From NCBI GenBank assembly GCA_965204725.1, contig OZ242005.1, positions 2,176,001 through 2,240,000 on the forward strand: a DNA stretch of 64,000 nt. Direction: 5' to 3'. Shown here piece by piece: positions 1 to 64,000 of this stretch; the stretch's first letter is position 1; every line of letters begins with the position of its first letter. This stretch comes from Candidatus Latescibacterota bacterium. GTDB taxonomy: Bacteria > Latescibacterota > UBA2968 > UBA8231. The position numbers and the translations under genes were made by a program. A model generated the notes under the pieces. The model was not told the DNA's origin. It searched no databases and saw nothing but the letters and a program-made list of their open reading frames with translations.

Positions 1-1657
1 CATCGCCATTGAGATCGCGTATCAGCACTGGCGAGCGACGCAACAGCCGATCATCATACAGCACTTCGGCTTCTAGGCGGTCGCCGGCCCCCTTCCTCTG
101 CAAGACGAGCCCCTTGCTTCCTTCGATTATATCGGAGGTGAACTCGGTGAGAAAATCCACCTGTCCGTCGCCATCAAAATCGCCCACCCCTAACGGCCGC
201 CGCTCTTCATTGACCTCAAAGACCTCGCCCCGCTGAAACTCCTCGGGATCGTTGCTCTGCAACGCCTTGTCCAAGGGAGACACAATCCATCCTCGCGCCA
301 GATTGCGGATCGGCGACCAGAACACATCGAGAATCCCGTTGCCGGTAAAGTCGCCGATGTAGGTGGGCGCGTATTTTTCAAAATACGCCACCTCAGAGGA
401 CGTCCACCCGCCCTGTTCAACCTCCCAGACTGCTAAAGTGCTAAAAAACTTCGCCGTATCATTGATCACATCATCTAAAGTGCCTTCGTACGTAGCTCCC
501 CCGACAAATAATTCGACCCGGCCGTCGCCATCCCAATCGGCCACACTATGAACCCGACTATCGATCTGCGCGAGCACCTCCACTTGGAGGTCCGAGCCGA
601 TAGACCACACTTCGGTCGAAGGATCCCGGTTGCTTCTCGATATCGCGATTTCGGCTTGACCATCGCCGGTCAAATCGGCACCAAGCACCTTTAAGGCCAC
701 CCCTCTGGGGACTATTGCCACCTCCCCGCCTACGGCGGCTCCTTCCCTCTCTTCTGCGGCAGCTACTTCTTCGATAACAGGCCCCCGTTCCAAGGCCCCG
801 CGCCCGTCATTGAGTGCCATCAGCCAACCCTCTTTCTCCCCATGACCCCCATACTTATTAGGTATTTTCATTTCCCACAGGCTGAACAGGTCTAAGTCCC
901 CATCGCCATCCAAGTCCGTCAACACATTGCCACCTCCCCCCCCTAGATACATGCTTTGACCATTAGGTGCTTCCCCGATGCCCGGGGCAATCGGATAGAA
1001 CACCGGCGGCGCAAAAAGCCCCGTCCCAGCAAAGCGAAAATACTCTGTATATGGCGGGGGGAGTTCCCCCTGTAGCAACTCTTCCACGCCGGTCAACTCG
1101 ATCCAGTCAATCTCAAACGCCTCCACCACCTCGGTATCTAAATCATAACCCAGCATAAAACTGAACCGAAGGTTCCTTAACAGGCCCTCCCAGCCATATT
1201 GACCCTCCAACGAGATCTCCACTTCCTGCCACTCAGTCGTATAGACGACTTGTTGAATGGGGACTTCTCCTTCAAGACTAAAAAAATCATGACCTGAAGC
1301 ACTGTCCCATTCCATTGAAAAACGACCTTCGGTAGGGCGATCATGGACGGTGCGGCAGCGGATGCGAACCCGGTCAAACAGACTCGAATCATATCCGATG
1401 GTCGAAGAAACCACTTCGACACTCGGTTGAGAGGGTTTGAAACTGTTGGCGACCACAGGGTCAACCCGAATCCGCCACACACCCTCGTCGATCATCCCCG
1501 GAAACTGGTGAAATTCACGCGTACCCCCCCGACCACTCCATACGTGTGCTTCTTTGGCGAACCACCCCTGCGTCGTCCCATCGTCGAACTCCCACCGAAT
1601 CGCCCCAGCGGGATCGTCCCACAGCACAACGGCAACAACGGCGAATAGCAGCAACAT
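1..1657 (-). CDS. Secreted FG-GAP/VCBS repeat protein, paralog 1 (3' end runs off the window)
   Basis: Not in the ORF track because there is no stop inside the window. ATG at 1657 with AAGGAG upstream reads MLLLFAVVAVVLWDDPAGAIRWEFDDGTTQGW...; segments I translated match the 3810-5963 paralog, with DLDGDGDLDLF and DWDGDGR repeats. Confidence 0.85.
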   Translation of the reverse strand, partial: MLLLFAVVAVVLWDDPAGAIRWEFDDGTTQGWFAKEAHVWSGRGGTREFHQFPGMIDEGVWRIRVDPVVANSFKPSQPSVEVVSSTIGYDSSLFDRVRIRCRTVHDRPTEGRFSMEWDSASGHDFFSLEGEVPIQQVVYTTEWQEVEISLEGQYGWEGLLRNLRFSFMLGYDLDTEVVEAFEIDWIELTGVEELLQGELPPPYTEYFRFAGTGLFAPPVFYPIAPGIGEAPNGQSMYLGGGGGNVLTDLDGDGDLDLFSLWEMKIPNKYGGHGEKEGWLMALNDGRGALERGPVIEEVAAAEEREGAAVGGEVAIVPRGVALKVLGADLTGDGQAEIAISRSNRDPSTEVWSIGSDLQVEVLAQIDSRVHSVADWDGDGRVELFVGGATYEGTLDDVINDTAKFFSTLAVWEVEQGGWTSSEVAYFEKYAPTYIGDFTGNGILDVFWSPIRNLARGWIVSPLDKALQSNDPEEFQRGEVFEVNEERRPLGVGDFDGDGQVDFLTEFTSDIIEGSKGLVLQRKGAGDRLEAEVLYDDRLLRRSPVLIRDLNGD

Positions 1658-1712
1658 AGCTCGTCTCCTTTGCAATAGTTTCGGCTCCAGTATAGATGAT
1701 TTAGGCGGTCTC

Positions 1713-1876
1713 ATAGCCGTCCTACATCCTTCATGGCGTTTTGGGTCTGAGATACTTCGCTGCGCTCAGTATGACAAGGGCTGGGGCACGCACCCCCCGT
1801 CTGTGGGTCATGCTGAACGTAGCGCAGCGCAGTCGAAGCATCGCTACATGCTTGCAAATCATTTAGGACCGCTATA
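1713..1876. mobile_element. MITE/REP-like element, family A, copy 1
   Basis: Terminal inverted repeats ATAGCCGTCCTACAT...ATTTAGGACCGCTAT and an internal hairpin AGATACTTCGCTGCGCTCAGTATGAC...GTCATGCTGA..CGAAGCATC. Absent from the homologous intergenic region at ~15480-15540. Confidence 0.8.
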
Positions 1877-1909
1877 TGCCTTCTCATCATCTCACGTTTC
1901 AACCACTCC

Positions 1910-2701
1910 TCACGGCAGCTTCGTCGTCTTTTTCGCTTCCACCCGCCCGTCCATCTCGACCCGATAGATATACACTCCCGCCGCCACCGCCTTGCCCGCC
2001 TCGTCGCGCCCATCCCATACAAACCGATGGCTGCCGGCCCCCAGCGGCCCGTCCCACACCTGTCGCACCCGACGACCCAACACGTCGTAGAGTGCCAAGT
2101 GGACCTGCTTTTGGTCCAGCACCAAATCAAGCGGAATCACGATCAAGGGATTGAACGGATTGGGATAGGCATTGCCCAGCCCATGCTGCGCCGGCCGGCC
2201 CGCTGCCGGTGTCAACACGGAGGTCGGCGTCGGCTCGGGCCGCCAACAAGGCGTGGAGGAGCAGGCGCAAATTTTCTCAATGTCGTCGTCTGGGTGCGGG
2301 ACGCAGTACCGGTACGGCTTAGTCGAGTCAACCGCTGCACATTCATCATAATAGTCGCACTGGGTCCTTCGGTTGATCGCGCTCGCCGGCACGGCCTCCG
2401 AACAGGGCGTGGAGGAGTACCAGCAATCTCCCATCCAGAAGTTACAGGACGCATCCAAAGCCTTGGAGCAGTGAACATATTTCGCCTCTGGAGCCGCCGG
2501 GTCCGCCTCCGCCCGGGTGCATATTGGATGCTCGGGATTGGAGCTACAGTCGAAACAGTGGAGCCAAGTGACCGGGCACGGCGTGTCAGCTTCGGATCCC
2601 CTTGCTCCGAGGAGGATCGCAAGCACCGCGAGAGCACCCAGCCCCAGCCGCATTGGGGACAAGCCGCTGAACGAGTGAATAAATGAACTAGACCTTTTCA
2701 T
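1910..2701 (-). CDS. Secreted cysteine-rich protein with C-terminal FlgD-Ig/T9SS-A-like domain
   Basis: Signal-like hydrophobic N-terminus, 14 Cys in two SSTPC-ending units, PT linker, then the YPNPFNP...WDGRDEAG...GVYIYR...KKTTKLP domain. AAGGAG RBS. Confidence 0.85.
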   Translation of the reverse strand: MKRSSSFIHSFSGLSPMRLGLGALAVLAILLGARGSEADTPCPVTWLHCFDCSSNPEHPICTRAEADPAAPEAKYVHCSKALDASCNFWMGDCWYSSTPCSEAVPASAINRRTQCDYYDECAAVDSTKPYRYCVPHPDDDIEKICACSSTPCWRPEPTPTSVLTPAAGRPAQHGLGNAYPNPFNPLIVIPLDLVLDQKQVHLALYDVLGRRVRQVWDGPLGAGSHRFVWDGRDEAGKAVAAGVYIYRVEMDGRVEAKKTTKLP

Positions 2702-2713
2702 CGCTTTGTCTCC

Positions 2714-3751
2714 TTAGTTACCCGGTACGCCCGCAGCCCGGCCCTGCAAATGCCCCTTGAGCCGCCCCCACGAGGTCTCGGCCACGTCCGTCGGCTCCCG
2801 GCCGACATAAGACGCGAGGTCCCAGAAACGCGCCGAATAGGATCGACTCCCGGCACTGGCCAACGTGCGGCCATCCGGCGAATACGCCACAAAGTCCGCA
2901 GGTCCTGTGAGCGTGGTGAGAGGTTCACCCGTCGCCGCATCCCAAAGACGAATCTCGTTGCCATGTGCGCTGGCCAACGTGCTACCATCCGGCGAATAGG
3001 CCACACTACAGATATTACCCCGCCCGTCAAGCGTGATGAGGGGTTCACCTGTGGCCGCGTCCCAAAGACGAACCGTTCCATCCCGGCTCCCACTGGCCAC
3101 TGTACCGCCATCCGGCGAATACGCCACACTCCAGACAACATCCGCATGCCCTTCGAGCGTGGTGAGGAGGTCGCCCGTCGCTACGTCCCAAAGACGAACC
3201 GTTCGGTCGAAACTCCCACTGGCGATTGCGTCCCCAGCCGGCGAATACACCGCGCTGACGACCCCTTCCGCAGGTCCTTTGATCGTGATGAGGGGGTCAC
3301 CTGTGGCCGCATCCCAAAGACGAATCGTTCCATCCCGGCTCCCGCTGGCCACCGTACCGCCATCCGGCGAATACGAGACGCTAAAGACATCATCCCTATG
3401 CCCTCTAAGCGTCGCCCGGACTTCACCTGTGGCCGCATCCCAAAGACGAACTGTTTTGTCGAAGCTCGCACTGGCTATTGCGTCCCCAGCCGGCGAATAC
3501 GCCACACCCCAGACGAAATTCGTATGCCCTCTAAGCGTGGTGAGGAGTTTGCCCGTCGCTGTATCCCAAAGACGGACTACTTGGTTAGAACTCCCACTGG
3601 CCACCACGTCCCCAGCCGGCGAATACGCCACACTAGTAACCCAGTCCGGGTCCGACCATCCCCCTTGGGCATAGCTAATACCCGGCAGGGCACAAGTCAT
3701 CAAGCAGGCGATTAACACGGGAAGGGTTTGATGCACAACGCGCGTTTTCAT
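2714..3751 (-). CDS. Secreted WD40 repeat (7-blade) protein
   Basis: Start reassigned to MKTRVVHQ (ATG 3751, GAAAGGAG RBS). Signal peptide, seven VAYSPxG..ASGS.D.TVRLWD repeats, C-terminal ETSWGRLK motif. Confidence 0.9.
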   Translation of the reverse strand: MKTRVVHQTLPVLIACLMTCALPGISYAQGGWSDPDWVTSVAYSPAGDVVASGSSNQVVRLWDTATGKLLTTLRGHTNFVWGVAYSPAGDAIASASFDKTVRLWDAATGEVRATLRGHRDDVFSVSYSPDGGTVASGSRDGTIRLWDAATGDPLITIKGPAEGVVSAVYSPAGDAIASGSFDRTVRLWDVATGDLLTTLEGHADVVWSVAYSPDGGTVASGSRDGTVRLWDAATGEPLITLDGRGNICSVAYSPDGSTLASAHGNEIRLWDAATGEPLTTLTGPADFVAYSPDGRTLASAGSRSYSARFWDLASYVGREPTDVAETSWGRLKGHLQGRAAGVPGN

Positions 3752-3809
3752 AAGAAACTCCTTTCGGTGTGTTTTAAGGATTCCTTCACTTGCCACTTTC
3801 AACCACTCC

Positions 3810-5963
3810 TTACGGCAACTTCGTCGTCTTTTTCGCTTCCACCCGCCCTTCGACTTCCACCCGATAGACATACACGCCCGCCGCCACCGCCTTGCCCGCC
3901 TCGTCGCGACCATCCCAAGTAAAACGATGCTGACCTGCCCGCAGCGGCCCCTGCCATACCTGACGCACCCGACGCCCCAACACGTCATACACTCGCAACG
4001 ATACTTCCGTCGCGTCCGTCGCCAAATCAAGGGGCAGCACCACCGCCGGATTGAACGGGTTGGGATAGCTGTCACCCAGCCGGTATTGTGCCGGTCGCGC
4101 AGCCGCCGACGTCTGCACGGCCGTCGCGGTCGAGGCCAGCGAATTCTTGAGGACATGCACCCCACCCAAAATCGGGTCTAACACCAACAGATCGAGATCG
4201 CCATCGCCATCCATATCTCCGGACAGCACATATCGCCCACTGCCCGCCAGCCGATGCCGCTCCCCTTCCTGAGTCGGGTTGATACTTCCTCCCCATTCGA
4301 TAAACACCCCAAACCCCGAAGCGCGGTCGCCGCCGATAAACACCCAATCGTCAACTCCATCGGCATTAAGATCGCGTATCAGCACTGGCGAGCGACGCAA
4401 CAACCGATCATCATACAGCACCGCCGCTACGAGGCGGTCTCCGGCCCCCTTCCTCTGCAAGACGAGGCCCTTGCTCCCTTCGATTATATCGGAGGTGAAC
4501 TCGGTGAGGAAATCCACCTGCCCATCGCCATCCAAATCGCCCACCCCTAACGGCCGCAGCTCTTCATCGACCTCAAAGACCTCGCCCCGCTGCAACGCCT
4601 CGGGCTCGTTGCTCTCCAACGCCTTGTTCAAGGGAGCCACAATCCACCCTCGCGCCAGACTCTGAATCGGCGACCAGAACATGTCGATGATCCCATTGCC
4701 GGTGAAGTCGCCAATATGAATGGGCGCATATCCTTCGGAATACGCCACCTCAGCGGATGTCCACCCGTCCTGTTCGACCTCCCAGACTGCTAACGTGCTA
4801 AAAAACTTCGCCGTGCCCGCGATCGATTCCTCTAAAGTGCCTTCATACGTAGCTCCCCCGACAAATAATTCGACCCGGCCGTCGCCATCCCAATCGGCCA
4901 CACTCTGGATACTCCTATCGATCTGCGCGAGCACCTCCACTTGGAGATCCGAGCCGATAGACCACACTTCGGTCTTAGGCTCCCGGTTGCTTCTCGATAT
5001 CGCGATCTCGGCTTGACCATCGCCGGTCAAATCGGCACCCAGCACATCTAAGCCCCCCCCTAAGCTCACCCCTGCTTCCTCTGTAACAGGCCCCCGTTCC
5101 AAGACCCCGTGCCCGTCATTGAGCGCCATCAGCCAGCCCGCTTTCGCCTTAGGAGGCCCATGCTTGTTAGGTATTTTCATTCGCCACAGGCCGAACAGGT
5201 CTAAGTCCCCATCGCCATCCAAGTCCGTCAACACGTTGCGCCAGTTCCGCCCGAGATATCTGTTTGTTTCATGGGTTTCTCCGATGCCCGGGGCAATCGG
5301 ATAGAACACCGGCGGCGCAAAAAGCCCCGTCCCAGCAAAGCGAAAGTAATGCTCTACCAGCGGCGGAGGGAGTTCCCCCTCTAGCAGCTCTTCCACGCCG
5401 GTCAACTCGATCCAGTCGATCTCAAACGCCTCCACCACCTCGGTATCCAAATCAAAACCCAGTATAAAGCTGAGTTGAAGATTTCTTAACAGGCCCTCCC
5501 AGCCGACTTGACCCTCCAACGAGACCTCTACTTCCTGCCACTCGGTCGTATAGACTACTTGTTGGACGGGAGCTTCTCCTTCTGTGCCAAGACTAAAAAA
5601 ATCATGACCTGAAGCACTGTCCCATTCCATCGTAAAAGTACCCTCGGTAGGGCGATCATGGACGGTGCGGCAGCGGATGCGGAGCCGGTCGAACAGACTC
5701 GAATCATACCCGATGGTCGAAGAAACCACTTCGACACTCGGCTGGGAGGGGTCGAAACTGTTGGTAACGGCGGGATCAACCCGGACCCGCCACACACCCT
5801 CGTCAATCATCCCCGGAAACTGGTGAAATTCACGCGTACCTCCCCACTGAATATCTTCTTTGGCGGACCACCCTTGCGTCGTCCCATCGTCGAACTCCCA
5901 CCGAATCGCCCCGGCGAGGCTACTCCACAGCACAAGCCCTACAACAGCAGCAAACTTCAGCAT
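3810..5963 (-). CDS. Secreted FG-GAP/VCBS repeat protein with FlgD-Ig-like C-terminal domain, paralog 2
   Basis: 717 aa. Signal peptide, IRWEFDDGTTQGW..FEIDWIELTG N-domain, several DxDGDG repeats, YPNPFNP C-domain. Confidence 0.9.
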   Translation of the reverse strand: MLKFAAVVGLVLWSSLAGAIRWEFDDGTTQGWSAKEDIQWGGTREFHQFPGMIDEGVWRVRVDPAVTNSFDPSQPSVEVVSSTIGYDSSLFDRLRIRCRTVHDRPTEGTFTMEWDSASGHDFFSLGTEGEAPVQQVVYTTEWQEVEVSLEGQVGWEGLLRNLQLSFILGFDLDTEVVEAFEIDWIELTGVEELLEGELPPPLVEHYFRFAGTGLFAPPVFYPIAPGIGETHETNRYLGRNWRNVLTDLDGDGDLDLFGLWRMKIPNKHGPPKAKAGWLMALNDGHGVLERGPVTEEAGVSLGGGLDVLGADLTGDGQAEIAISRSNREPKTEVWSIGSDLQVEVLAQIDRSIQSVADWDGDGRVELFVGGATYEGTLEESIAGTAKFFSTLAVWEVEQDGWTSAEVAYSEGYAPIHIGDFTGNGIIDMFWSPIQSLARGWIVAPLNKALESNEPEALQRGEVFEVDEELRPLGVGDLDGDGQVDFLTEFTSDIIEGSKGLVLQRKGAGDRLVAAVLYDDRLLRRSPVLIRDLNADGVDDWVFIGGDRASGFGVFIEWGGSINPTQEGERHRLAGSGRYVLSGDMDGDGDLDLLVLDPILGGVHVLKNSLASTATAVQTSAAARPAQYRLGDSYPNPFNPAVVLPLDLATDATEVSLRVYDVLGRRVRQVWQGPLRAGQHRFTWDGRDEAGKAVAAGVYVYRVEVEGRVEAKKTTKLP

Positions 5964-6008
5964 GATAGCACACCTCGTTCAAGTCAAATAGCGCAAAAGA
6001 ATATCCGC

Positions 6009-8174
6009 TCACGGCAGCTTCGTCGTCTTTTTGGCTTCCACCCGCCCGTCGATTTCCACCCGATAGATATACACTCCGGCAGCCACGGCCTTGCCCGCCT
6101 CGTCGCGGCCATCCCAAGTAAAACGATGCTGACCTGCCCGCAACGGCCCGTCCCACACCTGACGCACCCGACGACCCAACACGTCATGCACCCGCAGCGA
6201 CACCGCCGCCGCGTCCGTCGCTAAATCGAGAGGCAGCACCACCGCCGGATTGAACGGGTTGGGATAGCTGTCGCCCAGCCGGTATTGTGCCGGTCGCCCA
6301 GCCGCCGACGTCCGCACGGCTGTCGCGGTAGAGGCCAGCGAATTCTTGAGCAGATGCACCCCACCCAAGATCGGATCTAACACCACCAAATCCTCATCGC
6401 CGTCGCCATCCATATCCCCGGACAGCACGATTCTCCCATTGCCCACCAGCCGATGCCGCTCCCCGTCTTGGGTCGGATTGACAAGCCCCCCCCATTCGAT
6501 AAACACCCCAAAGCCCGAAGCGCGGTCTCCACCGACAAACACCCAGTCGTCAACCCCATCGGCATTGAGATCGCGTATCAGCACCGGCGAGCGACGCAAC
6601 AGCCGATCATCATACAGCACCTCCGCTACGAGGCGGTCGCCAGCCCCCTTCCTCTGCAAGACGATGCCTTTGCTCCCTTCGATGTAATCACGGATGAACT
6701 CGGTGAGGAAATCCACCTGCCCATCGCCATCAAAATCGCCTATCCCTAACAACCCCACCTGTTCATCGACTTCAAACGCCTCGCTACGCTGAAACGCCTC
6801 GGGCGCGCTGTTCTGCAACCCCTCGTCCAACGGAGACACAATCCACCCTCGCGCCAGATTGCGAATCGGCGACCAGAACACCTCGAAAACCCCATTGCCG
6901 GTAAAGTCGCCGATGTGCTGGGGCACATATTTTTCCGAAGACGCCACCTCAGCGGACATCCACCTGCCCTGTTCAACCTCCCAGACTGCTAAAGTACTAA
7001 AGTACTCCGCCGTATTATTGCGCACATCGTCTAGGGTGCCCTTATATGTAGTTCCCCCGACAAATAATTCGACCCGGCCATCGCCGTCCCAATCGGCCAC
7101 ACTATGAAGCGAGCGGTCAATCTGCACGAGCACCTCCGCTTGGAGGTCCGGGCCGATAGACCACACTTCAGTCGGCAGATCTGAAGTGTGGTCTATGGTT
7201 ATCGCGATTTCGTCTTGACCATCGCCCGTTAAATCAGCACCCATCACCTCTAAGGACAACATGGGGACGATTACACTTCCCGTTCCCGCCTCGGTATCAC
7301 TCCCCCTTATGGATACTACTTTATTAACAGACTCCCGTTCCAAGGCCCCCCGCCCGTCATTGAGTGCCATCAGCCAGCCACTCTCAGGCTCAAGCTCCTG
7401 TTGCACTTTCGTGGGCGTGCCCCACAGGCCAAACAGGTCTAAGTCGCCATCGCCATCCAAGTCCGTCAACACGCCGCCCTGCCGCTCCCCTATATACCCG
7501 CCTCGATGAAATTCTTGCCCTGTGCCCGGCGCAATCGGATAGAACACCGGCGGCGCAAAAAGCCCGGCCCCATCAAAGCGAAAGTACTCTACCAACGGCG
7601 GCGGCCGTTCCCCCTGTAGCAACTCTTCTGCGCCGGTCAACTCGATCCAGTCAATCTCAAACTTCTCGATCCTCGCGGTAGCGGTACCCGACAGTCTAAA
7701 GGCTAGTATGATATTTTTTAACGGCCCCTCCCATCCGTCTCGATCCGCCAACGACAGCACCACTTCCTGCCACTCGGTGGTATAGACGACTTCTTTGGAA
7801 ACGAGCGTCTCGAAATAAGCTCTAAACCCTGAAGCGTTTTCCCACCCGACCGCGAGAGAACCCTCCGTAGGGTCGTCGTGGATGGTGCGGCAGCGGATGC
7901 GGACGTAGTCGAACAGGTCCGAATCATACCCGATGATCGGAGAAAACAATTCGCCTTCCGGCAGGGGGGACACAGTCTTGGTCGCCGCGGGATCGACCGT
8001 GATCCGCCACACGCCCTCGTCGACCACCCAAGGGAAATGATTAAATTCACGCGCACCACGTATTTTTTCTTTAGCGGACCACCCTTGCGTCGTCCCATCG
8101 TCGAACTCCCACCGAATCGCCCCAGCGGGGATACTCCACAACACAATCCATGCAACGGCGGCAAATTTCAGCAT
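6009..8174 (-). CDS. Secreted FG-GAP/VCBS repeat protein with FlgD-Ig-like domain, paralog 3
   Basis: 721 aa, same architecture. First gene downstream of the sigma-54 promoter. Confidence 0.9.
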   Translation of the reverse strand: MLKFAAVAWIVLWSIPAGAIRWEFDDGTTQGWSAKEKIRGAREFNHFPWVVDEGVWRITVDPAATKTVSPLPEGELFSPIIGYDSDLFDYVRIRCRTIHDDPTEGSLAVGWENASGFRAYFETLVSKEVVYTTEWQEVVLSLADRDGWEGPLKNIILAFRLSGTATARIEKFEIDWIELTGAEELLQGERPPPLVEYFRFDGAGLFAPPVFYPIAPGTGQEFHRGGYIGERQGGVLTDLDGDGDLDLFGLWGTPTKVQQELEPESGWLMALNDGRGALERESVNKVVSIRGSDTEAGTGSVIVPMLSLEVMGADLTGDGQDEIAITIDHTSDLPTEVWSIGPDLQAEVLVQIDRSLHSVADWDGDGRVELFVGGTTYKGTLDDVRNNTAEYFSTLAVWEVEQGRWMSAEVASSEKYVPQHIGDFTGNGVFEVFWSPIRNLARGWIVSPLDEGLQNSAPEAFQRSEAFEVDEQVGLLGIGDFDGDGQVDFLTEFIRDYIEGSKGIVLQRKGAGDRLVAEVLYDDRLLRRSPVLIRDLNADGVDDWVFVGGDRASGFGVFIEWGGLVNPTQDGERHRLVGNGRIVLSGDMDGDGDEDLVVLDPILGGVHLLKNSLASTATAVRTSAAGRPAQYRLGDSYPNPFNPAVVLPLDLATDAAAVSLRVHDVLGRRVRQVWDGPLRAGQHRFTWDGRDEAGKAVAAGVYIYRVEIDGRVEAKKTTKLP

Positions 8175-8244
8175 GATAGCACAACTCCCTTTCCAACAGA
8201 CTGCGCTCTATCCGTGAGTCGGCCTTGTTTCTACGAATTATGTA

Positions 8245-8260
8245 TGCAAATTGCGTGCCA
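8245..8260 (-). promoter_or_regulatory. Sigma-54 (-24/-12) promoter
   Basis: Minus strand TGGCACGCAATTTGCA matches the TGGCACG-N4-TTGC consensus, 70 bp upstream of the paralog 3 ATG and adjacent to a sigma-54 activator gene. Confidence 0.85.
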
Positions 8261-8282
8261 AAAATCAGGGTACGCACAAAAA

Positions 8283-8309
8283 AATCCTTTAGGATGATCC
8301 TAAAGGATT
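8283..8309. promoter_or_regulatory. Perfect 13-bp inverted repeat, putative operator
   Basis: AATCCTTTAGGAT-G-ATCCTAAAGGATT. Near-identical copy at ~17740-17766. Confidence 0.55.
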
Positions 8310-8378
8310 GAAAATATAGGAGTTATAAAATTTAATTTTCTTTTTTTCAGCCCATACACGCGCAATGAGGAACCATAA

Positions 8379-8441
8379 AAAATCGTATAAAATCGTATAA
8401 AATCGTATTATATACGATTTTATACGATTTTATACGATTTT
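8379..8441. repeat. Palindromic array (AAAATCGTAT)x3-TAT-(ATACGATTTT)x3, putative upstream activating sequence
   Basis: Read directly from the sequence; lies ~120-180 bp upstream of the -24 box. Confidence 0.8.
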
Positions 8442-8475
8442 TCTACGGCGTCGCAGGCCGCGTTTTCTCGCCCCG

Positions 8476-11400
8476 TTAAGACGATTTCTTAGGTGGTTGC
8501 AACCCATGCACACGCATGCGAGAACGCAGCCGCTCTGGATTCATGCCCAATATGCGCGCCGCGCCCCGCTCGCCATAGATCCGCCCCCCAGCGGCTTGAA
8601 GCGCCTCAACGATTTGCTGCTTTTCGTCCATGATGACAGGCCGCTTTGCTTGCGTCTCACCCCCGGCGGGCGGCTCATCCAGCGGAAACTCCAAGTCCTC
8701 CACTCGCAGTACGCCGCCCTCACACAGCAAGATCCCCCGTTGGAGTACGTGTTGCAGTTCGCGGATGTTCCCCGGCCACGAGTGCGACTGCAAGTGCGCG
8801 ATCACCCCGTGGCCCATCGTCGGTGCCGGCAGCTTTTGCTCGGCGACGAACTGATCCACAAAATGCTTGACCAAATCCGGTATATCCCCGAGCCGCTGCC
8901 GCAACGGCGGAAGCTCTACCGTGAAGGTGTTCAGACGATAAAACAGGTCGCCGCGGAACGCCTCCGTCTGTATGGCCTGCCGCAGGTCGCGGTTGGTCGC
9001 CGCCACGATTCGCACATCCAAGGGTACAGGCTGCTCACCCCCGACGCGGGTCAGGAGCTTCTCCTCTAAGACATTCAAAAGCACCCGCTGGGCCTGTGGC
9101 GGCAACTCGCCGATTTCGTCTAAAAACAAGGTGCCGCCATTGGCCTGTTCAAAGCGCCCAACTTGGCGATTATTGGCCCCGGTAAAGGACCCTTTCTCGT
9201 GGCCGAACAACTCGCTCTCGACTAGGCTAGGCGGCAGCGCTCCGCAATTGACTTGGACGAAGGGACGGTCGCTGCGCTGGCTGAAGTCGTGGATGCTCTG
9301 CGCCAGCACGCCCTTGCCGGTGCCGGTCTCGCCCAGCACCAGCACGGCCACATCGGACCAAGCGACCTCCTCGACTTGGCGCATCACCTCGTGCATGACC
9401 GGAGTCTGACTCTCTACCATCAGGGGGGCAGACAGCCGATCCTCGGTGGGCACATCCGTGCGTTTGGCGCGATCGTCGAGGACGACGCGAATGGCCAAGC
9501 TGACCACCTCAGACCGCAGGCCATCGCGGTCTAGGGTCTGTACCTCAAAGCGGTAGTCGCCTACCGACAGGGCAGGATACTCGACCGCATCGGCGGCGGT
9601 GAACGCGCTCCACTGTTCGGCTGGGGCGTAGCCTACTAAGCGATGGCGATAGCACATCTGCCTCGCCCCGGTGCGGAAACTGATACCTTGGAAATGAATG
9701 CGGACTTCGGAGACGTCCTCTGAGAAGGATACGTCTTGGGGCATGGCAAAAAGGCTTCCGGCCAGCACCTCGCGGATGACCACACGCGGCGGCGTGTCGC
9801 CCGGCTGATAGGCAACCAACCCGGCCCGCGTCCCAAACCACAGCCGGCCGCGACGGTCGCACAAGACAGCCTCGACGATGTTGCCGAGCACAGAGTCCCC
9901 TAAGCGGATGTTTTGGAATGTCTCGCCATTGTAGCGGAGTGCGCCTCCGCCGCTGGTCCCAAGCCAAACATGGCCCTGCGGGTCAGCCGTCAGCGCCAAG
10001 ACGCCATTGGCCGGCAGCCCAGACACATCGACTGTAAAGTGGCGCACCTCCTTCGACGAGTGGTCAAACGTGAAAAGCCCTTTGGCCGTGCCCACCCACA
10101 AGACGTTTTGGTGTTCCCACAACACATTGACATAGACGATGGTCTCGGACTCGGCTATATCCGCCGGGCAAAAATGATCGTCCTTGTCCCAGTAGAGCGC
10201 CGGCACTTTACCGAAAAACCCAACCCAGAAGACGCCGTTTGGGTCTTGCAGCAGAGCGCGGCACTCCTCGCCTTCCCAGCCGTCAAAGGGGGTGAAGCGG
10301 TTGGCTTCGATCCAGCCGAAGTGGCCTTGGAACGTACCGACCCAGATACGCCCTTGCCTATCTTCGCACAGTCCGGTGATCTCTTCGGAGTTGGACGCGG
10401 CCCCCACGGCGATCGCGCGCGGCGTTTGGCCTTCCCACTGGTACACCCGGCCCCTTTCGCCCCCGCTCCAGATCTGCCCCTCGCCATCCGCCATCATCGC
10501 CAACACCGCGTCGTTCATATCGAGCGGCTGAATGTGGCCTTCTTCCATACAGGCCATGCCGCCCAGCGTGCCGATCCATATCCGCCCGTCGGCGTCTTCG
10601 GCCAAGTGGCGCACCTCGTGGTCGGGCAGGCCCTCGGCTTCGGTGTAGAACCGCACGCTGACCGGATCGCAAAAAATCAGCCCACCGCCCCAAAGCCCGA
10701 CCCAGATATTGCCCTCGCGGTCCTCGTATGTCAGGCGCGTATTGGAAAAGTCAATGCCCGGAAGGCCGGGCGCAAAGGGATGCCACGCTTGCCCATCGTA
10801 GCAGACTACGCCCCGACACGCCAGCCAGATCCGGCCTCGCTCGTCCGCCCGCACGTGCCGCACTCCCTGCTGCACCGCTCGCTCGGCCTGACCATCTACC
10901 CGGATGGAGGCGAACTGCTCGGCATACGGGTCGTACCGGCCGATCAAGGCTTCGCGACTCTCATGGTGGAAGACGACCCACAGATGGCCGGAGGGGTCTT
11001 GAGCAAATTTCCAAGGCCAGCGGACCGGCTGATCACCCAGATCCATGCGCCGTCCATCCAAGCTGAGGATGCCGCGGTCCCACGTCGCCAGCCAAGTGGT
11101 GCCCGCCACGTCGGTGGCCAAGTCGTACACCCGCCCCAACGGTTGGCCGTCAACATGGGTTATGCTCTTTTTGCAGCGGCCTTGGTCAAACCACGCCACG
11201 CCCGCGCCGGTCAGCACCTGAATCGAGCCGTCCGGCTCGGCTTGCAGGCCCACGATCTCATTGGACGGCAAGCCTTCCTTGGTCGTGTACACCTCAAAGC
11301 CGCGCCCGTCGTACGCGGCCAGCCCCCCGCCAAACGTGCCGAACAGCAGCCGCCCCTCGGGGTCTTCGGCAATGGCCATGACCGTCTGGGACGGCAGGCC

Positions 11401-11580
11401 ATCTGGGACGGTAAACGTATCAAACCGAGCGCTGTCGAACCGGCTGACGCCGCCGTCGGCCGTGGCAATCCAGAGGAACCCTTGGCTGTCTTGGTAGAGG
11501 TCTTCAACGTGCATCCCGCCCAGCCCATTGAACATGGTATAGTGATGCCCCTGCACGTGCTCAAAGGATAGGTCGCTCAT
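8476..11580 (-). CDS. Sigma-54-dependent activator with N-terminal Reg_prop beta-propeller repeats and Y_Y_Y domain
   Basis: Repeated EDxxGxxWxGT motifs, YRHRL..GDYRFEVQ (Y_Y_Y), GETGTGKG Walker A, ESELFGHEKGSFTGA, LFLDEIGE, WPGNIREL, C-terminal Fis HTH. Likely start MSDLSF (11580); ORF is open to 11652. Confidence 0.9.
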   Translation of the reverse strand: MSDLSFEHVQGHHYTMFNGLGGMHVEDLYQDSQGFLWIATADGGVSRFDSARFDTFTVPDGLPSQTVMAIAEDPEGRLLFGTFGGGLAAYDGRGFEVYTTKEGLPSNEIVGLQAEPDGSIQVLTGAGVAWFDQGRCKKSITHVDGQPLGRVYDLATDVAGTTWLATWDRGILSLDGRRMDLGDQPVRWPWKFAQDPSGHLWVVFHHESREALIGRYDPYAEQFASIRVDGQAERAVQQGVRHVRADERGRIWLACRGVVCYDGQAWHPFAPGLPGIDFSNTRLTYEDREGNIWVGLWGGGLIFCDPVSVRFYTEAEGLPDHEVRHLAEDADGRIWIGTLGGMACMEEGHIQPLDMNDAVLAMMADGEGQIWSGGERGRVYQWEGQTPRAIAVGAASNSEEITGLCEDRQGRIWVGTFQGHFGWIEANRFTPFDGWEGEECRALLQDPNGVFWVGFFGKVPALYWDKDDHFCPADIAESETIVYVNVLWEHQNVLWVGTAKGLFTFDHSSKEVRHFTVDVSGLPANGVLALTADPQGHVWLGTSGGGALRYNGETFQNIRLGDSVLGNIVEAVLCDRRGRLWFGTRAGLVAYQPGDTPPRVVIREVLAGSLFAMPQDVSFSEDVSEVRIHFQGISFRTGARQMCYRHRLVGYAPAEQWSAFTAADAVEYPALSVGDYRFEVQTLDRDGLRSEVVSLAIRVVLDDRAKRTDVPTEDRLSAPLMVESQTPVMHEVMRQVEEVAWSDVAVLVLGETGTGKGVLAQSIHDFSQRSDRPFVQVNCGALPPSLVESELFGHEKGSFTGANNRQVGRFEQANGGTLFLDEIGELPPQAQRVLLNVLEEKLLTRVGGEQPVPLDVRIVAATNRDLRQAIQTEAFRGDLFYRLNTFTVELPPLRQRLGDIPDLVKHFVDQFVAEQKLPAPTMGHGVIAHLQSHSWPGNIRELQHVLQRGILLCEGGVLRVEDLEFPLDEPPAGGETQAKRPVIMDEKQQIVEALQAAGGRIYGERGAARILGMNPERLRSRMRVHGLQPPKKSS

Positions 11581-11673
11581 TTTCGGCCTTTCGGCGGTTG
11601 GGAGGTCTTCCCCGAAGCGGGAAGGAGAAAATGAACGCCTAAGATACGACAATCGCCGCCCGAAAACTACCCG

Positions 11674-13011
11674 TCAGTCCGCCGCGACGAGTTGCCGTGC
11701 CAACGACCCCTCGCGCGTCAGGGCGTACACCACGACATTCACTCCCAAATTATAGGCCGACATCTCATCGATGCTCGAAAGGAAAAATGGCGTATTGCTG
11801 ATGTTATTCCGCACCCCCTCATCCCGTGCCCGCTCGGCGATGCCCGACCAGAAATCAGCGTACCCGCGCATCGAATACATCCCCACCAACTGCTCCCCGA
11901 CCAAGATGCCCTCCAAGTAGTCTGGGGTTAGCGGTGGGGATTCTCCGCCTTCTGTGAAGTGCATATCGCGCATCCCGCGGGGGAGGCTTTCTACATCGTA
12001 GAAGCTGTGGTAAATCGAATGGGTGGTCTCTAGGCGGGCAAACTGCCAGTCCTTCCATTCTTGATAGCCGACCGCTTGGAAGCTGGCCCGAATGAGGGAA
12101 CGCACGGCCGGAATGTCCAAATCGGCGTCGCTGTAGTTGGGCCGCAACAGGCGGACAATTTCTGCAAACAGGAATCCGCCCGAAGTCAAATAGGCCCCAA
12201 GATTGGCGGCCTCTGCCTCGGTAAACTCAAAGGGCGCGTTGGCAGTAAACAGCACGAAGGGCACCTGCAAGAGCTGCGGATCGTCGAGCCGGACCGCGTC
12301 GCGTACCTCGACGTGAACCTGCGTACTGGCGACCATTTTATCGGCCAACCCTTGCAGCATCTGTTTTTCTGCCATTTGGCGCGTCTGAAGGAATATGCGT
12401 GCCTCAGAGCTGGTCTTTTCCTGTTCAGCCCGTTCGATGGACGGGCTGTAAACACTGGACAAATAGAGAAAGCCTTTGAGCTGACGCCGGTCTTTTGGAT
12501 CCATTACGACCATCGCCCGGTGCTGGCCGGTGTCCATGGCCTGCACGTCCATCAGCTCTAAGGCCAAGTCGATCTCGTCGGTCCCTTGCCGCGTCCCTTC
12601 TAATGCTCCAGCCTGCATTTGCGGACCAATGTGCCGAGCGGGGAAGTCCGGCACGGGCAGCACCAGCCGATCCGGCAGGGCCGCTGTCGGCAGCCTAAGT
12701 GCCGCCGACTTGAACATCGGCAGGGCGCGCGTGGCCGTGGGGGCCGGCCGCACCGCGGCGACCGGGGCTGCTTGCAGGGCGGGGCGACGCACCAACGGTC
12801 GCTGCCGGGGCCGTTGCCGACGGGTCAGCGTGCGCTGCGGCGGCGGGCGTTTGGTAAACTCCACCATGATCGGCGACAGGACGGGAAATTGGGCGATCTG
12901 ATCGCGGTGCGTAATGCCGAAGATCACCAGCAGATGCAAGGCCAGCGACACCGCCAAGCAGCCTTGCAGCTTTCTGTTTTTGCGGAGTGGAACTTTCCAC
13001 GACCGTCTCAT
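11674..13011 (-). CDS. Membrane-anchored DUF4159-like protein
   Basis: N-terminal TM (SLALHLLVIF), Pro/Arg-rich linker, then FTEAEAANLGAYLTSGGFLF..HSIYHSFYD..LGVNVVVYALT, typical of DUF4159. Confidence 0.7.
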   Translation of the reverse strand: MRRSWKVPLRKNRKLQGCLAVSLALHLLVIFGITHRDQIAQFPVLSPIMVEFTKRPPPQRTLTRRQRPRQRPLVRRPALQAAPVAAVRPAPTATRALPMFKSAALRLPTAALPDRLVLPVPDFPARHIGPQMQAGALEGTRQGTDEIDLALELMDVQAMDTGQHRAMVVMDPKDRRQLKGFLYLSSVYSPSIERAEQEKTSSEARIFLQTRQMAEKQMLQGLADKMVASTQVHVEVRDAVRLDDPQLLQVPFVLFTANAPFEFTEAEAANLGAYLTSGGFLFAEIVRLLRPNYSDADLDIPAVRSLIRASFQAVGYQEWKDWQFARLETTHSIYHSFYDVESLPRGMRDMHFTEGGESPPLTPDYLEGILVGEQLVGMYSMRGYADFWSGIAERARDEGVRNNISNTPFFLSSIDEMSAYNLGVNVVVYALTREGSLARQLVAAD

Positions 13012-13068
13012 CGGATTATGTCCTTTCCCTACTTTGCGTATGCCTTTTCTACTGTTGCCGCTACGTCC

Positions 13069-13116
13069 GGGATCGAGGGCGTCCCGCCCTCGACGAGGGC
13101 AAGATGCCCTCGATCC
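13069..13116. repeat. REP-like palindrome
   Basis: GGATCGAGGGC GTCCCGCCCTCG A CGAGGGCAAGAT GCCCTCGATCC, nested inverted repeats. Confidence 0.6.
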
Positions 13117-13119
13117 TTA

Positions 13120-13243
13120 GAGGCTGTCTGAAAACCCACTTTGGGTAGCCGTAGAGCCGGTCTCCGTCATTCCCGCGAAAGCGGGAATCCAGCCGGGGTC
13201 GTATAGACGCAAGGGGCGACCACCAGAGTTTGCAGACAGCTTC
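13120..13243. mobile_element. IS5-type MITE (family B) carrying an ATTCCC-N8-GGGAAT REP
   Basis: TIRs GAGGCTGTCTGAAAAC / GTTTGCAGACAGCTTC (14/16), flanked by TTA on both sides; internal GTCATTCCCGCGAAAGCGGGAATCCA. Confidence 0.7.
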
Positions 13244-13293
13244 TTAGAAAGTTGGCGGCTCGTGTCGTGTAGCAAGGTCAAGTTCCTCTCGCG

Positions 13294-15444
13294 TTACGGC
13301 AGCTTGGTCGTCTTTTTCGCTTCCACCCGCCCTTCGACTTCCACCCGATAGACATACACCCCGGCCGCCACCGCTTTGCCCGCCTCGTCGCGGCCATCCC
13401 ACACAAACCGATGGCTACCCGCCCGCAACGGCCCGTCCCACACCTGACGCACCCGACGACCCAACACGTCATGTACCCGCAGTGATACTTCCGCCGCGTC
13501 CGTCGCCAAATCGAGGGGCAGCACCACCGCCGGATTGAACGGGTTGGGATAGCTGTCGCCCAGCCGATACTGCGCCGGTCGCGCAGCCGCCGATGTCCGC
13601 ACGGCCGTCGCGGTCGAGGCCAGCGAACTCTTGAGCAGATGCACCCCACCCCAGATCGGATCCAACACCACCAAATCCTCATCGCCATCGCCATCCATAT
13701 CCCCAGACAGCACGTGGGTCGCGCTGCCTTGCAGCCGATGCCGCTCTCCTTCTTGGGTCGGATTGACACGTCCCCCCCATTCGACGAACACCCCAAAGCC
13801 CGAAGCACGATCTCCGCCGATAAACACCCAATCGTCAACTCCATCGCCGTTGAGATCGCGCATCAGCACCGGCGAGCGTCGAAACAGCCGATCATCATAC
13901 AATACCGCCGATTCTGCGCCGCCCGTGCTCTTGCTCAGCCAGACGAGCCCCTTACTCCCTTCAAATTGATCCCGTGTGGACTCGGTGAGGAAATCCACCT
14001 GCCCGTCGCCATCAAAATCGCCCACCCCTAATAGCTGCCTATACCCCTCGCCGAATGCAAAGCTCTCGCCTTGCTGCAAGTCCCCGCCCAAAGCCTGCAC
14101 AAGCCACCTGTTTGACCGCCCGGCGATCGGCACCCACACCACGTCTAAGACCCCATCGCCAGTAACATCGCCGACCCGACTGGGCGCATAGTTTGGGTCG
14201 GCCGCTACCTCCTCGGCGGTCCACCCGCCCTCGGCTGCATCCCAGACCTCTAACGTGCTGCCCTCATACGTAACATTCTGCACAAATAATTCGACCCGAC
14301 CGTCGCTGTCCCAATCCGCTGTATCCGCGACCCACCGATCCGCGATCGGCACGAGCACCTCGACTTGCAGTTCCGGCCCGATAGACCACACTTCTGTTCT
14401 CTTTCCCTCGTTGCTTGTAGATAGCACGATTTCGTCGCGACCATCGCCGGTCAAGTCCGCACCCAGCACCCCTAAGACCACCCCGAAACTGCTCGTCACG
14501 CCTGTGTCCTCATCCGTACTCGTCTCCCCGGTGGCCGTTACTTCCTCTGTGCGCCTTAGTTTCAAGGCCCCGTGCCCGTCATTGAGCGCCATCAGCCAGC
14601 CATCTTTAGTCCTCACCCCTATCTGACCATCCTCCCAGACAGCGAACAGGTCTAAGTCGCCATCGCCATCCAAGTCCGTTAAGACGCCGACCTCCTCTCC
14701 ATAAGTACCGCCCCCTATGCCCGGGGCAATCGGATAGAACGCCGGCGCGGCAAAAAGGCCGATCCCGTCCAAGCGAAAATACTCTACGTAGGGCGGCGGC
14801 AGTTCCCCCTGTAAGAGCTCTTCCACGCCGGTCAACTCGATCCAGTCAACCTCGAACCACGCAACCTCAACCACGGCCGCCGCCGACCAAAGATCTACCT
14901 CTGTATCGAGAAGAAAACGGAGCCGAATATCTTTCAATAACCCCTCCCATATCTTCTCGTCTTGACCGGCCAACGACAGCACGATTTCCTGCCACTCAGT
15001 GGTATAGACTAGGTCTTGGACGGAGGTTTCAAACCGGCTGAGCGACAACAGCGGGTCTCCTGGATCCTGACCGGCAGCCAAGGCGTTGTGCTCGTTGGTC
15101 CAAGAGATTGAAAAATGACCGACCGTAGGACGATGATGGACGGTGCGGCAGCGGATGCGGACCCGGTCGAACAGGTCTGAATTGTACCCGATAGTCGGGG
15201 AAATCAATTTGAAATCCGCCCGGGAATCCCTCCCTCTGGTGCTGGAGGAATCGACCGCGATCCGCCACACGCCATCTTCGACCACACTTGGAAACAGGTT
15301 CGTTTCACGTGGCCCTCCCACCCCTATAAGTCCTTCTGTGGCAGACCACCCTTGCGTCGTCCCATCGTCGAACTCCCACTTGATCGCCGCGGCGGGATCG
15401 TTCCACAGCATCACGGCGGCAACAACGGCGAATAGCAGTAGCAT
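13294..15444 (-). CDS. Secreted FG-GAP/VCBS repeat protein with FlgD-Ig-like domain, paralog 4
   Basis: Same architecture; start at MLLLFAVV (15444) after AAGGAG. Confidence 0.9.
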   Translation of the reverse strand: MLLLFAVVAAVMLWNDPAAAIKWEFDDGTTQGWSATEGLIGVGGPRETNLFPSVVEDGVWRIAVDSSSTRGRDSRADFKLISPTIGYNSDLFDRVRIRCRTVHHRPTVGHFSISWTNEHNALAAGQDPGDPLLSLSRFETSVQDLVYTTEWQEIVLSLAGQDEKIWEGLLKDIRLRFLLDTEVDLWSAAAVVEVAWFEVDWIELTGVEELLQGELPPPYVEYFRLDGIGLFAAPAFYPIAPGIGGGTYGEEVGVLTDLDGDGDLDLFAVWEDGQIGVRTKDGWLMALNDGHGALKLRRTEEVTATGETSTDEDTGVTSSFGVVLGVLGADLTGDGRDEIVLSTSNEGKRTEVWSIGPELQVEVLVPIADRWVADTADWDSDGRVELFVQNVTYEGSTLEVWDAAEGGWTAEEVAADPNYAPSRVGDVTGDGVLDVVWVPIAGRSNRWLVQALGGDLQQGESFAFGEGYRQLLGVGDFDGDGQVDFLTESTRDQFEGSKGLVWLSKSTGGAESAVLYDDRLFRRSPVLMRDLNGDGVDDWVFIGGDRASGFGVFVEWGGRVNPTQEGERHRLQGSATHVLSGDMDGDGDEDLVVLDPIWGGVHLLKSSLASTATAVRTSAAARPAQYRLGDSYPNPFNPAVVLPLDLATDAAEVSLRVHDVLGRRVRQVWDGPLRAGSHRFVWDGRDEAGKAVAAGVYVYRVEVEGRVEAKKTTKLP

Positions 15445-15538
15445 AGCACATCTCCTTTGCAACAATTTCGGCTCCAGTCAGGTATAGATGATTTAGGCGG
15501 TCTTATGCCCTCTCACCGGCTCACGTTTCAACCACTCC

Positions 15539-17644
15539 TTACGGCAGCTTGGTCATTTTTTTCGCTTCCACCCGCCCGTCCATCTCGACCCGATAGATAT
15601 ACACGCCCGCCGCCACCGCCCTGCCTGCCTCGTCGCGGCCATCCCATACAAACCGATGGCTGCCTGCCCCCAGCGACCCCTGCCACACCTGACGCACCCG
15701 ACGACCCAACACGTCATGTACCCGCAGCGACACCGTCGCCGCGTCCTTAGCCAAATCAAGGGGCAACACCACCGCCGGATTGAACGGGTTGGGATAGCTG
15801 TCGCCCAGCCGGTACTGCGCCGGTCGCGCAGCCGCCGACGTCTGCACGGCCGTCGGCGTCGAAGCCAGCGAACTCTTGAGGACATGCACCCCACCCCAGA
15901 TCGGATCCAACACCACCAAATCCTCATCGCCATCGCCATCCATATCCCCGGACAGCACGCGGAGCCCAACGCTCTGCAGCCGATGCCGCTCCCCGTCTTG
16001 GGTCGGATTGACACGTCCCCCCCATTCGACGAACACCCCAAACCCCGAAGCGCGGTCTCCGCCGATAAACACCCAGTCGTCAACCCCATCGCCGTTGAGA
16101 TCGCGCATCAGCACCGGCGAGAGTCGAAACAGCCGATCATCATACAACACCGCCGATTCTGCGCCGCCGGCACTCTTGCTCAGCCAGACGAGCCCCTTGC
16201 TCCCTTCAAATTCATCCCGTGTGAACTCGGTGAGTACATCCACCTGCCCATCGCCATCAAAATCGCCCACCCCTAACAGCTTCTTCCAAGCCTCCAATTC
16301 AAAGACCTCGTTTTGCTGAAACTCAGCACCCAAGGCTCCCACCGCCCACGTGTTCGCCTGCCCGACCATCGGTATCCACACCACGTCGAGCACCCCATCG
16401 CCGGTAACGTCGCCAACCCGATAGGCCACATGGTGTTGAGCCGCGGCCACCTCAGCGGATGTCCACACACCCTGTTCCACATCCCAGACTTCTAAAGTGC
16501 TCCCCGCAACAAACAGTTCGGCCTGACCATCGCCATCCCAATCCGCTGCATCCACGATCCATCGATCCGCGATTTGCACCAGCACCTCAACTTGGAGCTC
16601 TGCCCCGATAGACCACACTTCTGTTACCGCTTCCTCCCCGGCGCTCTTATACAGCACGATTTCGTCTCGACCATCGCCGGTCAAGTCCGCCCCCAGCACC
16701 TCTAAGTCCACCCCGGTGACGGTTATACTTCCAGTTTCCGCATCGGTACTAAGCAGCCCTGCGCCCGCTACTTCCTCTATGCGCCTCAGTTCCAAGCCCC
16801 CGTGCCCGTCGTTGAGAGCCATCAGCCAGCCCACTTTAGACCCTGCCTTCCCCTTCTCTCTTTGAGGATACGTCCAGACAGCGAATAGATCTAGGTCGCC
16901 ATCGCCCTCTAAGTCCGTCAAGATACCCTTCTGTGCTCCGGCAAAGCTGTAGCTGTTCCCGATACCCGGCGCAATCGGATAGAACACCGGCGGCGCAAAA
17001 AGCCCCGCCGCATCCCAGCGAAGATACGCTACCGGCGGCGGCGGCAGTTCCCCCTGTAGCAACTCTTCCACGCCGGTCAACTCGATCCAGTCGACCTCAA
17101 ACCACTCCACCGTATCCGATGTCGATTCAACGTCCGAACGATCCAGTGAAAAACTGAGCCGAATATCTTTTAGTAGCCCCTCCCATCTCTTCTCGTCGCG
17201 ACCTACCAAGACAACCACCAATTCCTGCCACTCGGTGGTATAGACGATCTCTTGGAAGAAGGTTGCAAACGCAAGATCCAGACCTGACGGCAGGGCGTTG
17301 TGCTCGTTGGTCCAAGCGAATGAAAAATTACCCATTGTAGGGCGGTGATGGACGATGCGGCAGCGGATGCGGACGTGGTCGAACAGACCCGAATCATACC
17401 CAATGGTCGGCGAAATCAATTCGACCTGCGGCGTAGAGTAGATCCCCTTGGTGACGGCGGGATCGACCGCGATCCGCCACACGCCATCTTCAACCACCCC
17501 CGGAAATTGGTGCAGTTCATGTATCCCTCCCGTAGCTTCTTTGGCGGACCACCCTTGCGTCGTCCCATCGTCGAACTCCCACCGAATCGCCCCGGCAGGA
17601 CCGCTCCACAGCACCACGCTTGCAACAACGGCAAACTTCAACAT
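15539..17644 (-). CDS. Secreted FG-GAP/VCBS repeat protein with FlgD-Ig-like domain, paralog 5
   Basis: Same architecture; start at MLKFAVV (17644) after GGAGG. Confidence 0.9.
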   Translation of the reverse strand: MLKFAVVASVVLWSGPAGAIRWEFDDGTTQGWSAKEATGGIHELHQFPGVVEDGVWRIAVDPAVTKGIYSTPQVELISPTIGYDSGLFDHVRIRCRIVHHRPTMGNFSFAWTNEHNALPSGLDLAFATFFQEIVYTTEWQELVVVLVGRDEKRWEGLLKDIRLSFSLDRSDVESTSDTVEWFEVDWIELTGVEELLQGELPPPPVAYLRWDAAGLFAPPVFYPIAPGIGNSYSFAGAQKGILTDLEGDGDLDLFAVWTYPQREKGKAGSKVGWLMALNDGHGGLELRRIEEVAGAGLLSTDAETGSITVTGVDLEVLGADLTGDGRDEIVLYKSAGEEAVTEVWSIGAELQVEVLVQIADRWIVDAADWDGDGQAELFVAGSTLEVWDVEQGVWTSAEVAAAQHHVAYRVGDVTGDGVLDVVWIPMVGQANTWAVGALGAEFQQNEVFELEAWKKLLGVGDFDGDGQVDVLTEFTRDEFEGSKGLVWLSKSAGGAESAVLYDDRLFRLSPVLMRDLNGDGVDDWVFIGGDRASGFGVFVEWGGRVNPTQDGERHRLQSVGLRVLSGDMDGDGDEDLVVLDPIWGGVHVLKSSLASTPTAVQTSAAARPAQYRLGDSYPNPFNPAVVLPLDLAKDAATVSLRVHDVLGRRVRQVWQGSLGAGSHRFVWDGRDEAGRAVAAGVYIYRVEMDGRVEAKKMTKLP

Positions 17645-17701
17645 GCTATCACCTCCGTAGAGACTTTCAGAAAATTGAGCACGGTTTCTACGGATTATAT
17701 A

Positions 17702-17717
17702 TGCAAATTGCGTACCA
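17702..17717 (-). promoter_or_regulatory. Sigma-54 promoter, second copy
   Basis: Minus strand TGGTACGCAATTTGCA inside a duplicated regulatory block. Confidence 0.8.
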
Positions 17718-17838
17718 AAAAGCAGGGTACGCACAAAAAAATCCTTTAGGATGATCCTAAAAGATTGAAAATATAGGAGTTATAAAAATTAATTTCTCTT
17801 TTTTCAGCCCATGTACTCGCAATAGGGAACCATGTTTT

Positions 17839-17898
17839 GTCGTATAAAATCGTATAAAGTCGTATTAAATACGACTTTATACGATTTTATACGATTTT
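17839..17898. repeat. Second copy of the 10-bp-unit palindromic array
   Basis: GTCGTAT AAAATCGTAT AAAGTCGTAT TAA ATACGACTTT ATACGATTTT ATACGATTTT. Confidence 0.8.
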
Positions 17899-17954
17899 TC
17901 TGCGGCATCGGCAGGCCGCGATTTCTCGCCCCGTTAAGACGATTTCTTCGCTTC

Positions 17955-17983
17955 TTGACAAGGATAGCCCGTTAAGCTAGCAT
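17955..17983 (+). promoter_or_regulatory. Sigma-70-like promoter for the exporter operon
   Basis: TTGACA-17 bp-TAGCAT, about 25 bp upstream of ATG 18008. Confidence 0.55.
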
Positions 17984-18007
17984 CCTTATATAACATACCC
18001 CAACGCC

Positions 18008-18673
18008 ATGGTAGCTACCCGCATCCTCAAGACGGTGCTCGCACCCGCTCTCATTTTATTACCCACCCCCAACCCAAGCGTCGTGCGCGACATGGCCCGC
18101 GACATCGACGGCTTGCAACGCGCCGAGTGCGAATACCAAGGCATTGTGGCTCGCTTCGACGAACTGACCCGCGCCTACATCCTGCAAGTGTACGAAGGCG
18201 GCCAACTGCTCCGCTGGCAGGCCCGGCCCAGCCCCTACAACCCCGAGACCGAGACCTTGGTCTCCGCCATCTTTACCGCGGCCGGCCCCAAAGCCGCCGC
18301 CCCCGTGCCCGAACTAGCCCCCCTCCGCCCCCACAGCCCCGCAGAGGCTGAGATCACTTGGCGGTACAGCAAGCTAGCGGCGACGCAGGTCGCCCCCCAC
18401 AGCGACTTGGCCCGCGACGCCTTGGCCGTGTTTAGAGCCACAGTCGATGGCTTTATCGAGCGCATGGTGTACGCGCCCGCCGGCGGCGTGTTGCGCGCAG
18501 CCCCCGCGCCGAGTGCTCCCATGCTGGCCCGCATCGAGGCGGGTGTGGTCCTGCTCGTCGAGGAAGAGCGCGCCGGCTACGTGCGGGTACGCCAGCCGCC
18601 CGCAGCAGCGGCCGGGTGGCTCAAGCGCGAGCAAGTGCGAGCGGTTGGAGAAGCCGGTGGACGCAATCATTGA
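18008..18673 (+). CDS. Hypothetical protein with C-terminal SH3-like domain
   Basis: LRAAP....[21 protein letters not shown]....GWL pattern; overlaps the next gene. Confidence 0.65.
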
Positions 18674-19355
18674 AATACGCAACCTGACCAAGACCTACGA
18701 CATGGGAGCGACGGCCGTTCACGCCCTAAGCGAGGTCGATCTCTGCGTGGCTGCTGGCGAATACGTAGCCATCATGGGGCCTTCGGGGTCGGGCAAGAGC
18801 ACCTTGCTCAACATCCTCGGCTGCCTCGATGTACCCACCTCGGGCCGCTACGCGCTCGGCCAAGCCCTCGTCAGCGAAATGGACGACGACGACTTAGCGC
18901 GGATCCGCAATCGAGAAATCGGCTTTGTCTTCCAAACCTTTAACCTCCTGCCCCGCGCCAACGCCTTGGGCAATGTCGAGCTCCCCCTGATTTACAGCGG
19001 CCTGCCGGCGCGTCAACGCCGCGAGCAGGCCGCCCGCGCCCTCGACTCCGTGGGCTTGGCCGAGCGCAGCGACCACCGGCCCAACGAGCTATCCGGCGGC
19101 CAGCGGCAGCGCGTGGCCATCGCCCGCGCCCTCGTCAACGACCCCTCCATCATCCTCGCCGACGAGCCGACCGGCGCCCTCGATTCCCGTACCGGCGACG
19201 AGATCATGGATCTGTTCGACCAAGTACACGCTGCGGGCAACACCGTCCTCCTCGTGACGCACGAAGAGCACCTCGCCCGCCGCAGCCGCCGCATCGTCCG
19301 CTTCCGCGATGGCCGCATTGAAAGTGATCGCCCGACCGCGGAGGCCGCCCGGTGA
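18657..19355 (+). CDS. ABC transporter ATP-binding protein (MacB/LolD family)
   Basis: GTG start after GGAG; [24 protein letters not shown]. Confidence 0.92.
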
Positions 19356-20536
19356 AAGCGGTCTTTTGCGCGCTCGTGCTGTGCGCCTGTCGGGACGCGC
19401 CGCCCGACCTGCCCACGGCCGAGGTCGTGCGCGGCGATTTTGCGGTGACGCATGTTGAAGGGGGCGAGGTGTGCGCGGCCAGCGGCGAGGTGGTCATGTC
19501 GCCGCGAATCGGCGGTCGGCTCAAGATCATCCACCTCTGGCCCGAAGGCGAGCAAGTAGATGTCGGCGATTTGCTCCTCCAGTTCGACCCGGCCGATTTT
19601 GAACGGGAGATGCTCGACCGCGAGGGCCAACTCGAACAGGCCCACTCGGACTTGGCCAAGGCCAAGGCTTGGCACGGGCAACGCCTCGCCGACATCAAGC
19701 GTCAGATCCAGCAGCAGCAAGCCGAGCTCCAACTCGCCGCGCTCAACCAAGAGCGCCAGCAGTTCGCCTCCACTATAGAACAAGAGCAAGGGCGCATCAA
19801 TTTGGCCAAGGCCCGGCGCGCCATAGCGGAAGCGCGGCAGGAGTCCGTGGCCCAAGAAGTGGTCAACCGCGTGGATTTTCGCAAACACGAGCTGAACATC
19901 GCCCGCAGGCAGGAGCGCTACGAAAGGGCGCGGCGCGACTACGAGCGCACCAGCGTCTATGCGGCCAAACCGGGTATTGTGGTCTATCGCAAAATCTGGA
20001 AACCGGGCACCGACGAAGAGGGCAAAGTCGCAATCGGCGACCAAGTTTGGGGCGGCCGCGCGCTGCTCGACATCCCGGACATGAGCAAGATGCAGGTGCT
20101 GTGCCTCATCGGCGAAATGGACATTGAGCGCGTGCGCGTCGGCCAGCGGGCCTTCGTCCGCCTCGAAGCCTTCCCCGGGCCGGTCTTCAACGGCGCCGTA
20201 GCCGACATCGCGCCCATGGCCTCCCCCCAGCCCGGCGCACCCGACATCCACGTCTTTGAGCTGGTCATCGCCATCGACGAACAGGACGCCCGGCTCAAAC
20301 CGGGCATGTCCGCAGAAGTCGAGATCGTCCTCCACGCCCTCCCCAACGTCCTCTCCGTGCCCCTAAACGCCGTGTTTGCCCGCGCCGACCGCTGGGTTGC
20401 CTATCGGCTCACAGGCGGCGAGTTCGCCGAAGTTGAGGTCGAATTGTCCGCGCAAAACGCCACCGCGGCCACGGTCACTTCCGGCCTAGCCGAAGGCGAC
20501 ATCGTCGCCCTCAAAGATCCCACGGTCCCCCAATGA
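19352..20536 (+). CDS. Periplasmic adaptor (HlyD/MacA family) 1
   Basis: Lipoprotein-like N-terminus, [12 protein letters not shown] lipoyl motif, coiled coil, LKPGMSA. Confidence 0.88.
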
Positions 20537-21891
20537 AGAGCACCAACGGCCGCCGCAAGTGGTGGATCGCCGTGCTCTGTGCGGTCGCGGTGTTGGCCGT
20601 GTTTATCGCCTTGCGGCAGATGCCCGGCACCTCCGCGTCCTCCGTCCCTTCCTACCCCGTCCAGCAGGGCGAATTCGTCATCTCCTTGCAGCTCAAAGGC
20701 GGCGAACTCGAAGCCGTCAAGGCCGAAAACATCGTCGCGCCCCGCGTCCGCGGGCAGCTCAAGATCGTCGAGTTGTTTCCCGAGGGCGAGCAAGTCGCCG
20801 TGGGCGATCTGCTCGTCCAGTTTGAGCAGACCGACTTTCAGAAGCGGGTCATGGACGCCGAGCAGCAAGTCGAGTCTGCCCGGGCCGACTTGGAGAAAAC
20901 GCAGGCCACCCAGAAGGTTGAGATCGCCAAGCTCGAAGCCGACATCAAAAACCAAGAGGCCAACTTGCGCCTCGCCGAGCTCCAAGTTGAGCGCATGGCC
21001 TTTGAAGCCACCGTGCAAAAAGAAGAGGCCCAAATCGAGGCCCACAAAGCCGAGCTAAGCCACCAGCAAGCCTTTGAAAAACTAGCGTCGCAACAGGTGG
21101 TCAACAACGCCGAGGTCAGGAAGCGTCAGCTCGAAATCGAGCGCAACGAGCGCGAGCTAGAAAAGGCCCGCCAGGAATTGGCGAGCACGACCATCAAGGC
21201 CGAAAAGCCCGGCTTGGTGGTGTACGGCAAGGTGTGGAAGGGCGAGCGGCCAGAAAAAGTGCGCGTCGGCGACGAAATTTGGGGCGGGGTCAACGTCATC
21301 TCCCTGCCCGACCTCTCCCGGATGCAGGTCAAGACCTATGTCAACGAGGTCGAGGTCGATAAGCTAGACACCGGACAAGTGGCTCTCATCCAGCTCGACG
21401 CCCTGCCCGGCCCCACCTTCCACGGTCGCATCAAGAGCATTGCCTCGCTCGGCCGCGAAAAGGAGGGCGAAAAAAACGTCAAGGTCTTCGACGTGGTGCT
21501 CGCCATAGAGGAACAAGACGCTCGGCTCAAGCCCGGCATGACCGCGACTGCCGAAGTCATCGTCGAGACCATCCCGCCCCAGCCGGCCGCCGCGCCCGAC
21601 TCCGTGCAAACCGCGGCCACCGCCGAGGTCGCCACGGCCGCGCCGCGGCCCTTGTACATCCCCTTAGACGCGGTTTTTGAAAAGGACGGGCGCGCCCTCG
21701 TCTATTGCCTCGTCGGCGGCCAGCCCGAGGAGCGGGCCGTGACGCTGGGCCAGAAAAACGAGGACTTCGTCATCGTCGAGCACGGGCTGGCCCCGGGCGA
21801 TCGCGTCGCCCTGCGCGACCCGACCCAAGCGGTCGACCTCATCGGCGGCATGGACGCGGCCCCGGAGGCGAACGCGCCCGCCGTGCGCTAA
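20533..21891 (+). CDS. Periplasmic adaptor (HlyD/MacA family) 2
   Basis: N-terminal TM, PEGEQVAVGDLL, coiled coil, LKPGMTA. Confidence 0.88.
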   Translation: MKSTNGRRKWWIAVLCAVAVLAVFIALRQMPGTSASSVPSYPVQQGEFVISLQLKGGELEAVKAENIVAPRVRGQLKIVELFPEGEQVAVGDLLVQFEQTDFQKRVMDAEQQVESARADLEKTQATQKVEIAKLEADIKNQEANLRLAELQVERMAFEATVQKEEAQIEAHKAELSHQQAFEKLASQQVVNNAEVRKRQLEIERNERELEKARQELASTTIKAEKPGLVVYGKVWKGERPEKVRVGDEIWGGVNVISLPDLSRMQVKTYVNEVEVDKLDTGQVALIQLDALPGPTFHGRIKSIASLGREKEGEKNVKVFDVVLAIEEQDARLKPGMTATAEVIVETIPPQPAAAPDSVQTAATAEVATAAPRPLYIPLDAVFEKDGRALVYCLVGGQPEERAVTLGQKNEDFVIVEHGLAPGDRVALRDPTQAVDLIGGMDAAPEANAPAVR

Positions 21892-21894
21892 TCC

Positions 21895-23136
21895 ATGGAC
21901 CTGCGCGAAACCGCCGCCGTGAGCTGGGTCGGGCTGCTCTCGCACAAGCTGCGGACGATGCTCACCATGCTCGGCATCGTCTTTGGCGTGGCCGCGGTCA
22001 TCGCCATGCTGTCCATCGGTGAGGGCGCCAAACAAGAATCCCTCGAACAAATTCGCCAGATGGGCATTAGCAACATCATCGTCCAGCACTGGAAAAAGGA
22101 CGAAGCGGACGACGCGACCGACGCCGACCACAACCGCTCGGCCGGCCTGACGTGGGACGACGCCCGCTCCATCGCCGCGATATGCCTTTTGGCCGAGTAC
22201 GCCACCCCGCAACGCGAGGTCAAGGTCAAGGCCCAAGCCCAAGGCAACACCTTTCACACTATGGCGGTGGGCACGACGCCCGACTATCGCACCGTGCTCG
22301 ACGCCCGCATGAGCAGCGGCGCGTTCTTCTCGGCCGCAGACATGCTCGACGCCAAGCGCGTTTGCGTGTTGGGCGCGGACGCCAAGCGGGCGCTGTTCTT
22401 TTTGGACGATCCCCTCGGTGGCCGGGTCAAAATCCGCAACCAGTGGTTTACGGTCATCGGCGTCCTCCAAGACAAGGGCGCGGCCGGCGGCAAAATCGGC
22501 GGCGTGCTCGAAGTCCGCAACACCGACGAGGACATCTACGTCCCGCTGACGGCCCTGCTCAACCGCTTCCACCGCGAGCCGGGCGCGCCCGAGCTGACCC
22601 AAATCACCGTCAAAATCCCCAGCTCCGACCAACTGCCAGAGGCCGCGGCCATCGTGCGCACCATCCTCAACCGGCGGCATCGCGGCGTCGAGGACTTCAA
22701 GATCGCCATTCCCGAAGAGCTGTTGCGCCAGAGCCAGAAAACCCAGCAGATCTTCAACATCGTCATGGGCTGCATCGCCGGCATCTCCCTATTGGTCGGT
22801 GGCATCGGCATCATGAACATCATGTTGGCTTCGGTGCTAGAGCGCACGCGCGAGATCGGCATCCGCCGCGCCTTGGGCGCCCGGCGGCGCGACATCCTCG
22901 CGCAATTTTTGGTCGAGTCCCTGTTGGTCAGTCTAATCGGCGGCCTGATTGGGGTGGTGCTCGGCTACGCCATCCCGGAATTGATCACCCTGTACGCGGG
23001 CTGGCGCACCATCGTCCAGCCTTGGACCATTGCCCTCGCCTTTGGGGTCTCAGCCGCGGTCGGCATTGGCTTTGGCATCTACCCGGCCCGCCAAGCCGCC
23101 CTGCTCAACCCCATAGACGCCCTGCGCTACGAATAG
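21895..23136 (+). CDS. MacB-like ABC transporter permease
   Basis: LTMLGIVFGVAAVI, GGIGIMNIMLASVLERTREIGIRRALGA, ending PIDALRYE. Confidence 0.93.
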   Translation: MDLRETAAVSWVGLLSHKLRTMLTMLGIVFGVAAVIAMLSIGEGAKQESLEQIRQMGISNIIVQHWKKDEADDATDADHNRSAGLTWDDARSIAAICLLAEYATPQREVKVKAQAQGNTFHTMAVGTTPDYRTVLDARMSSGAFFSAADMLDAKRVCVLGADAKRALFFLDDPLGGRVKIRNQWFTVIGVLQDKGAAGGKIGGVLEVRNTDEDIYVPLTALLNRFHREPGAPELTQITVKIPSSDQLPEAAAIVRTILNRRHRGVEDFKIAIPEELLRQSQKTQQIFNIVMGCIAGISLLVGGIGIMNIMLASVLERTREIGIRRALGARRRDILAQFLVESLLVSLIGGLIGVVLGYAIPELITLYAGWRTIVQPWTIALAFGVSAAVGIGFGIYPARQAALLNPIDALRYE

Positions 23137-23199
23137 CCTTTTGACGGCAGCCGCCGCGTTCCTTACTTATTTAGCCCACCCGCACGAGAGGAAGGCCGC

Positions 23200-23388
23200 A
23201 TGATCCGCTTTAAGAGGGAAGTGATTGAACAAATGCTCGAAGACCGCAAACCCGAAATCAACCTGACGACCTATCAGCACATCAAAAAGGCCATCGACCA
23301 AGGCACCGAGGACATGGACCCATACATCCTGTCCAATATCTGCCGCGACCTCAAGTGCCTGCCCACCGACATCGTCGAATATGTCTGA
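23200..23388 (+). CDS. Small Cro/C1-type HTH protein
   Basis: 62 aa, ICRDLKCLPTDIVEYV C-terminus typical of HTH_26 proteins; GAGG RBS. Confidence 0.65.
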   Translation: MIRFKREVIEQMLEDRKPEINLTTYQHIKKAIDQGTEDMDPYILSNICRDLKCLPTDIVEYV

Positions 23389-23409
23389 GGGCCTCGTCGG
23401 CGCGCCCCA

Positions 23410-23781
23410 ATGCAGGCCCTAGGCCGCCATCTACTCGTCGATCTCTACGGTTGCAACCGCACGCGGCTCGACGATCCCGACTACATCGCCGCCGAGCTAC
23501 AAGCCGCGGCCACCGCGGCCGGCACCCGCGTCTTGGGCACTGCATTCCATCGCTTTAGTCCGGGGGGCGTCACCGGCGTCCTCATCGTCCAAGAGAGCCA
23601 CTTGGCCGTCCACACGTGGCCCGAGCGCGGTTATGCCGCCCTCGACCTTTTTACCTGCGGGCACCAGACCGATCCATGGGCCGCCTATCAGCGGCTCAAG
23701 CGCGCCTTCGGGGCCGTGCGGGACAATGTAGTCGAGGTCAGCCGAGGGTTGGATGTCCTGCGAGTGGTTGGCGATCGCTAA
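23410..23781 (+). CDS. speD: S-adenosylmethionine decarboxylase proenzyme (pyruvoyl-dependent)
   Basis: GRHLLVDLYGC, ESHLAVHTWPE self-cleavage motif, DLFTCG. Confidence 0.9.
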   Translation: MQALGRHLLVDLYGCNRTRLDDPDYIAAELQAAATAAGTRVLGTAFHRFSPGGVTGVLIVQESHLAVHTWPERGYAALDLFTCGHQTDPWAAYQRLKRAFGAVRDNVVEVSRGLDVLRVVGDR

Positions 23782-23785
23782 CCAC

Positions 23786-23958
23786 TATAGCTGTCCGACA
23801 TCCTTGCATAAGGGATGTTCTACATGGCGTTTTGGGTATGAGATACTTCGCTGCGCTCAGTATGACAAGGTGTCTGGGGCACGAAGTCCCCGCCTCTATG
23901 TCATGCTGAGCGCAGCGAAGCATCTCTACATGCGTACAAGTCATTTAGGACGGCTATA
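23786..23958. mobile_element. MITE/REP-like element, family A, copy 2
   Basis: TATAGCTGTCCGACAT...ATTTAGGACGGCTATA ends and the same internal hairpin as copy 1. Confidence 0.8.
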
Positions 23959-24846
23959 TTCTTCGCCTTCTAACATGCTGTGCAAGTAGCGCTCAAACGC
24001 TGCGGCGCGGCCTTCAACCACGGCCCGCAGCTCGAGAATTTCCTGTTGGCGGGCCTTTAACTGGTGAATTTTCAAAGCAACATCCGCGATCGACGAGCCG
24101 AGGTCAAACTCGGCCAAGGCCCCGTCTCGCCGGAAAAACCGCACTGGCTCCCGCGGCTGTTCCCCGCTCACCAAAACCCGCTCCTCGGGCCGCCGCGCTT
24201 TGGCTTGGGCCTGCTCGGCCTCGGCGCACAGCCGGTACTCGGCTTCCAAGCGGCTCATCAGGTCGGCGTTGGCCTTCCATTCGGCTTCGAGGCGGTCGGC
24301 AATATCTTCCAATAGCTCTTGCTTTTGCTGAATCTCGTCCGGCCCGTCATCCACCTCGATTTTCATCTGCCCGCTGTAGTGCAGGTTCGCGCTGTAAAGC
24401 CCGACCCCGAGCAGCTCCCGCGCCTCCTGATAGAGCGTGAGTTGGGCCGACAGGCCCCGGTCGGGTTGCTGGGCCAACTTTTGGATGAGTACGCCGATTT
24501 CCCAGTCGTAGGCGAGGCACAAGCGCTCGGCCAAACTATCCTGCCGAGCCTCTAACGCCACCAACTTCCAGTCGATTTCGACCATGCGCTGCACCAATCG
24601 GAGCGAGGAGCGCAGGGCTTTTCCCAGCTCGGCAGAATCCGCGGCACTCCGCTTTAGGCTGTCGATGCGGGCTGACAACACTTCGGCTTCGGCCGCAACC
24701 CCCAAGCGCTGGCCGGATAGGGAATCGAGCTGGCTTGCCAAGGCGCGATACTGGCTCTTTAGCAGACCCAGCCGGACCGAATCCCCACGCACAGCGCCGG
24801 GCAGCACCAACCCCAAGACCAACAACAGAATAAATGAGCTTTTCAT
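23941..24846 (-). CDS. Hypothetical secreted coiled-coil protein
   Basis: Signal peptide, heptad-rich; overlaps the regulator stop (ATGA coupling). Confidence 0.75.
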   Translation of the reverse strand: MKSSFILLLVLGLVLPGAVRGDSVRLGLLKSQYRALASQLDSLSGQRLGVAAEAEVLSARIDSLKRSAADSAELGKALRSSLRLVQRMVEIDWKLVALEARQDSLAERLCLAYDWEIGVLIQKLAQQPDRGLSAQLTLYQEARELLGVGLYSANLHYSGQMKIEVDDGPDEIQQKQELLEDIADRLEAEWKANADLMSRLEAEYRLCAEAEQAQAKARRPEERVLVSGEQPREPVRFFRRDGALAEFDLGSSIADVALKIHQLKARQQEILELRAVVEGRAAAFERYLHSMLEGEEYSRPK

Positions 24847-26315
24847 CGCGAATCTAGGCCGTATTTGTCGAGCTTGTAGTACAGAGCGCTCGTCTTGATT
24901 CCCAAGAGCGAAGCCGCCTTTGTCTTGACGTGCCGCGCTTCCTCCATCGCCCGAGCGATTAGGTCCCGCTCCAACTCGTCGAGGTGCTCGTTGAGTAGCA
25001 AGCTCCCGTCGTCGGCCGCCTCTGCCGCCTCTGCCCCCTCCGCAACCCCCTCTTCCTTCGCAGCCGCGTCAAAGGTCAGCGGCAGATCGTGATAGCCGAT
25101 TTCCTCTCCATCGACCAACACCATGGTGCGCTCAATGACGTTTTCTAGCTCGCGCACATTGCCCGGCCACGGATAGCTTTTTAAGCCGGTCAGGGCCTCT
25201 TCGGTGAGCCGTTTGGGTGGAATGTTCATTTCTCCACATTTCTTTTTGGTAAAGTGCTTCACCAACAACTCAATGTCTTCGCGCCGCTCCCGCAGCGGCG
25301 GCAAGGTGAGCGGGATGACCTCCAGCCGATAGAAGAGATCCTCGCGGAAGGTGCCCTCTTCAACCATGCGCTTGAGCGGCCGGTTGGTCGCCACCACCAC
25401 CCGCACATCTACGTCGAGCGGCTGCTCACCCCCCACGCGGTCGAACTGCTTTTCCTGCAACACTCGCAACAGCCGAACTTGGGTCTCCAACGGGACATCG
25501 CCGATCTCGTCCAAAAAAATCGTCCCGCCCTCGGCCAACTCGAACTTGCCCTTCCGCCGTCGCACCGCGCTGGTAAAGGCCCCGCGCTCGTGGCCAAACA
25601 ACTCGCTTTCGACCAATCCGGTCGGCAGAGCACCGCAGTTGACCTTGACAAATGGGCCTTTGCTGCGGCTGCTCTGATAGTGGACAGCGCGGGCGACCAG
25701 CTCCTTGCCGGTGCCGCTTTCCCCGTAGATGAGCACGGACGACGACGACGACGCCACCTTGCGCACTCGCTCGCGCACGGCCTTGATCCGCGGGGATTGG
25801 CCGACGATCTCGCCGAAGTTGTAGCGGCTGTCGATCTCTTCGCGCAGGTAGCGGTTTTGCTCGAACAAGTGCTCCCAGTCCCGCAGCTTGGCCTCGGCTT
25901 CTCGGTGCAGGGTTTGGGCTTCCCGCAGCTTGGCTTGGGCCTCCTGTAGCTTGGCTCGATAGTCGAGCCGCTTGTTGACCTTCATCCACAATTCGTCCGG
26001 GAGGAAGGGTTTGACGATAAAGTCGATCGCCCCCCGTTCCATGGCCTCTACGGCCAACTGCCGGGTGTCGTAGGCCGTCATCATCATCACGTCGGTGTCG
26101 GGGGCTTGGCGCTGGACCGCCTCGATCACCGCCAAGCCGTCCATCTCCTCCATGCGGTAATCGGTAAGGACCAAATCAAAGGGCTCGTCCTTCATCCGCT
26201 CCAACCCTTCGCGACCGCTTCCTGCGGCGACGGCTCGATGCCCCATCTTGTTCAAGCTCAGCACCAGCCCGTCGCCGAGGCTTTGGTTGTCGTCAATAAT
26301 CAAAATCCTGCCCAT
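24843..26315 (-). CDS. NtrC-family sigma-54 response regulator
   Basis: Receiver domain (ILIIDD..DLVLTD), GESGTGKE, GAFTSA, WPGNVREL, HTH. Start at MGRIL. Confidence 0.92.
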   Translation of the reverse strand: MGRILIIDDNQSLGDGLVLSLNKMGHRAVAAGSGREGLERMKDEPFDLVLTDYRMEEMDGLAVIEAVQRQAPDTDVMMMTAYDTRQLAVEAMERGAIDFIVKPFLPDELWMKVNKRLDYRAKLQEAQAKLREAQTLHREAEAKLRDWEHLFEQNRYLREEIDSRYNFGEIVGQSPRIKAVRERVRKVASSSSSVLIYGESGTGKELVARAVHYQSSRSKGPFVKVNCGALPTGLVESELFGHERGAFTSAVRRRKGKFELAEGGTIFLDEIGDVPLETQVRLLRVLQEKQFDRVGGEQPLDVDVRVVVATNRPLKRMVEEGTFREDLFYRLEVIPLTLPPLRERREDIELLVKHFTKKKCGEMNIPPKRLTEEALTGLKSYPWPGNVRELENVIERTMVLVDGEEIGYHDLPLTFDAAAKEEGVAEGAEAAEAADDGSLLLNEHLDELERDLIARAMEEARHVKTKAASLLGIKTSALYYKLDKYGLDSR

Positions 26316-27790
26316 GGTACTCCATCCTTGGACTGCGGCAGGCGCAGGCGGCACACAGTGCCTTCGCCCAGCCGACTGTCTATTTCGATCCAGCCGCGGT
26401 TTTCCTCAACCGCCTGCGCCACCAACGCCATGCCCAAGCCCGACCCTTTCTCCTTGGTCGTAAAGAACGGCTCGAAAAGGCGCGCCTGCACCTCCTCCGA
26501 CATACCCGGGCCATCGTCGGTCACCTCAACGATGACTTCCTCGCCCCTAGCCGTGGCCCGCACGGTCAAATGCCCGCCGTCGCGCATGGCTTGGACGGCG
26601 TTCTTCATCAGGTTGAGCAGCGCCCGCTCCATTTGCTCGGCGTCGATGTAGCACGTCAAGTCGGGCGCGATGCGCTCCTCGTAGCGGATGCCGGCCGCCT
26701 GCATTTCTGGGGCCAGCAAAAAGGCCGCGTCGGCCACGAGGGACGCCAGCACGGTCGGCTGCGGCTTGGCCGGCGCGGGCCGAGCGAATTCGATAAACTC
26801 GGAAATCACGCCATTGAGCCGGCGCACCTCCTCAATGACCTTCTCGATGTGTTGCTTGCGCTCGTCGCTGGCCGGCAAGTCGCCGGCGATTAGGCCGGCG
26901 TACAGCTCAATACTGCCGAGTGGATTGCGGATCTCGTGGGCGACGCCGCCCAGCATGAGGCGCAGTTGGGCGTCGCGGGCACTCAGCTTGCGCCGCATCT
27001 CCTCCATGGCCTCGCCCAAATAGCCGATTTCGTCGTCGGACGCGGTGACCACCTCTTGGGCCATATTGCCGCGGCCGATGGCGCGCGCCGCCTCAACCAG
27101 CTTTTGGATGGGCCGCGTCAGCGTCCGCGCCAACCCCCAAGCCACCCCGACCGTGAGCAACGCACCCAACCCGGCAAAGATCAGCACCGACCGCCCAAAG
27201 ACGCGGATAGAGTCCACAAACCGCGCCCCGATCTCAACGCCGACGATCGCGACGACCTCGCCGCGGTCAAAGATCGGGGCGTAGCCTGTCATATATGGGA
27301 CATCGCCGTCATAAAAAAATACCGAATGCGCGGTATTGCCCTTCCAAACCTTTTCCAACTCTCGACGGTGCAAGATCCGTTTGGGGTACTCGCGGCCAAT
27401 GGGCATCAACCCATCGGTGTCGAGCAACGAGCGGTATTGGCGGTCGAAAACGAAAATTTGCCGAGCACCCACCCCTTGTTCGGCGCGCTGCAATTTACTT
27501 ACTAGAGTCCGATAAAGATTGGAGTGCTCGCGGCCTGGGTGCAAGTAGCGCAGCACGTTGCCGGACAGGTTCATGCTCACCAGCGTGGCAACCGATACGA
27601 GGTGGTCGCGCATCTGCCGCTCCAAGCTGCGGTCTGTCAGCTCGAAGAGCACCCAGCCCGATAGACCGACGACGACCATGACCAGCAGTACGAAACTCAG
27701 GATCAGCTTGTGGCCAATCCGCCGCCGCGGATGCTCGCCGGCAGCGGACTTGCCCTTAGTTGCTTGGACAGACTCGACAAATTGGCTCAT
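26300..27790 (-). CDS. HAMP sensor histidine kinase
   Basis: Two TMs, HAMP, AHEIRNPL H-box, NAVQA, DDGPG, GSGLG. Confidence 0.93.
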   Translation of the reverse strand: MSQFVESVQATKGKSAAGEHPRRRIGHKLILSFVLLVMVVVGLSGWVLFELTDRSLERQMRDHLVSVATLVSMNLSGNVLRYLHPGREHSNLYRTLVSKLQRAEQGVGARQIFVFDRQYRSLLDTDGLMPIGREYPKRILHRRELEKVWKGNTAHSVFFYDGDVPYMTGYAPIFDRGEVVAIVGVEIGARFVDSIRVFGRSVLIFAGLGALLTVGVAWGLARTLTRPIQKLVEAARAIGRGNMAQEVVTASDDEIGYLGEAMEEMRRKLSARDAQLRLMLGGVAHEIRNPLGSIELYAGLIAGDLPASDERKQHIEKVIEEVRRLNGVISEFIEFARPAPAKPQPTVLASLVADAAFLLAPEMQAAGIRYEERIAPDLTCYIDAEQMERALLNLMKNAVQAMRDGGHLTVRATARGEEVIVEVTDDGPGMSEEVQARLFEPFFTTKEKGSGLGMALVAQAVEENRGWIEIDSRLGEGTVCRLRLPQSKDGVPWAGF

Positions 27791-27885
27791 CCTATATCCT
27801 ACGTTTGATAATGTACCGCCTTAAAAAAAGACGAACAAGCCGAGTAATAGTTCTCGCTGATTGCCCATAAAAAAGGAAATGCCCC

Positions 27886-28617
27886 ATGAAATATGTCCTA
27901 TTGGCCGCCTGTTTCTCTTTGGCCGCCTGCGGCGGCTCCGACGACGACCGCGGCGAGGTGACCGTTCACTTTGACCACACGGTCGTCGCGGACGAGCTAG
28001 AGCCTGATGACATCCTCTACACCAATGCCGCGGGCAACGAATACGGCGTTACCCGGCTGGAGTACATCGTCTCAGGCATCGCCTTAGAGACGGCCGGAGG
28101 CCAGCGCGTCGAACTGGCCGCATTCCACTATCGCAACGCCTTTTTGAGCGCGACCCGCAGCGTTTCGGCCAAGGTGCCCGGTGGGACCTATACGGCCCTG
28201 CACTTTACCTTCGGCTTAGACGGAACCCAAAACGAAACAGGTGCGTTGCCGAGCGTCGATCACTTCAACAACATGGCTTGGCCTGCTCCCATGGGCGGCG
28301 GCTACCACTACATGCGCCTAGAGGGCCTCTTCCGCACACCCGACAGCACCGGCGCCTTTCTCACGCACACCGGACCGACCGGCGGAGCAGACTTTTCGTT
28401 TGCCGTCTCTCTGCCGCTTTCTCTAACGGTTAGTGGCAGCGAGTGGGCAATCGCCGTGGTCATGGACCTCAACGAGTGGTACGCCGCGCCCTTTCTATAC
28501 GACCTGAACGGCCGCGGCGGGATTATGGGCAACGCCGACGCGCAATCGACCTTGCGGGAAAACGGCTCGACCGTCTTTTCTCTAGGGGCCATCGGACGCC
28601 TCGACCGAGGGGCGTAA
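27886..28617 (+). CDS. MbnP-family putative copper-binding lipoprotein
   Basis: LAAC lipobox, MAWPAPMGGGYHYMRLEG motif, directly upstream of a di-heme enzyme. Confidence 0.7.
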   Translation: MKYVLLAACFSLAACGGSDDDRGEVTVHFDHTVVADELEPDDILYTNAAGNEYGVTRLEYIVSGIALETAGGQRVELAAFHYRNAFLSATRSVSAKVPGGTYTALHFTFGLDGTQNETGALPSVDHFNNMAWPAPMGGGYHYMRLEGLFRTPDSTGAFLTHTGPTGGADFSFAVSLPLSLTVSGSEWAIAVVMDLNEWYAAPFLYDLNGRGGIMGNADAQSTLRENGSTVFSLGAIGRLDRGA

Positions 28618-28619
28618 CC

Positions 28620-29627
28620 ATGAGGCTTGGGGCCTTGATCCTGCTCGGGCTCGTCGCCTGCGGCCAAGACGCGGGCGTACCCCCAGTTCATCCGCCGGCA
28701 CCAACCCCCTACGAGCTCGCCGTGCCAGCGGGATTTCCCGCGCCGACCATCCTGCCGGACAATCCCCTGACCGTCGAGGGCATCGCCTTGGGCGAGCGGC
28801 TCTTTGCCGACCCCATCCTCTCCGTCGATAGCACCATAGCCTGCGCCTCGTGCCACCTGCCCGCCCACGCCTTCTCCGATCCACGGCCCTTGAGCCAAGG
28901 CGTCGGCGGCACCACCAGCCGCAACTCCATGCCGCTTTTTAACATGCTCTGGAGCCGGTCCTTTTTCTGGGACGGCCGCGCGGCCAGCCTCGAAGAGCAA
29001 GCACTCGAACCTGTGCAGCAGTCCGTAGAAATGGGCGAGGACTGGGATCGCGTGGTGGCCAAACTGGAGCGACACGCCGAATATCCCGCGCTCTTTGTCC
29101 GCGCCTTTGGGGACGCGCCGATCAGCCGGCACCGGGTCGTCCAAGCCATCGCCCAGTTTGAGCGCACCCTCATTTCGGCGGACAGCAAATACGACCGCTG
29201 GTTGGCCGGCCAAGCGGCACTTACCCCCGCTGAGGAACGCGGCTTCGTCCTCTTTCACACCGAGGCCGGCGACTGCTTTCACTGCCACGTCGCCCCGCTT
29301 TTCACCGACAACGAGTTCCACAACACCGGGCTGGAGCTCGATCCCCTCGATGAGGGGCTGGCCGCGCTCACCGGGAAACGCCTCGACCGCGGCAAATTCA
29401 AGACGCCCACCCTGCGCAACGTAGAGTACACCGCGCCGTACATGCACGACGGTCGCTTTCAGACCTTAGCAGAGGTCGTCTCGCACTACGACGCCGGCTT
29501 TCACCGCACGGTCCTAACCGATCCCCTGTTGCTCGTCCGGCCCAACCTCGACCTCGATCCGGCCGACATAGACGCGCTCGTGGCCTTTTTGAAAACCCTT
29601 TCCGACCCTCAATTACAGGCCCGGTGA
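28620..29627 (+). CDS. Di-heme cytochrome c peroxidase family (MauG/MbnH-like)
   Basis: Lipobox LVAC, CASCH and CFHCH, FWDGR, FKTPTLRN, PYMHDG. Confidence 0.9.
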   Translation: MRLGALILLGLVACGQDAGVPPVHPPAPTPYELAVPAGFPAPTILPDNPLTVEGIALGERLFADPILSVDSTIACASCHLPAHAFSDPRPLSQGVGGTTSRNSMPLFNMLWSRSFFWDGRAASLEEQALEPVQQSVEMGEDWDRVVAKLERHAEYPALFVRAFGDAPISRHRVVQAIAQFERTLISADSKYDRWLAGQAALTPAEERGFVLFHTEAGDCFHCHVAPLFTDNEFHNTGLELDPLDEGLAALTGKRLDRGKFKTPTLRNVEYTAPYMHDGRFQTLAEVVSHYDAGFHRTVLTDPLLLVRPNLDLDPADIDALVAFLKTLSDPQLQAR

Positions 29628-29667
29628 CGCGCTTATGTAGCTGTTTCTTTTATTAGTTACTTTTCTC

Positions 29668-29695
29668 TTGATTGAGTTTCAGAATTTCGTATAAT
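29668..29695 (+). promoter_or_regulatory. Sigma-70-like promoter of the HU gene
   Basis: TTGATT-16 bp-TATAAT in an AT-rich intergenic region. Confidence 0.5.
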
Positions 29696-29752
29696 ACAAG
29701 CACTTATGCACAAAATCAGAGCCGGTTTAACTCCTCATCTAGAGAGGTTTTA

Positions 29753-30091
29753 GTGCCCACGATAACCAAGAAGGACCTAGCGCGGTCGGTTGCCGACACA
29801 ATCGGCTGCAAAAACAACCTGACTTTGCAAATGGTCAATAGCCTTTTCGAGGCCATGCGCGAAACGCTTATCGAAGGCAACCGCATTGAAATCCGGGGTT
29901 TCGGCGTACTCGAAGTCAAAGACACCAAGCCCAAGCCCGCGGCGCGCAACCCGCGCACCGGCGAGGTCGTGTACGTGCCCGCCCGGCGCAAGACGCACTT
30001 CAAGCCGGGCAAACAACTCAAAGAAGCCCTGCACGACACCGACTCTGCCGCCGACCACGCCGCACCCGACCCCGATGACTCTTGGTCCTAA
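29753..30091 (+). CDS. HU/IHF family DNA-binding protein
   Basis: GTG start after GAGG; IEIRGFG, ARNPRTGE, FKPGK. Confidence 0.92.
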   Translation: MPTITKKDLARSVADTIGCKNNLTLQMVNSLFEAMRETLIEGNRIEIRGFGVLEVKDTKPKPAARNPRTGEVVYVPARRKTHFKPGKQLKEALHDTDSAADHAAPDPDDSWS

Positions 30092-30144
30092 CATCGCCGA
30101 GAATTCGTCCCGAAAAGTTACGAACCGGCTCTTATCGCGCATGT

Positions 30145-31173
30145 ATGGGTCTTGCCCTGCTGCTCGCTTCCGGGAGCCACGCCGAGCAACGCCTGCACAT
30201 CGGCGCGGACCCGCGCATTGAGCTGCTCACCGCAGTCCAGCTCCTCAGCCAATATCGCTATCTGACGCCCTATCGGGTGGATTACGCAGCCGACCTCGTC
30301 GCCCATTTCTCGCGCTATCCCCCCCAGCAGGCCGTCGCCCTCTTCCGCAGCCTGAGCGCGGACACCGGGTGGTCTGATGCCTACCCAACCGCCATGCTCT
30401 ACCTGTCGGACCCTCCCGCATTAGAACCAACCCAACCCATTCCCCCCCACATCTATCGCGCCTTCCGCAGCGAGGAAAACTTTACCCGCTTCGTCCGCGC
30501 CCTGCGCACCTTTGCACACCAGACCCAATTCAACCGCTTCTTCGCCCGCAGCCAAAAGCTCTATCAACGCCTTGCGACGAGCCTCCGCGAGGCCCTAGCC
30601 GGTGCCGATCCCACCGGCGAAGTCGAGGCCTATTTCGGCACTCGCCAAGTCAGCTACCACCTCGTCCTCAGCCCGCTCTTACACCACGGGGGCTTTGGGC
30701 CGCACATCGGCCCCTTTGGAGGGCCGTACGATGTCTATACGTTGCTCGGTCCTACCGGTGCCGCGCACGGCTTACCTGAATACGGCCCCCGCGACCAACT
30801 TTTGCAGATTATATGGCACGAGTTCAGCCACGCCTTCGTCAACCCCCTCAGCAAGGAGTACTACCCAATGCTGAGGCCCCATGCCGAGCTATTTGCCCCG
30901 CTGGCCGAACCAATGGCCCGCATCGGCTACACGCACTGGTTCGACTGCGCCAATGAACACCTCATCCGCGCCATAACCGCGCGCCTCGCCCACCATCACC
31001 TCGGCGCGGAAGCAGGTCGCCGCGCACTGCGCGAAGAATCCGGGCGCGGCTTCCGCTATATCCACGCCCTAGCCCGCCGCCTCGAAGAATACGAATCCCA
31101 GCGCGACCGCTACCCGACCTTCGCGGCCTTCTTCCCCCACTTCATTGCTGTCTTTGCCGATCTTACGCCCTAG
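30145..31173 (+). CDS. DUF4932-like exported protein (HExxH)
   Basis: DPRIELL N-motif, WHEFSHAFVNP, NEHLIRAI, YESQRDRYPTF. Start uncertain (ORF open from 30082). Confidence 0.7.
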   Translation: MGLALLLASGSHAEQRLHIGADPRIELLTAVQLLSQYRYLTPYRVDYAADLVAHFSRYPPQQAVALFRSLSADTGWSDAYPTAMLYLSDPPALEPTQPIPPHIYRAFRSEENFTRFVRALRTFAHQTQFNRFFARSQKLYQRLATSLREALAGADPTGEVEAYFGTRQVSYHLVLSPLLHHGGFGPHIGPFGGPYDVYTLLGPTGAAHGLPEYGPRDQLLQIIWHEFSHAFVNPLSKEYYPMLRPHAELFAPLAEPMARIGYTHWFDCANEHLIRAITARLAHHHLGAEAGRRALREESGRGFRYIHALARRLEEYESQRDRYPTFAAFFPHFIAVFADLTP

Positions 31174-31176
31174 GCT

Positions 31177-32508
31177 TTAGCGCACCAACCGCCGGAAAAG
31201 CTCTTGCTGGGGCGGTGCTGCGAGCAGTTCGTCCAAGGTCCCGCGCTCCAACCCCTCGGCAATAACGGCAAAACTCTCCCGTACCACGGCCGCGGTCTGT
31301 TCGACCTCGGGCTCGCCGTGGGCACAGTTGAACATGAACCCAGCCGCTAAGATCACGCCGCGGCGGGCGTTCTCTTGGATGAACAGGGTGTGGACCTTGG
31401 CGGCCGTCGCGGCATCCTCCGCGCCCAAGCGGATGCGGGGATGCGCCGCCACCCCCTCGCACCCCGCATCGAGCCCAACGGCCGCGGCCGCCGCGTTGAC
31501 CTGCTCCTTAAAAAACGCGCCGATGCGCTCGAAGTGGGCCACCGCGGCGCGGCGCTCCAACTCGCGCAAGGTCGCCAGCGAGGCCGCCACGCCGATGTTG
31601 TCGTCCCAATAGGCACTGGAGATAAACATCTGCTCGGCTGGTGCCATAAACGCCCGCTGGCCGACCACCGCTCCCATGGGATAGCCATTGGAGATGGCCT
31701 TGGCAAAAACAGAGAGGTCCGGCGTCACGCCCGCGTATTCTTGGGCACCGCCCAAGGCCACCCGGAACCCCGACGAAACCTCGTCGAAAATGAGCACCAC
31801 CCCGTAGTGCGACGCCAACTCCCGCACCTTTTCTAGATAGCCCGGCGGCGGCTCGTCCGAGCGCATCGGCTCCATGATGATACAGGCCAACTCGCCAGCG
31901 TGTCTTTCGAGCAGGGCACTTAGTTCATGGAGATCACCATAGGCAAAAGGCAGGGCCGTACCCTCCAGGCAGCGGGGCACCCCAATCGGCTCAATGCCAT
32001 TAAAAAGATGAGCGGCCAGCCGCTCCGCCCCGAGGTTGGCGGCTTGATACCAGTCGTGCCAGCCGTGGTATCCGCAAAACAGCACCTTGTCGCGGCCCGT
32101 GACCCCGCGGGCGATCCGCACCGCAATGGCGCAGGCCTCGCCCCCGCCCTTGCAGTAGCGCACCATTTCCGCCGAGGGCACAATCCGCACCAGTGCTTCG
32201 GCCAGCTCTACGGCCGACTCTTGCACGATGCTATAGATCGTCCCCCGGTCGATCTGGGCGCGGACCGCGGCATCGACGACCTCGTCGGCATAGCCCAAGA
32301 TCACCGGTCCCACAGCACTCGTCCAATCGATGTATTCGTTGCCATCCACATCCCAGATGCGGCAGCCTTTGGCGCGCTCAGCGTAGATGGGGCTGACGCC
32401 GAGCGCGGCCCGCGTCGGTCGCCGGCTGATGAGCTGGGTGGTGCCGGGGATGAGTGCTTTGGCGCGCTCGTAGATTTGCAACGAGCGGCGCACCGAATGT
32501 TCTCGCAT
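31177..32508 (-). CDS. Class III PLP aminotransferase (GSA aminomutase-like)
   Basis: DVDGNEYID, YHGWHD, LIFDEVSSGFR, FAKAISNGYP. Confidence 0.9.
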   Translation of the reverse strand: MREHSVRRSLQIYERAKALIPGTTQLISRRPTRAALGVSPIYAERAKGCRIWDVDGNEYIDWTSAVGPVILGYADEVVDAAVRAQIDRGTIYSIVQESAVELAEALVRIVPSAEMVRYCKGGGEACAIAVRIARGVTGRDKVLFCGYHGWHDWYQAANLGAERLAAHLFNGIEPIGVPRCLEGTALPFAYGDLHELSALLERHAGELACIIMEPMRSDEPPPGYLEKVRELASHYGVVLIFDEVSSGFRVALGGAQEYAGVTPDLSVFAKAISNGYPMGAVVGQRAFMAPAEQMFISSAYWDDNIGVAASLATLRELERRAAVAHFERIGAFFKEQVNAAAAAVGLDAGCEGVAAHPRIRLGAEDAATAAKVHTLFIQENARRGVILAAGFMFNCAHGEPEVEQTAAVVRESFAVIAEGLERGTLDELLAAPPQQELFRRLVR

Positions 32509-32520
32509 GACAGGCTCCTT

Positions 32521-34380
32521 TTACCGCCCGCTGCGGAGCGGGTTCTCGCGTGAAAAAGGCGTTTGCGGCGCGTTGACCACGCGCAGCCAAGAGCGATACG
32601 GCGAGCCGCCTTCCCCGGCGCTGGCAAAGTCGCACAAGCGCAGCTTGCGGCCGTCGGCCGCGGCAACATCCAGCGCGACCATAGTCTCGGCCTCCACCAA
32701 ATTCCCCCGCAGGGCCACCGCGTCGAGTGCCGGCACCTCGTCCGGATCTACGGCGTTGAGCCGGCGGTCGTAGGTCAAGAGCACCGGCCCCCGAAAGATC
32801 GAGACCTTATCGCGGCACTCCGCTTCACCGCGCCAGTAGTGCATTGATAGGTCCAAGTCGAGGTCAATGGTATCGCCGGGCTGCCAGCACCTAGCCAGCG
32901 CCTGGTACGCCCCAGCGTCGGCCTTGCTTGCGGCCGCGCCGTTTACCCGCACCTCCGTTTGCTGCGACCAGTAGGGCACCCGCAATTTGAGCGCAAACTC
33001 CGCGGCCTCAGAGGGATCAACGCGGATGCGCACGCGCCCGTGGCGGGGGTACTCCGTCTGTTGGGTCAGCACCACGGTCAAGCCGCGCCGCAGCTCCACC
33101 TCCATCCGGCTCGGGCCGTACCAATTGAGCACCAACCCCTCCTCGTCGCGCATGAGTGCCCAGTCCGAGACCATCCCCAACCCACGCGGCCCATTGACGC
33201 TACAGCAGTTCAACTCGGGGCTGCCTTCGCGCGCCTGAAAGACGATCTCGTGGGCACTCGCCTTGCGCACCCCATCCATCGGCGTGTTGTACGTAACCCA
33301 GCGCCCGCTCGCCGAGTGCAGGCCGAGGATGGAGTTGAGGGTGGATAGCTCGATCTCGTCGGCCACAATCGAACAGCCAGTCAGCTTGAGCATTTCCACG
33401 CTCGCGGCCACCCAAGCGATGGTACAGCAGGTCTCGATCGCGCCTTGGTGGTAGGGGTTGCCTTGCGCGGCTTCGCCCGAAGAAAAGCCGCCGTTGTTGT
33501 GCCGGTCGAGTTCGACAATGCTCCACCAGATCTGCTCGAAAGCCCGGCGGTAGCGTTCCTCGCCCGTGATCCAGTACAACTCGGCCAAGGCCATGATCGG
33601 ATGGAGGCTTTCCCAGCGCGGCTTAGGCGTTTTGAAGAAGGGCTGACCGGCCAAGGCGCGATTGAGATAGTCGCCCGCCAGCGGCTGCCCGTCCGCGTCC
33701 AGCGCGGCGAACTCATCGACCCACTGCAAGGCCAAGTTTAGATAGCGATCCCGGCCGGTCTGGCGATAGAGGATGCACAGGACGTGGACCGGGGCCATGT
33801 TCATCTCCGTGCTGCCGGTATCGACCAGCCGCCGGCGCGTTTTGCCCATAAACTTCCGGGCCAATAGCTCGGCCATGGCCTCGACGCAATGCAATGCCTG
33901 TGCGTCGCGGCTTTCCTCGTACCACAGCAACAAGCCCAGCATGGCGTGATAGTGCCCCCAAGCATCCCACGTGGAACCGCGCTGGTTCGCGACGTTGGGC
34001 GCGTATCCCGTCAGGCGGTGGCGGTGCGGCCAAGGGCCGAGATAGCCGTCGGCGTCTTGGTGGGCGATGAGCCGAGCGACAAAGTCTTTCAGGTGTCTTT
34101 TTAGCTTGGGGTCGCCGGTCAGCCGCAGGATTTGCACGGCACTCGTCAGGTACTTGCCGGCAAATTCTCCGGCCCACGGCATCTGGTCGCGGTAGGGCTT
34201 GCGATCGCGGTCGGCAAACATGTCCAAAATCGCCGGATTGGCCGCGGGCGCGATGAGCAGCCACTGCTCGGTGACGGCGCGCAAGTAAGCCGCAAAGGGA
34301 CCGTCGAGGGCGTAGTGGGTGCGGGACGAGCGGGTCAGTGCGGGTTGCACCGCCGGACGGTGGTCAGAAAAAGGCTGCAT
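32521..34380 (-). CDS. Glycoside hydrolase family 127-like (beta-L-arabinofuranosidase/DUF1680)
   Basis: GEFAGK, QDADGYLG, ETCC and NCC motifs, LRVPYWS. Confidence 0.8.
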   Translation of the reverse strand: MQPFSDHRPAVQPALTRSSRTHYALDGPFAAYLRAVTEQWLLIAPAANPAILDMFADRDRKPYRDQMPWAGEFAGKYLTSAVQILRLTGDPKLKRHLKDFVARLIAHQDADGYLGPWPHRHRLTGYAPNVANQRGSTWDAWGHYHAMLGLLLWYEESRDAQALHCVEAMAELLARKFMGKTRRRLVDTGSTEMNMAPVHVLCILYRQTGRDRYLNLALQWVDEFAALDADGQPLAGDYLNRALAGQPFFKTPKPRWESLHPIMALAELYWITGEERYRRAFEQIWWSIVELDRHNNGGFSSGEAAQGNPYHQGAIETCCTIAWVAASVEMLKLTGCSIVADEIELSTLNSILGLHSASGRWVTYNTPMDGVRKASAHEIVFQAREGSPELNCCSVNGPRGLGMVSDWALMRDEEGLVLNWYGPSRMEVELRRGLTVVLTQQTEYPRHGRVRIRVDPSEAAEFALKLRVPYWSQQTEVRVNGAAASKADAGAYQALARCWQPGDTIDLDLDLSMHYWRGEAECRDKVSIFRGPVLLTYDRRLNAVDPDEVPALDAVALRGNLVEAETMVALDVAAADGRKLRLCDFASAGEGGSPYRSWLRVVNAPQTPFSRENPLRSGR

Positions 34381-34507
34381 GGCGTCTCCTCTCGGTGGGT
34401 GGCTGTGGTGCGCTTTGGGCTATCTCGTTCGATAATTTGACAGCCCGTCTAAACTCCTCTTTTTTGGCGTCCAACCTCAACTCTCAACTTCTAAACGGAG
34501 CTTCATC

Positions 34508-35110
34508 ATGCAACGCGCCTTGTCTCTGCTCGCCCTCTTGCTCGCGCTGCCGCTCGCCACCTACGCCTTTGATGGAAGACGCGAGGGCTTTCTGTTCGGC
34601 TTTAGCCTCGGGCCGGGCTACCAGTTCGTCGAGCAGGAGTGGCTCATCAATGGCGAGCGATCCCAGCGCGAAGACCGCGACCCGACCTTTGGCACCGCCC
34701 TCCAGTTCGGCTACGGCCTCACCAACCACCTCGTCTTAGGCTGGGTCTTGGACTTGGGCCGCGACGCGGATGACGACGAGATCAAGCTCCTCGGCACCGC
34801 GGTCGAAAGGGGCAGTACCCGCTTTGAGATCGACGGCTTTAGCGCGACCTATTTCCTCAAAAAACGCGCTCCATCGCCCTTTGTCGAAGCCGTCATCGGC
34901 ACGGCCCGCTGGGACGACGGGGGGAACAACATCCTCGACGGCCTCGGGCTGGCCGGCAGCATCGGCTACGAGGTGCGCAAGCACTGGATGGTCAAAGGCA
35001 CCATCGGCTGGGGTGCGCCCAGCGCAGAGGCCACAATCGACGAGCGAGCGATCAAAGCCGACGTCACAGGCTGGGCCATCGCCTTCAACGCCAGCTATCT
35101 CTGGTACTGA
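34508..35110 (+). CDS. Small outer-membrane beta-barrel protein
   Basis: Signal peptide, alternating amphipathic strands, terminal aromatic residues (YLWY). Confidence 0.7.
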   Translation: MQRALSLLALLLALPLATYAFDGRREGFLFGFSLGPGYQFVEQEWLINGERSQREDRDPTFGTALQFGYGLTNHLVLGWVLDLGRDADDDEIKLLGTAVERGSTRFEIDGFSATYFLKKRAPSPFVEAVIGTARWDDGGNNILDGLGLAGSIGYEVRKHWMVKGTIGWGAPSAEATIDERAIKADVTGWAIAFNASYLWY

Positions 35111-35489
35111 ACAGCGGACGCGGCTCAGTCTCATTGTACCGCACTGGTCAAGTACTTGCCGGCAAATCTCTCCAAGCAAAATGTCTGGTATCTCCATAAC
35201 TAGTCGATAACACCATGATCCGCTTCTAAGGAGCCGCCAAAAAGCAGCAAATGCCTATATCGTAGTTATAATGTAGGCTAATGGTCTTCCTCAACCAAGG
35301 CAAAAGACTATTTCTGCCTTGCTTTTGGCCTTTATACTGCGCTTCTACCCCGATTGAACGGCTCTGGGGAAGTCAGCAGAAATGCGATAAGATAGCCCTG
35401 CCTATAGTTAGCCAAAATTTACTTTTTCTTTGTCTTGACAAGGCGACAATAGAATACCATAGTATAAAATACAAACTGCGGAGCGACTA

Positions 35490-36686
35490 ATGCAAAAGCC
35501 AACAATTATAGATTTATTCAGCGGGTGTGGAGGAATGTCTTGGGGGTTACATAAAGCGGATTTCAGTGTGCTAGCAGGTATTGATATATGGAGCAGGGCC
35601 TTAGAAACATTTCACTTTAATCATCCGACTGCGAGCACAATAAAAGCAGATATAGCTGACTTAGACCCAAATTCTTTAATGTCAATGCTGAAGTTAGAAA
35701 AGGGCACTCTTGATTGTCTCATTGGCGGCCCTCCTTGCCAAGGCTTCTCAAAAAATGTTCCAGCAGCCTATCGTTTTCTCGAAGATCCGCGCAATCAATT
35801 ATTCCGCGATTTTTTGCGTTTTGTTGAGGCCATGTTACCCAAAGTTGTCGTTATGGAAAACGTGGCGGAGATTTATAGGGCATACGATGGATCAGTACGG
35901 GCAGAAGTTATCAATAGCTTACGACAGCTTGGCTATGAAATAGATACCGCTATTTTATACGCACCAGACTATGGTGTCCCACAGCGTAGAAGGCGTTGCT
36001 TTTTCTTTGCTTCGAGAACGGGGATCAAGCCCGTACTTCCACCGCCTACTTTTGGCCCCGATCACGTAAACGTCTTATTCGGCACAGTAAAGCAGTACCA
36101 TTCCGCTTGGGAGGCAATCTCAGATTTGCCCGTTCTGGAAAATGGTGACGGGTATGAACCGATGGAGTACAGGCTTCAGCCTCAAAATGAATATCAAGCA
36201 GATATGCGGGAAGATTCATGTACTCTCTACGACCACATTACACGAGCGTTAAATGAAAAACAATTTACTCGAATCTCATCTTTGGAACCAGGCCAAGGAA
36301 TAAAAAACTTACCAAAGAGAATTAGACCAAAATCGGGATATAGTGGTGCTTACGGAAGACTTGATTTTGAAATGATTGCGCCGACAATTACTAGATGGGT
36401 ATTCCATCCCGGATCTGGGCGCTTCTGCCATCCTCGGGAAGCTAGATTGCTAACTATCCGAGAAGCGGCGAGGCTTCAGTCTTTTTCCGACGATTTTAGA
36501 TTTACGGGCACTTATATTGAAAAATCCCATCAAGTAGGAAATGCCGTCCCACCTTTAATAATGCAAAGTATGGCGACGAACATTAAGGTTTGCCTTCGAG
36601 TTTTGCCAAAAGAATCTCAACAACATCGCTTGCTGCGAGACGCTGCGGTTCAATACAAAACTCGTACGCATCTTCAGGAAAAATAA
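35490..36686 (+). CDS. dcm: DNA (cytosine-5)-methyltransferase
   Basis: DLFSGCGG, GGPPCQGFS, ENV, QRRRR, VGNAVPP; markedly AT-rich. Confidence 0.95.
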   Translation: MQKPTIIDLFSGCGGMSWGLHKADFSVLAGIDIWSRALETFHFNHPTASTIKADIADLDPNSLMSMLKLEKGTLDCLIGGPPCQGFSKNVPAAYRFLEDPRNQLFRDFLRFVEAMLPKVVVMENVAEIYRAYDGSVRAEVINSLRQLGYEIDTAILYAPDYGVPQRRRRCFFFASRTGIKPVLPPPTFGPDHVNVLFGTVKQYHSAWEAISDLPVLENGDGYEPMEYRLQPQNEYQADMREDSCTLYDHITRALNEKQFTRISSLEPGQGIKNLPKRIRPKSGYSGAYGRLDFEMIAPTITRWVFHPGSGRFCHPREARLLTIREAARLQSFSDDFRFTGTYIEKSHQVGNAVPPLIMQSMATNIKVCLRVLPKESQQHRLLRDAAVQYKTRTHLQEK

Positions 36687-37308
36687 AGCGTTCAAAGAAT
36701 TGTTTTTGATTCGGATACCACCGAAAAACCAGCACATTGTCTTTAATGCGTCTCGCCTGGAGGCCCTTTTTTGCAGTATTGGTCCAAGCCCATATCAAGT
36801 CACTCTCCCTATATTCAACCAGTTTCTCTTCAAAATAAACATAGTTTTTTCTATTTTTCGACTTTAACAAAATGGAGACACGTCTTTCTTTAATCCCCCG
36901 ATCTTTTGCATCTTGCTGAACTTTCTCTTCATACCAATGTTTGAGCAGAGCAGCACCGAGGTCTTCAGGAGAAGATTTGGTAGAGAGAGCGCTAAAGCCA
37001 AGATCCTTCGCTTTTGTAAAAATATCTGCTCGCTGTATGACGACCGCAAACTCACGAGGCAGAATGATTGCATCTTGATTTACTTGAGCTGCCTTAATTG
37101 ACCAGCCAATTTTTCTTTTTTTATCAACTACGTCGAATAGATTTTTGCTCCTAGTATGTGAGAGAGGATCAACAGATGGAATACCTTTGGCGTACGTAAA
37201 TATGGCTTCCCAAATATAATCTTTTATATCATCGACAAAAGGAATCGCGTAAACCGCACGGATGGCTTCGACTAAACGTCGTTTCTCTTTCTCTTTTAGG
37301 TGGTACAT
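36583..37308 (-). CDS. Putative Type II restriction endonuclease
   Basis: AT-rich 241-aa ORF convergent on dcm; FDVVD...WSIK resembles PD-(D/E)xK. Function inferred mainly from context. Confidence 0.6.
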   Translation of the reverse strand: MYHLKEKEKRRLVEAIRAVYAIPFVDDIKDYIWEAIFTYAKGIPSVDPLSHTRSKNLFDVVDKKRKIGWSIKAAQVNQDAIILPREFAVVIQRADIFTKAKDLGFSALSTKSSPEDLGAALLKHWYEEKVQQDAKDRGIKERRVSILLKSKNRKNYVYFEEKLVEYRESDLIWAWTNTAKKGLQARRIKDNVLVFRWYPNQKQFFERFIFPEDAYEFCIEPQRLAASDVVEILLAKLEGKP

Positions 37309-37323
37309 TGCTCAGACGCTTCG

Positions 37324-38187
37324 TTAGCAGCCAAACAGCGCGAAGGCGAAATTCGGCGGCGGCGCGACGATATCGCTCCGATTTTGCAGGTAGCGCCGCG
37401 CCTGCGCTGGCGGCAGCAGGCTTTCCAACTCCGCCCAGCCGATGTGCTCCATTTCGGCGTTGAGCTCCTCGGGCGCAAACTCGGATAGCATTGGCTCGCC
37501 CAGCCGCTTCACGAGGCGTTCTAGCTTGTCGTTGAGGGGTACACTCTGTTCGGGGATTAGCGATCTAGCCAGCTTGTAATCGCAGACGAGGCGGCTGCCC
37601 GGGGCCGCGACCGCCGCAATACATCCAAGCGTCTCCCTTATGGCGTCCTGGGTCAGATAGTAGGTCGTCCCCAGCCACGAAAAAAATGCGGGTTGCCCCG
37701 CGTCGAACCGACTGTTCCCAAGCACCTCGTCTAGCGGGTCGGTCTCAAAGTCAACCGGCACGAACGCCACGTTGGGTGGGATGTGCCCCGCCACCCGGCG
37801 CACGCGCTCGCGCTTGATGCGCTGGGTCGCGGGATGATCAACCTCAAAGACCTGCACCCGATCCGCCAACTCGCGACCGCGCAGGGAAAAGGTGTCGAAA
37901 CCAGCACCGAGAATCACGTACTGCACAAGGCCCGCTCCTATGGCCTCGTAAAGACAGTCTTCGGCGTAGCGGACGCGGAGGAGGTTCTCGGTGTGAATGG
38001 GGTGGAACGGCGCCAGCAGCTTATTGACCACCAGCCAGTTGAGCAAGCGATTTTTGACGATGAGACGCCACCCCAGCGACACCATATCCACCGCGTACTC
38101 GTCGGCAAAAATCGGCGCGGGATTCCACTGCCAGTGATGGGCGCGGATGCCGGCTGCCAACGAGGCGGTCGTACTCGTGCGGCGCAT
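37324..38187 (-). CDS. SAM-dependent methyltransferase (LCM/TIGR00027 family)
   Basis: QYVILGAGFDT, FEVDHPATQ, WLGTTYYL. Confidence 0.88.
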   Translation of the reverse strand: MRRTSTTASLAAGIRAHHWQWNPAPIFADEYAVDMVSLGWRLIVKNRLLNWLVVNKLLAPFHPIHTENLLRVRYAEDCLYEAIGAGLVQYVILGAGFDTFSLRGRELADRVQVFEVDHPATQRIKRERVRRVAGHIPPNVAFVPVDFETDPLDEVLGNSRFDAGQPAFFSWLGTTYYLTQDAIRETLGCIAAVAAPGSRLVCDYKLARSLIPEQSVPLNDKLERLVKRLGEPMLSEFAPEELNAEMEHIGWAELESLLPPAQARRYLQNRSDIVAPPPNFAFALFGC

Positions 38188-38201
38188 GTCTTACGCCAGC
38201 C

Positions 38202-39194
38202 TCACTCCTGCTCTTCCATCTGGTCGTAGAACTGGACTATTTTGCCCCGATTCTCAGAGGCGTTGAAAGCCATGCCGGCTCGCGGGTGTTGGTTGAGCAG
38301 GCCGGTGATCATGTAGGGATAGTCGTAGCCCCACAGCAGCTTGGAGCGGAGCGGCTCAATGTATTGCTCAATGCACTTGAGCACTGGACGCAAGCGAAAC
38401 TTCGGGTTGTGCAAAAAGCCCAACAAAAGCTCCATCTGGCAATTGCCCGCGCCGCGACCCAAGCCGGCAAAACTCGCATCCACGCAGTTGGCCCCCAGTA
38501 TCGCGGCTTCGATGGTATTGGCAAAGGCCAGTTGCCGATTGTTGTGGGCGTGGATTCCGACCTCTATCGGGGTGCCCTCGCAGTATTGGAAAAACGTGTT
38601 GCAAAGCGCGCGGATCTGCTCGCCGTAGAGCGAGCCAAAGCTATCGACCACGTACACGGCCCCCACGTCTGAGCGCACCAGCATCTCCAGCGCGCTTTTG
38701 ACCTCGGACTCCGGCACAGTGGAAACGGCCATGAGGTTTAAGGTCGTCTCATAGCCCTTGTCGCTGGCGTCCTTGATCATGTCCAGCGCCAGCGGCATCT
38801 GGTGGATATAGGTGGCCACGCGGATCATGTCCAACACGCTTTCAGACGCCGGCAGGATGTCCGTTTTGTAATCGCTTTTTTCGGCGTCGGCCATAGCCGC
38901 CAACTTCAGCGGGGTGTCGTTGTTGCCGACGATGCGGCGCATGTCCTCTTCGAGGCAGTGCTTCCACGGCCCAAACTCGCCGGGCGGAAATTGCGCCCGC
39001 GAGTTGATGTAACCGATCTCCATGTAGTCAATCCCGGCCTCGATGCAGGACTCGTACACGCCGCGGACTACGTTGTCTTCAAACCAATGGTCGTTCATCA
39101 GGCCGCCATCGCGGATGGTGACGTCAACGACCTTGATTTCCTCCCGATACCCAAGCCAATTGTCGGCCCAAGTTGCTCGGTTTTCCTCGCTCAT
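38202..39194 (-). CDS. HMGL-like (DRE-TIM) aldolase catalytic domain protein
   Basis: DVTIRDGG, HAHNN, GLGRGAGN. Confidence 0.85.
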   Translation of the reverse strand: MSEENRATWADNWLGYREEIKVVDVTIRDGGLMNDHWFEDNVVRGVYESCIEAGIDYMEIGYINSRAQFPPGEFGPWKHCLEEDMRRIVGNNDTPLKLAAMADAEKSDYKTDILPASESVLDMIRVATYIHQMPLALDMIKDASDKGYETTLNLMAVSTVPESEVKSALEMLVRSDVGAVYVVDSFGSLYGEQIRALCNTFFQYCEGTPIEVGIHAHNNRQLAFANTIEAAILGANCVDASFAGLGRGAGNCQMELLLGFLHNPKFRLRPVLKCIEQYIEPLRSKLLWGYDYPYMITGLLNQHPRAGMAFNASENRGKIVQFYDQMEEQE

Positions 39195-39287
39195 TGCCCT
39201 CTCCTCGTTGGTATGTAAATCAAGTGTTGTCGAACCGATATATACTGAGGCGCGACCAGCAAAAGGTCAAACCGGCCCCGGCCCGGT

Positions 39288-40364
39288 CTAGGCTTCCATT
39301 GTGGTCAGGGTACTCAGCTTGTACTCGTCGATCACCACGCCCAGCCCAGCCCCTTCAAACGGATACAAGTAGCTGCCTCGGGCCCGCACCCTTTGCACGG
39401 CCGGCGATTCAGTGTACAGCAACGGCCCCATCGGGTCGCAGGGCAAGTTGGTGTTGGGCATGGCAATGCCAACGCTGACTTGCGCTGAAGTCCCCAGCGT
39501 CGATTCTTGGTCCGTGCCGATCAGGCAGCGGAACCCGGCCGCCTCCGCGAGGGCGAAAAGCCGGCGGATATGCGTCGGGCCGCCGCAGACGCAGGCGACA
39601 TTAAAGGCCGTACAGGCCCTTCTTTCGATGGCTTCCATTCCCAAGGCTAGGCTGTTGATGTGGCAACTCACCGGCAGGTCAACGCGCCGAACAAACTCGG
39701 CCGAGACCCGCATACTGTACGAGGGCTGCTCAAAGTGATACGGCTCGTGATGGCGGAGGACATCGGCGTAGCGGAGGGCCGTCTCCCAATCGGTGAAGCG
39801 CCCGGAAAAGTCAATGGACTTGAGCTTGAGCTGGTCTTTGTAGCGGTACTTGACCTCGCTTAAGAAGTAGTCGTCGAGTTTGCTATCGCCCGACACGTAG
39901 TAGCGGAACAGGTGATGCCCCAAGTCGAACAGCCGCTGGATATAGCTCATCGCATGCGGGAGGCTCTCTTTTACCTGCCAGCCAAAGATCGGATAGCAGC
40001 AATAGAGCTTCTCCCGCATCTTGCCGCCCAAAAGCCGATAGGCTGGCACCCCTAGGAACTTGCCATTGAGATCGTAGAGTGCCATATCAATGGCCGAGGC
40101 GAGGTGGAGGTCGGTCACGGAGCTGTTGAAGGCGTGGCCGAGCAACAGCTCGTTGATCTCGGTAATAGAGCTGGGGTCCAGCCCCACCAACATCTCGTTG
40201 TACTGCCGGGCAATGGCCGCCAAATCCTCGGCGCGACTGTCGGACGCTTCGCCCCAACCTATCGGGCCGTCATCGACAAAGACCTTGACCAGCACGTGCC
40301 CGGAGAGGTGGCCGTAGTAGCGCTGGGTCGCTATCTGGAAGGTTTCTACTTTGGTGATTTTCAC
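39288..40364 (-). CDS. Mandelate racemase/muconate lactonizing enzyme family protein
   Basis: MKITKVE, GWGEA, AIDMALYDLNGK..GVP..LLGG, FEQP, GAGLGV. Confidence 0.85.
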   Translation of the reverse strand: MKITKVETFQIATQRYYGHLSGHVLVKVFVDDGPIGWGEASDSRAEDLAAIARQYNEMLVGLDPSSITEINELLLGHAFNSSVTDLHLASAIDMALYDLNGKFLGVPAYRLLGGKMREKLYCCYPIFGWQVKESLPHAMSYIQRLFDLGHHLFRYYVSGDSKLDDYFLSEVKYRYKDQLKLKSIDFSGRFTDWETALRYADVLRHHEPYHFEQPSYSMRVSAEFVRRVDLPVSCHINSLALGMEAIERRACTAFNVACVCGGPTHIRRLFALAEAAGFRCLIGTDQESTLGTSAQVSVGIAMPNTNLPCDPMGPLLYTESPAVQRVRARGSYLYPFEGAGLGVVIDEYKLSTLTTMEA

Positions 40365-40409
40365 GTACGCCTCCTTTGCTTTGTCAAAATAGACGAAAAC
40401 GAGGGCCGC

Positions 40410-42005
40410 CTACTGGTTGTAGCGGTCCCGGTACATCGCCCTGAGCGCTTCGGCCTCTTTGGGATCAAGCCCCTTCATCCACGCATGCTCTTCCTCGGCC
40501 AGCAACGCCTCTACCTGAGCGCGGTACTTGTGCTCCATGGCTTGGCTCTTGCTCGCCGCCGCTTCTACCACAGCCGGCAGGAACTCCATGTAGTAGTGCT
40601 TGGCCACTTCGTACATGCCGTGCCAATGCGTGTAGTCGGGGCCCATCATGCTGGCGCCGTGGCGGGCGCGGCGGCCTTCGTGATGCCACAGCTCCCAGAA
40701 CACCCACTGGACCTCGTGTTCAAACGGAGCGTCCGGCTTTAAGACCCCGTCGGCCTTGAGTTCGTCCATCATAAGTTTGGCCGGGCGGGCGAACTTCTCG
40801 TTGTAGAGGACGACCAAGTCGTCGAACTGCTTGTAGAAGTTATCGACGTACGTGTCGCTGTGGCAGTTGAGACAGGCCCCTTTCATCTTCTCGCGCCGCT
40901 CTTGCCAAGTGACGATTTTTTGGACCACTCGCGGCACCGTCTTGCTGACGAGTTGTTCGTTCTCCACGACCTTCTCGACCGTCTCGACGACCGCCCCCGA
41001 GTCGGGCAAGGCCCTCGTATCGGGATAGTCTTCCCTAAAGCCATCCGCAAAAATGACCAAATTCTGTTTGGTGCTAATAATCGGTCGCAAGGTCCAGCTA
41101 ATGCGCTCGCCCACGTCGTGGCTGTTGGCTTCGTACACGCCCTGCGGCGTCATGTAGCTGCTGATGTGACAGGTGGCGCACGTCGGGGCCGCCGAGTAGT
41201 CGCGGCCGAGAACCCAGTCGCCCTGCTTGTCCAGCGCCATGCGGTCGCGGTTGGCGTAGAAGGCGATGCCGTGCTTGGACTCGTTGTAAATCTCAATCTG
41301 CGGATGGTCAGGCCCCATGTGGCACTTGCCGCAGTTTTCGGGCGAGCGCGACAGCTTGGCTTGGAAGGCGTGGCGCGAGTGGCAGGCGTGGCACGACCCT
41401 TTCGAGCCGTCGGGATTGAGCCGCCCCATGCCGCTGTTGGGCCACGTGTCGGCGTCGATTACCGGCTTGTTCTCCTTGCCGGTGCGCACGATGTCGCCCG
41501 CCTCGTCGCGCTCAAAGCGCACGATGCTGCCGTGGCACTGCCAACAGCCGTTGACGGCGTCGGCGATGTTGTCCGGCAGCCCGGCCGCTTTCTCGGCGAG
41601 CACGTTGTCGAGACTGGCCAAAATTTCACCGGCGCGGGCGTGGTGGCTCACGGAAAACTGCTCAAACTCGCGGACGTGGCAGGTGGCGCAGTCCTTGGGC
41701 GTCACCAGCGCCGATACCCAAACCCCTTCGTGTTTCCATGCGTCTTCGTCCGTGCTGTTGGCCGCGTGGCAGTCGAAACACCCCACCCCTAATTCGGCGT
41801 GGCGCGACTCCTCCCATTCCATGACCAACGCCGGGCTATCTTGGCGATGGCAGGTCACGCAGGCCTCGCTCGACTGCTTGACCACCGGCCCGGGGGCCTC
41901 CTCCTCGCGGGCCATTCTCGACTCGTGGTACGCAACGACGAGCAGCGACAGCAAGAACAGAAACGAAAGAACCGCCACGATGTAGCGCTTAACCGTCAGT
42001 GTCAT
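40410..42005 (-). CDS. Octaheme cytochrome c, hydroxylamine oxidoreductase (HAO) family
   Basis: N-terminal TM; eight CxxCH motifs (CVTCH, CFDCH, CATCH, CWQCH, CHACH, CGKCH, CATCH, CLNCH); GPDHPQIEIYNESKHG; MMGPDYTHWHG. Confidence 0.9.
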   Translation of the reverse strand: MTLTVKRYIVAVLSFLFLLSLLVVAYHESRMAREEEAPGPVVKQSSEACVTCHRQDSPALVMEWEESRHAELGVGCFDCHAANSTDEDAWKHEGVWVSALVTPKDCATCHVREFEQFSVSHHARAGEILASLDNVLAEKAAGLPDNIADAVNGCWQCHGSIVRFERDEAGDIVRTGKENKPVIDADTWPNSGMGRLNPDGSKGSCHACHSRHAFQAKLSRSPENCGKCHMGPDHPQIEIYNESKHGIAFYANRDRMALDKQGDWVLGRDYSAAPTCATCHISSYMTPQGVYEANSHDVGERISWTLRPIISTKQNLVIFADGFREDYPDTRALPDSGAVVETVEKVVENEQLVSKTVPRVVQKIVTWQERREKMKGACLNCHSDTYVDNFYKQFDDLVVLYNEKFARPAKLMMDELKADGVLKPDAPFEHEVQWVFWELWHHEGRRARHGASMMGPDYTHWHGMYEVAKHYYMEFLPAVVEAAASKSQAMEHKYRAQVEALLAEEEHAWMKGLDPKEAEALRAMYRDRYNQ

Positions 42006-42041
42006 CCGAGCAACCCTCCCGATTTAGCTCCAGTGAATCAT

Positions 42042-43127
42042 TCAAGGTATGTGTCCGGTGTCGAGGCTCTCCCACACGGTCAGCGCGAGAAACCCGAGAA
42101 AGGCGACGACGCCCAGACACACCGATGCCGCGTCCGAGAAGCGCAAGCGCCTTTGCAGCCAGCTTTCGATGAAGGGCCAGAACAAAAGCACCACCAACCC
42201 CGCAGCCATCAGCAACACGCTGAGCCGCAGCGAGGTCAGCTTGAGCAGGCGAAAGCTAAAGTAGAAATACCACTCCGGTTTGATGTGCGCCGGGGTTTGC
42301 GCTGGATTGGCCGGTTCGCCGAGGCCGGCCGGAAAAATCAGCGCCAACAAGGTCAGCAGGTACATCAGCAGCACGCCGATTAGCAACTCAGTTGTAGCGT
42401 GATCGGGCCAAAAGCGAAAGAAGCGCCCCTCGTCTTGGACTTCCTCGTCGTCGAAAACCTGCTCGGTGACCCCCTGCGTTCGGACCAATGCGATGTGCAG
42501 CCCGACGAGTGCGAAGGCAATGGTCGGCAGTACGCCGATGTGGAGGATGAAAAACCGCGTCAGCGTATTCGCCCCGATTGCCTCACCGCCGCGCAACAGG
42601 TGCGCCGCGACCGTCCCCACGAGGGGCAGCGCTTCAACCAAGTTGGCCGCGACCGTCGCCCCCCAGAAGCTGAGCTGCTCGTAAACGAGCGAGTACCCAG
42701 TGAACCCGAAAGCGAGCGTCGTCAGCAGCAGGCCGACGCCCACCATCCAGTTTAGCTGGCGCGGGTGCCGGTACGAAGCGGTGAAGTAAACGCGCAGCAG
42801 ATGCAGGAACACGGCGACGATCATGAGATTGGCAGCCCACTTGTGCAGCGAGCGGATGTACCAGCCAAAGCGCACGTCGCGCGTGATCGTCTCGACGCTG
42901 GCGTACGCTTCTTCGGGCGAGGGCACGTAGTAGAACGTCAGCGCGATGCCGGTGAGAATTTGCACGATAAACAGGTACGCCACCGTGCCCCCGAGACAGA
43001 ACCACCATTTCTTGAGGTGATAGGGCACTGGCTCGGCCCCGGCATGACGCACCCACTCCCAGTCGATCGGCAACAACTCGCTCCAGCGCCGCCCGCCGGT
43101 GGAGGGGCTATCGCTCGGCGCGCTCAT
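42042..43127 (-). CDS. Cytochrome b of a Rieske/cytochrome b complex
   Basis: RSLHKWAAN, HLLRVY, LHIGVLP heme ligands, IKPEWYF Qo motif. Confidence 0.93.
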   Translation of the reverse strand: MSAPSDSPSTGGRRWSELLPIDWEWVRHAGAEPVPYHLKKWWFCLGGTVAYLFIVQILTGIALTFYYVPSPEEAYASVETITRDVRFGWYIRSLHKWAANLMIVAVFLHLLRVYFTASYRHPRQLNWMVGVGLLLTTLAFGFTGYSLVYEQLSFWGATVAANLVEALPLVGTVAAHLLRGGEAIGANTLTRFFILHIGVLPTIAFALVGLHIALVRTQGVTEQVFDDEEVQDEGRFFRFWPDHATTELLIGVLLMYLLTLLALIFPAGLGEPANPAQTPAHIKPEWYFYFSFRLLKLTSLRLSVLLMAAGLVVLLFWPFIESWLQRRLRFSDAASVCLGVVAFLGFLALTVWESLDTGHIP

Positions 43128-43591
43128 CGGGGCGCATCTACTTCGAGATAGACCACCTGATTTTCGTCATCGACAACGAGTGGAGCCGGATAGAGGTTTT
43201 GCCCGGCGTCGGCCGGCGGTCCCGAGACCGCGACGCCGTCGGCGTTAAAAACCCCGTTGTGGCAGGGGCAGAAAAAGCGCGCTGCGTCGGCCTCCCAGCG
43301 CACCTTGCACCCCAAGTGAGGACAGGTTGAGCTAAAGGCTTGAAAGCCGTCTTCGGTGCGCTTGACCAGCACCTCGTCGCCTTTGAGATCGCGGATGGGG
43401 CGCACGGCGTCCGTCGGGAACGCCTCTACCGGCCCGACGAAAATCCGCCGCTTGCGTTTTCCCGTCGGCAAAAGAAAACTCAGGGTCTGACCGGCTAAGG
43501 TGCCGTAACTGGCCAACAAGCCGACGCCCATGAGCACCGACGCCAGCCAAGAACGGCGCGAGGGCTTGCCATTGTCGTGCGTATCTGTCAT
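43124..43591 (-). CDS. Rieske 2Fe-2S subunit
   Basis: Twin-Arg (SRRSWL) plus TM, CPHLGC and CPCHNG. Confidence 0.93.
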   Translation of the reverse strand: MTDTHDNGKPSRRSWLASVLMGVGLLASYGTLAGQTLSFLLPTGKRKRRIFVGPVEAFPTDAVRPIRDLKGDEVLVKRTEDGFQAFSSTCPHLGCKVRWEADAARFFCPCHNGVFNADGVAVSGPPADAGQNLYPAPLVVDDENQVVYLEVDAPR

Positions 43592-43692
43592 ACCGGGTCT
43601 GCTTTCTCCGCGATTGGCGTGGAATTTTTCCTTATCAAGTTAAAAAAAAGGCCATGCGGGGGCGCAAGCCCTCGCGCTTAGGGCCGGCGTCC

Positions 43693-44985
43693 TCACGGCT
43701 CGGCGCGCACAATCCGCACGTCGCGCTGCGGGAACGGAATTTCGATGGCGTTCTCTTTTAGCACATCCCAAATCATAAGGAGCAAATCGGCGCGGACTCG
43801 GTTTTCCCCGTCATCAATCCCAAGCATCCAAAACTCAACTAGGATGTTGACGCCCGAATCGCCGAAGCTGCTGATTTCCGCGTCCGGCCGCTCCTCAATG
43901 GGCAACTCCGGTCCAGACAGCACCTTCGGGTGCTGGGTGACGACCTCCTTCACGAGTTGGAGCACGACGCGCAGATCCGTCTTATAGGCCACTGAAAACT
44001 CAAGGGAGTAGCGCTGTTTTTTGTTGTTGTGCGTCCAGTTGACAAAGGACAGCGTGATGAACTGTTCGTTTGGAACGATGATGTCCTTGCCGTCAAAGGT
44101 CTCCAGCGTTGCCGAGCGCATATTCAACTCGCGCAGCGTCCCGGCGCGTCCGTCGTCAAACCCAATGTAGTCGCCGGGTGTGATCGAGCGGTCAAAGAGA
44201 ATGATGATTCCAGAGATGAAATTCGCGGCGATCTTTTGCAGGCCGAACCCAAGCCCGATGCCCAGTGCGCCGCCAAACACCGCGAGCGCGGTGAGATTGA
44301 TACCCATCGCCCCAAGCAGCAACAGGAAGATGCCGGCATACAGCCCGATTTGGAACAACTTGATGACCAACTCACGCGTACCGACACCCAGCGTGTGCAG
44401 GTTGCGAATGGCTTCCTTGCCAAATGCGTTTAAGAGGCTGCCGAGCCGAAACAGCACCCCGCCCGCAACCAAGGTGCGCCCGAGCGCGAGCAGAGAAATT
44501 CGGATGCTACCAATATCGACGAGGGCAATGGCATCGAGCCACGCACTGACTTCATCAAGCAAACCAAAGCCGCGAAGCGTCTCCACGGGGATCACGAGCC
44601 ACCTGAACAGCGAGGCAACGAGCGGATTCTCGACAAAATTTGCGATGACTCGATAGAGGAGCACGACCATCGCAACGCTTTGGGCCATTTGGACCAGCCA
44701 ACTCTGGCCCACGGCCGCGACGCAGACCTCAATCGCGACGCCCAACAGCAGCACACTGAGCGCGGGAGCGGCTAGATTGCGCGTCCGATAAAGCATAGTA
44801 CGCAGGTAGAGCAGCGGCCCGGCCTTCGGCTCAGCCGCAAACCCGCGGACCCGGCTTCGGACCACTAGGCCGATCAGCAGCACGACGAGGACCGCGGCAC
44901 CCTGTTCCCCAAGCCCCGGAAGCAACGCCTCGGCGTCGGTCCGCCAGAATTGTTGCGCGTCGTCGAGAATCCCTTCAATGGTCAT
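43693..44985 (-). CDS. Small-conductance mechanosensitive channel (MscS family)
   Basis: GALGIGLGFGLQKIAANFISG, IPFPQRD. Confidence 0.92.
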   Translation of the reverse strand: MTIEGILDDAQQFWRTDAEALLPGLGEQGAAVLVVLLIGLVVRSRVRGFAAEPKAGPLLYLRTMLYRTRNLAAPALSVLLLGVAIEVCVAAVGQSWLVQMAQSVAMVVLLYRVIANFVENPLVASLFRWLVIPVETLRGFGLLDEVSAWLDAIALVDIGSIRISLLALGRTLVAGGVLFRLGSLLNAFGKEAIRNLHTLGVGTRELVIKLFQIGLYAGIFLLLLGAMGINLTALAVFGGALGIGLGFGLQKIAANFISGIIILFDRSITPGDYIGFDDGRAGTLRELNMRSATLETFDGKDIIVPNEQFITLSFVNWTHNNKKQRYSLEFSVAYKTDLRVVLQLVKEVVTQHPKVLSGPELPIEERPDAEISSFGDSGVNILVEFWMLGIDDGENRVRADLLLMIWDVLKENAIEIPFPQRDVRIVRAEP

Positions 44986-45010
44986 CTTACAAAAATCCCA
45001 TGGCGTGAAC

Positions 45011-45039
45011 TTGAAAACCAGTCAGATTGTATATACATT
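45011..45039 (+). promoter_or_regulatory. BrnTA promoter with overlapping palindromic operator
   Basis: TTGAAA-17 bp-TACATT; the TGTATATACA palindrome (45028-45037) overlaps the -10. Confidence 0.6.
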
Positions 45040-45056
45040 TTAATCGGCGACAATCA

Positions 45057-45320
45057 ATGTACGAATGGGACGAAAGCAAGCGGCAAGTCAATTTGGCCAA
45101 GCACGGCGTGGACTTTGCCGACATGAACGCCTTTGAATGGGACACCGCCGCGATCGACTCGGACGAGGAGCGCGCCGAACCGCGCTGGATCGCCATAGGT
45201 TTTATCGGCGCGGTTCTCTACTTTGTCGCCTTCACAGAGCGCGGCGACAACATCCGCATCATCAGCCTGCGCAAAGCCACTAGCAGAGAGGCCCGCAACT
45301 ATGTCGAAAGCCAAGCATGA
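45057..45320 (+). CDS. brnT: BrnT family toxin
   Basis: YEWDESKRQVNLAKHGVDF...RIISLRKA. Confidence 0.9.
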   Translation: MYEWDESKRQVNLAKHGVDFADMNAFEWDTAAIDSDEERAEPRWIAIGFIGAVLYFVAFTERGDNIRIISLRKATSREARNYVESQA

Positions 45321-45618
45321 CATCGTCCTTCCCACGCCAGCGGAAGACACAGCCATCCGCGCTGGCATCGCCGCCGACCCAGACGCACATGAGCGCACCG
45401 CCGAAGAGCTCGCTCGTATGCGCCCGGCCAGCGAGGTCGTCCCGCACATCGTCGAACGCCATCGGCGCATCCGGGGCAAACAGAAAGCTCCGACGAAAAA
45501 GCACGTATCGATTCGCCTCGACGCCGATCTCGCGGAGCATTTCCGCAGCAGCGGTCCAGGCTGGCAGACGCGGTTGAACGACGCGCTGCGGCAAGCGGTC
45601 TTTGGCGATTCGGAATGA
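45301..45618 (+). CDS. brnA: BrnA family antitoxin
   Basis: RGKQKAPTKKHVSIRLD..FRSSGPGWQTRLNDALR. Confidence 0.9.
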   Translation: MSKAKHDIVLPTPAEDTAIRAGIAADPDAHERTAEELARMRPASEVVPHIVERHRRIRGKQKAPTKKHVSIRLDADLAEHFRSSGPGWQTRLNDALRQAVFGDSE

Positions 45619-45632
45619 CGCGCCCGGCACAC

Positions 45633-46802
45633 CTAGCTCCTTTGCTTTGCCAAGCGGCTCAGTGCCGCGAGCAGCTCGTCGATTTCGGCCTCTAGCAAGA
45701 AAAAGGCGATGCTGGCGCGCAATCCTTCGCGCCCGTGTGGCAGCGGCTTGATCACCATGTTCCACTCGGCTCTGAGGGCGCGGCTTAGCTCCTCTCCCTT
45801 CCATCCCGCCAGTCCAAAGCTGACCAGCGCCGCAGACCGCTGTGGGGAGCGCGGCGTGTAGAGCACCGCACCCGGAATCTGCGCCAACCCCTCCTTTAGC
45901 CGCTCGGCCAACGCCACCGTCCGCGCCCAGATCGCCTCCAGCCCGATGGCCGATAAGTACTCGACGGCACTGGCCCAAGCCAGCACCAGCGGCCAGCACC
46001 AAGGACCGTACTGAAAGCGCTCGGCCGTCTCGTGCAGCGCGAAGGTGCCCGCCACCGGGTCCAACCACTGCTCAGCCCGGCCGCCGGCATAGCGCACCTG
46101 CACCGCGTCGAGGGCCTCCGGCCGCACGTAGAGCAACCCCGCGGCATACGGCGCGTACATCCACTTGTAGGAGAGCAAACCGGCAAAATCGCATCCCAGC
46201 GCGTCCAAGTCCAAAGGGTACAGCCCGGCCGAATGCGCCAGATCCAAAAAGCTACGCACCCCCCGCGCCCGCGCTGCCGCGCAAATCCGCTCCACGGGCA
46301 GGCGGAATCCCAAGTCGGTCGTCACGTGGCTCAGAGCCACCAGCTTGGTCCGCTCCCCCAGCCGCTCCTCCACGGCCTGCACCTGTCCATCGTCGTCGTC
46401 AATCAGCGGCACCCGGACCACCTCAACCCCATGCACATCCCGCAAGTGCAGGGCCGGCAAAAGCAGGGCCGCCTCCTCGTCCGCGCTGATCGCGATCTCG
46501 TCCCCAGCCGCCCAGTCCATCCCCCGCACGACCGTCTGAAACCCCTCGCTGACCCCCCGCATCAACGCCAGTTCCCTAGCCGCCACCCCAAAAAACCGCG
46601 CGAGCTGGTCCATCGCCGCCTTGCGCCGCGGATACTCCTCGGCTGGATAGACGATGTGCAAAGGCCCCCGCCGCACCGTCTCTTCCGTCCACCGTGCGTA
46701 CTCAGCGGCCACCGGCTCCGGCGTGATACTCACCCCCCCATTCTGGAACCAAGTGTACTGGGCTAGCGCGGGGAAGTCGCGGCGAATCGCTTGGACATCC
46801 AT
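45633..46802 (-). CDS. Class V PLP aminotransferase (cysteine desulfurase-like)
   Basis: IRRDFPAL, DLAHSAG, SYKWM. Confidence 0.85.
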   Translation of the reverse strand: MDVQAIRRDFPALAQYTWFQNGGVSITPEPVAAEYARWTEETVRRGPLHIVYPAEEYPRRKAAMDQLARFFGVAARELALMRGVSEGFQTVVRGMDWAAGDEIAISADEEAALLLPALHLRDVHGVEVVRVPLIDDDDGQVQAVEERLGERTKLVALSHVTTDLGFRLPVERICAAARARGVRSFLDLAHSAGLYPLDLDALGCDFAGLLSYKWMYAPYAAGLLYVRPEALDAVQVRYAGGRAEQWLDPVAGTFALHETAERFQYGPWCWPLVLAWASAVEYLSAIGLEAIWARTVALAERLKEGLAQIPGAVLYTPRSPQRSAALVSFGLAGWKGEELSRALRAEWNMVIKPLPHGREGLRASIAFFLLEAEIDELLAALSRLAKQRS

Positions 46803-46808
46803 GGCATG

Positions 46809-47987
46809 TCAATCCGGGGATACAACGCCGCAATAATCGGCCGCCGCCAGCGCGTACACTTGCGCCGCCCTTTCCAGCCGATCCACCTCTACCCACTCCA
46901 CATCTGCATGCGCCGTCTCGTTTGAGGGGCCGTAGTAAAAGGTCGGCACCCCCGTCCCATGGACGTATAAATTGGCGTCCCCCACAATCCGCATCCCCAC
47001 CAACTCCGCCGCTTGGCCGGTCACCTGCTCGTGCGCTCGTCCCACCGCTTGCACGGCCGCATCGCTGGCGGGCGTCTCAAAAGGCTCGCGCTCGTGCTCC
47101 ATCTCAATCCGCAGGCTCAACCTTCCAGCCTCGGCCAACGGCCGCGCTAGCTCTTTTAGCTCGGCCAATACCTCCGGCGCGGTGCGCCCCGGCAGCCAAC
47201 GCCGAGTGCCCGTCAGCGTACAGCACAGCGGCGTGCGATTGAAATAGTCGCCCCCGGCGACCATGCCTAAGTCGATTCGCTCGGGACCGGCGAGCGCGTG
47301 GGCTGGCCCAGCGTCGAGCGCGCATTGACACTGGTGGATCTGCTCAATGAGCGCCCCCACAAAGCGGAGCGGGTTCTCCGCAAAGGGCACGTACTGGGTG
47401 TGCTGACCGCCAGCGGCCGATTCGAGGGTGATGGTAAAGACCATGGACCCCATGCTCATCACCCACAGCGCGTCGCGCCCCTCGACAATCAAAATTCGGT
47501 CGCCGCCAATCCGGCCGCTGTTGCGATCGGCGATTAGGGCCAGCGGTCCGTCCTTGCGCGCTTCGGGTTCCTCGTGCCCCACAATGGCCGTCAGCCACAA
47601 GTCGCCCCGCAATTCCACCCCGCTTTCCAAAAGTGCCTTAACCGCGCCCAACGCCGCGGCCATGCCCCCCTTCATGTCGGTCGCTCCCCGTCCGTACACG
47701 CGGTTGCCTTCGCGCCGAGCGGGCGGGCAGGCCCCTACGGGAATGGTGTCGAGATGACCGTTGAGCATCAGCGCGGGGCCATCCCCTCGGCCGGCGATGT
47801 GCGCGTAGAGGTTGTTGCGCCCCGGAGTCACTTCGCGCACATCGACCGCCAAGCCGACCTCGCGCATCATGTCCTTATAGGCGCGACACACTTCGGCTTC
47901 GGCCATGGTGACGCTGTAAATATCGACCAATTCCCGGGTCCGCTCGGCCACCCATTCTCGGTCAATCGCTGCGATTAATTTTTCCAT
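46809..47987 (-). CDS. M20 family metallopeptidase/deacylase (ArgE/DapE-like)
   Basis: LNGHLDT, GRGATDMKGG, HEE, AHADVE. Confidence 0.88.
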   Translation of the reverse strand: MEKLIAAIDREWVAERTRELVDIYSVTMAEAEVCRAYKDMMREVGLAVDVREVTPGRNNLYAHIAGRGDGPALMLNGHLDTIPVGACPPARREGNRVYGRGATDMKGGMAAALGAVKALLESGVELRGDLWLTAIVGHEEPEARKDGPLALIADRNSGRIGGDRILIVEGRDALWVMSMGSMVFTITLESAAGGQHTQYVPFAENPLRFVGALIEQIHQCQCALDAGPAHALAGPERIDLGMVAGGDYFNRTPLCCTLTGTRRWLPGRTAPEVLAELKELARPLAEAGRLSLRIEMEHEREPFETPASDAAVQAVGRAHEQVTGQAAELVGMRIVGDANLYVHGTGVPTFYYGPSNETAHADVEWVEVDRLERAAQVYALAAADYCGVVSPD

Positions 47988-47989
47988 TC

Positions 47990-48150
47990 TATAGCCGTCC
48001 TACATCCTTCATACGGGATGTTCTGGATGGAGTTTTGGGTATGAGATACTTCGCTGCGCTCAGTATGACAAGGTCTGGGGTACGAAGCCCTCGTCTCGGT
48101 GTCATGCTGAGCGTAGCATAGCGCAGTCGAAGCATCTCTACACGCTTGCA
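47990..48150. mobile_element. MITE/REP-like element, family A, copy 3 (right TIR missing)
   Basis: TATAGCCGTCCTACAT left end and the same internal hairpin; diverges after CTTGCA. Confidence 0.75.
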
Positions 48151-48253
48151 TCGCCGGTAGGCGGGGCCTTCTTTAGGCCCTAATATAAATGATGACGAAA
48201 CGACGGCACGACGAACCGCTGCGATTGAACCTTCACAACCGCGAGGAAGTAAT

Positions 48254-49354
48254 ATGCCAACATTGAAGAATATCAAGATCAGGGGCTTTCGGTCCATTAA
48301 AGAAACGACGCTGGAACTTAGGCCGCTCAATGTTTTGATCGGCGCCAACGGGGCGGGTAAGAGCAACCTGATTGCCTTCTTCAAGCTAGTAAATGAACTA
48401 ATGGGCGGACGGCTTCAGCAGCATATTGGGGCGACCGGGCGGGCCACGGCCAACTTGCATTTTGGCCCGAGGCGAACCCCTCAATTGGAAGCGGAGATGG
48501 CGTTTGAGGTAGAGAATGGAACAGACACCTATCGGATGCGGCTGTTCCACGCGGCCGGTGATTCGATGATTTTTGCCGAAGAGACGCTTTCCTGCCAGCA
48601 AACAAATTTTTCGCGCCCAAAGGTCGTATCGCTGGGGATGGGTCATCAGGAAACGCGGATTGGCGACGAGGCTGAAAGGGACGAACCTACGGCAAAAGCA
48701 CTCAGGCATTTGCTGAACCGCTGTCGCGTCTATCACTTCCACGATACCTCGCCGGCTTCGAGAGTCCGGCAGTATTGTTACGTCGGCGACAATCGCTGGC
48801 TGATGCCCGATGCGGCGAATTTGGCCGCGATCCTACATGAACTGAAGTCCAGCAAAGAAACGGTGTATCGCCGGATCGTGAGGACCATTCGGCAGGTGGC
48901 CCCGTTCTTTGCAGACTTTGATCTAGAGCCGACCGACTCCAAAGACATCATTCTCAATTGGCGGCACTGCGAGTCCGATCGCGTTTTTGGTCCCCATCAA
49001 CTCTCGGACGGTACACTGCGGGCCATCTGCCTGATTTCGCTGTTGTTACAGCCCAAGGAAAATCTCCCCTATCTGATTGTGGTGGATGAACCGGAACTCG
49101 GATTACACCCCTACGCGCTCAATGTGATTGCCTCGCTGATTCGCGCCGCAAGCCACCATACGCAGGTTCTCGTCAGCACGCAGTCCAGCGCGTTTCTCGA
49201 CAGCTTTGAGCCGGAGGACATCGTGGTCGTTGAGCTAAAGAATGCAGCTACGGAGTTCGACCGGCTAGAGGCCGAAAAGCTCAACGCATGGTTGAAGGAC
49301 TACTCGCTCGGGGAAATCTGGGAGAAAAACGTCATTGGCGGAGGGCCGCACTGA
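48254..49354 (+). CDS. AAA_21/ABC-type ATPase (defence-associated)
   Basis: GFRSI, GANGAGKSN, LSDGTLR, DEPELGLHP, STQS, LGEIWEKN. Confidence 0.88.
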   Translation: MPTLKNIKIRGFRSIKETTLELRPLNVLIGANGAGKSNLIAFFKLVNELMGGRLQQHIGATGRATANLHFGPRRTPQLEAEMAFEVENGTDTYRMRLFHAAGDSMIFAEETLSCQQTNFSRPKVVSLGMGHQETRIGDEAERDEPTAKALRHLLNRCRVYHFHDTSPASRVRQYCYVGDNRWLMPDAANLAAILHELKSSKETVYRRIVRTIRQVAPFFADFDLEPTDSKDIILNWRHCESDRVFGPHQLSDGTLRAICLISLLLQPKENLPYLIVVDEPELGLHPYALNVIASLIRAASHHTQVLVSTQSSAFLDSFEPEDIVVVELKNAATEFDRLEAEKLNAWLKDYSLGEIWEKNVIGGGPH

Positions 49355-50037
49355 TGGCGCGACTTTACCTCTTCGCCGAAGGTTTAACCGAGCAGACGTT
49401 TGCCGATACGGTCTTGAAGCCGCATCTAGCGAACTTCGGCGTCTATATGCAGAAACCAACCTTGATTGCACACTCCCGAAGGAGGGGAAGAGTACATCGC
49501 GGCGGCGGAAGAAATTTCCCAGCGATGCAAAACGACATCAACCGCCGTCTCAAGCAGGAGTCGGGGCATGACGTATTTTTTACCACGATGATTGACCTTT
49601 ACGCCTTGCCGGCGAAATTTCCCGGCGTTGAAGAAGCGGAGAAACTGCGCCACGACCCGTATAAACGGGTGGAGGCTCTCGAAAGATCGTGGTTCGATGA
49701 GACCAGCGATCATCGCTTCATCCCGTTCATTCAGTTGCATGAGTTTGAAGCGTATTTGTTTGCTGATGTATCCCAGTTCGCTTTCTTCTTTGACAATGCC
49801 GATTCCCAAATTTCCGCTTTGCATGATGTCCAGTCCCCAGAACGGATCGACGACGGGCAACATACCGCTCCATCGAAGCGGATCATCGCCCAATTTCCCG
49901 AATACGAATCCGCGAAAACAACGGTAGGACCACAGATGGCCGAACAGATTGGCTTGGAGAACATCCGCTCCAAGTGTCCCCATTTTAAGGCGTGGGTCGA
50001 GCGACTCGAGAAACTCGGAGCACCGGAGAGATCATAA
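49354..50037 (+). CDS. DUF4276 family (TOPRIM-like) protein
   Basis: AEGLTEQTF, TTMIDLYALP, QLHEFEA, PSKRI, CPHF..W; TGATG coupling to the ATPase. Confidence 0.85.
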   Translation: MARLYLFAEGLTEQTFADTVLKPHLANFGVYMQKPTLIAHSRRRGRVHRGGGRNFPAMQNDINRRLKQESGHDVFFTTMIDLYALPAKFPGVEEAEKLRHDPYKRVEALERSWFDETSDHRFIPFIQLHEFEAYLFADVSQFAFFFDNADSQISALHDVQSPERIDDGQHTAPSKRIIAQFPEYESAKTTVGPQMAEQIGLENIRSKCPHFKAWVERLEKLGAPERS

Positions 50038-50040
50038 CAA

Positions 50041-53000
50041 GTGATGACGAAAACGACGGCGCGACGAACGGCAGCGGTTGAGACCTATCTCGCTGACCTG
50101 CAACGGGTGCGGGCTTCCGGCGGCGCAACCGGCGAGCGGTCGAGCTACGGACCGCTGGCGAGCCTGCTCAATGCCATCGGCGCAACGCTCAAGCCCAAGG
50201 TCTTTTGCGTCGGCGAGTTGGCCGATCAGGGAGCGGGGCATCCCGACTTTGGGCTGTATGCGGCCAAGCAGGTGCAGAAGGGGCAACCTAAGCAGGGACA
50301 AGTGCCGGAACGGGGCGTGGTTGAAGTGAAGGCGGCGGACGATGACGCTTGGTTGACGGCGGCGGGCGATCAGGTTAGCCGCTATTGGGGACGCTATCGG
50401 CTGGTGCTGGTGACCAATACGTGCGACTTCGTGCTCGTCGGCGAGGACGCAGCCGGGCAACCGGCGACGCTCGAAACGTTTCGGCTGGCCGAGAGTGCCG
50501 AGGAATTCGCGCAACGCTTAGAGAATCCGCGAACTTTTGCTCGCGAGGTCGGCGCGGGGTTAGGGGAATATCTGTGCCGGGCGTTGTCGCATCGGGCGCG
50601 GCTGGCCGAGCCGAAGGATTTGGCTTGGCTGTTGGCGTCTCATGCCCGCGATGCGCTGGCGCGGGTCGAGGCGGCGGGTGATGCGCCGGCATTGGCGGCA
50701 GTGCGGACGGCATTGGAAGAGGCTCTCGGCGTCCGCTTTGAGGGCGAGCGCGGTGCGCGGTTTTTTCGCTCAACGCTGGTGCAGACGCTGTTCTACGGCG
50801 TGTTCTCCGCTTGGGTGCTGTGGGCGCGGCACACGACACAGGCCGGGAAAGCGTTCAATTGGCGCGAAGCGGTCTGGCATTTGCGAGCACCCGTCATGCA
50901 GGCATTATTCCAACAACTATCGCAACCCGGTCGGCTACAACCGCTCGGCCTCGTCGAAGTGCTGAATTGGACATCTGCGGCACTCGACCGGGTGGATCGC
51001 GACGCCTTCTTTGCCCGCTTCAACGAAGGCGAGGCCGTCACCTACTTTTACGAGCCATTCCTCCAAGCCTTTGACCCTGAACTGCGGAAACAACTCGGCG
51101 TCTGGTACACGCCGTCCGAAGTAGTGCGCTACATGGTCGCCCGCGTTGACAAGGCTTTGCGGGACGATCTCGGCTTGGCCGATGGGCTGGCGGCGGAAAA
51201 CGTCTATGTGCTCGATCCATGCTGCGGCACCGGGGCCTATCTGGCCGAAGTGCTGCGCCGCATCGCCGCCAATTTGAACAATCAAGGCTTGGGTGCGCTC
51301 ACCGGCGCCCGGGTCAAACAGGCGGCAACCGAGCGCGTGTTCGGCTTCGAGATCATGCCGGCGCCGTTTGTCGTCGCCCACCTGCAAGTTGGATTGACCA
51401 TGCAGGCACTCGACGCAGCCCTATCCGATGACGGGCAGGAACGCGCCCAAGTGTTTCTGACCAACGCACTAACCGGCTGGGAGCCGCGTCCGAGCAAGCC
51501 GCTGCCTTTTCTCGAACTGGAGGAGGAACGCGACCGGGCTGAGCGGGTCAAACAGGACACGCCGATCTTGGTGATCTTGGGCAATCCGCCCTACAACGGC
51601 TTTGCGGGGATGGCGATGGACGAAGAGCGGGAACTGTCGGTCGCCTATCGCACGACCAAGCGGGTGCGCCGCCCTGAAGGGCAAGGGCTCAACGACCTCT
51701 ACATCCGCTTTTTCCGCATGGCTGAGCGACGCATTGCCCAGACTGGTCGAGGCATGGTGTGCTTCATTTCCAACTATTCTTGGCTTGATGGGCTGTCGCA
51801 TACGGGAATGCGGGAACGCTATTTGGAGACATTTGACGCGATACGGATTGACTGCTTGAACGGCGACAAGTTCAAGACCGGCAAGGTCGCGCCGGATGGC
51901 TCGCCGGACCCAAGCATCTTTTCGACAGCGGACGATCCGGTCGGCATTCAGGTAGGCACTGCCATTGCGACGCTGGTACGTAAGCTCGACCACGCGCCAA
52001 CCGAGGCGGTCGGATTTCGGCATCTATGGGGGCAGGCCAAGCGCGAGGAGTTGCTTGAGACGGAGGAAGTGGAACCGGAAAAGCTCTACGAAAACATCGA
52101 TCCAGTGTTGCCGCTCGGCCTGCCGTTTGTACCAACGGCTGTCAGCAAGGATTGGTTCGACTGGCCGGCCCTGCCCGATTTATTTCCGGTATCCTTCCCG
52201 GGCGTGAATACCAGCCGCGACCCATTTCTCGTCGATACCGATCTCGACCGGCTCAAGGCGCGGCTGGCCGATTACTTCGATGCGAGTCTGAGCCATGACG
52301 AGATTGCGCGGCACTATCCAATCGTAATGAAAACCACGAGACGTTTCGACGCTCGCAAGGTACGCGACGCGCTGCTCGGACGCGGCTGGCCGATTGATGC
52401 TGGATTTATCCGCTTTACGTACCGGCCTTTTGACATTCGCTGGCTCTATTGGGAGGCAGAGACGAAACTGCTGGACGAAAAGCGTGCCGACTACAAGCCG
52501 CATGTGTTCGAGGGAAACGTCTGGCTGTCTGCCGCACAGCACCTGCGCCGAGACGCCAACCAGCCGCAAGCCTGTTTCACAAAAATCATGGCCTCGGGGC
52601 ACCTGATTGAGCGCGGCGCAAGCATGTTCCCCGCCTATCTGCGCGAGGAGGGCGATCTCAGCAATGGTGGCCAAGCCAGCACCCGCCCCAACCTATCGCC
52701 GGCCGCCCAACGCTACCTCAAGCATCTCGGTGCGACCGTCGAAGACCTCTTCTACCACGCCCTCGCCACTCTCCACGATCCCGCGTATCGCACGGCCAAT
52801 GCCGGAGCACTCAAGATGGAATGGCCGCGCATCCCCCTGCCGGGCTGGCCTGATAGCAAGACGGACAGTGCCGCCGAGACGCTCGCTACCTCCGCAGCAC
52901 GGGGTCGCGAGTTGGCCCGCCTGCTCGACCCCGACGCCCCCGTGCCGGGCGTGACCCAAGGCACGTTGCGTCCCGAGATCGCCGCCCTCGCCGTGCCCGC

Positions 53001-53394
53001 CACTACCGATAGCCGCAACATGACGGGCGACGATTTCGCGCTCACCGCCGGATGGGGCCATTTCGCAACGGGCGACGCCGTAATGCCGGGGCAAGGCCGC
53101 CTCATCGAGCGCGATTACACCCCGGACGAACGCGCCGCGCTGGGCGATGCCATCCCCGCCCTCGGCGCAAAGACGCTGGATGTGTACCTGAATGACCGCG
53201 CCTTCTGGCGCAACGTGCCCGCCGCGATTTGGGACTACAAACTCGGCGGCTACCAAGTCCTCAAGAAATGGCTCTCCTACCGCGAACACGCTGTGTTGGG
53301 ACGAGTGCTGACGCCGGAGGAAGTGCAGTACTTTGCGGAGATGACGAGGAGGATTGGAGGGATGTTGAAATCGACACGATCCCCTGATGGATGA
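50041..53394 (+). CDS. Type IIG/ISP-like restriction-modification enzyme, copy 1
   Basis: N-terminal PDFG..VEVK nuclease-like motif, GVWYTP, DPCCGTG, GNPPY N6-MTase, YRPFD..W, GGYQVLKKWL (Type ISP C-terminal-like). No helicase motifs. Confidence 0.9.
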   Translation: MMTKTTARRTAAVETYLADLQRVRASGGATGERSSYGPLASLLNAIGATLKPKVFCVGELADQGAGHPDFGLYAAKQVQKGQPKQGQVPERGVVEVKAADDDAWLTAAGDQVSRYWGRYRLVLVTNTCDFVLVGEDAAGQPATLETFRLAESAEEFAQRLENPRTFAREVGAGLGEYLCRALSHRARLAEPKDLAWLLASHARDALARVEAAGDAPALAAVRTALEEALGVRFEGERGARFFRSTLVQTLFYGVFSAWVLWARHTTQAGKAFNWREAVWHLRAPVMQALFQQLSQPGRLQPLGLVEVLNWTSAALDRVDRDAFFARFNEGEAVTYFYEPFLQAFDPELRKQLGVWYTPSEVVRYMVARVDKALRDDLGLADGLAAENVYVLDPCCGTGAYLAEVLRRIAANLNNQGLGALTGARVKQAATERVFGFEIMPAPFVVAHLQVGLTMQALDAALSDDGQERAQVFLTNALTGWEPRPSKPLPFLELEEERDRAERVKQDTPILVILGNPPYNGFAGMAMDEERELSVAYRTTKRVRRPEGQGLNDLYIRFFRMAERRIAQTGRGMVCFISNYSWLDGLSHTGMRERYLETFDAIRIDCLNGDKFKTGKVAPDGSPDPSIFSTADDPVGIQVGTAIATLVRKLDHAPTEAVGFRHLWGQAKREELLETEEVEPEKLYENIDPVLPLGLPFVPTAVSKDWFDWPALPDLFPVSFPGVNTSRDPFLVDTDLDRLKARLADYFDASLSHDEIARHYPIVMKTTRRFDARKVRDALLGRGWPIDAGFIRFTYRPFDIRWLYWEAETKLLDEKRADYKPHVFEGNVWLSAAQHLRRDANQPQACFTKIMASGHLIERGASMFPAYLREEGDLSNGGQASTRPNLSPAAQRYLKHLGATVEDLFYHALATLHDPAYRTANAGALKMEWPRIPLPGWPDSKTDSAAETLATSAARGRELARLLDPDAPVPGVTQGTLRPEIAALAVPATTDSRNMTGDDFALTAGWGHFATGDAVMPGQGRLIERDYTPDERAALGDAIPALGAKTLDVYLNDRAFWRNVPAAIWDYKLGGYQVLKKWLSYREHAVLGRVLTPEEVQYFAEMTRRIGGMLKSTRSPDG

Positions 53395-53404
53395 GACATT
53401 CAAG

Positions 53405-53614
53405 ATGAAACCCACCGCATACATCGAGACATCGATCACCAGCTATCTCACCGCGAGACCTTCCCGAGATGTCGTGGTCACAGCGTATCAGCAAGGGTGG
53501 CGCAACGCTCGGGACTGATTTGACCTCGTCGCGTCAGAGCTTGTTATCGCCGAAGCCAGTGCCGATGATACATGTACCCCCAACGAACTAATGGAACCCG
53601 GAACCCAACCATGA
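53405..53614 (+). pseudogene. PIN-domain toxin relic (N- and extreme C-terminus)
   Basis: MKPTAYIETSITSYLTARPSRDVVV...RD*FDLVASELVIAEAS, then a deletion, then CTPNELME. Confidence 0.75.
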
Positions 53615-53805
53615 AGCCATCACAACCCGAGCCGGTCATCGCTGAAATCCGAACCGTCCGCGACCCACACGCGGCCCGGTTTGGTTACGACGTCAAAGCA
53701 ATTTTCAGAGACATTCAAGCCAGACAAGAGGCTTCTGGTCGCCAATACGTCCGCTACCCCGCTCGCCGCACAGCCCCTGAGTCCGGAGCTCAGGCGACCC
53801 GGTGA
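53611..53805 (+). CDS. Small putative antitoxin partner of the PIN toxin
   Basis: EPVIAEIRTVRD.HAARFGYDVKAIFRDIQARQ, a pattern I recognise from small ORFs following this PIN family. Confidence 0.55.
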   Translation: MKPSQPEPVIAEIRTVRDPHAARFGYDVKAIFRDIQARQEASGRQYVRYPARRTAPESGAQATR

Positions 53806-53831
53806 GATCGGCTGGCCAAAGTCTCTCGTGT

Positions 53832-53944
53832 TGGGGGATGGCCTTTGCCGGATTGGTGCCGATCATGGCCCCGACGATGCTGGTGTACACTTTCTTGCAG
53901 CAATACCTGACAAAGAGGATTCCTATTGGGCACTCAAGAGGTAG
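53832..53944 (+). pseudogene. 3' fragment of a carbohydrate ABC permease (degenerate)
   Basis: WGMAFAGLVPIMAPTMLVYTFLQQYLTK, with a 1-nt deletion near the end. Confidence 0.65.
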
Positions 53945-53959
53945 AAAGGGCCGTGATCG

Positions 53960-56900
53960 GTGATGACGAAAACGACGGCGCGACTAACGGCAGCGGTTGA
54001 GACCTATCTCGCTGACCTGCAACGGATTCGTTCATCGGGCGGCGCAACCGGCGAGCGGTCGAGCTACGGACCGCTGGCGAGCCTGCTCAATGCCATCGGC
54101 GCAACGCTCAAGCCCAAGGTCTTTTGCGTCGGCGAGTTGGCCGATCAGGGAGCGGGGCATCCCGACTTTGGGCTGTACTCGGCCAAGCAGGTGCAGAAGG
54201 GGCAACCGAAACAGGGACAAGTGCCCGAAGGGGGTGTGGTTGAAGTGAAGGCGGCGGACGATGACGCTTGGTTGACGGCGGCGGGCGATCAGGTCAGCCG
54301 CTATTGGGAACGCTATCGGCTAGTGCTGGTGACCAATACGTGCGACTTCGTGCTCGTCGGCGAGGATGCGGCCGGGCAACCGGCTACGCTCGAAACGTTC
54401 CGGTTAGCTCAAGGTGCGGAGGAATTCGACCGTCGATTGGAGACGCCGCGTGCTTTTGCTCGCGAGGTCGGCGCGGGTTTAGGGGAATATCTGTGCCGGG
54501 CACTGGCGCATCGGGCGCGGCTGGCCGAGCCGAAGGATTTGGCTTGGCTGTTGGCGTCTCATGCCCGCGATGCGTTGGCGCGGGTCGAGGCGGCGGGCGA
54601 TGCGCCGGCGTTGGCAGCAGTGCGGACGGCATTGGAAGAGGCCCTCGGTGTCCGCTTTGAGGGCGAGCGCGGCGCACGGTTTTTCCGTTCAACGCTGGTG
54701 CAGACGCTGTTCTACGGCGTGTTCTCCGCTTGGGTGCTGTGGGCGCGGCACACGTCCGGGGCCGCTCGGTTCGACTGGCGCACGGCGGTCTGGCATCTAC
54801 GGGCACCGGTGCTACGGGTGCTGTTCCAACAAATCTCCGATCCCGGTCGGCTGTACCCGCTCGGCCTCGTCGAAGTGCTGGACTGGACGGCTGCTGCACT
54901 CGACCGAGTGGATAGAGACGCCTTCTTCGCCCGCTTCAACGAAGGCGAGGCCGTCACCTACTTTTACGAGCCGTTCCTCCAAGCCTTTGATCCCGAACTG
55001 CGGAAACAACTCGGCGTCTGGTACACGCCATCCGAAGTAGTGCGCTACATGGTCGCTCGCGTGGACCAAGCCCTCCGGGACGATCTCGGCTTGGCCGACG
55101 GGCTGGCCGCGGAAAACGTCTATGTGCTCGATCCATGCTGCGGCACGGGAGCGTATCTGGCCGAAGTGCTGCGCCGCATCGCCGCCAATTTGAACAATCA
55201 AGGCTTGGGGGCGCTGGCGGGTGCCCGAGTCAAGCAGGCGGCAACCGAGCGCGTGTTCGGCTTTGAGATTATGCCCGCGCCGTTTGTCGTCGCCCATCTG
55301 CAAGTTGGGTTGACCATGCAGGCACTCGACGCGGCCCTGTCCGATGACGGAACGGAACGCGCCCAAGTGTTTCTGACTAATGCGCTGACCGGCTGGGAGC
55401 CGCGTCCGAGCAAGCCGCTGCCTTTTCTCGAACTGGAGGAGGAACGCGACCGGGCTGAGCGGGTCAAGCAGGACACGCCGATCTTGGTGATCTTGGGCAA
55501 TCCACCTTACAACGGTTTTGCGGGGATGGCGATGGACGAAGAGCGGGCATTATCAGAAGCCTATCGCACGACCAAACGGGTGCGCCGTCCCGAAGGGCAA
55601 GGGCTGAACGACCTCTACATCCGCTTTTTCCGCATGGCCGAACGACGCATTGCCCAGACCGGCCAAGGCGTCGTGTGCTTCATTTCCAACTATTCGTGGC
55701 TCGACGGGCTGTCGCATACCGGGATGCGGGAACGCTATTTGGAGACATTTGACGCGGTTCGGATTGACAATCTGCACGGCGACCGCATCATCTCGGAGTA
55801 TGCACCCGATGGGCGGACCAGCGAAACCGTCTTTGCGCTTCAGGGACAATCGCCGGGCATTCGGGTTGGCACCAGCATCGCCATGCTTTCCAAGTCGGGA
55901 ACCGCCGATCTATCGACACGCCGACGCATTCTGTATCGCGATCTCCATCAGGCCAGAGCGGATGAAAGACGACAAGCCCTGTTGGACAGCCTCGACGCCG
56001 AAATTGATGCAGGCTATACCGCATTGAAACCCAATTTTCGCCTCGGCTTGCCATTCAAGCCAGCGGCTGTCAGCGAAGATTGGTTCGACTGGCCGGCCCT
56101 GCCCGACCTGTTTCCAGTGTCGTTCCCCGGCGTCAAAACCAGCCGCAACGGATTCCTCATCGACATTGACCTCGACCCGCTCAAGGCGCGGATCAACGAA
56201 TACTTCAACGCGGAGTTGCGCCCCGACGACATCGCCCGCCGCCATCCGGCCATCATGCAGCAATCCGCGCTGTTCGACGCCCACGCCGTGCGCGCTGAAC
56301 TGCTGGCCCGCGGCGGACCCAACCCCGCCGGGTTCATCCGCCATACCTATCGACCCTTTGACCAGCGCTGGCTGTATTGGGAAGCCGATTCAAAGCTGCT
56401 CGACCGACCGCGCCCCCAGTACAAGCCGCATATATTCGAGGGGAATCTGTGGCTGTCTGCCGCGCAGCACCTGCGCCGCGACGCCAACCAGCCGCAAGCC
56501 TGTTTCACAAAAATCATGGCCTCGGGGCACCTGATTGAGCGCGGCGCGAGCATGTTCCCCGCCTATCTGCGCGAGGAGGGCGACCTCAGCAATGGCGGTC
56601 AGGCCAGCACCCGCCCCAACCTATCGCCCGCTGCCCAACGCTATCTCAAGCATCTCGGCGTGACCGTCGAAGACCTCTTCTACCACGTCCTCGCCACCCT
56701 CCACGATCCCGCGTATCGCACGGCCAATGCCGGGGCACTCAAGATGGAATGGCCGCGCATCCCCCTGCCGGGCTGGCCCGATGGCAAGGCGGACAGCGCA
56801 GCCGAGACGCTCGCTACCTCCGCAGCACGGGGCCGCGAGTTGGCCCGCCTGCTCGATCTCGACGCCTCCGTGCCGGGCGTGACCCAAGGCGCATTGCGCC

Positions 56901-57322
56901 CAGAGATCGCCACCCTCGCCGTGCCCTCCACTACCGATAGCCGCAACATGGCCGGCGACGATTTCGCGCTCACCGCCGGATGGGGCCATTTCGCACCGGG
57001 CGACGCGGTGATGCCGGGTCAAGGCCACCTCGTCGAGCGCGATTACACCCCGGACGAACGCGCCGCGCTGGGCGATGCCATCCCCACCCTCGGCGCAAAG
57101 ACGCTGGACGTGTACCTGAACGACCGCGCTTTCTGGCGCAACGTGCCCGCCACAATTTGGGACTACAAACTCGGCGGCTACCAAGTCCTCAAAAAATGGC
57201 TCTCCTACCGCGAACACGCTGTGTTAGGACGGGTGCTGACGCCGGAGGAAGTGCGGTACTTTGCGGAGATGACGCGGCGGATTGGGGCGATATTGAAATC
57301 GACACGATCCCCTGATGGATGA
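53960..57322 (+). CDS. Type IIG/ISP-like restriction-modification enzyme, copy 2
   Basis: Near-identical to copy 1 except two divergent post-MTase segments. Confidence 0.9.
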   Translation: MMTKTTARLTAAVETYLADLQRIRSSGGATGERSSYGPLASLLNAIGATLKPKVFCVGELADQGAGHPDFGLYSAKQVQKGQPKQGQVPEGGVVEVKAADDDAWLTAAGDQVSRYWERYRLVLVTNTCDFVLVGEDAAGQPATLETFRLAQGAEEFDRRLETPRAFAREVGAGLGEYLCRALAHRARLAEPKDLAWLLASHARDALARVEAAGDAPALAAVRTALEEALGVRFEGERGARFFRSTLVQTLFYGVFSAWVLWARHTSGAARFDWRTAVWHLRAPVLRVLFQQISDPGRLYPLGLVEVLDWTAAALDRVDRDAFFARFNEGEAVTYFYEPFLQAFDPELRKQLGVWYTPSEVVRYMVARVDQALRDDLGLADGLAAENVYVLDPCCGTGAYLAEVLRRIAANLNNQGLGALAGARVKQAATERVFGFEIMPAPFVVAHLQVGLTMQALDAALSDDGTERAQVFLTNALTGWEPRPSKPLPFLELEEERDRAERVKQDTPILVILGNPPYNGFAGMAMDEERALSEAYRTTKRVRRPEGQGLNDLYIRFFRMAERRIAQTGQGVVCFISNYSWLDGLSHTGMRERYLETFDAVRIDNLHGDRIISEYAPDGRTSETVFALQGQSPGIRVGTSIAMLSKSGTADLSTRRRILYRDLHQARADERRQALLDSLDAEIDAGYTALKPNFRLGLPFKPAAVSEDWFDWPALPDLFPVSFPGVKTSRNGFLIDIDLDPLKARINEYFNAELRPDDIARRHPAIMQQSALFDAHAVRAELLARGGPNPAGFIRHTYRPFDQRWLYWEADSKLLDRPRPQYKPHIFEGNLWLSAAQHLRRDANQPQACFTKIMASGHLIERGASMFPAYLREEGDLSNGGQASTRPNLSPAAQRYLKHLGVTVEDLFYHVLATLHDPAYRTANAGALKMEWPRIPLPGWPDGKADSAAETLATSAARGRELARLLDLDASVPGVTQGALRPEIATLAVPSTTDSRNMAGDDFALTAGWGHFAPGDAVMPGQGHLVERDYTPDERAALGDAIPTLGAKTLDVYLNDRAFWRNVPATIWDYKLGGYQVLKKWLSYREHAVLGRVLTPEEVRYFAEMTRRIGAILKSTRSPDG

Positions 57323-57327
57323 GACAT

Positions 57328-57432
57328 CTCACACAGAAGTTACTCGAGCAGAGAGCGGTCCCCCACACGGCTGCGGAAGATGCGGCTCATATTGCCATCG
57401 CCGTTGCAAACGGAGTCCGTTATCTTGTAACC
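57328..57432 (+). pseudogene. PIN-domain toxin relic (central part)
   Basis: Translates LTQKLLEQRAVPHTAAEDAAHIAIAVANGVRYLVT. Confidence 0.75.
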
Positions 57433-57503
57433 CGCTCGCCGCACAGCCCCTGAGCCGAAGCTCAGGCGACCCGGTGAGATCGGCTGGCCAAAGTCTCTCG
57501 TGT

Positions 57504-57617
57504 TGGGGGATGGCCTTTGCCGGGTTGGTGATGATCATGGCCCCGACGATGCTGGTGTACGCTTTCTTGCAGCAATACCTGACGAAGGGGATTACTGTTG
57601 GGGCACTCAAGAGGTAG
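57504..57617 (+). pseudogene. 3' fragment of a carbohydrate ABC permease
   Basis: WGMAFAGLVMIMAPTMLVYAFLQQYLTKGITVGALKR*, a MalG-type C-terminus. Confidence 0.7.
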
Positions 57618-57634
57618 AAAGGGGGCGGCGGTAG

Positions 57635-60600
57635 GTGATGACGAAAACGACGGCGCGACTAACGGCAGCGGTAGAAACCTATCTCGCTGACCTGCAACGG
57701 GTGCGGGCTTCGGGCGGCGCAACCGGCGAGCGGTCGAGCTACGGACCGCTGGCGAGCCTGCTCAATGCCATCGGCACAACGCTCAAGCCCAAGGTCTTTT
57801 GCGTCGGCGAGTTGGCCGATCAGGGAGCGGGGCATCCCGACTTTGGGCTGTACTCGGCCAAGCAGGTGCAGAAGGGGCAACCTAAGCAGGGACAAGTGCC
57901 AGAACGGGGCGTGGTTGAAGTGAAAGCGGCGGACGATGACGCTTGGTTGACGGCAGCAGGCGATCAGGTTAGCCGCTACTGGGGACGCTATCGGCTGGTG
58001 CTGGTGACCAATACGTGCGACTTCTTGCTCGTCGGCGAGGATGCGGCCGGGCAACCGGCGACGCTCGAAACGTTCCGGCTGGCCGAGAGTGCCGAGGAAT
58101 TCGCACAACGATTGGAGACGCCGCGAACTTTTGCTCGCGAGGTCGGCGCGGGGTTAGGGGAATATCTGTGCCGGGCGTTGTCGCATCGGGCGCGGCTGGC
58201 CGAGCCGAAGGATTTGGCTTGGCTGTTGGCGTCTCATGCCCGCGATGCGCTGGCGCGGGTCGAGGCGGCGGGCGATGCGCCAGCGTTGGCGGCGGTGCGG
58301 ACGGCACTGGAAGAGGCCCTCGGCGTCCGCTTTGAGGGCGAACGCGGAGCGCGGTTTTTCCGTTCAACGCTGGTGCAGACGCTGTTCTACGGCGTGTTTT
58401 CCGCTTGGGTGCTGTGGGCGCGGCACACGTCCGGGGCCGCTCGGTTCGACTGGCGCACGGCGGTCTGGCATTTGCGGGCACCCGTCATGCAGGCATTGTT
58501 CCAACAACTATCGCAACCCGGTCGGTTACAACCGCTCGGCCTCGTTGAAGTGCTCGACTGGACGGCTGCTGCGCTCGACCGAGTAGATCGCGACGCCTTC
58601 TTTGCCCGCTTCAACGAGGGCGAGGCCGTCACGTATTTCTACGAGCCGTTCCTCCAAGCCTTTGACCCCGAATTGCGGAAACAACTCGGCGTCTGGTACA
58701 CGCCATCCGAAGTGGTGCGCTACATGGTCGCCCGCGTGGACCAAGCCCTGCGGGACGATCTCGGCTTGGCCGATGGGCTGGCCGCAGAAAACGTCTATGT
58801 GCTCGATCCCTGCTGCGGCACCGGGGCCTATCTGGCCGAAGTCCTGCGCCGCATCGCCGCTAATTTGAACAATCAAGGCTTGGGTGTGCTGGTGGGTGCC
58901 CGGGTCAAGCAGGCGGCGACCGAGCGCGTGTTCAGCTTCGAGATTATGCCGGCGCCTTTTGTCGTCGCCCATCTGCAAGTCGGGTTGACCATGCAAGCAC
59001 TTGACGCAGCCTTGGCCGATGACGGAGCGGAACGCGCCCAAGTGTTTCTGACCAACGCGTTGACCGGCTGGGAGCCGCGCCCGAGCAAGCCGCTGCCTTT
59101 TCTCGAACTGGAGGAGGAACGCGACCGGGCTGAGCGGGTCAAGCAGGACACGCCGATCTTGGTGATCTTGGGCAATCCACCCTACAACGGTTTTGCGGGG
59201 ATGGCGATGGACGAAGAGCGGGCATTATCAGAAGCCTATCGCACGACCAAGCGGGTGCGCCGTCCCGAAGGGCAAGGGCTCAACGACCTCTACATCCGCT
59301 TTTTCCGCATGGCCGAGCGACGCATTGCCCAGACCGGCCAAGGCGTGGTGTGCTTCATTTCCAACTACTCGTGGCTCGACGGGCTGTCGCATACGGGAAT
59401 GCGGGAACGCTATTTGAAGACATTTGACGCAGTTCGGATTGACTGCTTGAACGGCGACAAGTTCAAGACCGGCAAGGTTGCGCCGGATGGTTCGCCGGAC
59501 CCGAGCATTTTTTCGACGGCGGACGATCCGGTCGGCATTCAGGTAGGCACTGCCATTGCGACGCTGGTGCGTAAACTCGATCACGCGCCAACCGAGGAGG
59601 TCGGCTTTCGGCATCTGTGGGGGCAGGCCAAGCGGGAGGAGTTGCTTGAGACGGAGGAAGTGGAACCGGGAAAGCTCTACGAGCACATCGATCCAGTGTT
59701 GCCGCTCGGCTTGCCGTTTGTACCAACGGCCGTCAGCGAAGATTGGTTCGACTGGCCGGCCCTGCCCGACCTGTTCCCGGTGTCGTTCCCCGGCGTCAAG
59801 ACCAGCCGCAACGGATTCCTCATCGACATTGACCTCGACCCGCTCAAAGCACGAATCGACGATTACTTCAACGCGGAGTTGCGCCATGAGGCCATCGCCC
59901 GCCGCCATCCGGCCATCATGCAGCAATCCGCGCTGTTCGACGCCCACGCCGTGCGCGCTGAACTGCTCGCTCGCGGCGGACCCAACCCCGCCGGATTCAT
60001 CCGCCATACCTACCGACCCTTTGACCAGCGCTGGCTGTATTGGGAAGCCGATTCAAAGCTGCTCGACCGACCGCGCCCCCAGTACAAGCCGCATATATTC
60101 GAGGGGAATCTGTGGCTTTCCGCCGCGCAGCACCTGCGCCGCGATGCCAACCAGCCACAAGCCTGTTTCACGAAAATCATGGCCTCGGGGCACCTGATTG
60201 AGCGCGGCGCGAGCATGTTCCCCGTCTATCTGCGCGAGGAGGGCGACCTCAGCAATGGCGGTCAAGCCAGCACCCGCCCCAACCTATCACCGACCGCCCA
60301 ACGCTACCTCAAGCATCTCGGCGCGACCGTCGAAGACCTCTTCTACCACGTCCTCGCCACCCTCCACGATCCCGCGTATCGCACGGCCAATGCCGGAGCA
60401 CTCAAGATGGAATGGCCGCGCATCCCCCTGCCGGGCTGGCCCGATAGCAAGACGGACAGTGCCGCCGAAACGCTCGCGGCATCAGCGACGCGAGGGCGCG
60501 AACTGGCTAGTCTGCTCGATCCCGACGCCTCCGTGCCGGGCGTGACCCAAGGCACGTTGCGCCCAGAGATCGCCGCCCTCGCCATGCCATCCACCACTGA

Positions 60601-60976
60601 CGGTCGCAACATGACCGGCGACGATTTCGCGCTCACCGCCGGGTGGGGCCATTTCGCACCGGGCGACGCGGTGATGCCGGGTCAAGGCCACCTCGTCGAG
60701 CGCGATTACACCCCGGACGAACGCGCCGCGCTGGGCGATGCCATCTCCGTGCTCGGCGAAAAGACGCTGGACGTGTATCTGAACGACCACGCCTTCTGGC
60801 GCAACGTGCCCGCCGCAATTTGGGACTACAGACTCGGCGGCTACCAAGTCCTCAAGAAATGGCTCTCCTACCGCGAGCACACTGTGTTGGGACGGGTGCT
60901 GACGCCGGAGGAAGTGCGGTACTTTGCGGAGATGACGAGGCGGATTGGGGCGATGTTGCTGATGACCTATATGTAA
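57635..60976 (+). CDS. Type IIG/ISP-like restriction-modification enzyme, copy 3 (mosaic)
   Basis: Segment A matches copy 1 and segment B matches copy 2. Confidence 0.9.
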   Translation: MMTKTTARLTAAVETYLADLQRVRASGGATGERSSYGPLASLLNAIGTTLKPKVFCVGELADQGAGHPDFGLYSAKQVQKGQPKQGQVPERGVVEVKAADDDAWLTAAGDQVSRYWGRYRLVLVTNTCDFLLVGEDAAGQPATLETFRLAESAEEFAQRLETPRTFAREVGAGLGEYLCRALSHRARLAEPKDLAWLLASHARDALARVEAAGDAPALAAVRTALEEALGVRFEGERGARFFRSTLVQTLFYGVFSAWVLWARHTSGAARFDWRTAVWHLRAPVMQALFQQLSQPGRLQPLGLVEVLDWTAAALDRVDRDAFFARFNEGEAVTYFYEPFLQAFDPELRKQLGVWYTPSEVVRYMVARVDQALRDDLGLADGLAAENVYVLDPCCGTGAYLAEVLRRIAANLNNQGLGVLVGARVKQAATERVFSFEIMPAPFVVAHLQVGLTMQALDAALADDGAERAQVFLTNALTGWEPRPSKPLPFLELEEERDRAERVKQDTPILVILGNPPYNGFAGMAMDEERALSEAYRTTKRVRRPEGQGLNDLYIRFFRMAERRIAQTGQGVVCFISNYSWLDGLSHTGMRERYLKTFDAVRIDCLNGDKFKTGKVAPDGSPDPSIFSTADDPVGIQVGTAIATLVRKLDHAPTEEVGFRHLWGQAKREELLETEEVEPGKLYEHIDPVLPLGLPFVPTAVSEDWFDWPALPDLFPVSFPGVKTSRNGFLIDIDLDPLKARIDDYFNAELRHEAIARRHPAIMQQSALFDAHAVRAELLARGGPNPAGFIRHTYRPFDQRWLYWEADSKLLDRPRPQYKPHIFEGNLWLSAAQHLRRDANQPQACFTKIMASGHLIERGASMFPVYLREEGDLSNGGQASTRPNLSPTAQRYLKHLGATVEDLFYHVLATLHDPAYRTANAGALKMEWPRIPLPGWPDSKTDSAAETLAASATRGRELASLLDPDASVPGVTQGTLRPEIAALAMPSTTDGRNMTGDDFALTAGWGHFAPGDAVMPGQGHLVERDYTPDERAALGDAISVLGEKTLDVYLNDHAFWRNVPAAIWDYRLGGYQVLKKWLSYREHTVLGRVLTPEEVRYFAEMTRRIGAMLLMTYM

Positions 60977-62484
60977 TGTCTAAACGGCAACGGTGGCAGA
61001 TCAGGAACAGGTGCAGCAGTAAGAATCTCACCTACTGCATCAGCAAACTTGAGTGTAACAGGCTGTCCGTCTGCGAACTGACAGGTATTGAAGTTGATCT
61101 TGGTTAGGCCCATCACATCCGTCATAACCCTGAGCAGATCTGCATCGCCTCTGTGGATTTCGACTAGTAGAGGATTGGGCACCTCCCAACCGGGATAGGT
61201 ATCGAGCCGAGGTGTAAAACCCTTGGTCCAAAGGTATCCTCTTCGTTTTGTCGAAAGGTATGCAGTACCACGCAACACGGGCATTTTACTCGATCGATAG
61301 AGCTTCAGCTCACTAGTTGGGCGAATACGTACCCCGACTAGGTTGGTCTCGTTTGGGACAACACCTCTGAAACCTTCCCACTCATCGTTGTTAAATCTCG
61401 TTTTGCCGTGAATAAAAAGCTCAGTAGGCGGCTCTCCGTGGAGGTCTCGATATGACTTCACCACTAGGCTCATCAACTCAGAGGCTTTCTCCTTGCTAAG
61501 GTGAAATTCGTGCGTATCCTTCGAGAACCAAGGACCAACTGCACCTCTGAAAACAACGCCATCTCCCGAGTCCAAAAACATTTGAGCACCGCAACAGGCA
61601 TTGCCGGCGGCTAGGTCGGTACTATCCATCTTGTAAACTAATCCTACGTAGCAGACCCCTAGTCGGACCGACGCTAGTTTCCACGGTTTGCCACTGGCCT
61701 TGAAGAACGCTGTCGTGCAGAGGTTCCAAGCGATTGTGGCGGGGTCTTCTGGTTCACGGATTAGGTGCCCATCTCGAGTGAATCGGTGAGGCGTAAGTGT
61801 CGTGTCGCGTACAATCTGAAGGACAGCTCTCTGTTCCAAGAGACGCGCTTTCATCTGGTGGTGAAAATTAAGCTCGTAGCGGTAAATTTCTGCGGCTTCT
61901 CGATCGTCAAAAAAAAGCGAACCTTCGCGGAGAATCCGCCGTCCGGCCTTCGCGGAGAAAGGCTGGTTTCCTGTAATGCGCTCTTCCTTCGGTACAACTG
62001 ACTTAGGTCGCCCATAGCGGTAAACCTCTTCCGGTATGATAACGAACCACATGGTAGGCGGTGCTTCGTCTTGACGTAAATGCCTGCGTATCGGCTCTTC
62101 AAAAAGCTCGACAGTCTTGTATATTGCTTCGTGCCGATCAGTAAGCCGGATTGAAGTACGGACATCATCTTCCAAGACAGTTAGTTCAACTAGAGGGTCT
62201 TCTGGCCACTGAGCACCAAAAACGGCTTGGAATCCAGGCCAACCAGCGTGGTGAGGTTCATTCGGGTTCTTGGACGGAATGTAGCGTCGAATACTTTCTA
62301 CCCATTCGCGAAAGCAGTTCAGACCATTCGGCGTCCCAATGACGCCGATACGCATTTCGGCAGGGTTAGCTTTATCATCCCAAGGGCCGAACAGGAAAAG
62401 TCCGTCCTTCGGGTGTTCCACCTCTTGGCCGTAGCGGAAGCCTAATCGTGGCTCTTTGATGTGTTGGAGCAACGAGTCTGTCAT
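60967..62484 (-). CDS. Short prokaryotic Argonaute (MID-PIWI, catalytically inactive; SPARTA-like)
   Basis: 505 aa; EPRLGF..DGLFLFGP, FHHQMKARLL, WNLCTTAFFKASGKPWKL, CYVGLVYK, GLTKINFN, PVTLKFADAVGEIL, PLPFRHYI. Confidence 0.9.
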   Translation of the reverse strand: MTDSLLQHIKEPRLGFRYGQEVEHPKDGLFLFGPWDDKANPAEMRIGVIGTPNGLNCFREWVESIRRYIPSKNPNEPHHAGWPGFQAVFGAQWPEDPLVELTVLEDDVRTSIRLTDRHEAIYKTVELFEEPIRRHLRQDEAPPTMWFVIIPEEVYRYGRPKSVVPKEERITGNQPFSAKAGRRILREGSLFFDDREAAEIYRYELNFHHQMKARLLEQRAVLQIVRDTTLTPHRFTRDGHLIREPEDPATIAWNLCTTAFFKASGKPWKLASVRLGVCYVGLVYKMDSTDLAAGNACCGAQMFLDSGDGVVFRGAVGPWFSKDTHEFHLSKEKASELMSLVVKSYRDLHGEPPTELFIHGKTRFNNDEWEGFRGVVPNETNLVGVRIRPTSELKLYRSSKMPVLRGTAYLSTKRRGYLWTKGFTPRLDTYPGWEVPNPLLVEIHRGDADLLRVMTDVMGLTKINFNTCQFADGQPVTLKFADAVGEILTAAPVPDLPPLPFRHYI

Positions 62485-63243
62485 GCCCCCTCTTCGTATT
62501 CTTCGTCTTCAGAGTCGAGAATATAGTCAGAATCTGTTTCATTCAAGTCCCTGTTGAAATCATCCAGAGCGTCAGCCTCCGTTTCGTCTTCTGCATGGTC
62601 TTCTTCAACTGTGGCCCCTGAGCCTTTCTCAGTAATAGACAGAGGAGCCTCAAAGCTCATCGGAGAAGCGGCTATTGTCGCCACGGCGTCTCCTCCCAGA
62701 GCTAGGGAGAATTCCTCTTTGCCGTTTGCTAGGTCCGCTACAAAAGCGCGAAGCAGGTCGCGCCAACGATCATTCCACCAATTCTTGCAGAAACTCTTTC
62801 GTAGGCGATCAGCGCGAGATCGGCTATCGAGCGGCGTCTTACCATCTTGGGTAAAGACGACGTGAGTGCGCAAGGTAAGGTGACGTGGGTCAGCGATGCT
62901 GATCTTGTCTGACACCGCAAAGTGCCAATAGACGCCTCTTTTTTCGCTTCGGCCAACTAGCCGCCGTCGCCGTCTCTTGCCGTTCTCATCTTGAAAAATG
63001 GCAATGTTTTCTTCGATTAGATTGAGGGGAACGAACCACGCGCTTCCGTGTGCAAATTTATAAAGCAATAGGCCGTGACTCCGTGCGAATTGCTCCCATG
63101 CCTTGCGGAGAAGTCCAGTTACCATGTTTCGAGCATCCCACCAAGAGACTTGGCCCTGACCATTAAGAAATTGTGCCAGCGGAACACAATAAGCGTGTTC
63201 AAGTGGAATATCGGGAGTTTCCATTTGAAGCGTATCCGCATTA
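62481..63243 (-). pseudogene. APAZ-domain partner of the short pAgo, C-terminal part, interrupted by an IS5 element
   Basis: YWHFAVS, HVVFTQDGK, KNWWNDRWRDLL, acidic tail; ATGA coupling to ago. Upstream of 63243 the frame runs into the IS. Confidence 0.8.
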
Positions 63244-64000
63244 GAAGCTATCTCATAAATACCGTAGCAGTATGAGGATGCATCCGAGTTGTACAAAGCC
63301 GAGGTAGTTTTCAGCATAGTATTCGTATCGAACCACGATGCGGCGGAAGTTATGCAACCAAGCAAACAGTCTTTCTATTTTCCAGCGTCTTTTGTAGCCC
63401 CGCAACCGCCGCCCGTCCTGGGTTTTGGCCTGCGTACGATTGCGGCGATGCGGCGCGATCATCTCAATGCCTTGGTCGGCCAGGCTCGCATCCAATCGAT
63501 CCGAGTCGTAGGCTCGGTCCCCGATGAGTCGTTGCGGTCGGGGCTGGACCCATCGGTTTTCCAGGGTGGCTTCTACGAGGGTGACTTCGTGCGGCGAAGC
63601 ACTTTGGATGAGTACGGCGATAGGAAGACCAGCGCGGTCTGCCACTGCCATGAGCTTCGTACCTTTGCCCCGCTTGGTCGGACCCACTTGGTCCCCCCTT
63701 TTTTCGCCGCGACAAACAGGCCATCGATGAAGCATTCGCTCACATCAAGGCCCCCGCGCTCATGCAAGTCGTGCGCGAGGGTGCGCAGAATATGTTCAAA
63801 GGTGCCATCAGACGACCACTGTTGGAATCGACGATGGCAGGTCTGGTAGGACGGATAGCGAGCAGGCAGGTCATGCCCAGGCGCCCCGGTGCGGAGAATC
63901 CACAGAATACCATTGAGCACCGCTCGGTTACAACGCCACGGACGACCCCGGCCATCGCGGCGTTTGGGACACGCCGGCAGCAGTGGGGACACTATCGACC
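63244..64000 (-). mobile_element. IS5-family (IS427-like) insertion sequence, partial
   Basis: End GAAGCTATCTCATAA next to TTA; two overlapping transposase ORFs. Confidence 0.88.
63253..64000 (-). CDS. IS5 transposase (orfA/orfB joined by a -1 frameshift)
   Basis: orf[22 protein letters not shown]; A6G6 slippery tract at 63693-63704; orf[23 protein letters not shown]. Confidence 0.9.

Follow-up and report, generated by a model that had tools for sequence, protein, structure and literature searches.

A tandem array of three complete genes for single-chain restriction-modification (R-M) enzymes occupies part of the window, the 64,000-nt stretch analysed here, in a genome of the Latescibacterota that derives from a microbial community of the sponge type. 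We consider the array probably to be a stable set of three functional paralogues of Type IIL (DrdV-like, within the Type IIG class), which would have arisen through old events and been kept under purifying selection. Copy 1 (A1B1; 50041..53394, 1117 aa), copy 2 (A2B2; 53960..57322, 1120 aa), and copy 3 (A1B2; 57635..60976, 1113 aa) all lie on the + strand, and a scan of the three open reading frames (ORFs) found no internal stops in any of them, in agreement with a preliminary description of the locus as three intact genes of ~1115 residues. Copy 1 starts 3 nt past the HEC-01B (DUF4276) gene. Copy 3 finishes with residues unlike those of the other two copies, and its 3′ end overlaps with the terminal part of a convergent pAgo gene.

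The three genes are predicted to encode single-chain Type IIL/IIG enzymes with DrdV as their closest characterized relative. They carry the Pfam domains N6_Mtase and Type_ISP_C (copy 1, E 9.6e-40) and match the PADLOC Type IIG models (E 1e-84 to 1e-91; copy 1 against REase_MTase_IIG, E 1.8e-87). DrdV is the best solved relative both by sequence (7lo5, E 1.9e-30) and by profile (E 8.6e-46), and is also the top Foldseek match (E 8.7e-24 over ~1200 columns), for which the query was a poor AlphaFold model with a mean pLDDT of 63.8, a pTM of 0.43, and values below 50 in the methyltransferase domain. The nuclease residues E32, D69, E95, and K97 and the NPPY motif (residues 515-518) are present in all three copies, and an alignment of 45 family members shows these residues and motif I unchanged in all 45. 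A Pfam search found no helicase domain in the three enzymes, which places them nearer to Type IIL (DrdV) than to Type ISP; of the earlier label "Type IIG/ISP-like", the single-chain Type IIG class is supported. Each enzyme would be expected to act at an asymmetric site of its own, in protection as well as in restriction.

The copies are recombinational mosaics. Protein identity to copy 1 is 86% for copy 2 and 92% for copy 3, with backbones outside two blocks that are 93-96% identical. In block A (aa 604-692 of copy 1), copies 1 and 3 are 97% identical and copy 2 shares 29% with each of them; in block B (aa 722-822), copies 2 and 3 are 95% identical and copy 1 shares 60-61% with either. Runs of informative sites delimit two variable tracts, given here in the order of copies 1, 2, and 3: tract A at 51853..52135 (aa 605-699 of copy 1), 55769-56063, and 59444-59726, and tract B at 52147..52521 (aa 703-827 of copy 1), 56075-56449, and 59738-60112, all on the + strand. 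Tract A takes in the last part of the methyltransferase domain along with the base-contact loop of that domain, and tract B is the N-terminal part of the target-recognition domain. Block identities and informative sites both bear out the A1B1, A2B2, and A1B2 pattern proposed in the preliminary description. Copy 3 switches from copy 1-like to copy 2-like sequence at copy 1 positions 52136-52146 (aa 700-702), which is in the first third of the segment previously described as a conserved linker and not in its middle. That linker is conserved as protein but not as DNA, with a dS of 0.74-1.04 between copy 1 and copy 2 or 3, estimated on only ~21 synonymous sites. A further crossover suspected near the HTTQ/HTSG region is real: 14 consecutive sites at which copy 1 is the odd one (50836-50868) are followed by eight at which copy 2 is (50892-50905).

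Aligning the genes for breakpoints, as had been suggested, gave clustering beyond that expected by chance. Neighbouring informative sites have the same pattern in 379 cases, compared to 204.2 ± 11.0 when site order is shuffled, with 0/5000 shuffles reaching 379; outside aa 601-822 the count is 157 versus 100.9 ± 8.2, again reached in 0/5000 shuffles. To call the copies "nearly identical" outside the blocks is too strong, given the backbone protein identities, a backbone dS of 0.20-0.31 between copies, and DNA identities of about 77-100% in 90-nt windows.

Both tracts overlap, by homology, positions at which DrdV, LlaGI, and LlaBIII contact bases, which supports the earlier placement of the variable segments in the recognition-loop region. 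DrdV residues N548/R554/D564, known from the available text of a preprint, and LlaGI residues Q1118/K1131 align to tract A, and DrdV N673/R721/Y764 and LlaGI N1228/R1286/N1327 align to tract B. The alignments are at ~20-30% identity, and near aa 767-770 the placements from the two templates differ by as many as 3 residues. Contacts and covariation rules for LlaGI and LlaBIII are from PMC5587805. At the tract A contact positions, copies 1 and 3 have K610/S625 and copy 2 has R/T; in tract B, copy 1 has N723, D727, P728, R767, E813, and A816, and copies 2 and 3 have K, N, G, A, R, and P. Other contact-homologous positions (E546, Q548, S725, R815, H854, R858, and G859) are identical in all copies. 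The copies would thus have one backbone and one set of central-base contacts in common and differ in two cassette-like tracts. The two swapped segments probably choose the DNA target and, because they cover contact positions while other contacts are the same in all copies, the enzymes likely recognize three related but different sites, with that of copy 3 a hybrid. In relatives, as far as the available text of the sources goes, the methyltransferase-domain loop equivalent to tract A reads the base 3′ of the target adenine and the first part of the recognition domain, equivalent to tract B, reads 5′ bases; copy 3 should combine the 5′ reading of copy 2 with the 3′ reading of copy 1. A precedent is offered by the Thermus aquaticus enzymes TaqII and TaqIII, which are 93% identical and have different cut sites (PMC5587805).

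The segments that the copies share are about as old as their backbones, with a dS of 0.22 for block A between copies 1 and 3 and 0.14 for block B between copies 2 and 3, and all three copies are under purifying selection (dN/dS 0.05-0.17, about 0.1, between copies sharing a segment). For these two reasons we regard the array as a stable multi-specificity array and not as the active, recombinase-free specificity generator put forward in the preliminary description, in which frequent exchange between tandem copies would produce new A/B combinations, with A2B1 expected as the missing one. The recombinase-free part of that proposal stands, with no site-specific recombinase, inverted repeats, or silent cassettes involved at the array and no simple-sequence tracts there. 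Frequent exchange would also fit a mosaic that runs along the whole gene and is not confined to the tracts, and windows that are 98-100% identical between pairs of copies against a 90% background, as later conversion tracts would be. However, the shared tracts are not recent and the linker between copy 1 and the other copies is not conserved as DNA. A single unequal crossover is not supported either: from the geometry, a two-gene array would place the hybrid mid-array, but A1B2 stands last.

Comparison with relatives bears on the same proposal. At least two full tandem copies occur in 3 of 80 related loci searched with 10-kb flanks (three copies in L053, two and a truncated one in L099, and two in L096), and 3 more of the 80 have a full copy with a C-terminal fragment. 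The backbones within L053 and within L099 have 91-96% identity, while the recognition region differs. Similar arrays thus recur in other phyla, and together with the leftover fragments they suggest expansion and contraction. All four A1/A2 × B1/B2 class combinations are found in the family, which is compatible with a generator, but the supposedly missing A2 with a B1-class segment is already present in the sister species G022 and G013, and no two close copies lie within 10 kb of each other among the searched relatives with copies on one contig. Active generation is, on balance, quite improbable, and the locus is better described as an old and stable arsenal, put together through duplication and recombination of known kinds, than as an active switch.

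Phylogenies of the backbone and the blocks conflict. In the backbone trees the three copies form a single clade (SH-aLRT 99 and 96) whose sister is G027, the block A tree groups copies 1 and 3 with G019 (99) and copy 2 with G027 (99), and the block B tree groups copies 2 and 3 with G027 (97 and 99) and places copy 1 elsewhere. Copy 2 has its closest blocks in the single gene of species G027 (98% aa identity in A, 89% in B), with a dS of 0.18 and 0.23 in the blocks versus 0.41 in the backbone. The closest relatives of block B of copy 1 are genes from other phyla (a Bryobacterales record matches it at 85%), and copy 3 has block A nearest to copy 1 and block B nearest to copy 2. Because the copy 2 tracts are nearer to G027 than the copy 2 backbone is, and tract B of copy 1 is nearest to other phyla, donors outside the array are needed, which argues against a generator fed purely by exchange within the array. 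The copies differ by ~7% of bases, compared to ~5% between the flanking HEC-01 genes of G000 and G027, the latter with one copy; either G027 lost copies, the copies entered already diverged, or the gene evolves faster. The backbones could be monophyletic through gene conversion and not through shared ancestry.

The spacers record part of this history. In spacer 1 (53395..53959, + strand), sequence found downstream of the gene in species G012 and G002a, with two small ORFs, is joined to a remnant, ~120 nt long, from the 3′ end of a gene for a sugar ABC permease (53831-53950). Spacer 2 (57323..57634, + strand) has the same junction, a permease remnant at 57503-57634, and an internal deletion; the intact permease 3′ end is at G000 C1:1354857-1354988. 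The spacers share 197 nt at 93.9% identity, and both join coordinate 770 of the G012 locus to coordinate 6167, an identical novel junction that points to a tandem duplication step. The remnant precedes copies 2 and 3 but not copy 1, and the array is therefore not a simple triple duplication. Alternatively, three alleles that already differed could have arrived in separate horizontal transfers and been inserted next to one another by way of homology, as pseudoparalogs, with the backbones later partly homogenized by gene conversion and the specificity tracts kept apart by selection. The permease-linked remnants of copies 2 and 3 and the HEC-01-linked locus type of copy 1 fit such an origin, as do the disagreement in dS to G027 between tract and backbone and the distribution of the family, whose members at 66-87% protein identity occur in records with the names of many phyla in their titles. 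The available text of PMC8163846 reports that R-M genes are transferred laterally between sponge symbionts, and TaqII and TaqIII have been discussed as possible pseudoparalogs (PMC5587805). Separate acquisition nevertheless seems unlikely, as the shared junction needs at least one local duplication, the three backbones are mutual nearest relatives in both N and C parts, and the nearest relatives of the copy 3 tracts are inside the array. In the preferred reading of a stable array, a unit bearing pieces of its former flanks would have been duplicated in tandem, after which tracts would have been replaced at conserved anchor sequences by gene conversion or ordinary homologous recombination, with donors both within the array and in other lineages.

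The array lies in a defence island, with HEC-01 on one side and a short pAgo system on the other. Upstream is a HEC-01 candidate defence pair (48254..50037, + strand) of an AAA_21 ATPase (48254-49354) and a DUF4276 protein (49288-50037) by Pfam, matching HEC-01A (E 5e-141) and HEC-01B (E 3.5e-74) in PADLOC. Convergent with copy 3, on the − strand, are a short prokaryotic Argonaute (pAgo; 60967-62484; PADLOC pAgo_I, E 2.7e-212) and an APAZ-type partner ORF (62481-63365), with the TIR-APAZ model matched only over profile positions 214-436 of 443. The same HEC-01 gene precedes a single orthologue in G027, G019, G022, G023a, and G007, and pAgo follows one in G019, G007, G029, G021, and G008; G019, with HEC-01, one gene, and pAgo, is colinear with both ends of the array.

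The preliminary description raised the possibility of an assembly artefact, in which alleles of one single-copy gene from different strains were mistakenly placed in tandem, and this would be conceivable for a metagenome-type genome with 9.97% estimated contamination. However, the genome is in 2 contigs, the copies differ by ~7% in DNA, the spacers are distinct, and other complete chromosomes also carry tandem arrays of this family. In addition, contigs of 4 runs from 4 studies contain unique pieces from B1, A2, and both spacers, including gene-end/spacer 1 and gene-end/spacer 2 pieces, with 0 differences in the listed pieces in 2 of the runs. These contigs are short (<1 kb in the array), none bridging a whole gene. 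An artefact is thus very improbable.

DrdV has the same domain order as the array enzymes (PD-ExK nuclease, helical connector, NPPY N6-adenine methyltransferase, and C-terminal recognition domain) and, in the available preprint text, splits its base contacts between methyltransferase and recognition domains, as predicted here by homology. Identity to DrdV is only ~19-30%, the array enzymes are ~90 residues longer, and the nuclease acidic residues are spaced D69...E95 rather than D64...E79. The literature examined, as far as its available text goes, does not describe DrdV or MmeI as tandem arrays. LlaGI and LlaBIII, two enzymes of Type ISP (PDB 5FFJ, 4XQK), have homologous methyltransferase and recognition domains (Pfam Type_ISP_C; profile matches E 1.8e-38 and 5.7e-37), but the array enzymes have neither their RecA-like helicase/translocase nor their Mrr-type nuclease and are ~1115 rather than ~1570 aa long. 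TaqII and TaqIII (Type IIC/IIG) are likewise full-length ~1100-aa paralogues in one genome, with specificity assigned to a few positions homologous to LlaGI/LlaBIII contacts, but they are on two separate plasmids (PMC5587805), and their differences are point-like with no hybrid third member, whereas the array has two swapped cassettes and a hybrid. Inverting hsdS shufflons, as in Mycoplasma pulmonis, also keep several specificity modules at a locus, but use inverted partial genes and site-specific recombination at a high switching rate, according to the available text of PMC3077401; here, all copies are direct, complete, and old, without inverted repeats or simple-sequence tracts. In the "domain movement" of Type I and Type IIG systems (Furuta et al, 2011; PMC3077401), as far as the accessible part of that paper describes it, variable segments recombine within conserved flanks, as here, and combinatorial alleles arise across strains with no dedicated recombinase identified. 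There, the exchanged units are entire TRD1/TRD2 domains belonging to a separate S subunit, compared among alleles of one locus, whereas in the array two sub-segments of a single-chain enzyme, one of them in the methyltransferase domain, are reassorted and the combinations stand side by side as full genes.

Three complete open reading frames lie head to tail on the forward strand at 50041-53394 (copy 1, 1117 aa), 53960-57322 (copy 2, 1120 aa) and 57635-60976 (copy 3, 1113 aa), with repeat-family spacings of 3919/3675 to 3928/3663 nt. In the alignment, copy 2 is 86% and copy 3 is 92% identical to copy 1 at the protein level. The preliminary description had placed the differences in two blocks, and the identities agree: in block A (copy 1 aa 604-692) copies 1 and 3 are 97% identical and copy 2 is 29% identical to either, and in block B (aa 722-822) copies 2 and 3 are 95% identical and copy 1 is 60-61% identical to either. 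Informative sites delimit tract A, within the methyltransferase domain, at 51853-52135, 55769-56063 and 59444-59726 in copies 1, 2 and 3, and tract B, at the start of the recognition domain (TRD), at 52147-52521, 56075-56449 and 59738-60112, all on the forward strand. The partner switch within copy 3 maps to positions 52136-52146 of copy 1, giving the sequence classes A1B1, A2B2 and A1B2. The further crossover suspected at the HTTQ/HTSG motif is also present, as a run of 14 copy 1-specific sites followed by 8 copy 2-specific sites. The linker between the blocks is a conserved protein segment, but its DNA is not conserved where copy 1 is compared with copies 2 and 3, and the idea that the copies are nearly identical elsewhere does not hold, with most 90-nt windows at 88-99% identity, a few down to 77%, and a backbone dS of 0.20-0.31. 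Among the 3336 columns of the three-copy alignment (577 polymorphic), neighbouring informative sites with the same pattern number 379, compared with 204.2 ± 11.0 after shuffling; outside aa 601-822 there are 157, compared with 100.9 ± 8.2. None of 5000 shuffles was as high in either case, and the mosaic therefore exceeds chance.

The source genome is assembled in two contigs. Unique pieces of B1, the spacer between copies 1 and 2 (spacer 1, 53395-53959), A2, and the spacer between copies 2 and 3 (spacer 2, 57323-57634) occur in contigs of four runs from four studies, none of which spans a whole gene. In two of the four runs the listed pieces match without a difference, and some pieces run from the end of copy 1 or copy 2 into the adjoining spacer. 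No RNA run is listed among those with matching contigs. One contig of X3 joins 52934 to 57173; this joint, whose shorter side is 22 letters and which is out of homologous register, was discounted as unreliable.

All copies match the Pfam families N6_Mtase and Type_ISP_C (the latter over aa 713-1087, E 1e-40 to 8e-44), with weaker matches to Eco57I and MmeI_Mtase, and PADLOC Type IIG models, PDLC03610 among them, match every copy at E 1e-84 to 1e-91 from residue 15 onward. At the motif level, each polypeptide is predicted to carry the N-terminal PD-(D/E)XK nuclease of Type IIL/IIG enzymes (E32, P68-D69, and E95-V-K97) and a γ-class N6-adenine methyltransferase, with SAM motif I (D392-G398) and the catalytic NPPY (515-518); both sets of motifs are present in copies 1-3 and do not vary in any of the 45 relatives aligned. 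A C-terminal TRD, which aligns with that of DrdV, is fused to the methyltransferase in place of a separate S subunit, and no hsdS-like ORF was found among the neighbours scanned with Pfam, NCBIfam, and PADLOC. Among solved structures, DrdV ranks first in a sequence search (E 1.9e-30), in a search with a profile made from 45 relatives (E 8.6e-46), and in Foldseek (E 8.7e-24), the last alignment covering the full length but starting from a weak query model (mean pLDDT 63.8). That query, an AlphaFold2 prediction for copy 1 based on 45 close relatives, has a pTM of 0.43 and a methyltransferase domain below 50 in pLDDT; it served for the Foldseek ranking only. LlaGI and LlaBIII follow DrdV, through their methyltransferase and recognition parts only (chain 846-1439 of 1578), and MmeI and BpuSI rank far lower. 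These matches and the Type_ISP_C domain recall LlaGI and LlaBIII, which are Type ISP enzymes, and the genes had been provisionally labelled Type IIG/ISP-like. However, the RecA-like superfamily-2 ATPase/translocase domain that Type ISP enzymes hold between nuclease and methyltransferase is absent, with no helicase or ATPase family found in any copy by Pfam or NCBIfam. The absence of a helicase domain indicates Type IIL/IIG rather than Type ISP, so that the first half of the label stands, in keeping with the PADLOC and DrdV matches, and the second does not. A BREX PglX identity was likewise rejected, as the NCBIfam BREX_2 PglX model gives 17-22 bits against a cut-off of 400. The only NCBIfam matches are weak methylase-domain matches to MADS2 and PglX, far under their cut-offs, and apart from such matches no BREX family was found among the neighbours scanned. 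By the features examined, copies 1-3 are thus predicted members of the Type IIL/IIG class. Elsewhere in the source genome, at G000 C1:4860908-4863640 and other places, there are at least five other single-chain methylase-nuclease homologues, all distant (29-33% identity, open frames of ~1040-1120 aa), and its predicted load of Type IIG-like genes is large.

In the relatives searched, a match at E ≤ 1e-20 occurs in 36 of 61 genomes, the source included, and in 21 of 30 of the same genus. The orthologues are 69-88% identical in protein and occur singly or as two genes at distant places (G001, G002, and G023); among relatives whose copies sit on one contig, which leaves aside the fragmented G008, G021, and G029, none has two copies within 10 kb. 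We aligned 23 rows, copies 1-3 and 20 orthologues, after a motif filter dropped G044; the N-terminally cut G008 and the frameshifted G029 were excluded from the tree of the part each lacks. In trees of the N part (aa 10-600) and the C part (aa 823-1105), the three copies form a clade (SH-aLRT 99 and 96) with the related genome G027 as sister (100 and 99). The tract trees differ. In tract A, copies 1 and 3 group with another relative, G019 (99), and copy 2 groups with G027 (99), within a class that a branch 5.9 substitutions per site long sets apart. In tract B, copies 2 and 3 (97) group with G027 (99) and copy 1 stands apart, its best match family-wide, among the best 80 of 223 relatives, being a Bryobacterales record at 85%. 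Between copy 2 and G027, dS is 0.18 in tract A and 0.23 in tract B, compared with 0.41 in the N backbone; the lower values in the tracts indicate that tracts and backbone have different histories and that some donors lay outside the array. Discrete variable segments with conserved borders, in combinations that vary among homologues, together with conflicting segment trees (SH-aLRT 96-100), place the array with recombinational reassortment of recognition segments, as in Furuta-type TRD exchange.

The junctions bear on how the array was assembled. Spacers 1 and 2 have one junction in common: the tail of what follows the gene in G012 and G002a is joined to the terminal 120-130 nt of a sugar ABC permease gene, whose intact 3′ end is found at G000 C1:1354857-1354988; in G021, G028, and G013 the permease lies directly upstream of the gene. 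That a novel junction occurs twice implies that a unit with its former flanks was duplicated in tandem at least once. Both ends of the array, HEC-01 and gene on the left and gene and pAgo on the right, are colinear with G019, which has one gene at this locus, and, as copy 1 has no permease remnant, recombination of a HEC-01-linked with a permease-linked copy was also involved. An origin by one unequal crossover between two tandem genes was rejected on gene order, since the hybrid would then lie in the middle and here it is last. The permease site in the source genome (G000 C1:1354857-1355020), ~870 kb away, has no such gene, and the array holds two permease 3′ remnants; in several sister species (loci L004, L006, and L017) the whole island, or the gene with pAgo, directly follows a sugar ABC permease. 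With the permease site empty and its remnants in the array, the island appears to have changed chromosomal site.

The neighbourhood of the array is a predicted defence island. Upstream, at 48254-50037, lie genes for an AAA_21 ATPase (PADLOC HEC-01A) and for a DUF4276 protein (PADLOC HEC-01B), and copy 1 begins 3 nt after the DUF4276 gene. The HEC-01 pair also directly precedes the Type IIL gene in five sister species (L002, L008, L011, L012, and L015), and its ATPase matches the MAD3 model of a methylation-associated defence system at E 2.5e-30, under the cut-off; the R-M gene and HEC-01 may be functionally linked. Downstream and convergent lie a short pAgo and an APAZ-type ORF. The latter (62481-63365, reverse strand) matches positions 214-436 of the 443 in a TIR-APAZ model and is missing the TIR part, and directly upstream of it, at the end of the window, are two overlapping IS4/IS5-type transposase ORFs on the same strand (DUF4096 at 63573-63998 and DDE_Tnp_1 at 63253-63735). 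The APAZ gene may have been truncated by an insertion sequence, and the pAgo system disabled. In spacer 1, two small ORFs (53387-53518, 43 aa; 53572-53805, 77 aa) match no Pfam family at E up to 0.1 and are conserved, at ~83-86% DNA identity, downstream of the G012 and G002a orthologues; they may be what is left of a small module of two genes. The ORF at 57315-57617 in spacer 2 matches no Pfam, NCBIfam, or PADLOC family and was treated as spurious. A promoter and terminator scan of 53300-57700 returned one promoter-like and one terminator-like site, neither in a spacer and no more than in shuffled sequence, and is uninformative for this phylum.

Contacts to bases are known for DrdV, in the methyltransferase domain (N448, Q485, K486, K488, N548, R554, and D564) and in the recognition domain (N673, R721, Y764, D803, and K807), from a passage of the DrdV preprint, and for LlaGI and LlaBIII, with the base position each reads, from section 28 of PMC5587805. 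We transferred them by HMMER alignment at 20-30% identity, where the templates differ by up to 3 residues near aa 767-770. In tract A, the equivalents of LlaGI Q1118 and K1131, which read the base 3′ of the methylated adenine, are K610 and S625 (K,S in copies 1 and 3; R,T in copy 2); the equivalents of DrdV N548, R554, and D564 also fall here, with those of N548 and D564 altered in copy 2. In tract B, S725 (LlaGI N1228 and DrdV N673, position 2) is invariant and residues 723, 727, and 728 vary (N,D,P vs K,N,G), the DrdV R721 equivalent at 767 is R in copy 1 and A in copies 2 and 3, and D770 (LlaGI R1286, position 0) is invariant with variable neighbours at 767-768 and 772-773. Further along the tract, residue 813 (LlaBIII R1327, G at position 0) is E in copy 1 and R in copies 2 and 3, and residue 816 (DrdV Y764) is A in copy 1 and P in the other two. 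Identical in all three are E546 and Q548 (LlaGI S1056, LlaBIII N1056 and N1058; position 1, minor groove), R815 (LlaGI R1329, position 1), and H854, R858, and G859 (LlaGI H1368, G1372, and Q1373, position 3; DrdV D803 and K807). Since the tracts hold some contact positions and the common parts the rest, the alignment supports a prediction of three related but different target sites, with that of copy 3 a hybrid. The copy 3 site would take its 5′ bases from that of copy 2 and the base 3′ of the methylated adenine from that of copy 1; the central bases would be common to all three, and the His854 rule of PMC5587805 predicts C at two bases 5′ of the adenine. TaqII and TaqIII, 93% identical, have different sites, and much smaller differences suffice to alter a site, as described in the part of PMC5587805 on these enzymes. 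A third mosaic patch of the array, at 50836-50976 (copy 1 aa 266-312, and equivalents), lies in the helical connector, which is also a variability peak of the family (entropy 1.32 at aa 261-280). It would correspond approximately to the DrdV dimer interface (residues 224-259 in the DrdV preprint) given an offset of ~50 residues that is extrapolated rather than taken from an alignment, and might influence which paralogues pair.

The exchanges appear to be old. Synonymous divergence is 0.22 in tract A (copies 1 and 3) and 0.14 in tract B (copies 2 and 3), and 0.24-0.31 and 0.20-0.29 among the copies in the N and C backbones. Together with dN/dS of 0.07-0.17 between copies with a common segment, these values indicate that all three genes have long been kept functional since the exchanges. 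The preliminary description proposed an active generator of specificities, a reading that loses ground on the dS of 0.14-0.22 in the tracts and on the lack of simple repeats and of long near-identical tracts between the copies. The sequence evidence argues against a fast generator. Some 90-nt windows are 98-100% identical between copies, and rare ongoing conversion is possible. A programmed switching locus, whether an inverting hsdS shufflon or simple-repeat phase variation, was also considered and rejected: the copies are all direct and full length, no inverted cassette was seen among the array's repeat families, and the array has no simple-sequence repeats, its sole tandem repeat being a 24-nt, 1.9-copy match. 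The only recombinase-like gene seen is the IS-type DDE transposase at 63253-63998.

A scan of a genome collection found 223 relatives. The best 80 of these are 66-87% identical in protein, and their titles include Latescibacterota, Alpha- and Gammaproteobacteria, Binatia, Acidobacteriota orders, Chloroflexota, Entotheonella, Nitrospinota, Rhodothermales, Longimicrobiales, Spirochaetia, and Candidatus Synechococcus spongiarum; several of the runs that hold them are labelled sponge metagenome. Lateral transfer of R-M genes among sponge symbionts has been reported (PMC8163846), and the distribution indicates a very wide and probably recent lateral spread of the Type IIL family within one kind of habitat. 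Among the loci of these 80 (L023-L102), chromosomes from about a dozen phyla often have two or three dispersed copies (three in OZ251459.1). Examined with flanks of up to 10 kb, 71 of the 80 loci have a single match, three have tandem full copies (three in L053, two and a truncated third in L099, and two in L096), three have a full copy and a C-terminal fragment (L032, L049, and L071), one has an interrupted gene (L093), and two a frameshifted gene (L091 and L097). Members of the L053 array, and likewise those of L099, have N backbones of 91-96% identity and different recognition regions, whose nearest relatives lie in other genomes; the copies of L096 differ chiefly in aa 1-240. Clustering of 90 distinct full-length relatives at 65% identity gave 8 clusters for tract A, 14 for tract B, and 44 for aa 823-900, which is the entropy peak of the family yet identical in copies 1-3. 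Tract A has two deep classes (29% identity) and tract B several. All four combinations of A1 or A2 with B1 or B2 classes exist among the 90 (A1 with B1-class in 45, A1 with B2 in 3, A2 with B2 in 2, and A2 with B1-class in 2), the last fitting G022 and G013 of the same genus.

These patterns show that a cell can keep several predicted specificities as a tandem set of complete enzymes, and that this arrangement recurs in unrelated phyla of a common habitat. We tentatively raise, as the less probable reading, that the array is an instance of a strategy common to the family in sponge-type microbial communities, in which a phylum-crossing DrdV-like Type IIL gene is repeatedly amplified in tandem and its sub-modules are exchanged to form a population-level generator of specificities. 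The recognition surface would then have no fewer than three sub-modules open to exchange (tracts A and B and the hypervariable aa 823-900), and swaps would take place at conserved anchors between array members and incoming alleles. If this is true, the chimeras A1B1, A2B2, and A1B2 would let the recognition code be read by position.

Exchange of segments, paralogous Type IIG enzymes, and the lateral movement of R-M genes between symbionts of sponges have already been published, and the array reveals no new mechanism. Reassortment of segments is described in sections of PMC3077401, and coexisting paralogues with different sites in sections of PMC5587805. Within the portion of the literature searched, we found no tandem array of full-length Type IIL genes, no chimeras of sub-domain tracts with one inside the methyltransferase domain, and no recurrence of such arrays across several phyla. 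Type IIL/IIG enzymes such as DrdV and the MmeI-like enzymes methylate one strand of an asymmetric site and cleave at a fixed one-sided distance. In single-chain Type IIL enzymes, recognition can be re-engineered residue by residue, as abstracts of work on the MmeI family and the analysis of TaqII and TaqIII in PMC5587805 indicate. The array is a natural experiment: on a common backbone two segments are swapped and a hybrid occurs naturally, each long kept functional. For the DrdV-like branch, the three methylation motifs would tie base positions to tracts A and B, and the chief value of the array is as a natural key to how DrdV-like enzymes recognise their sites.
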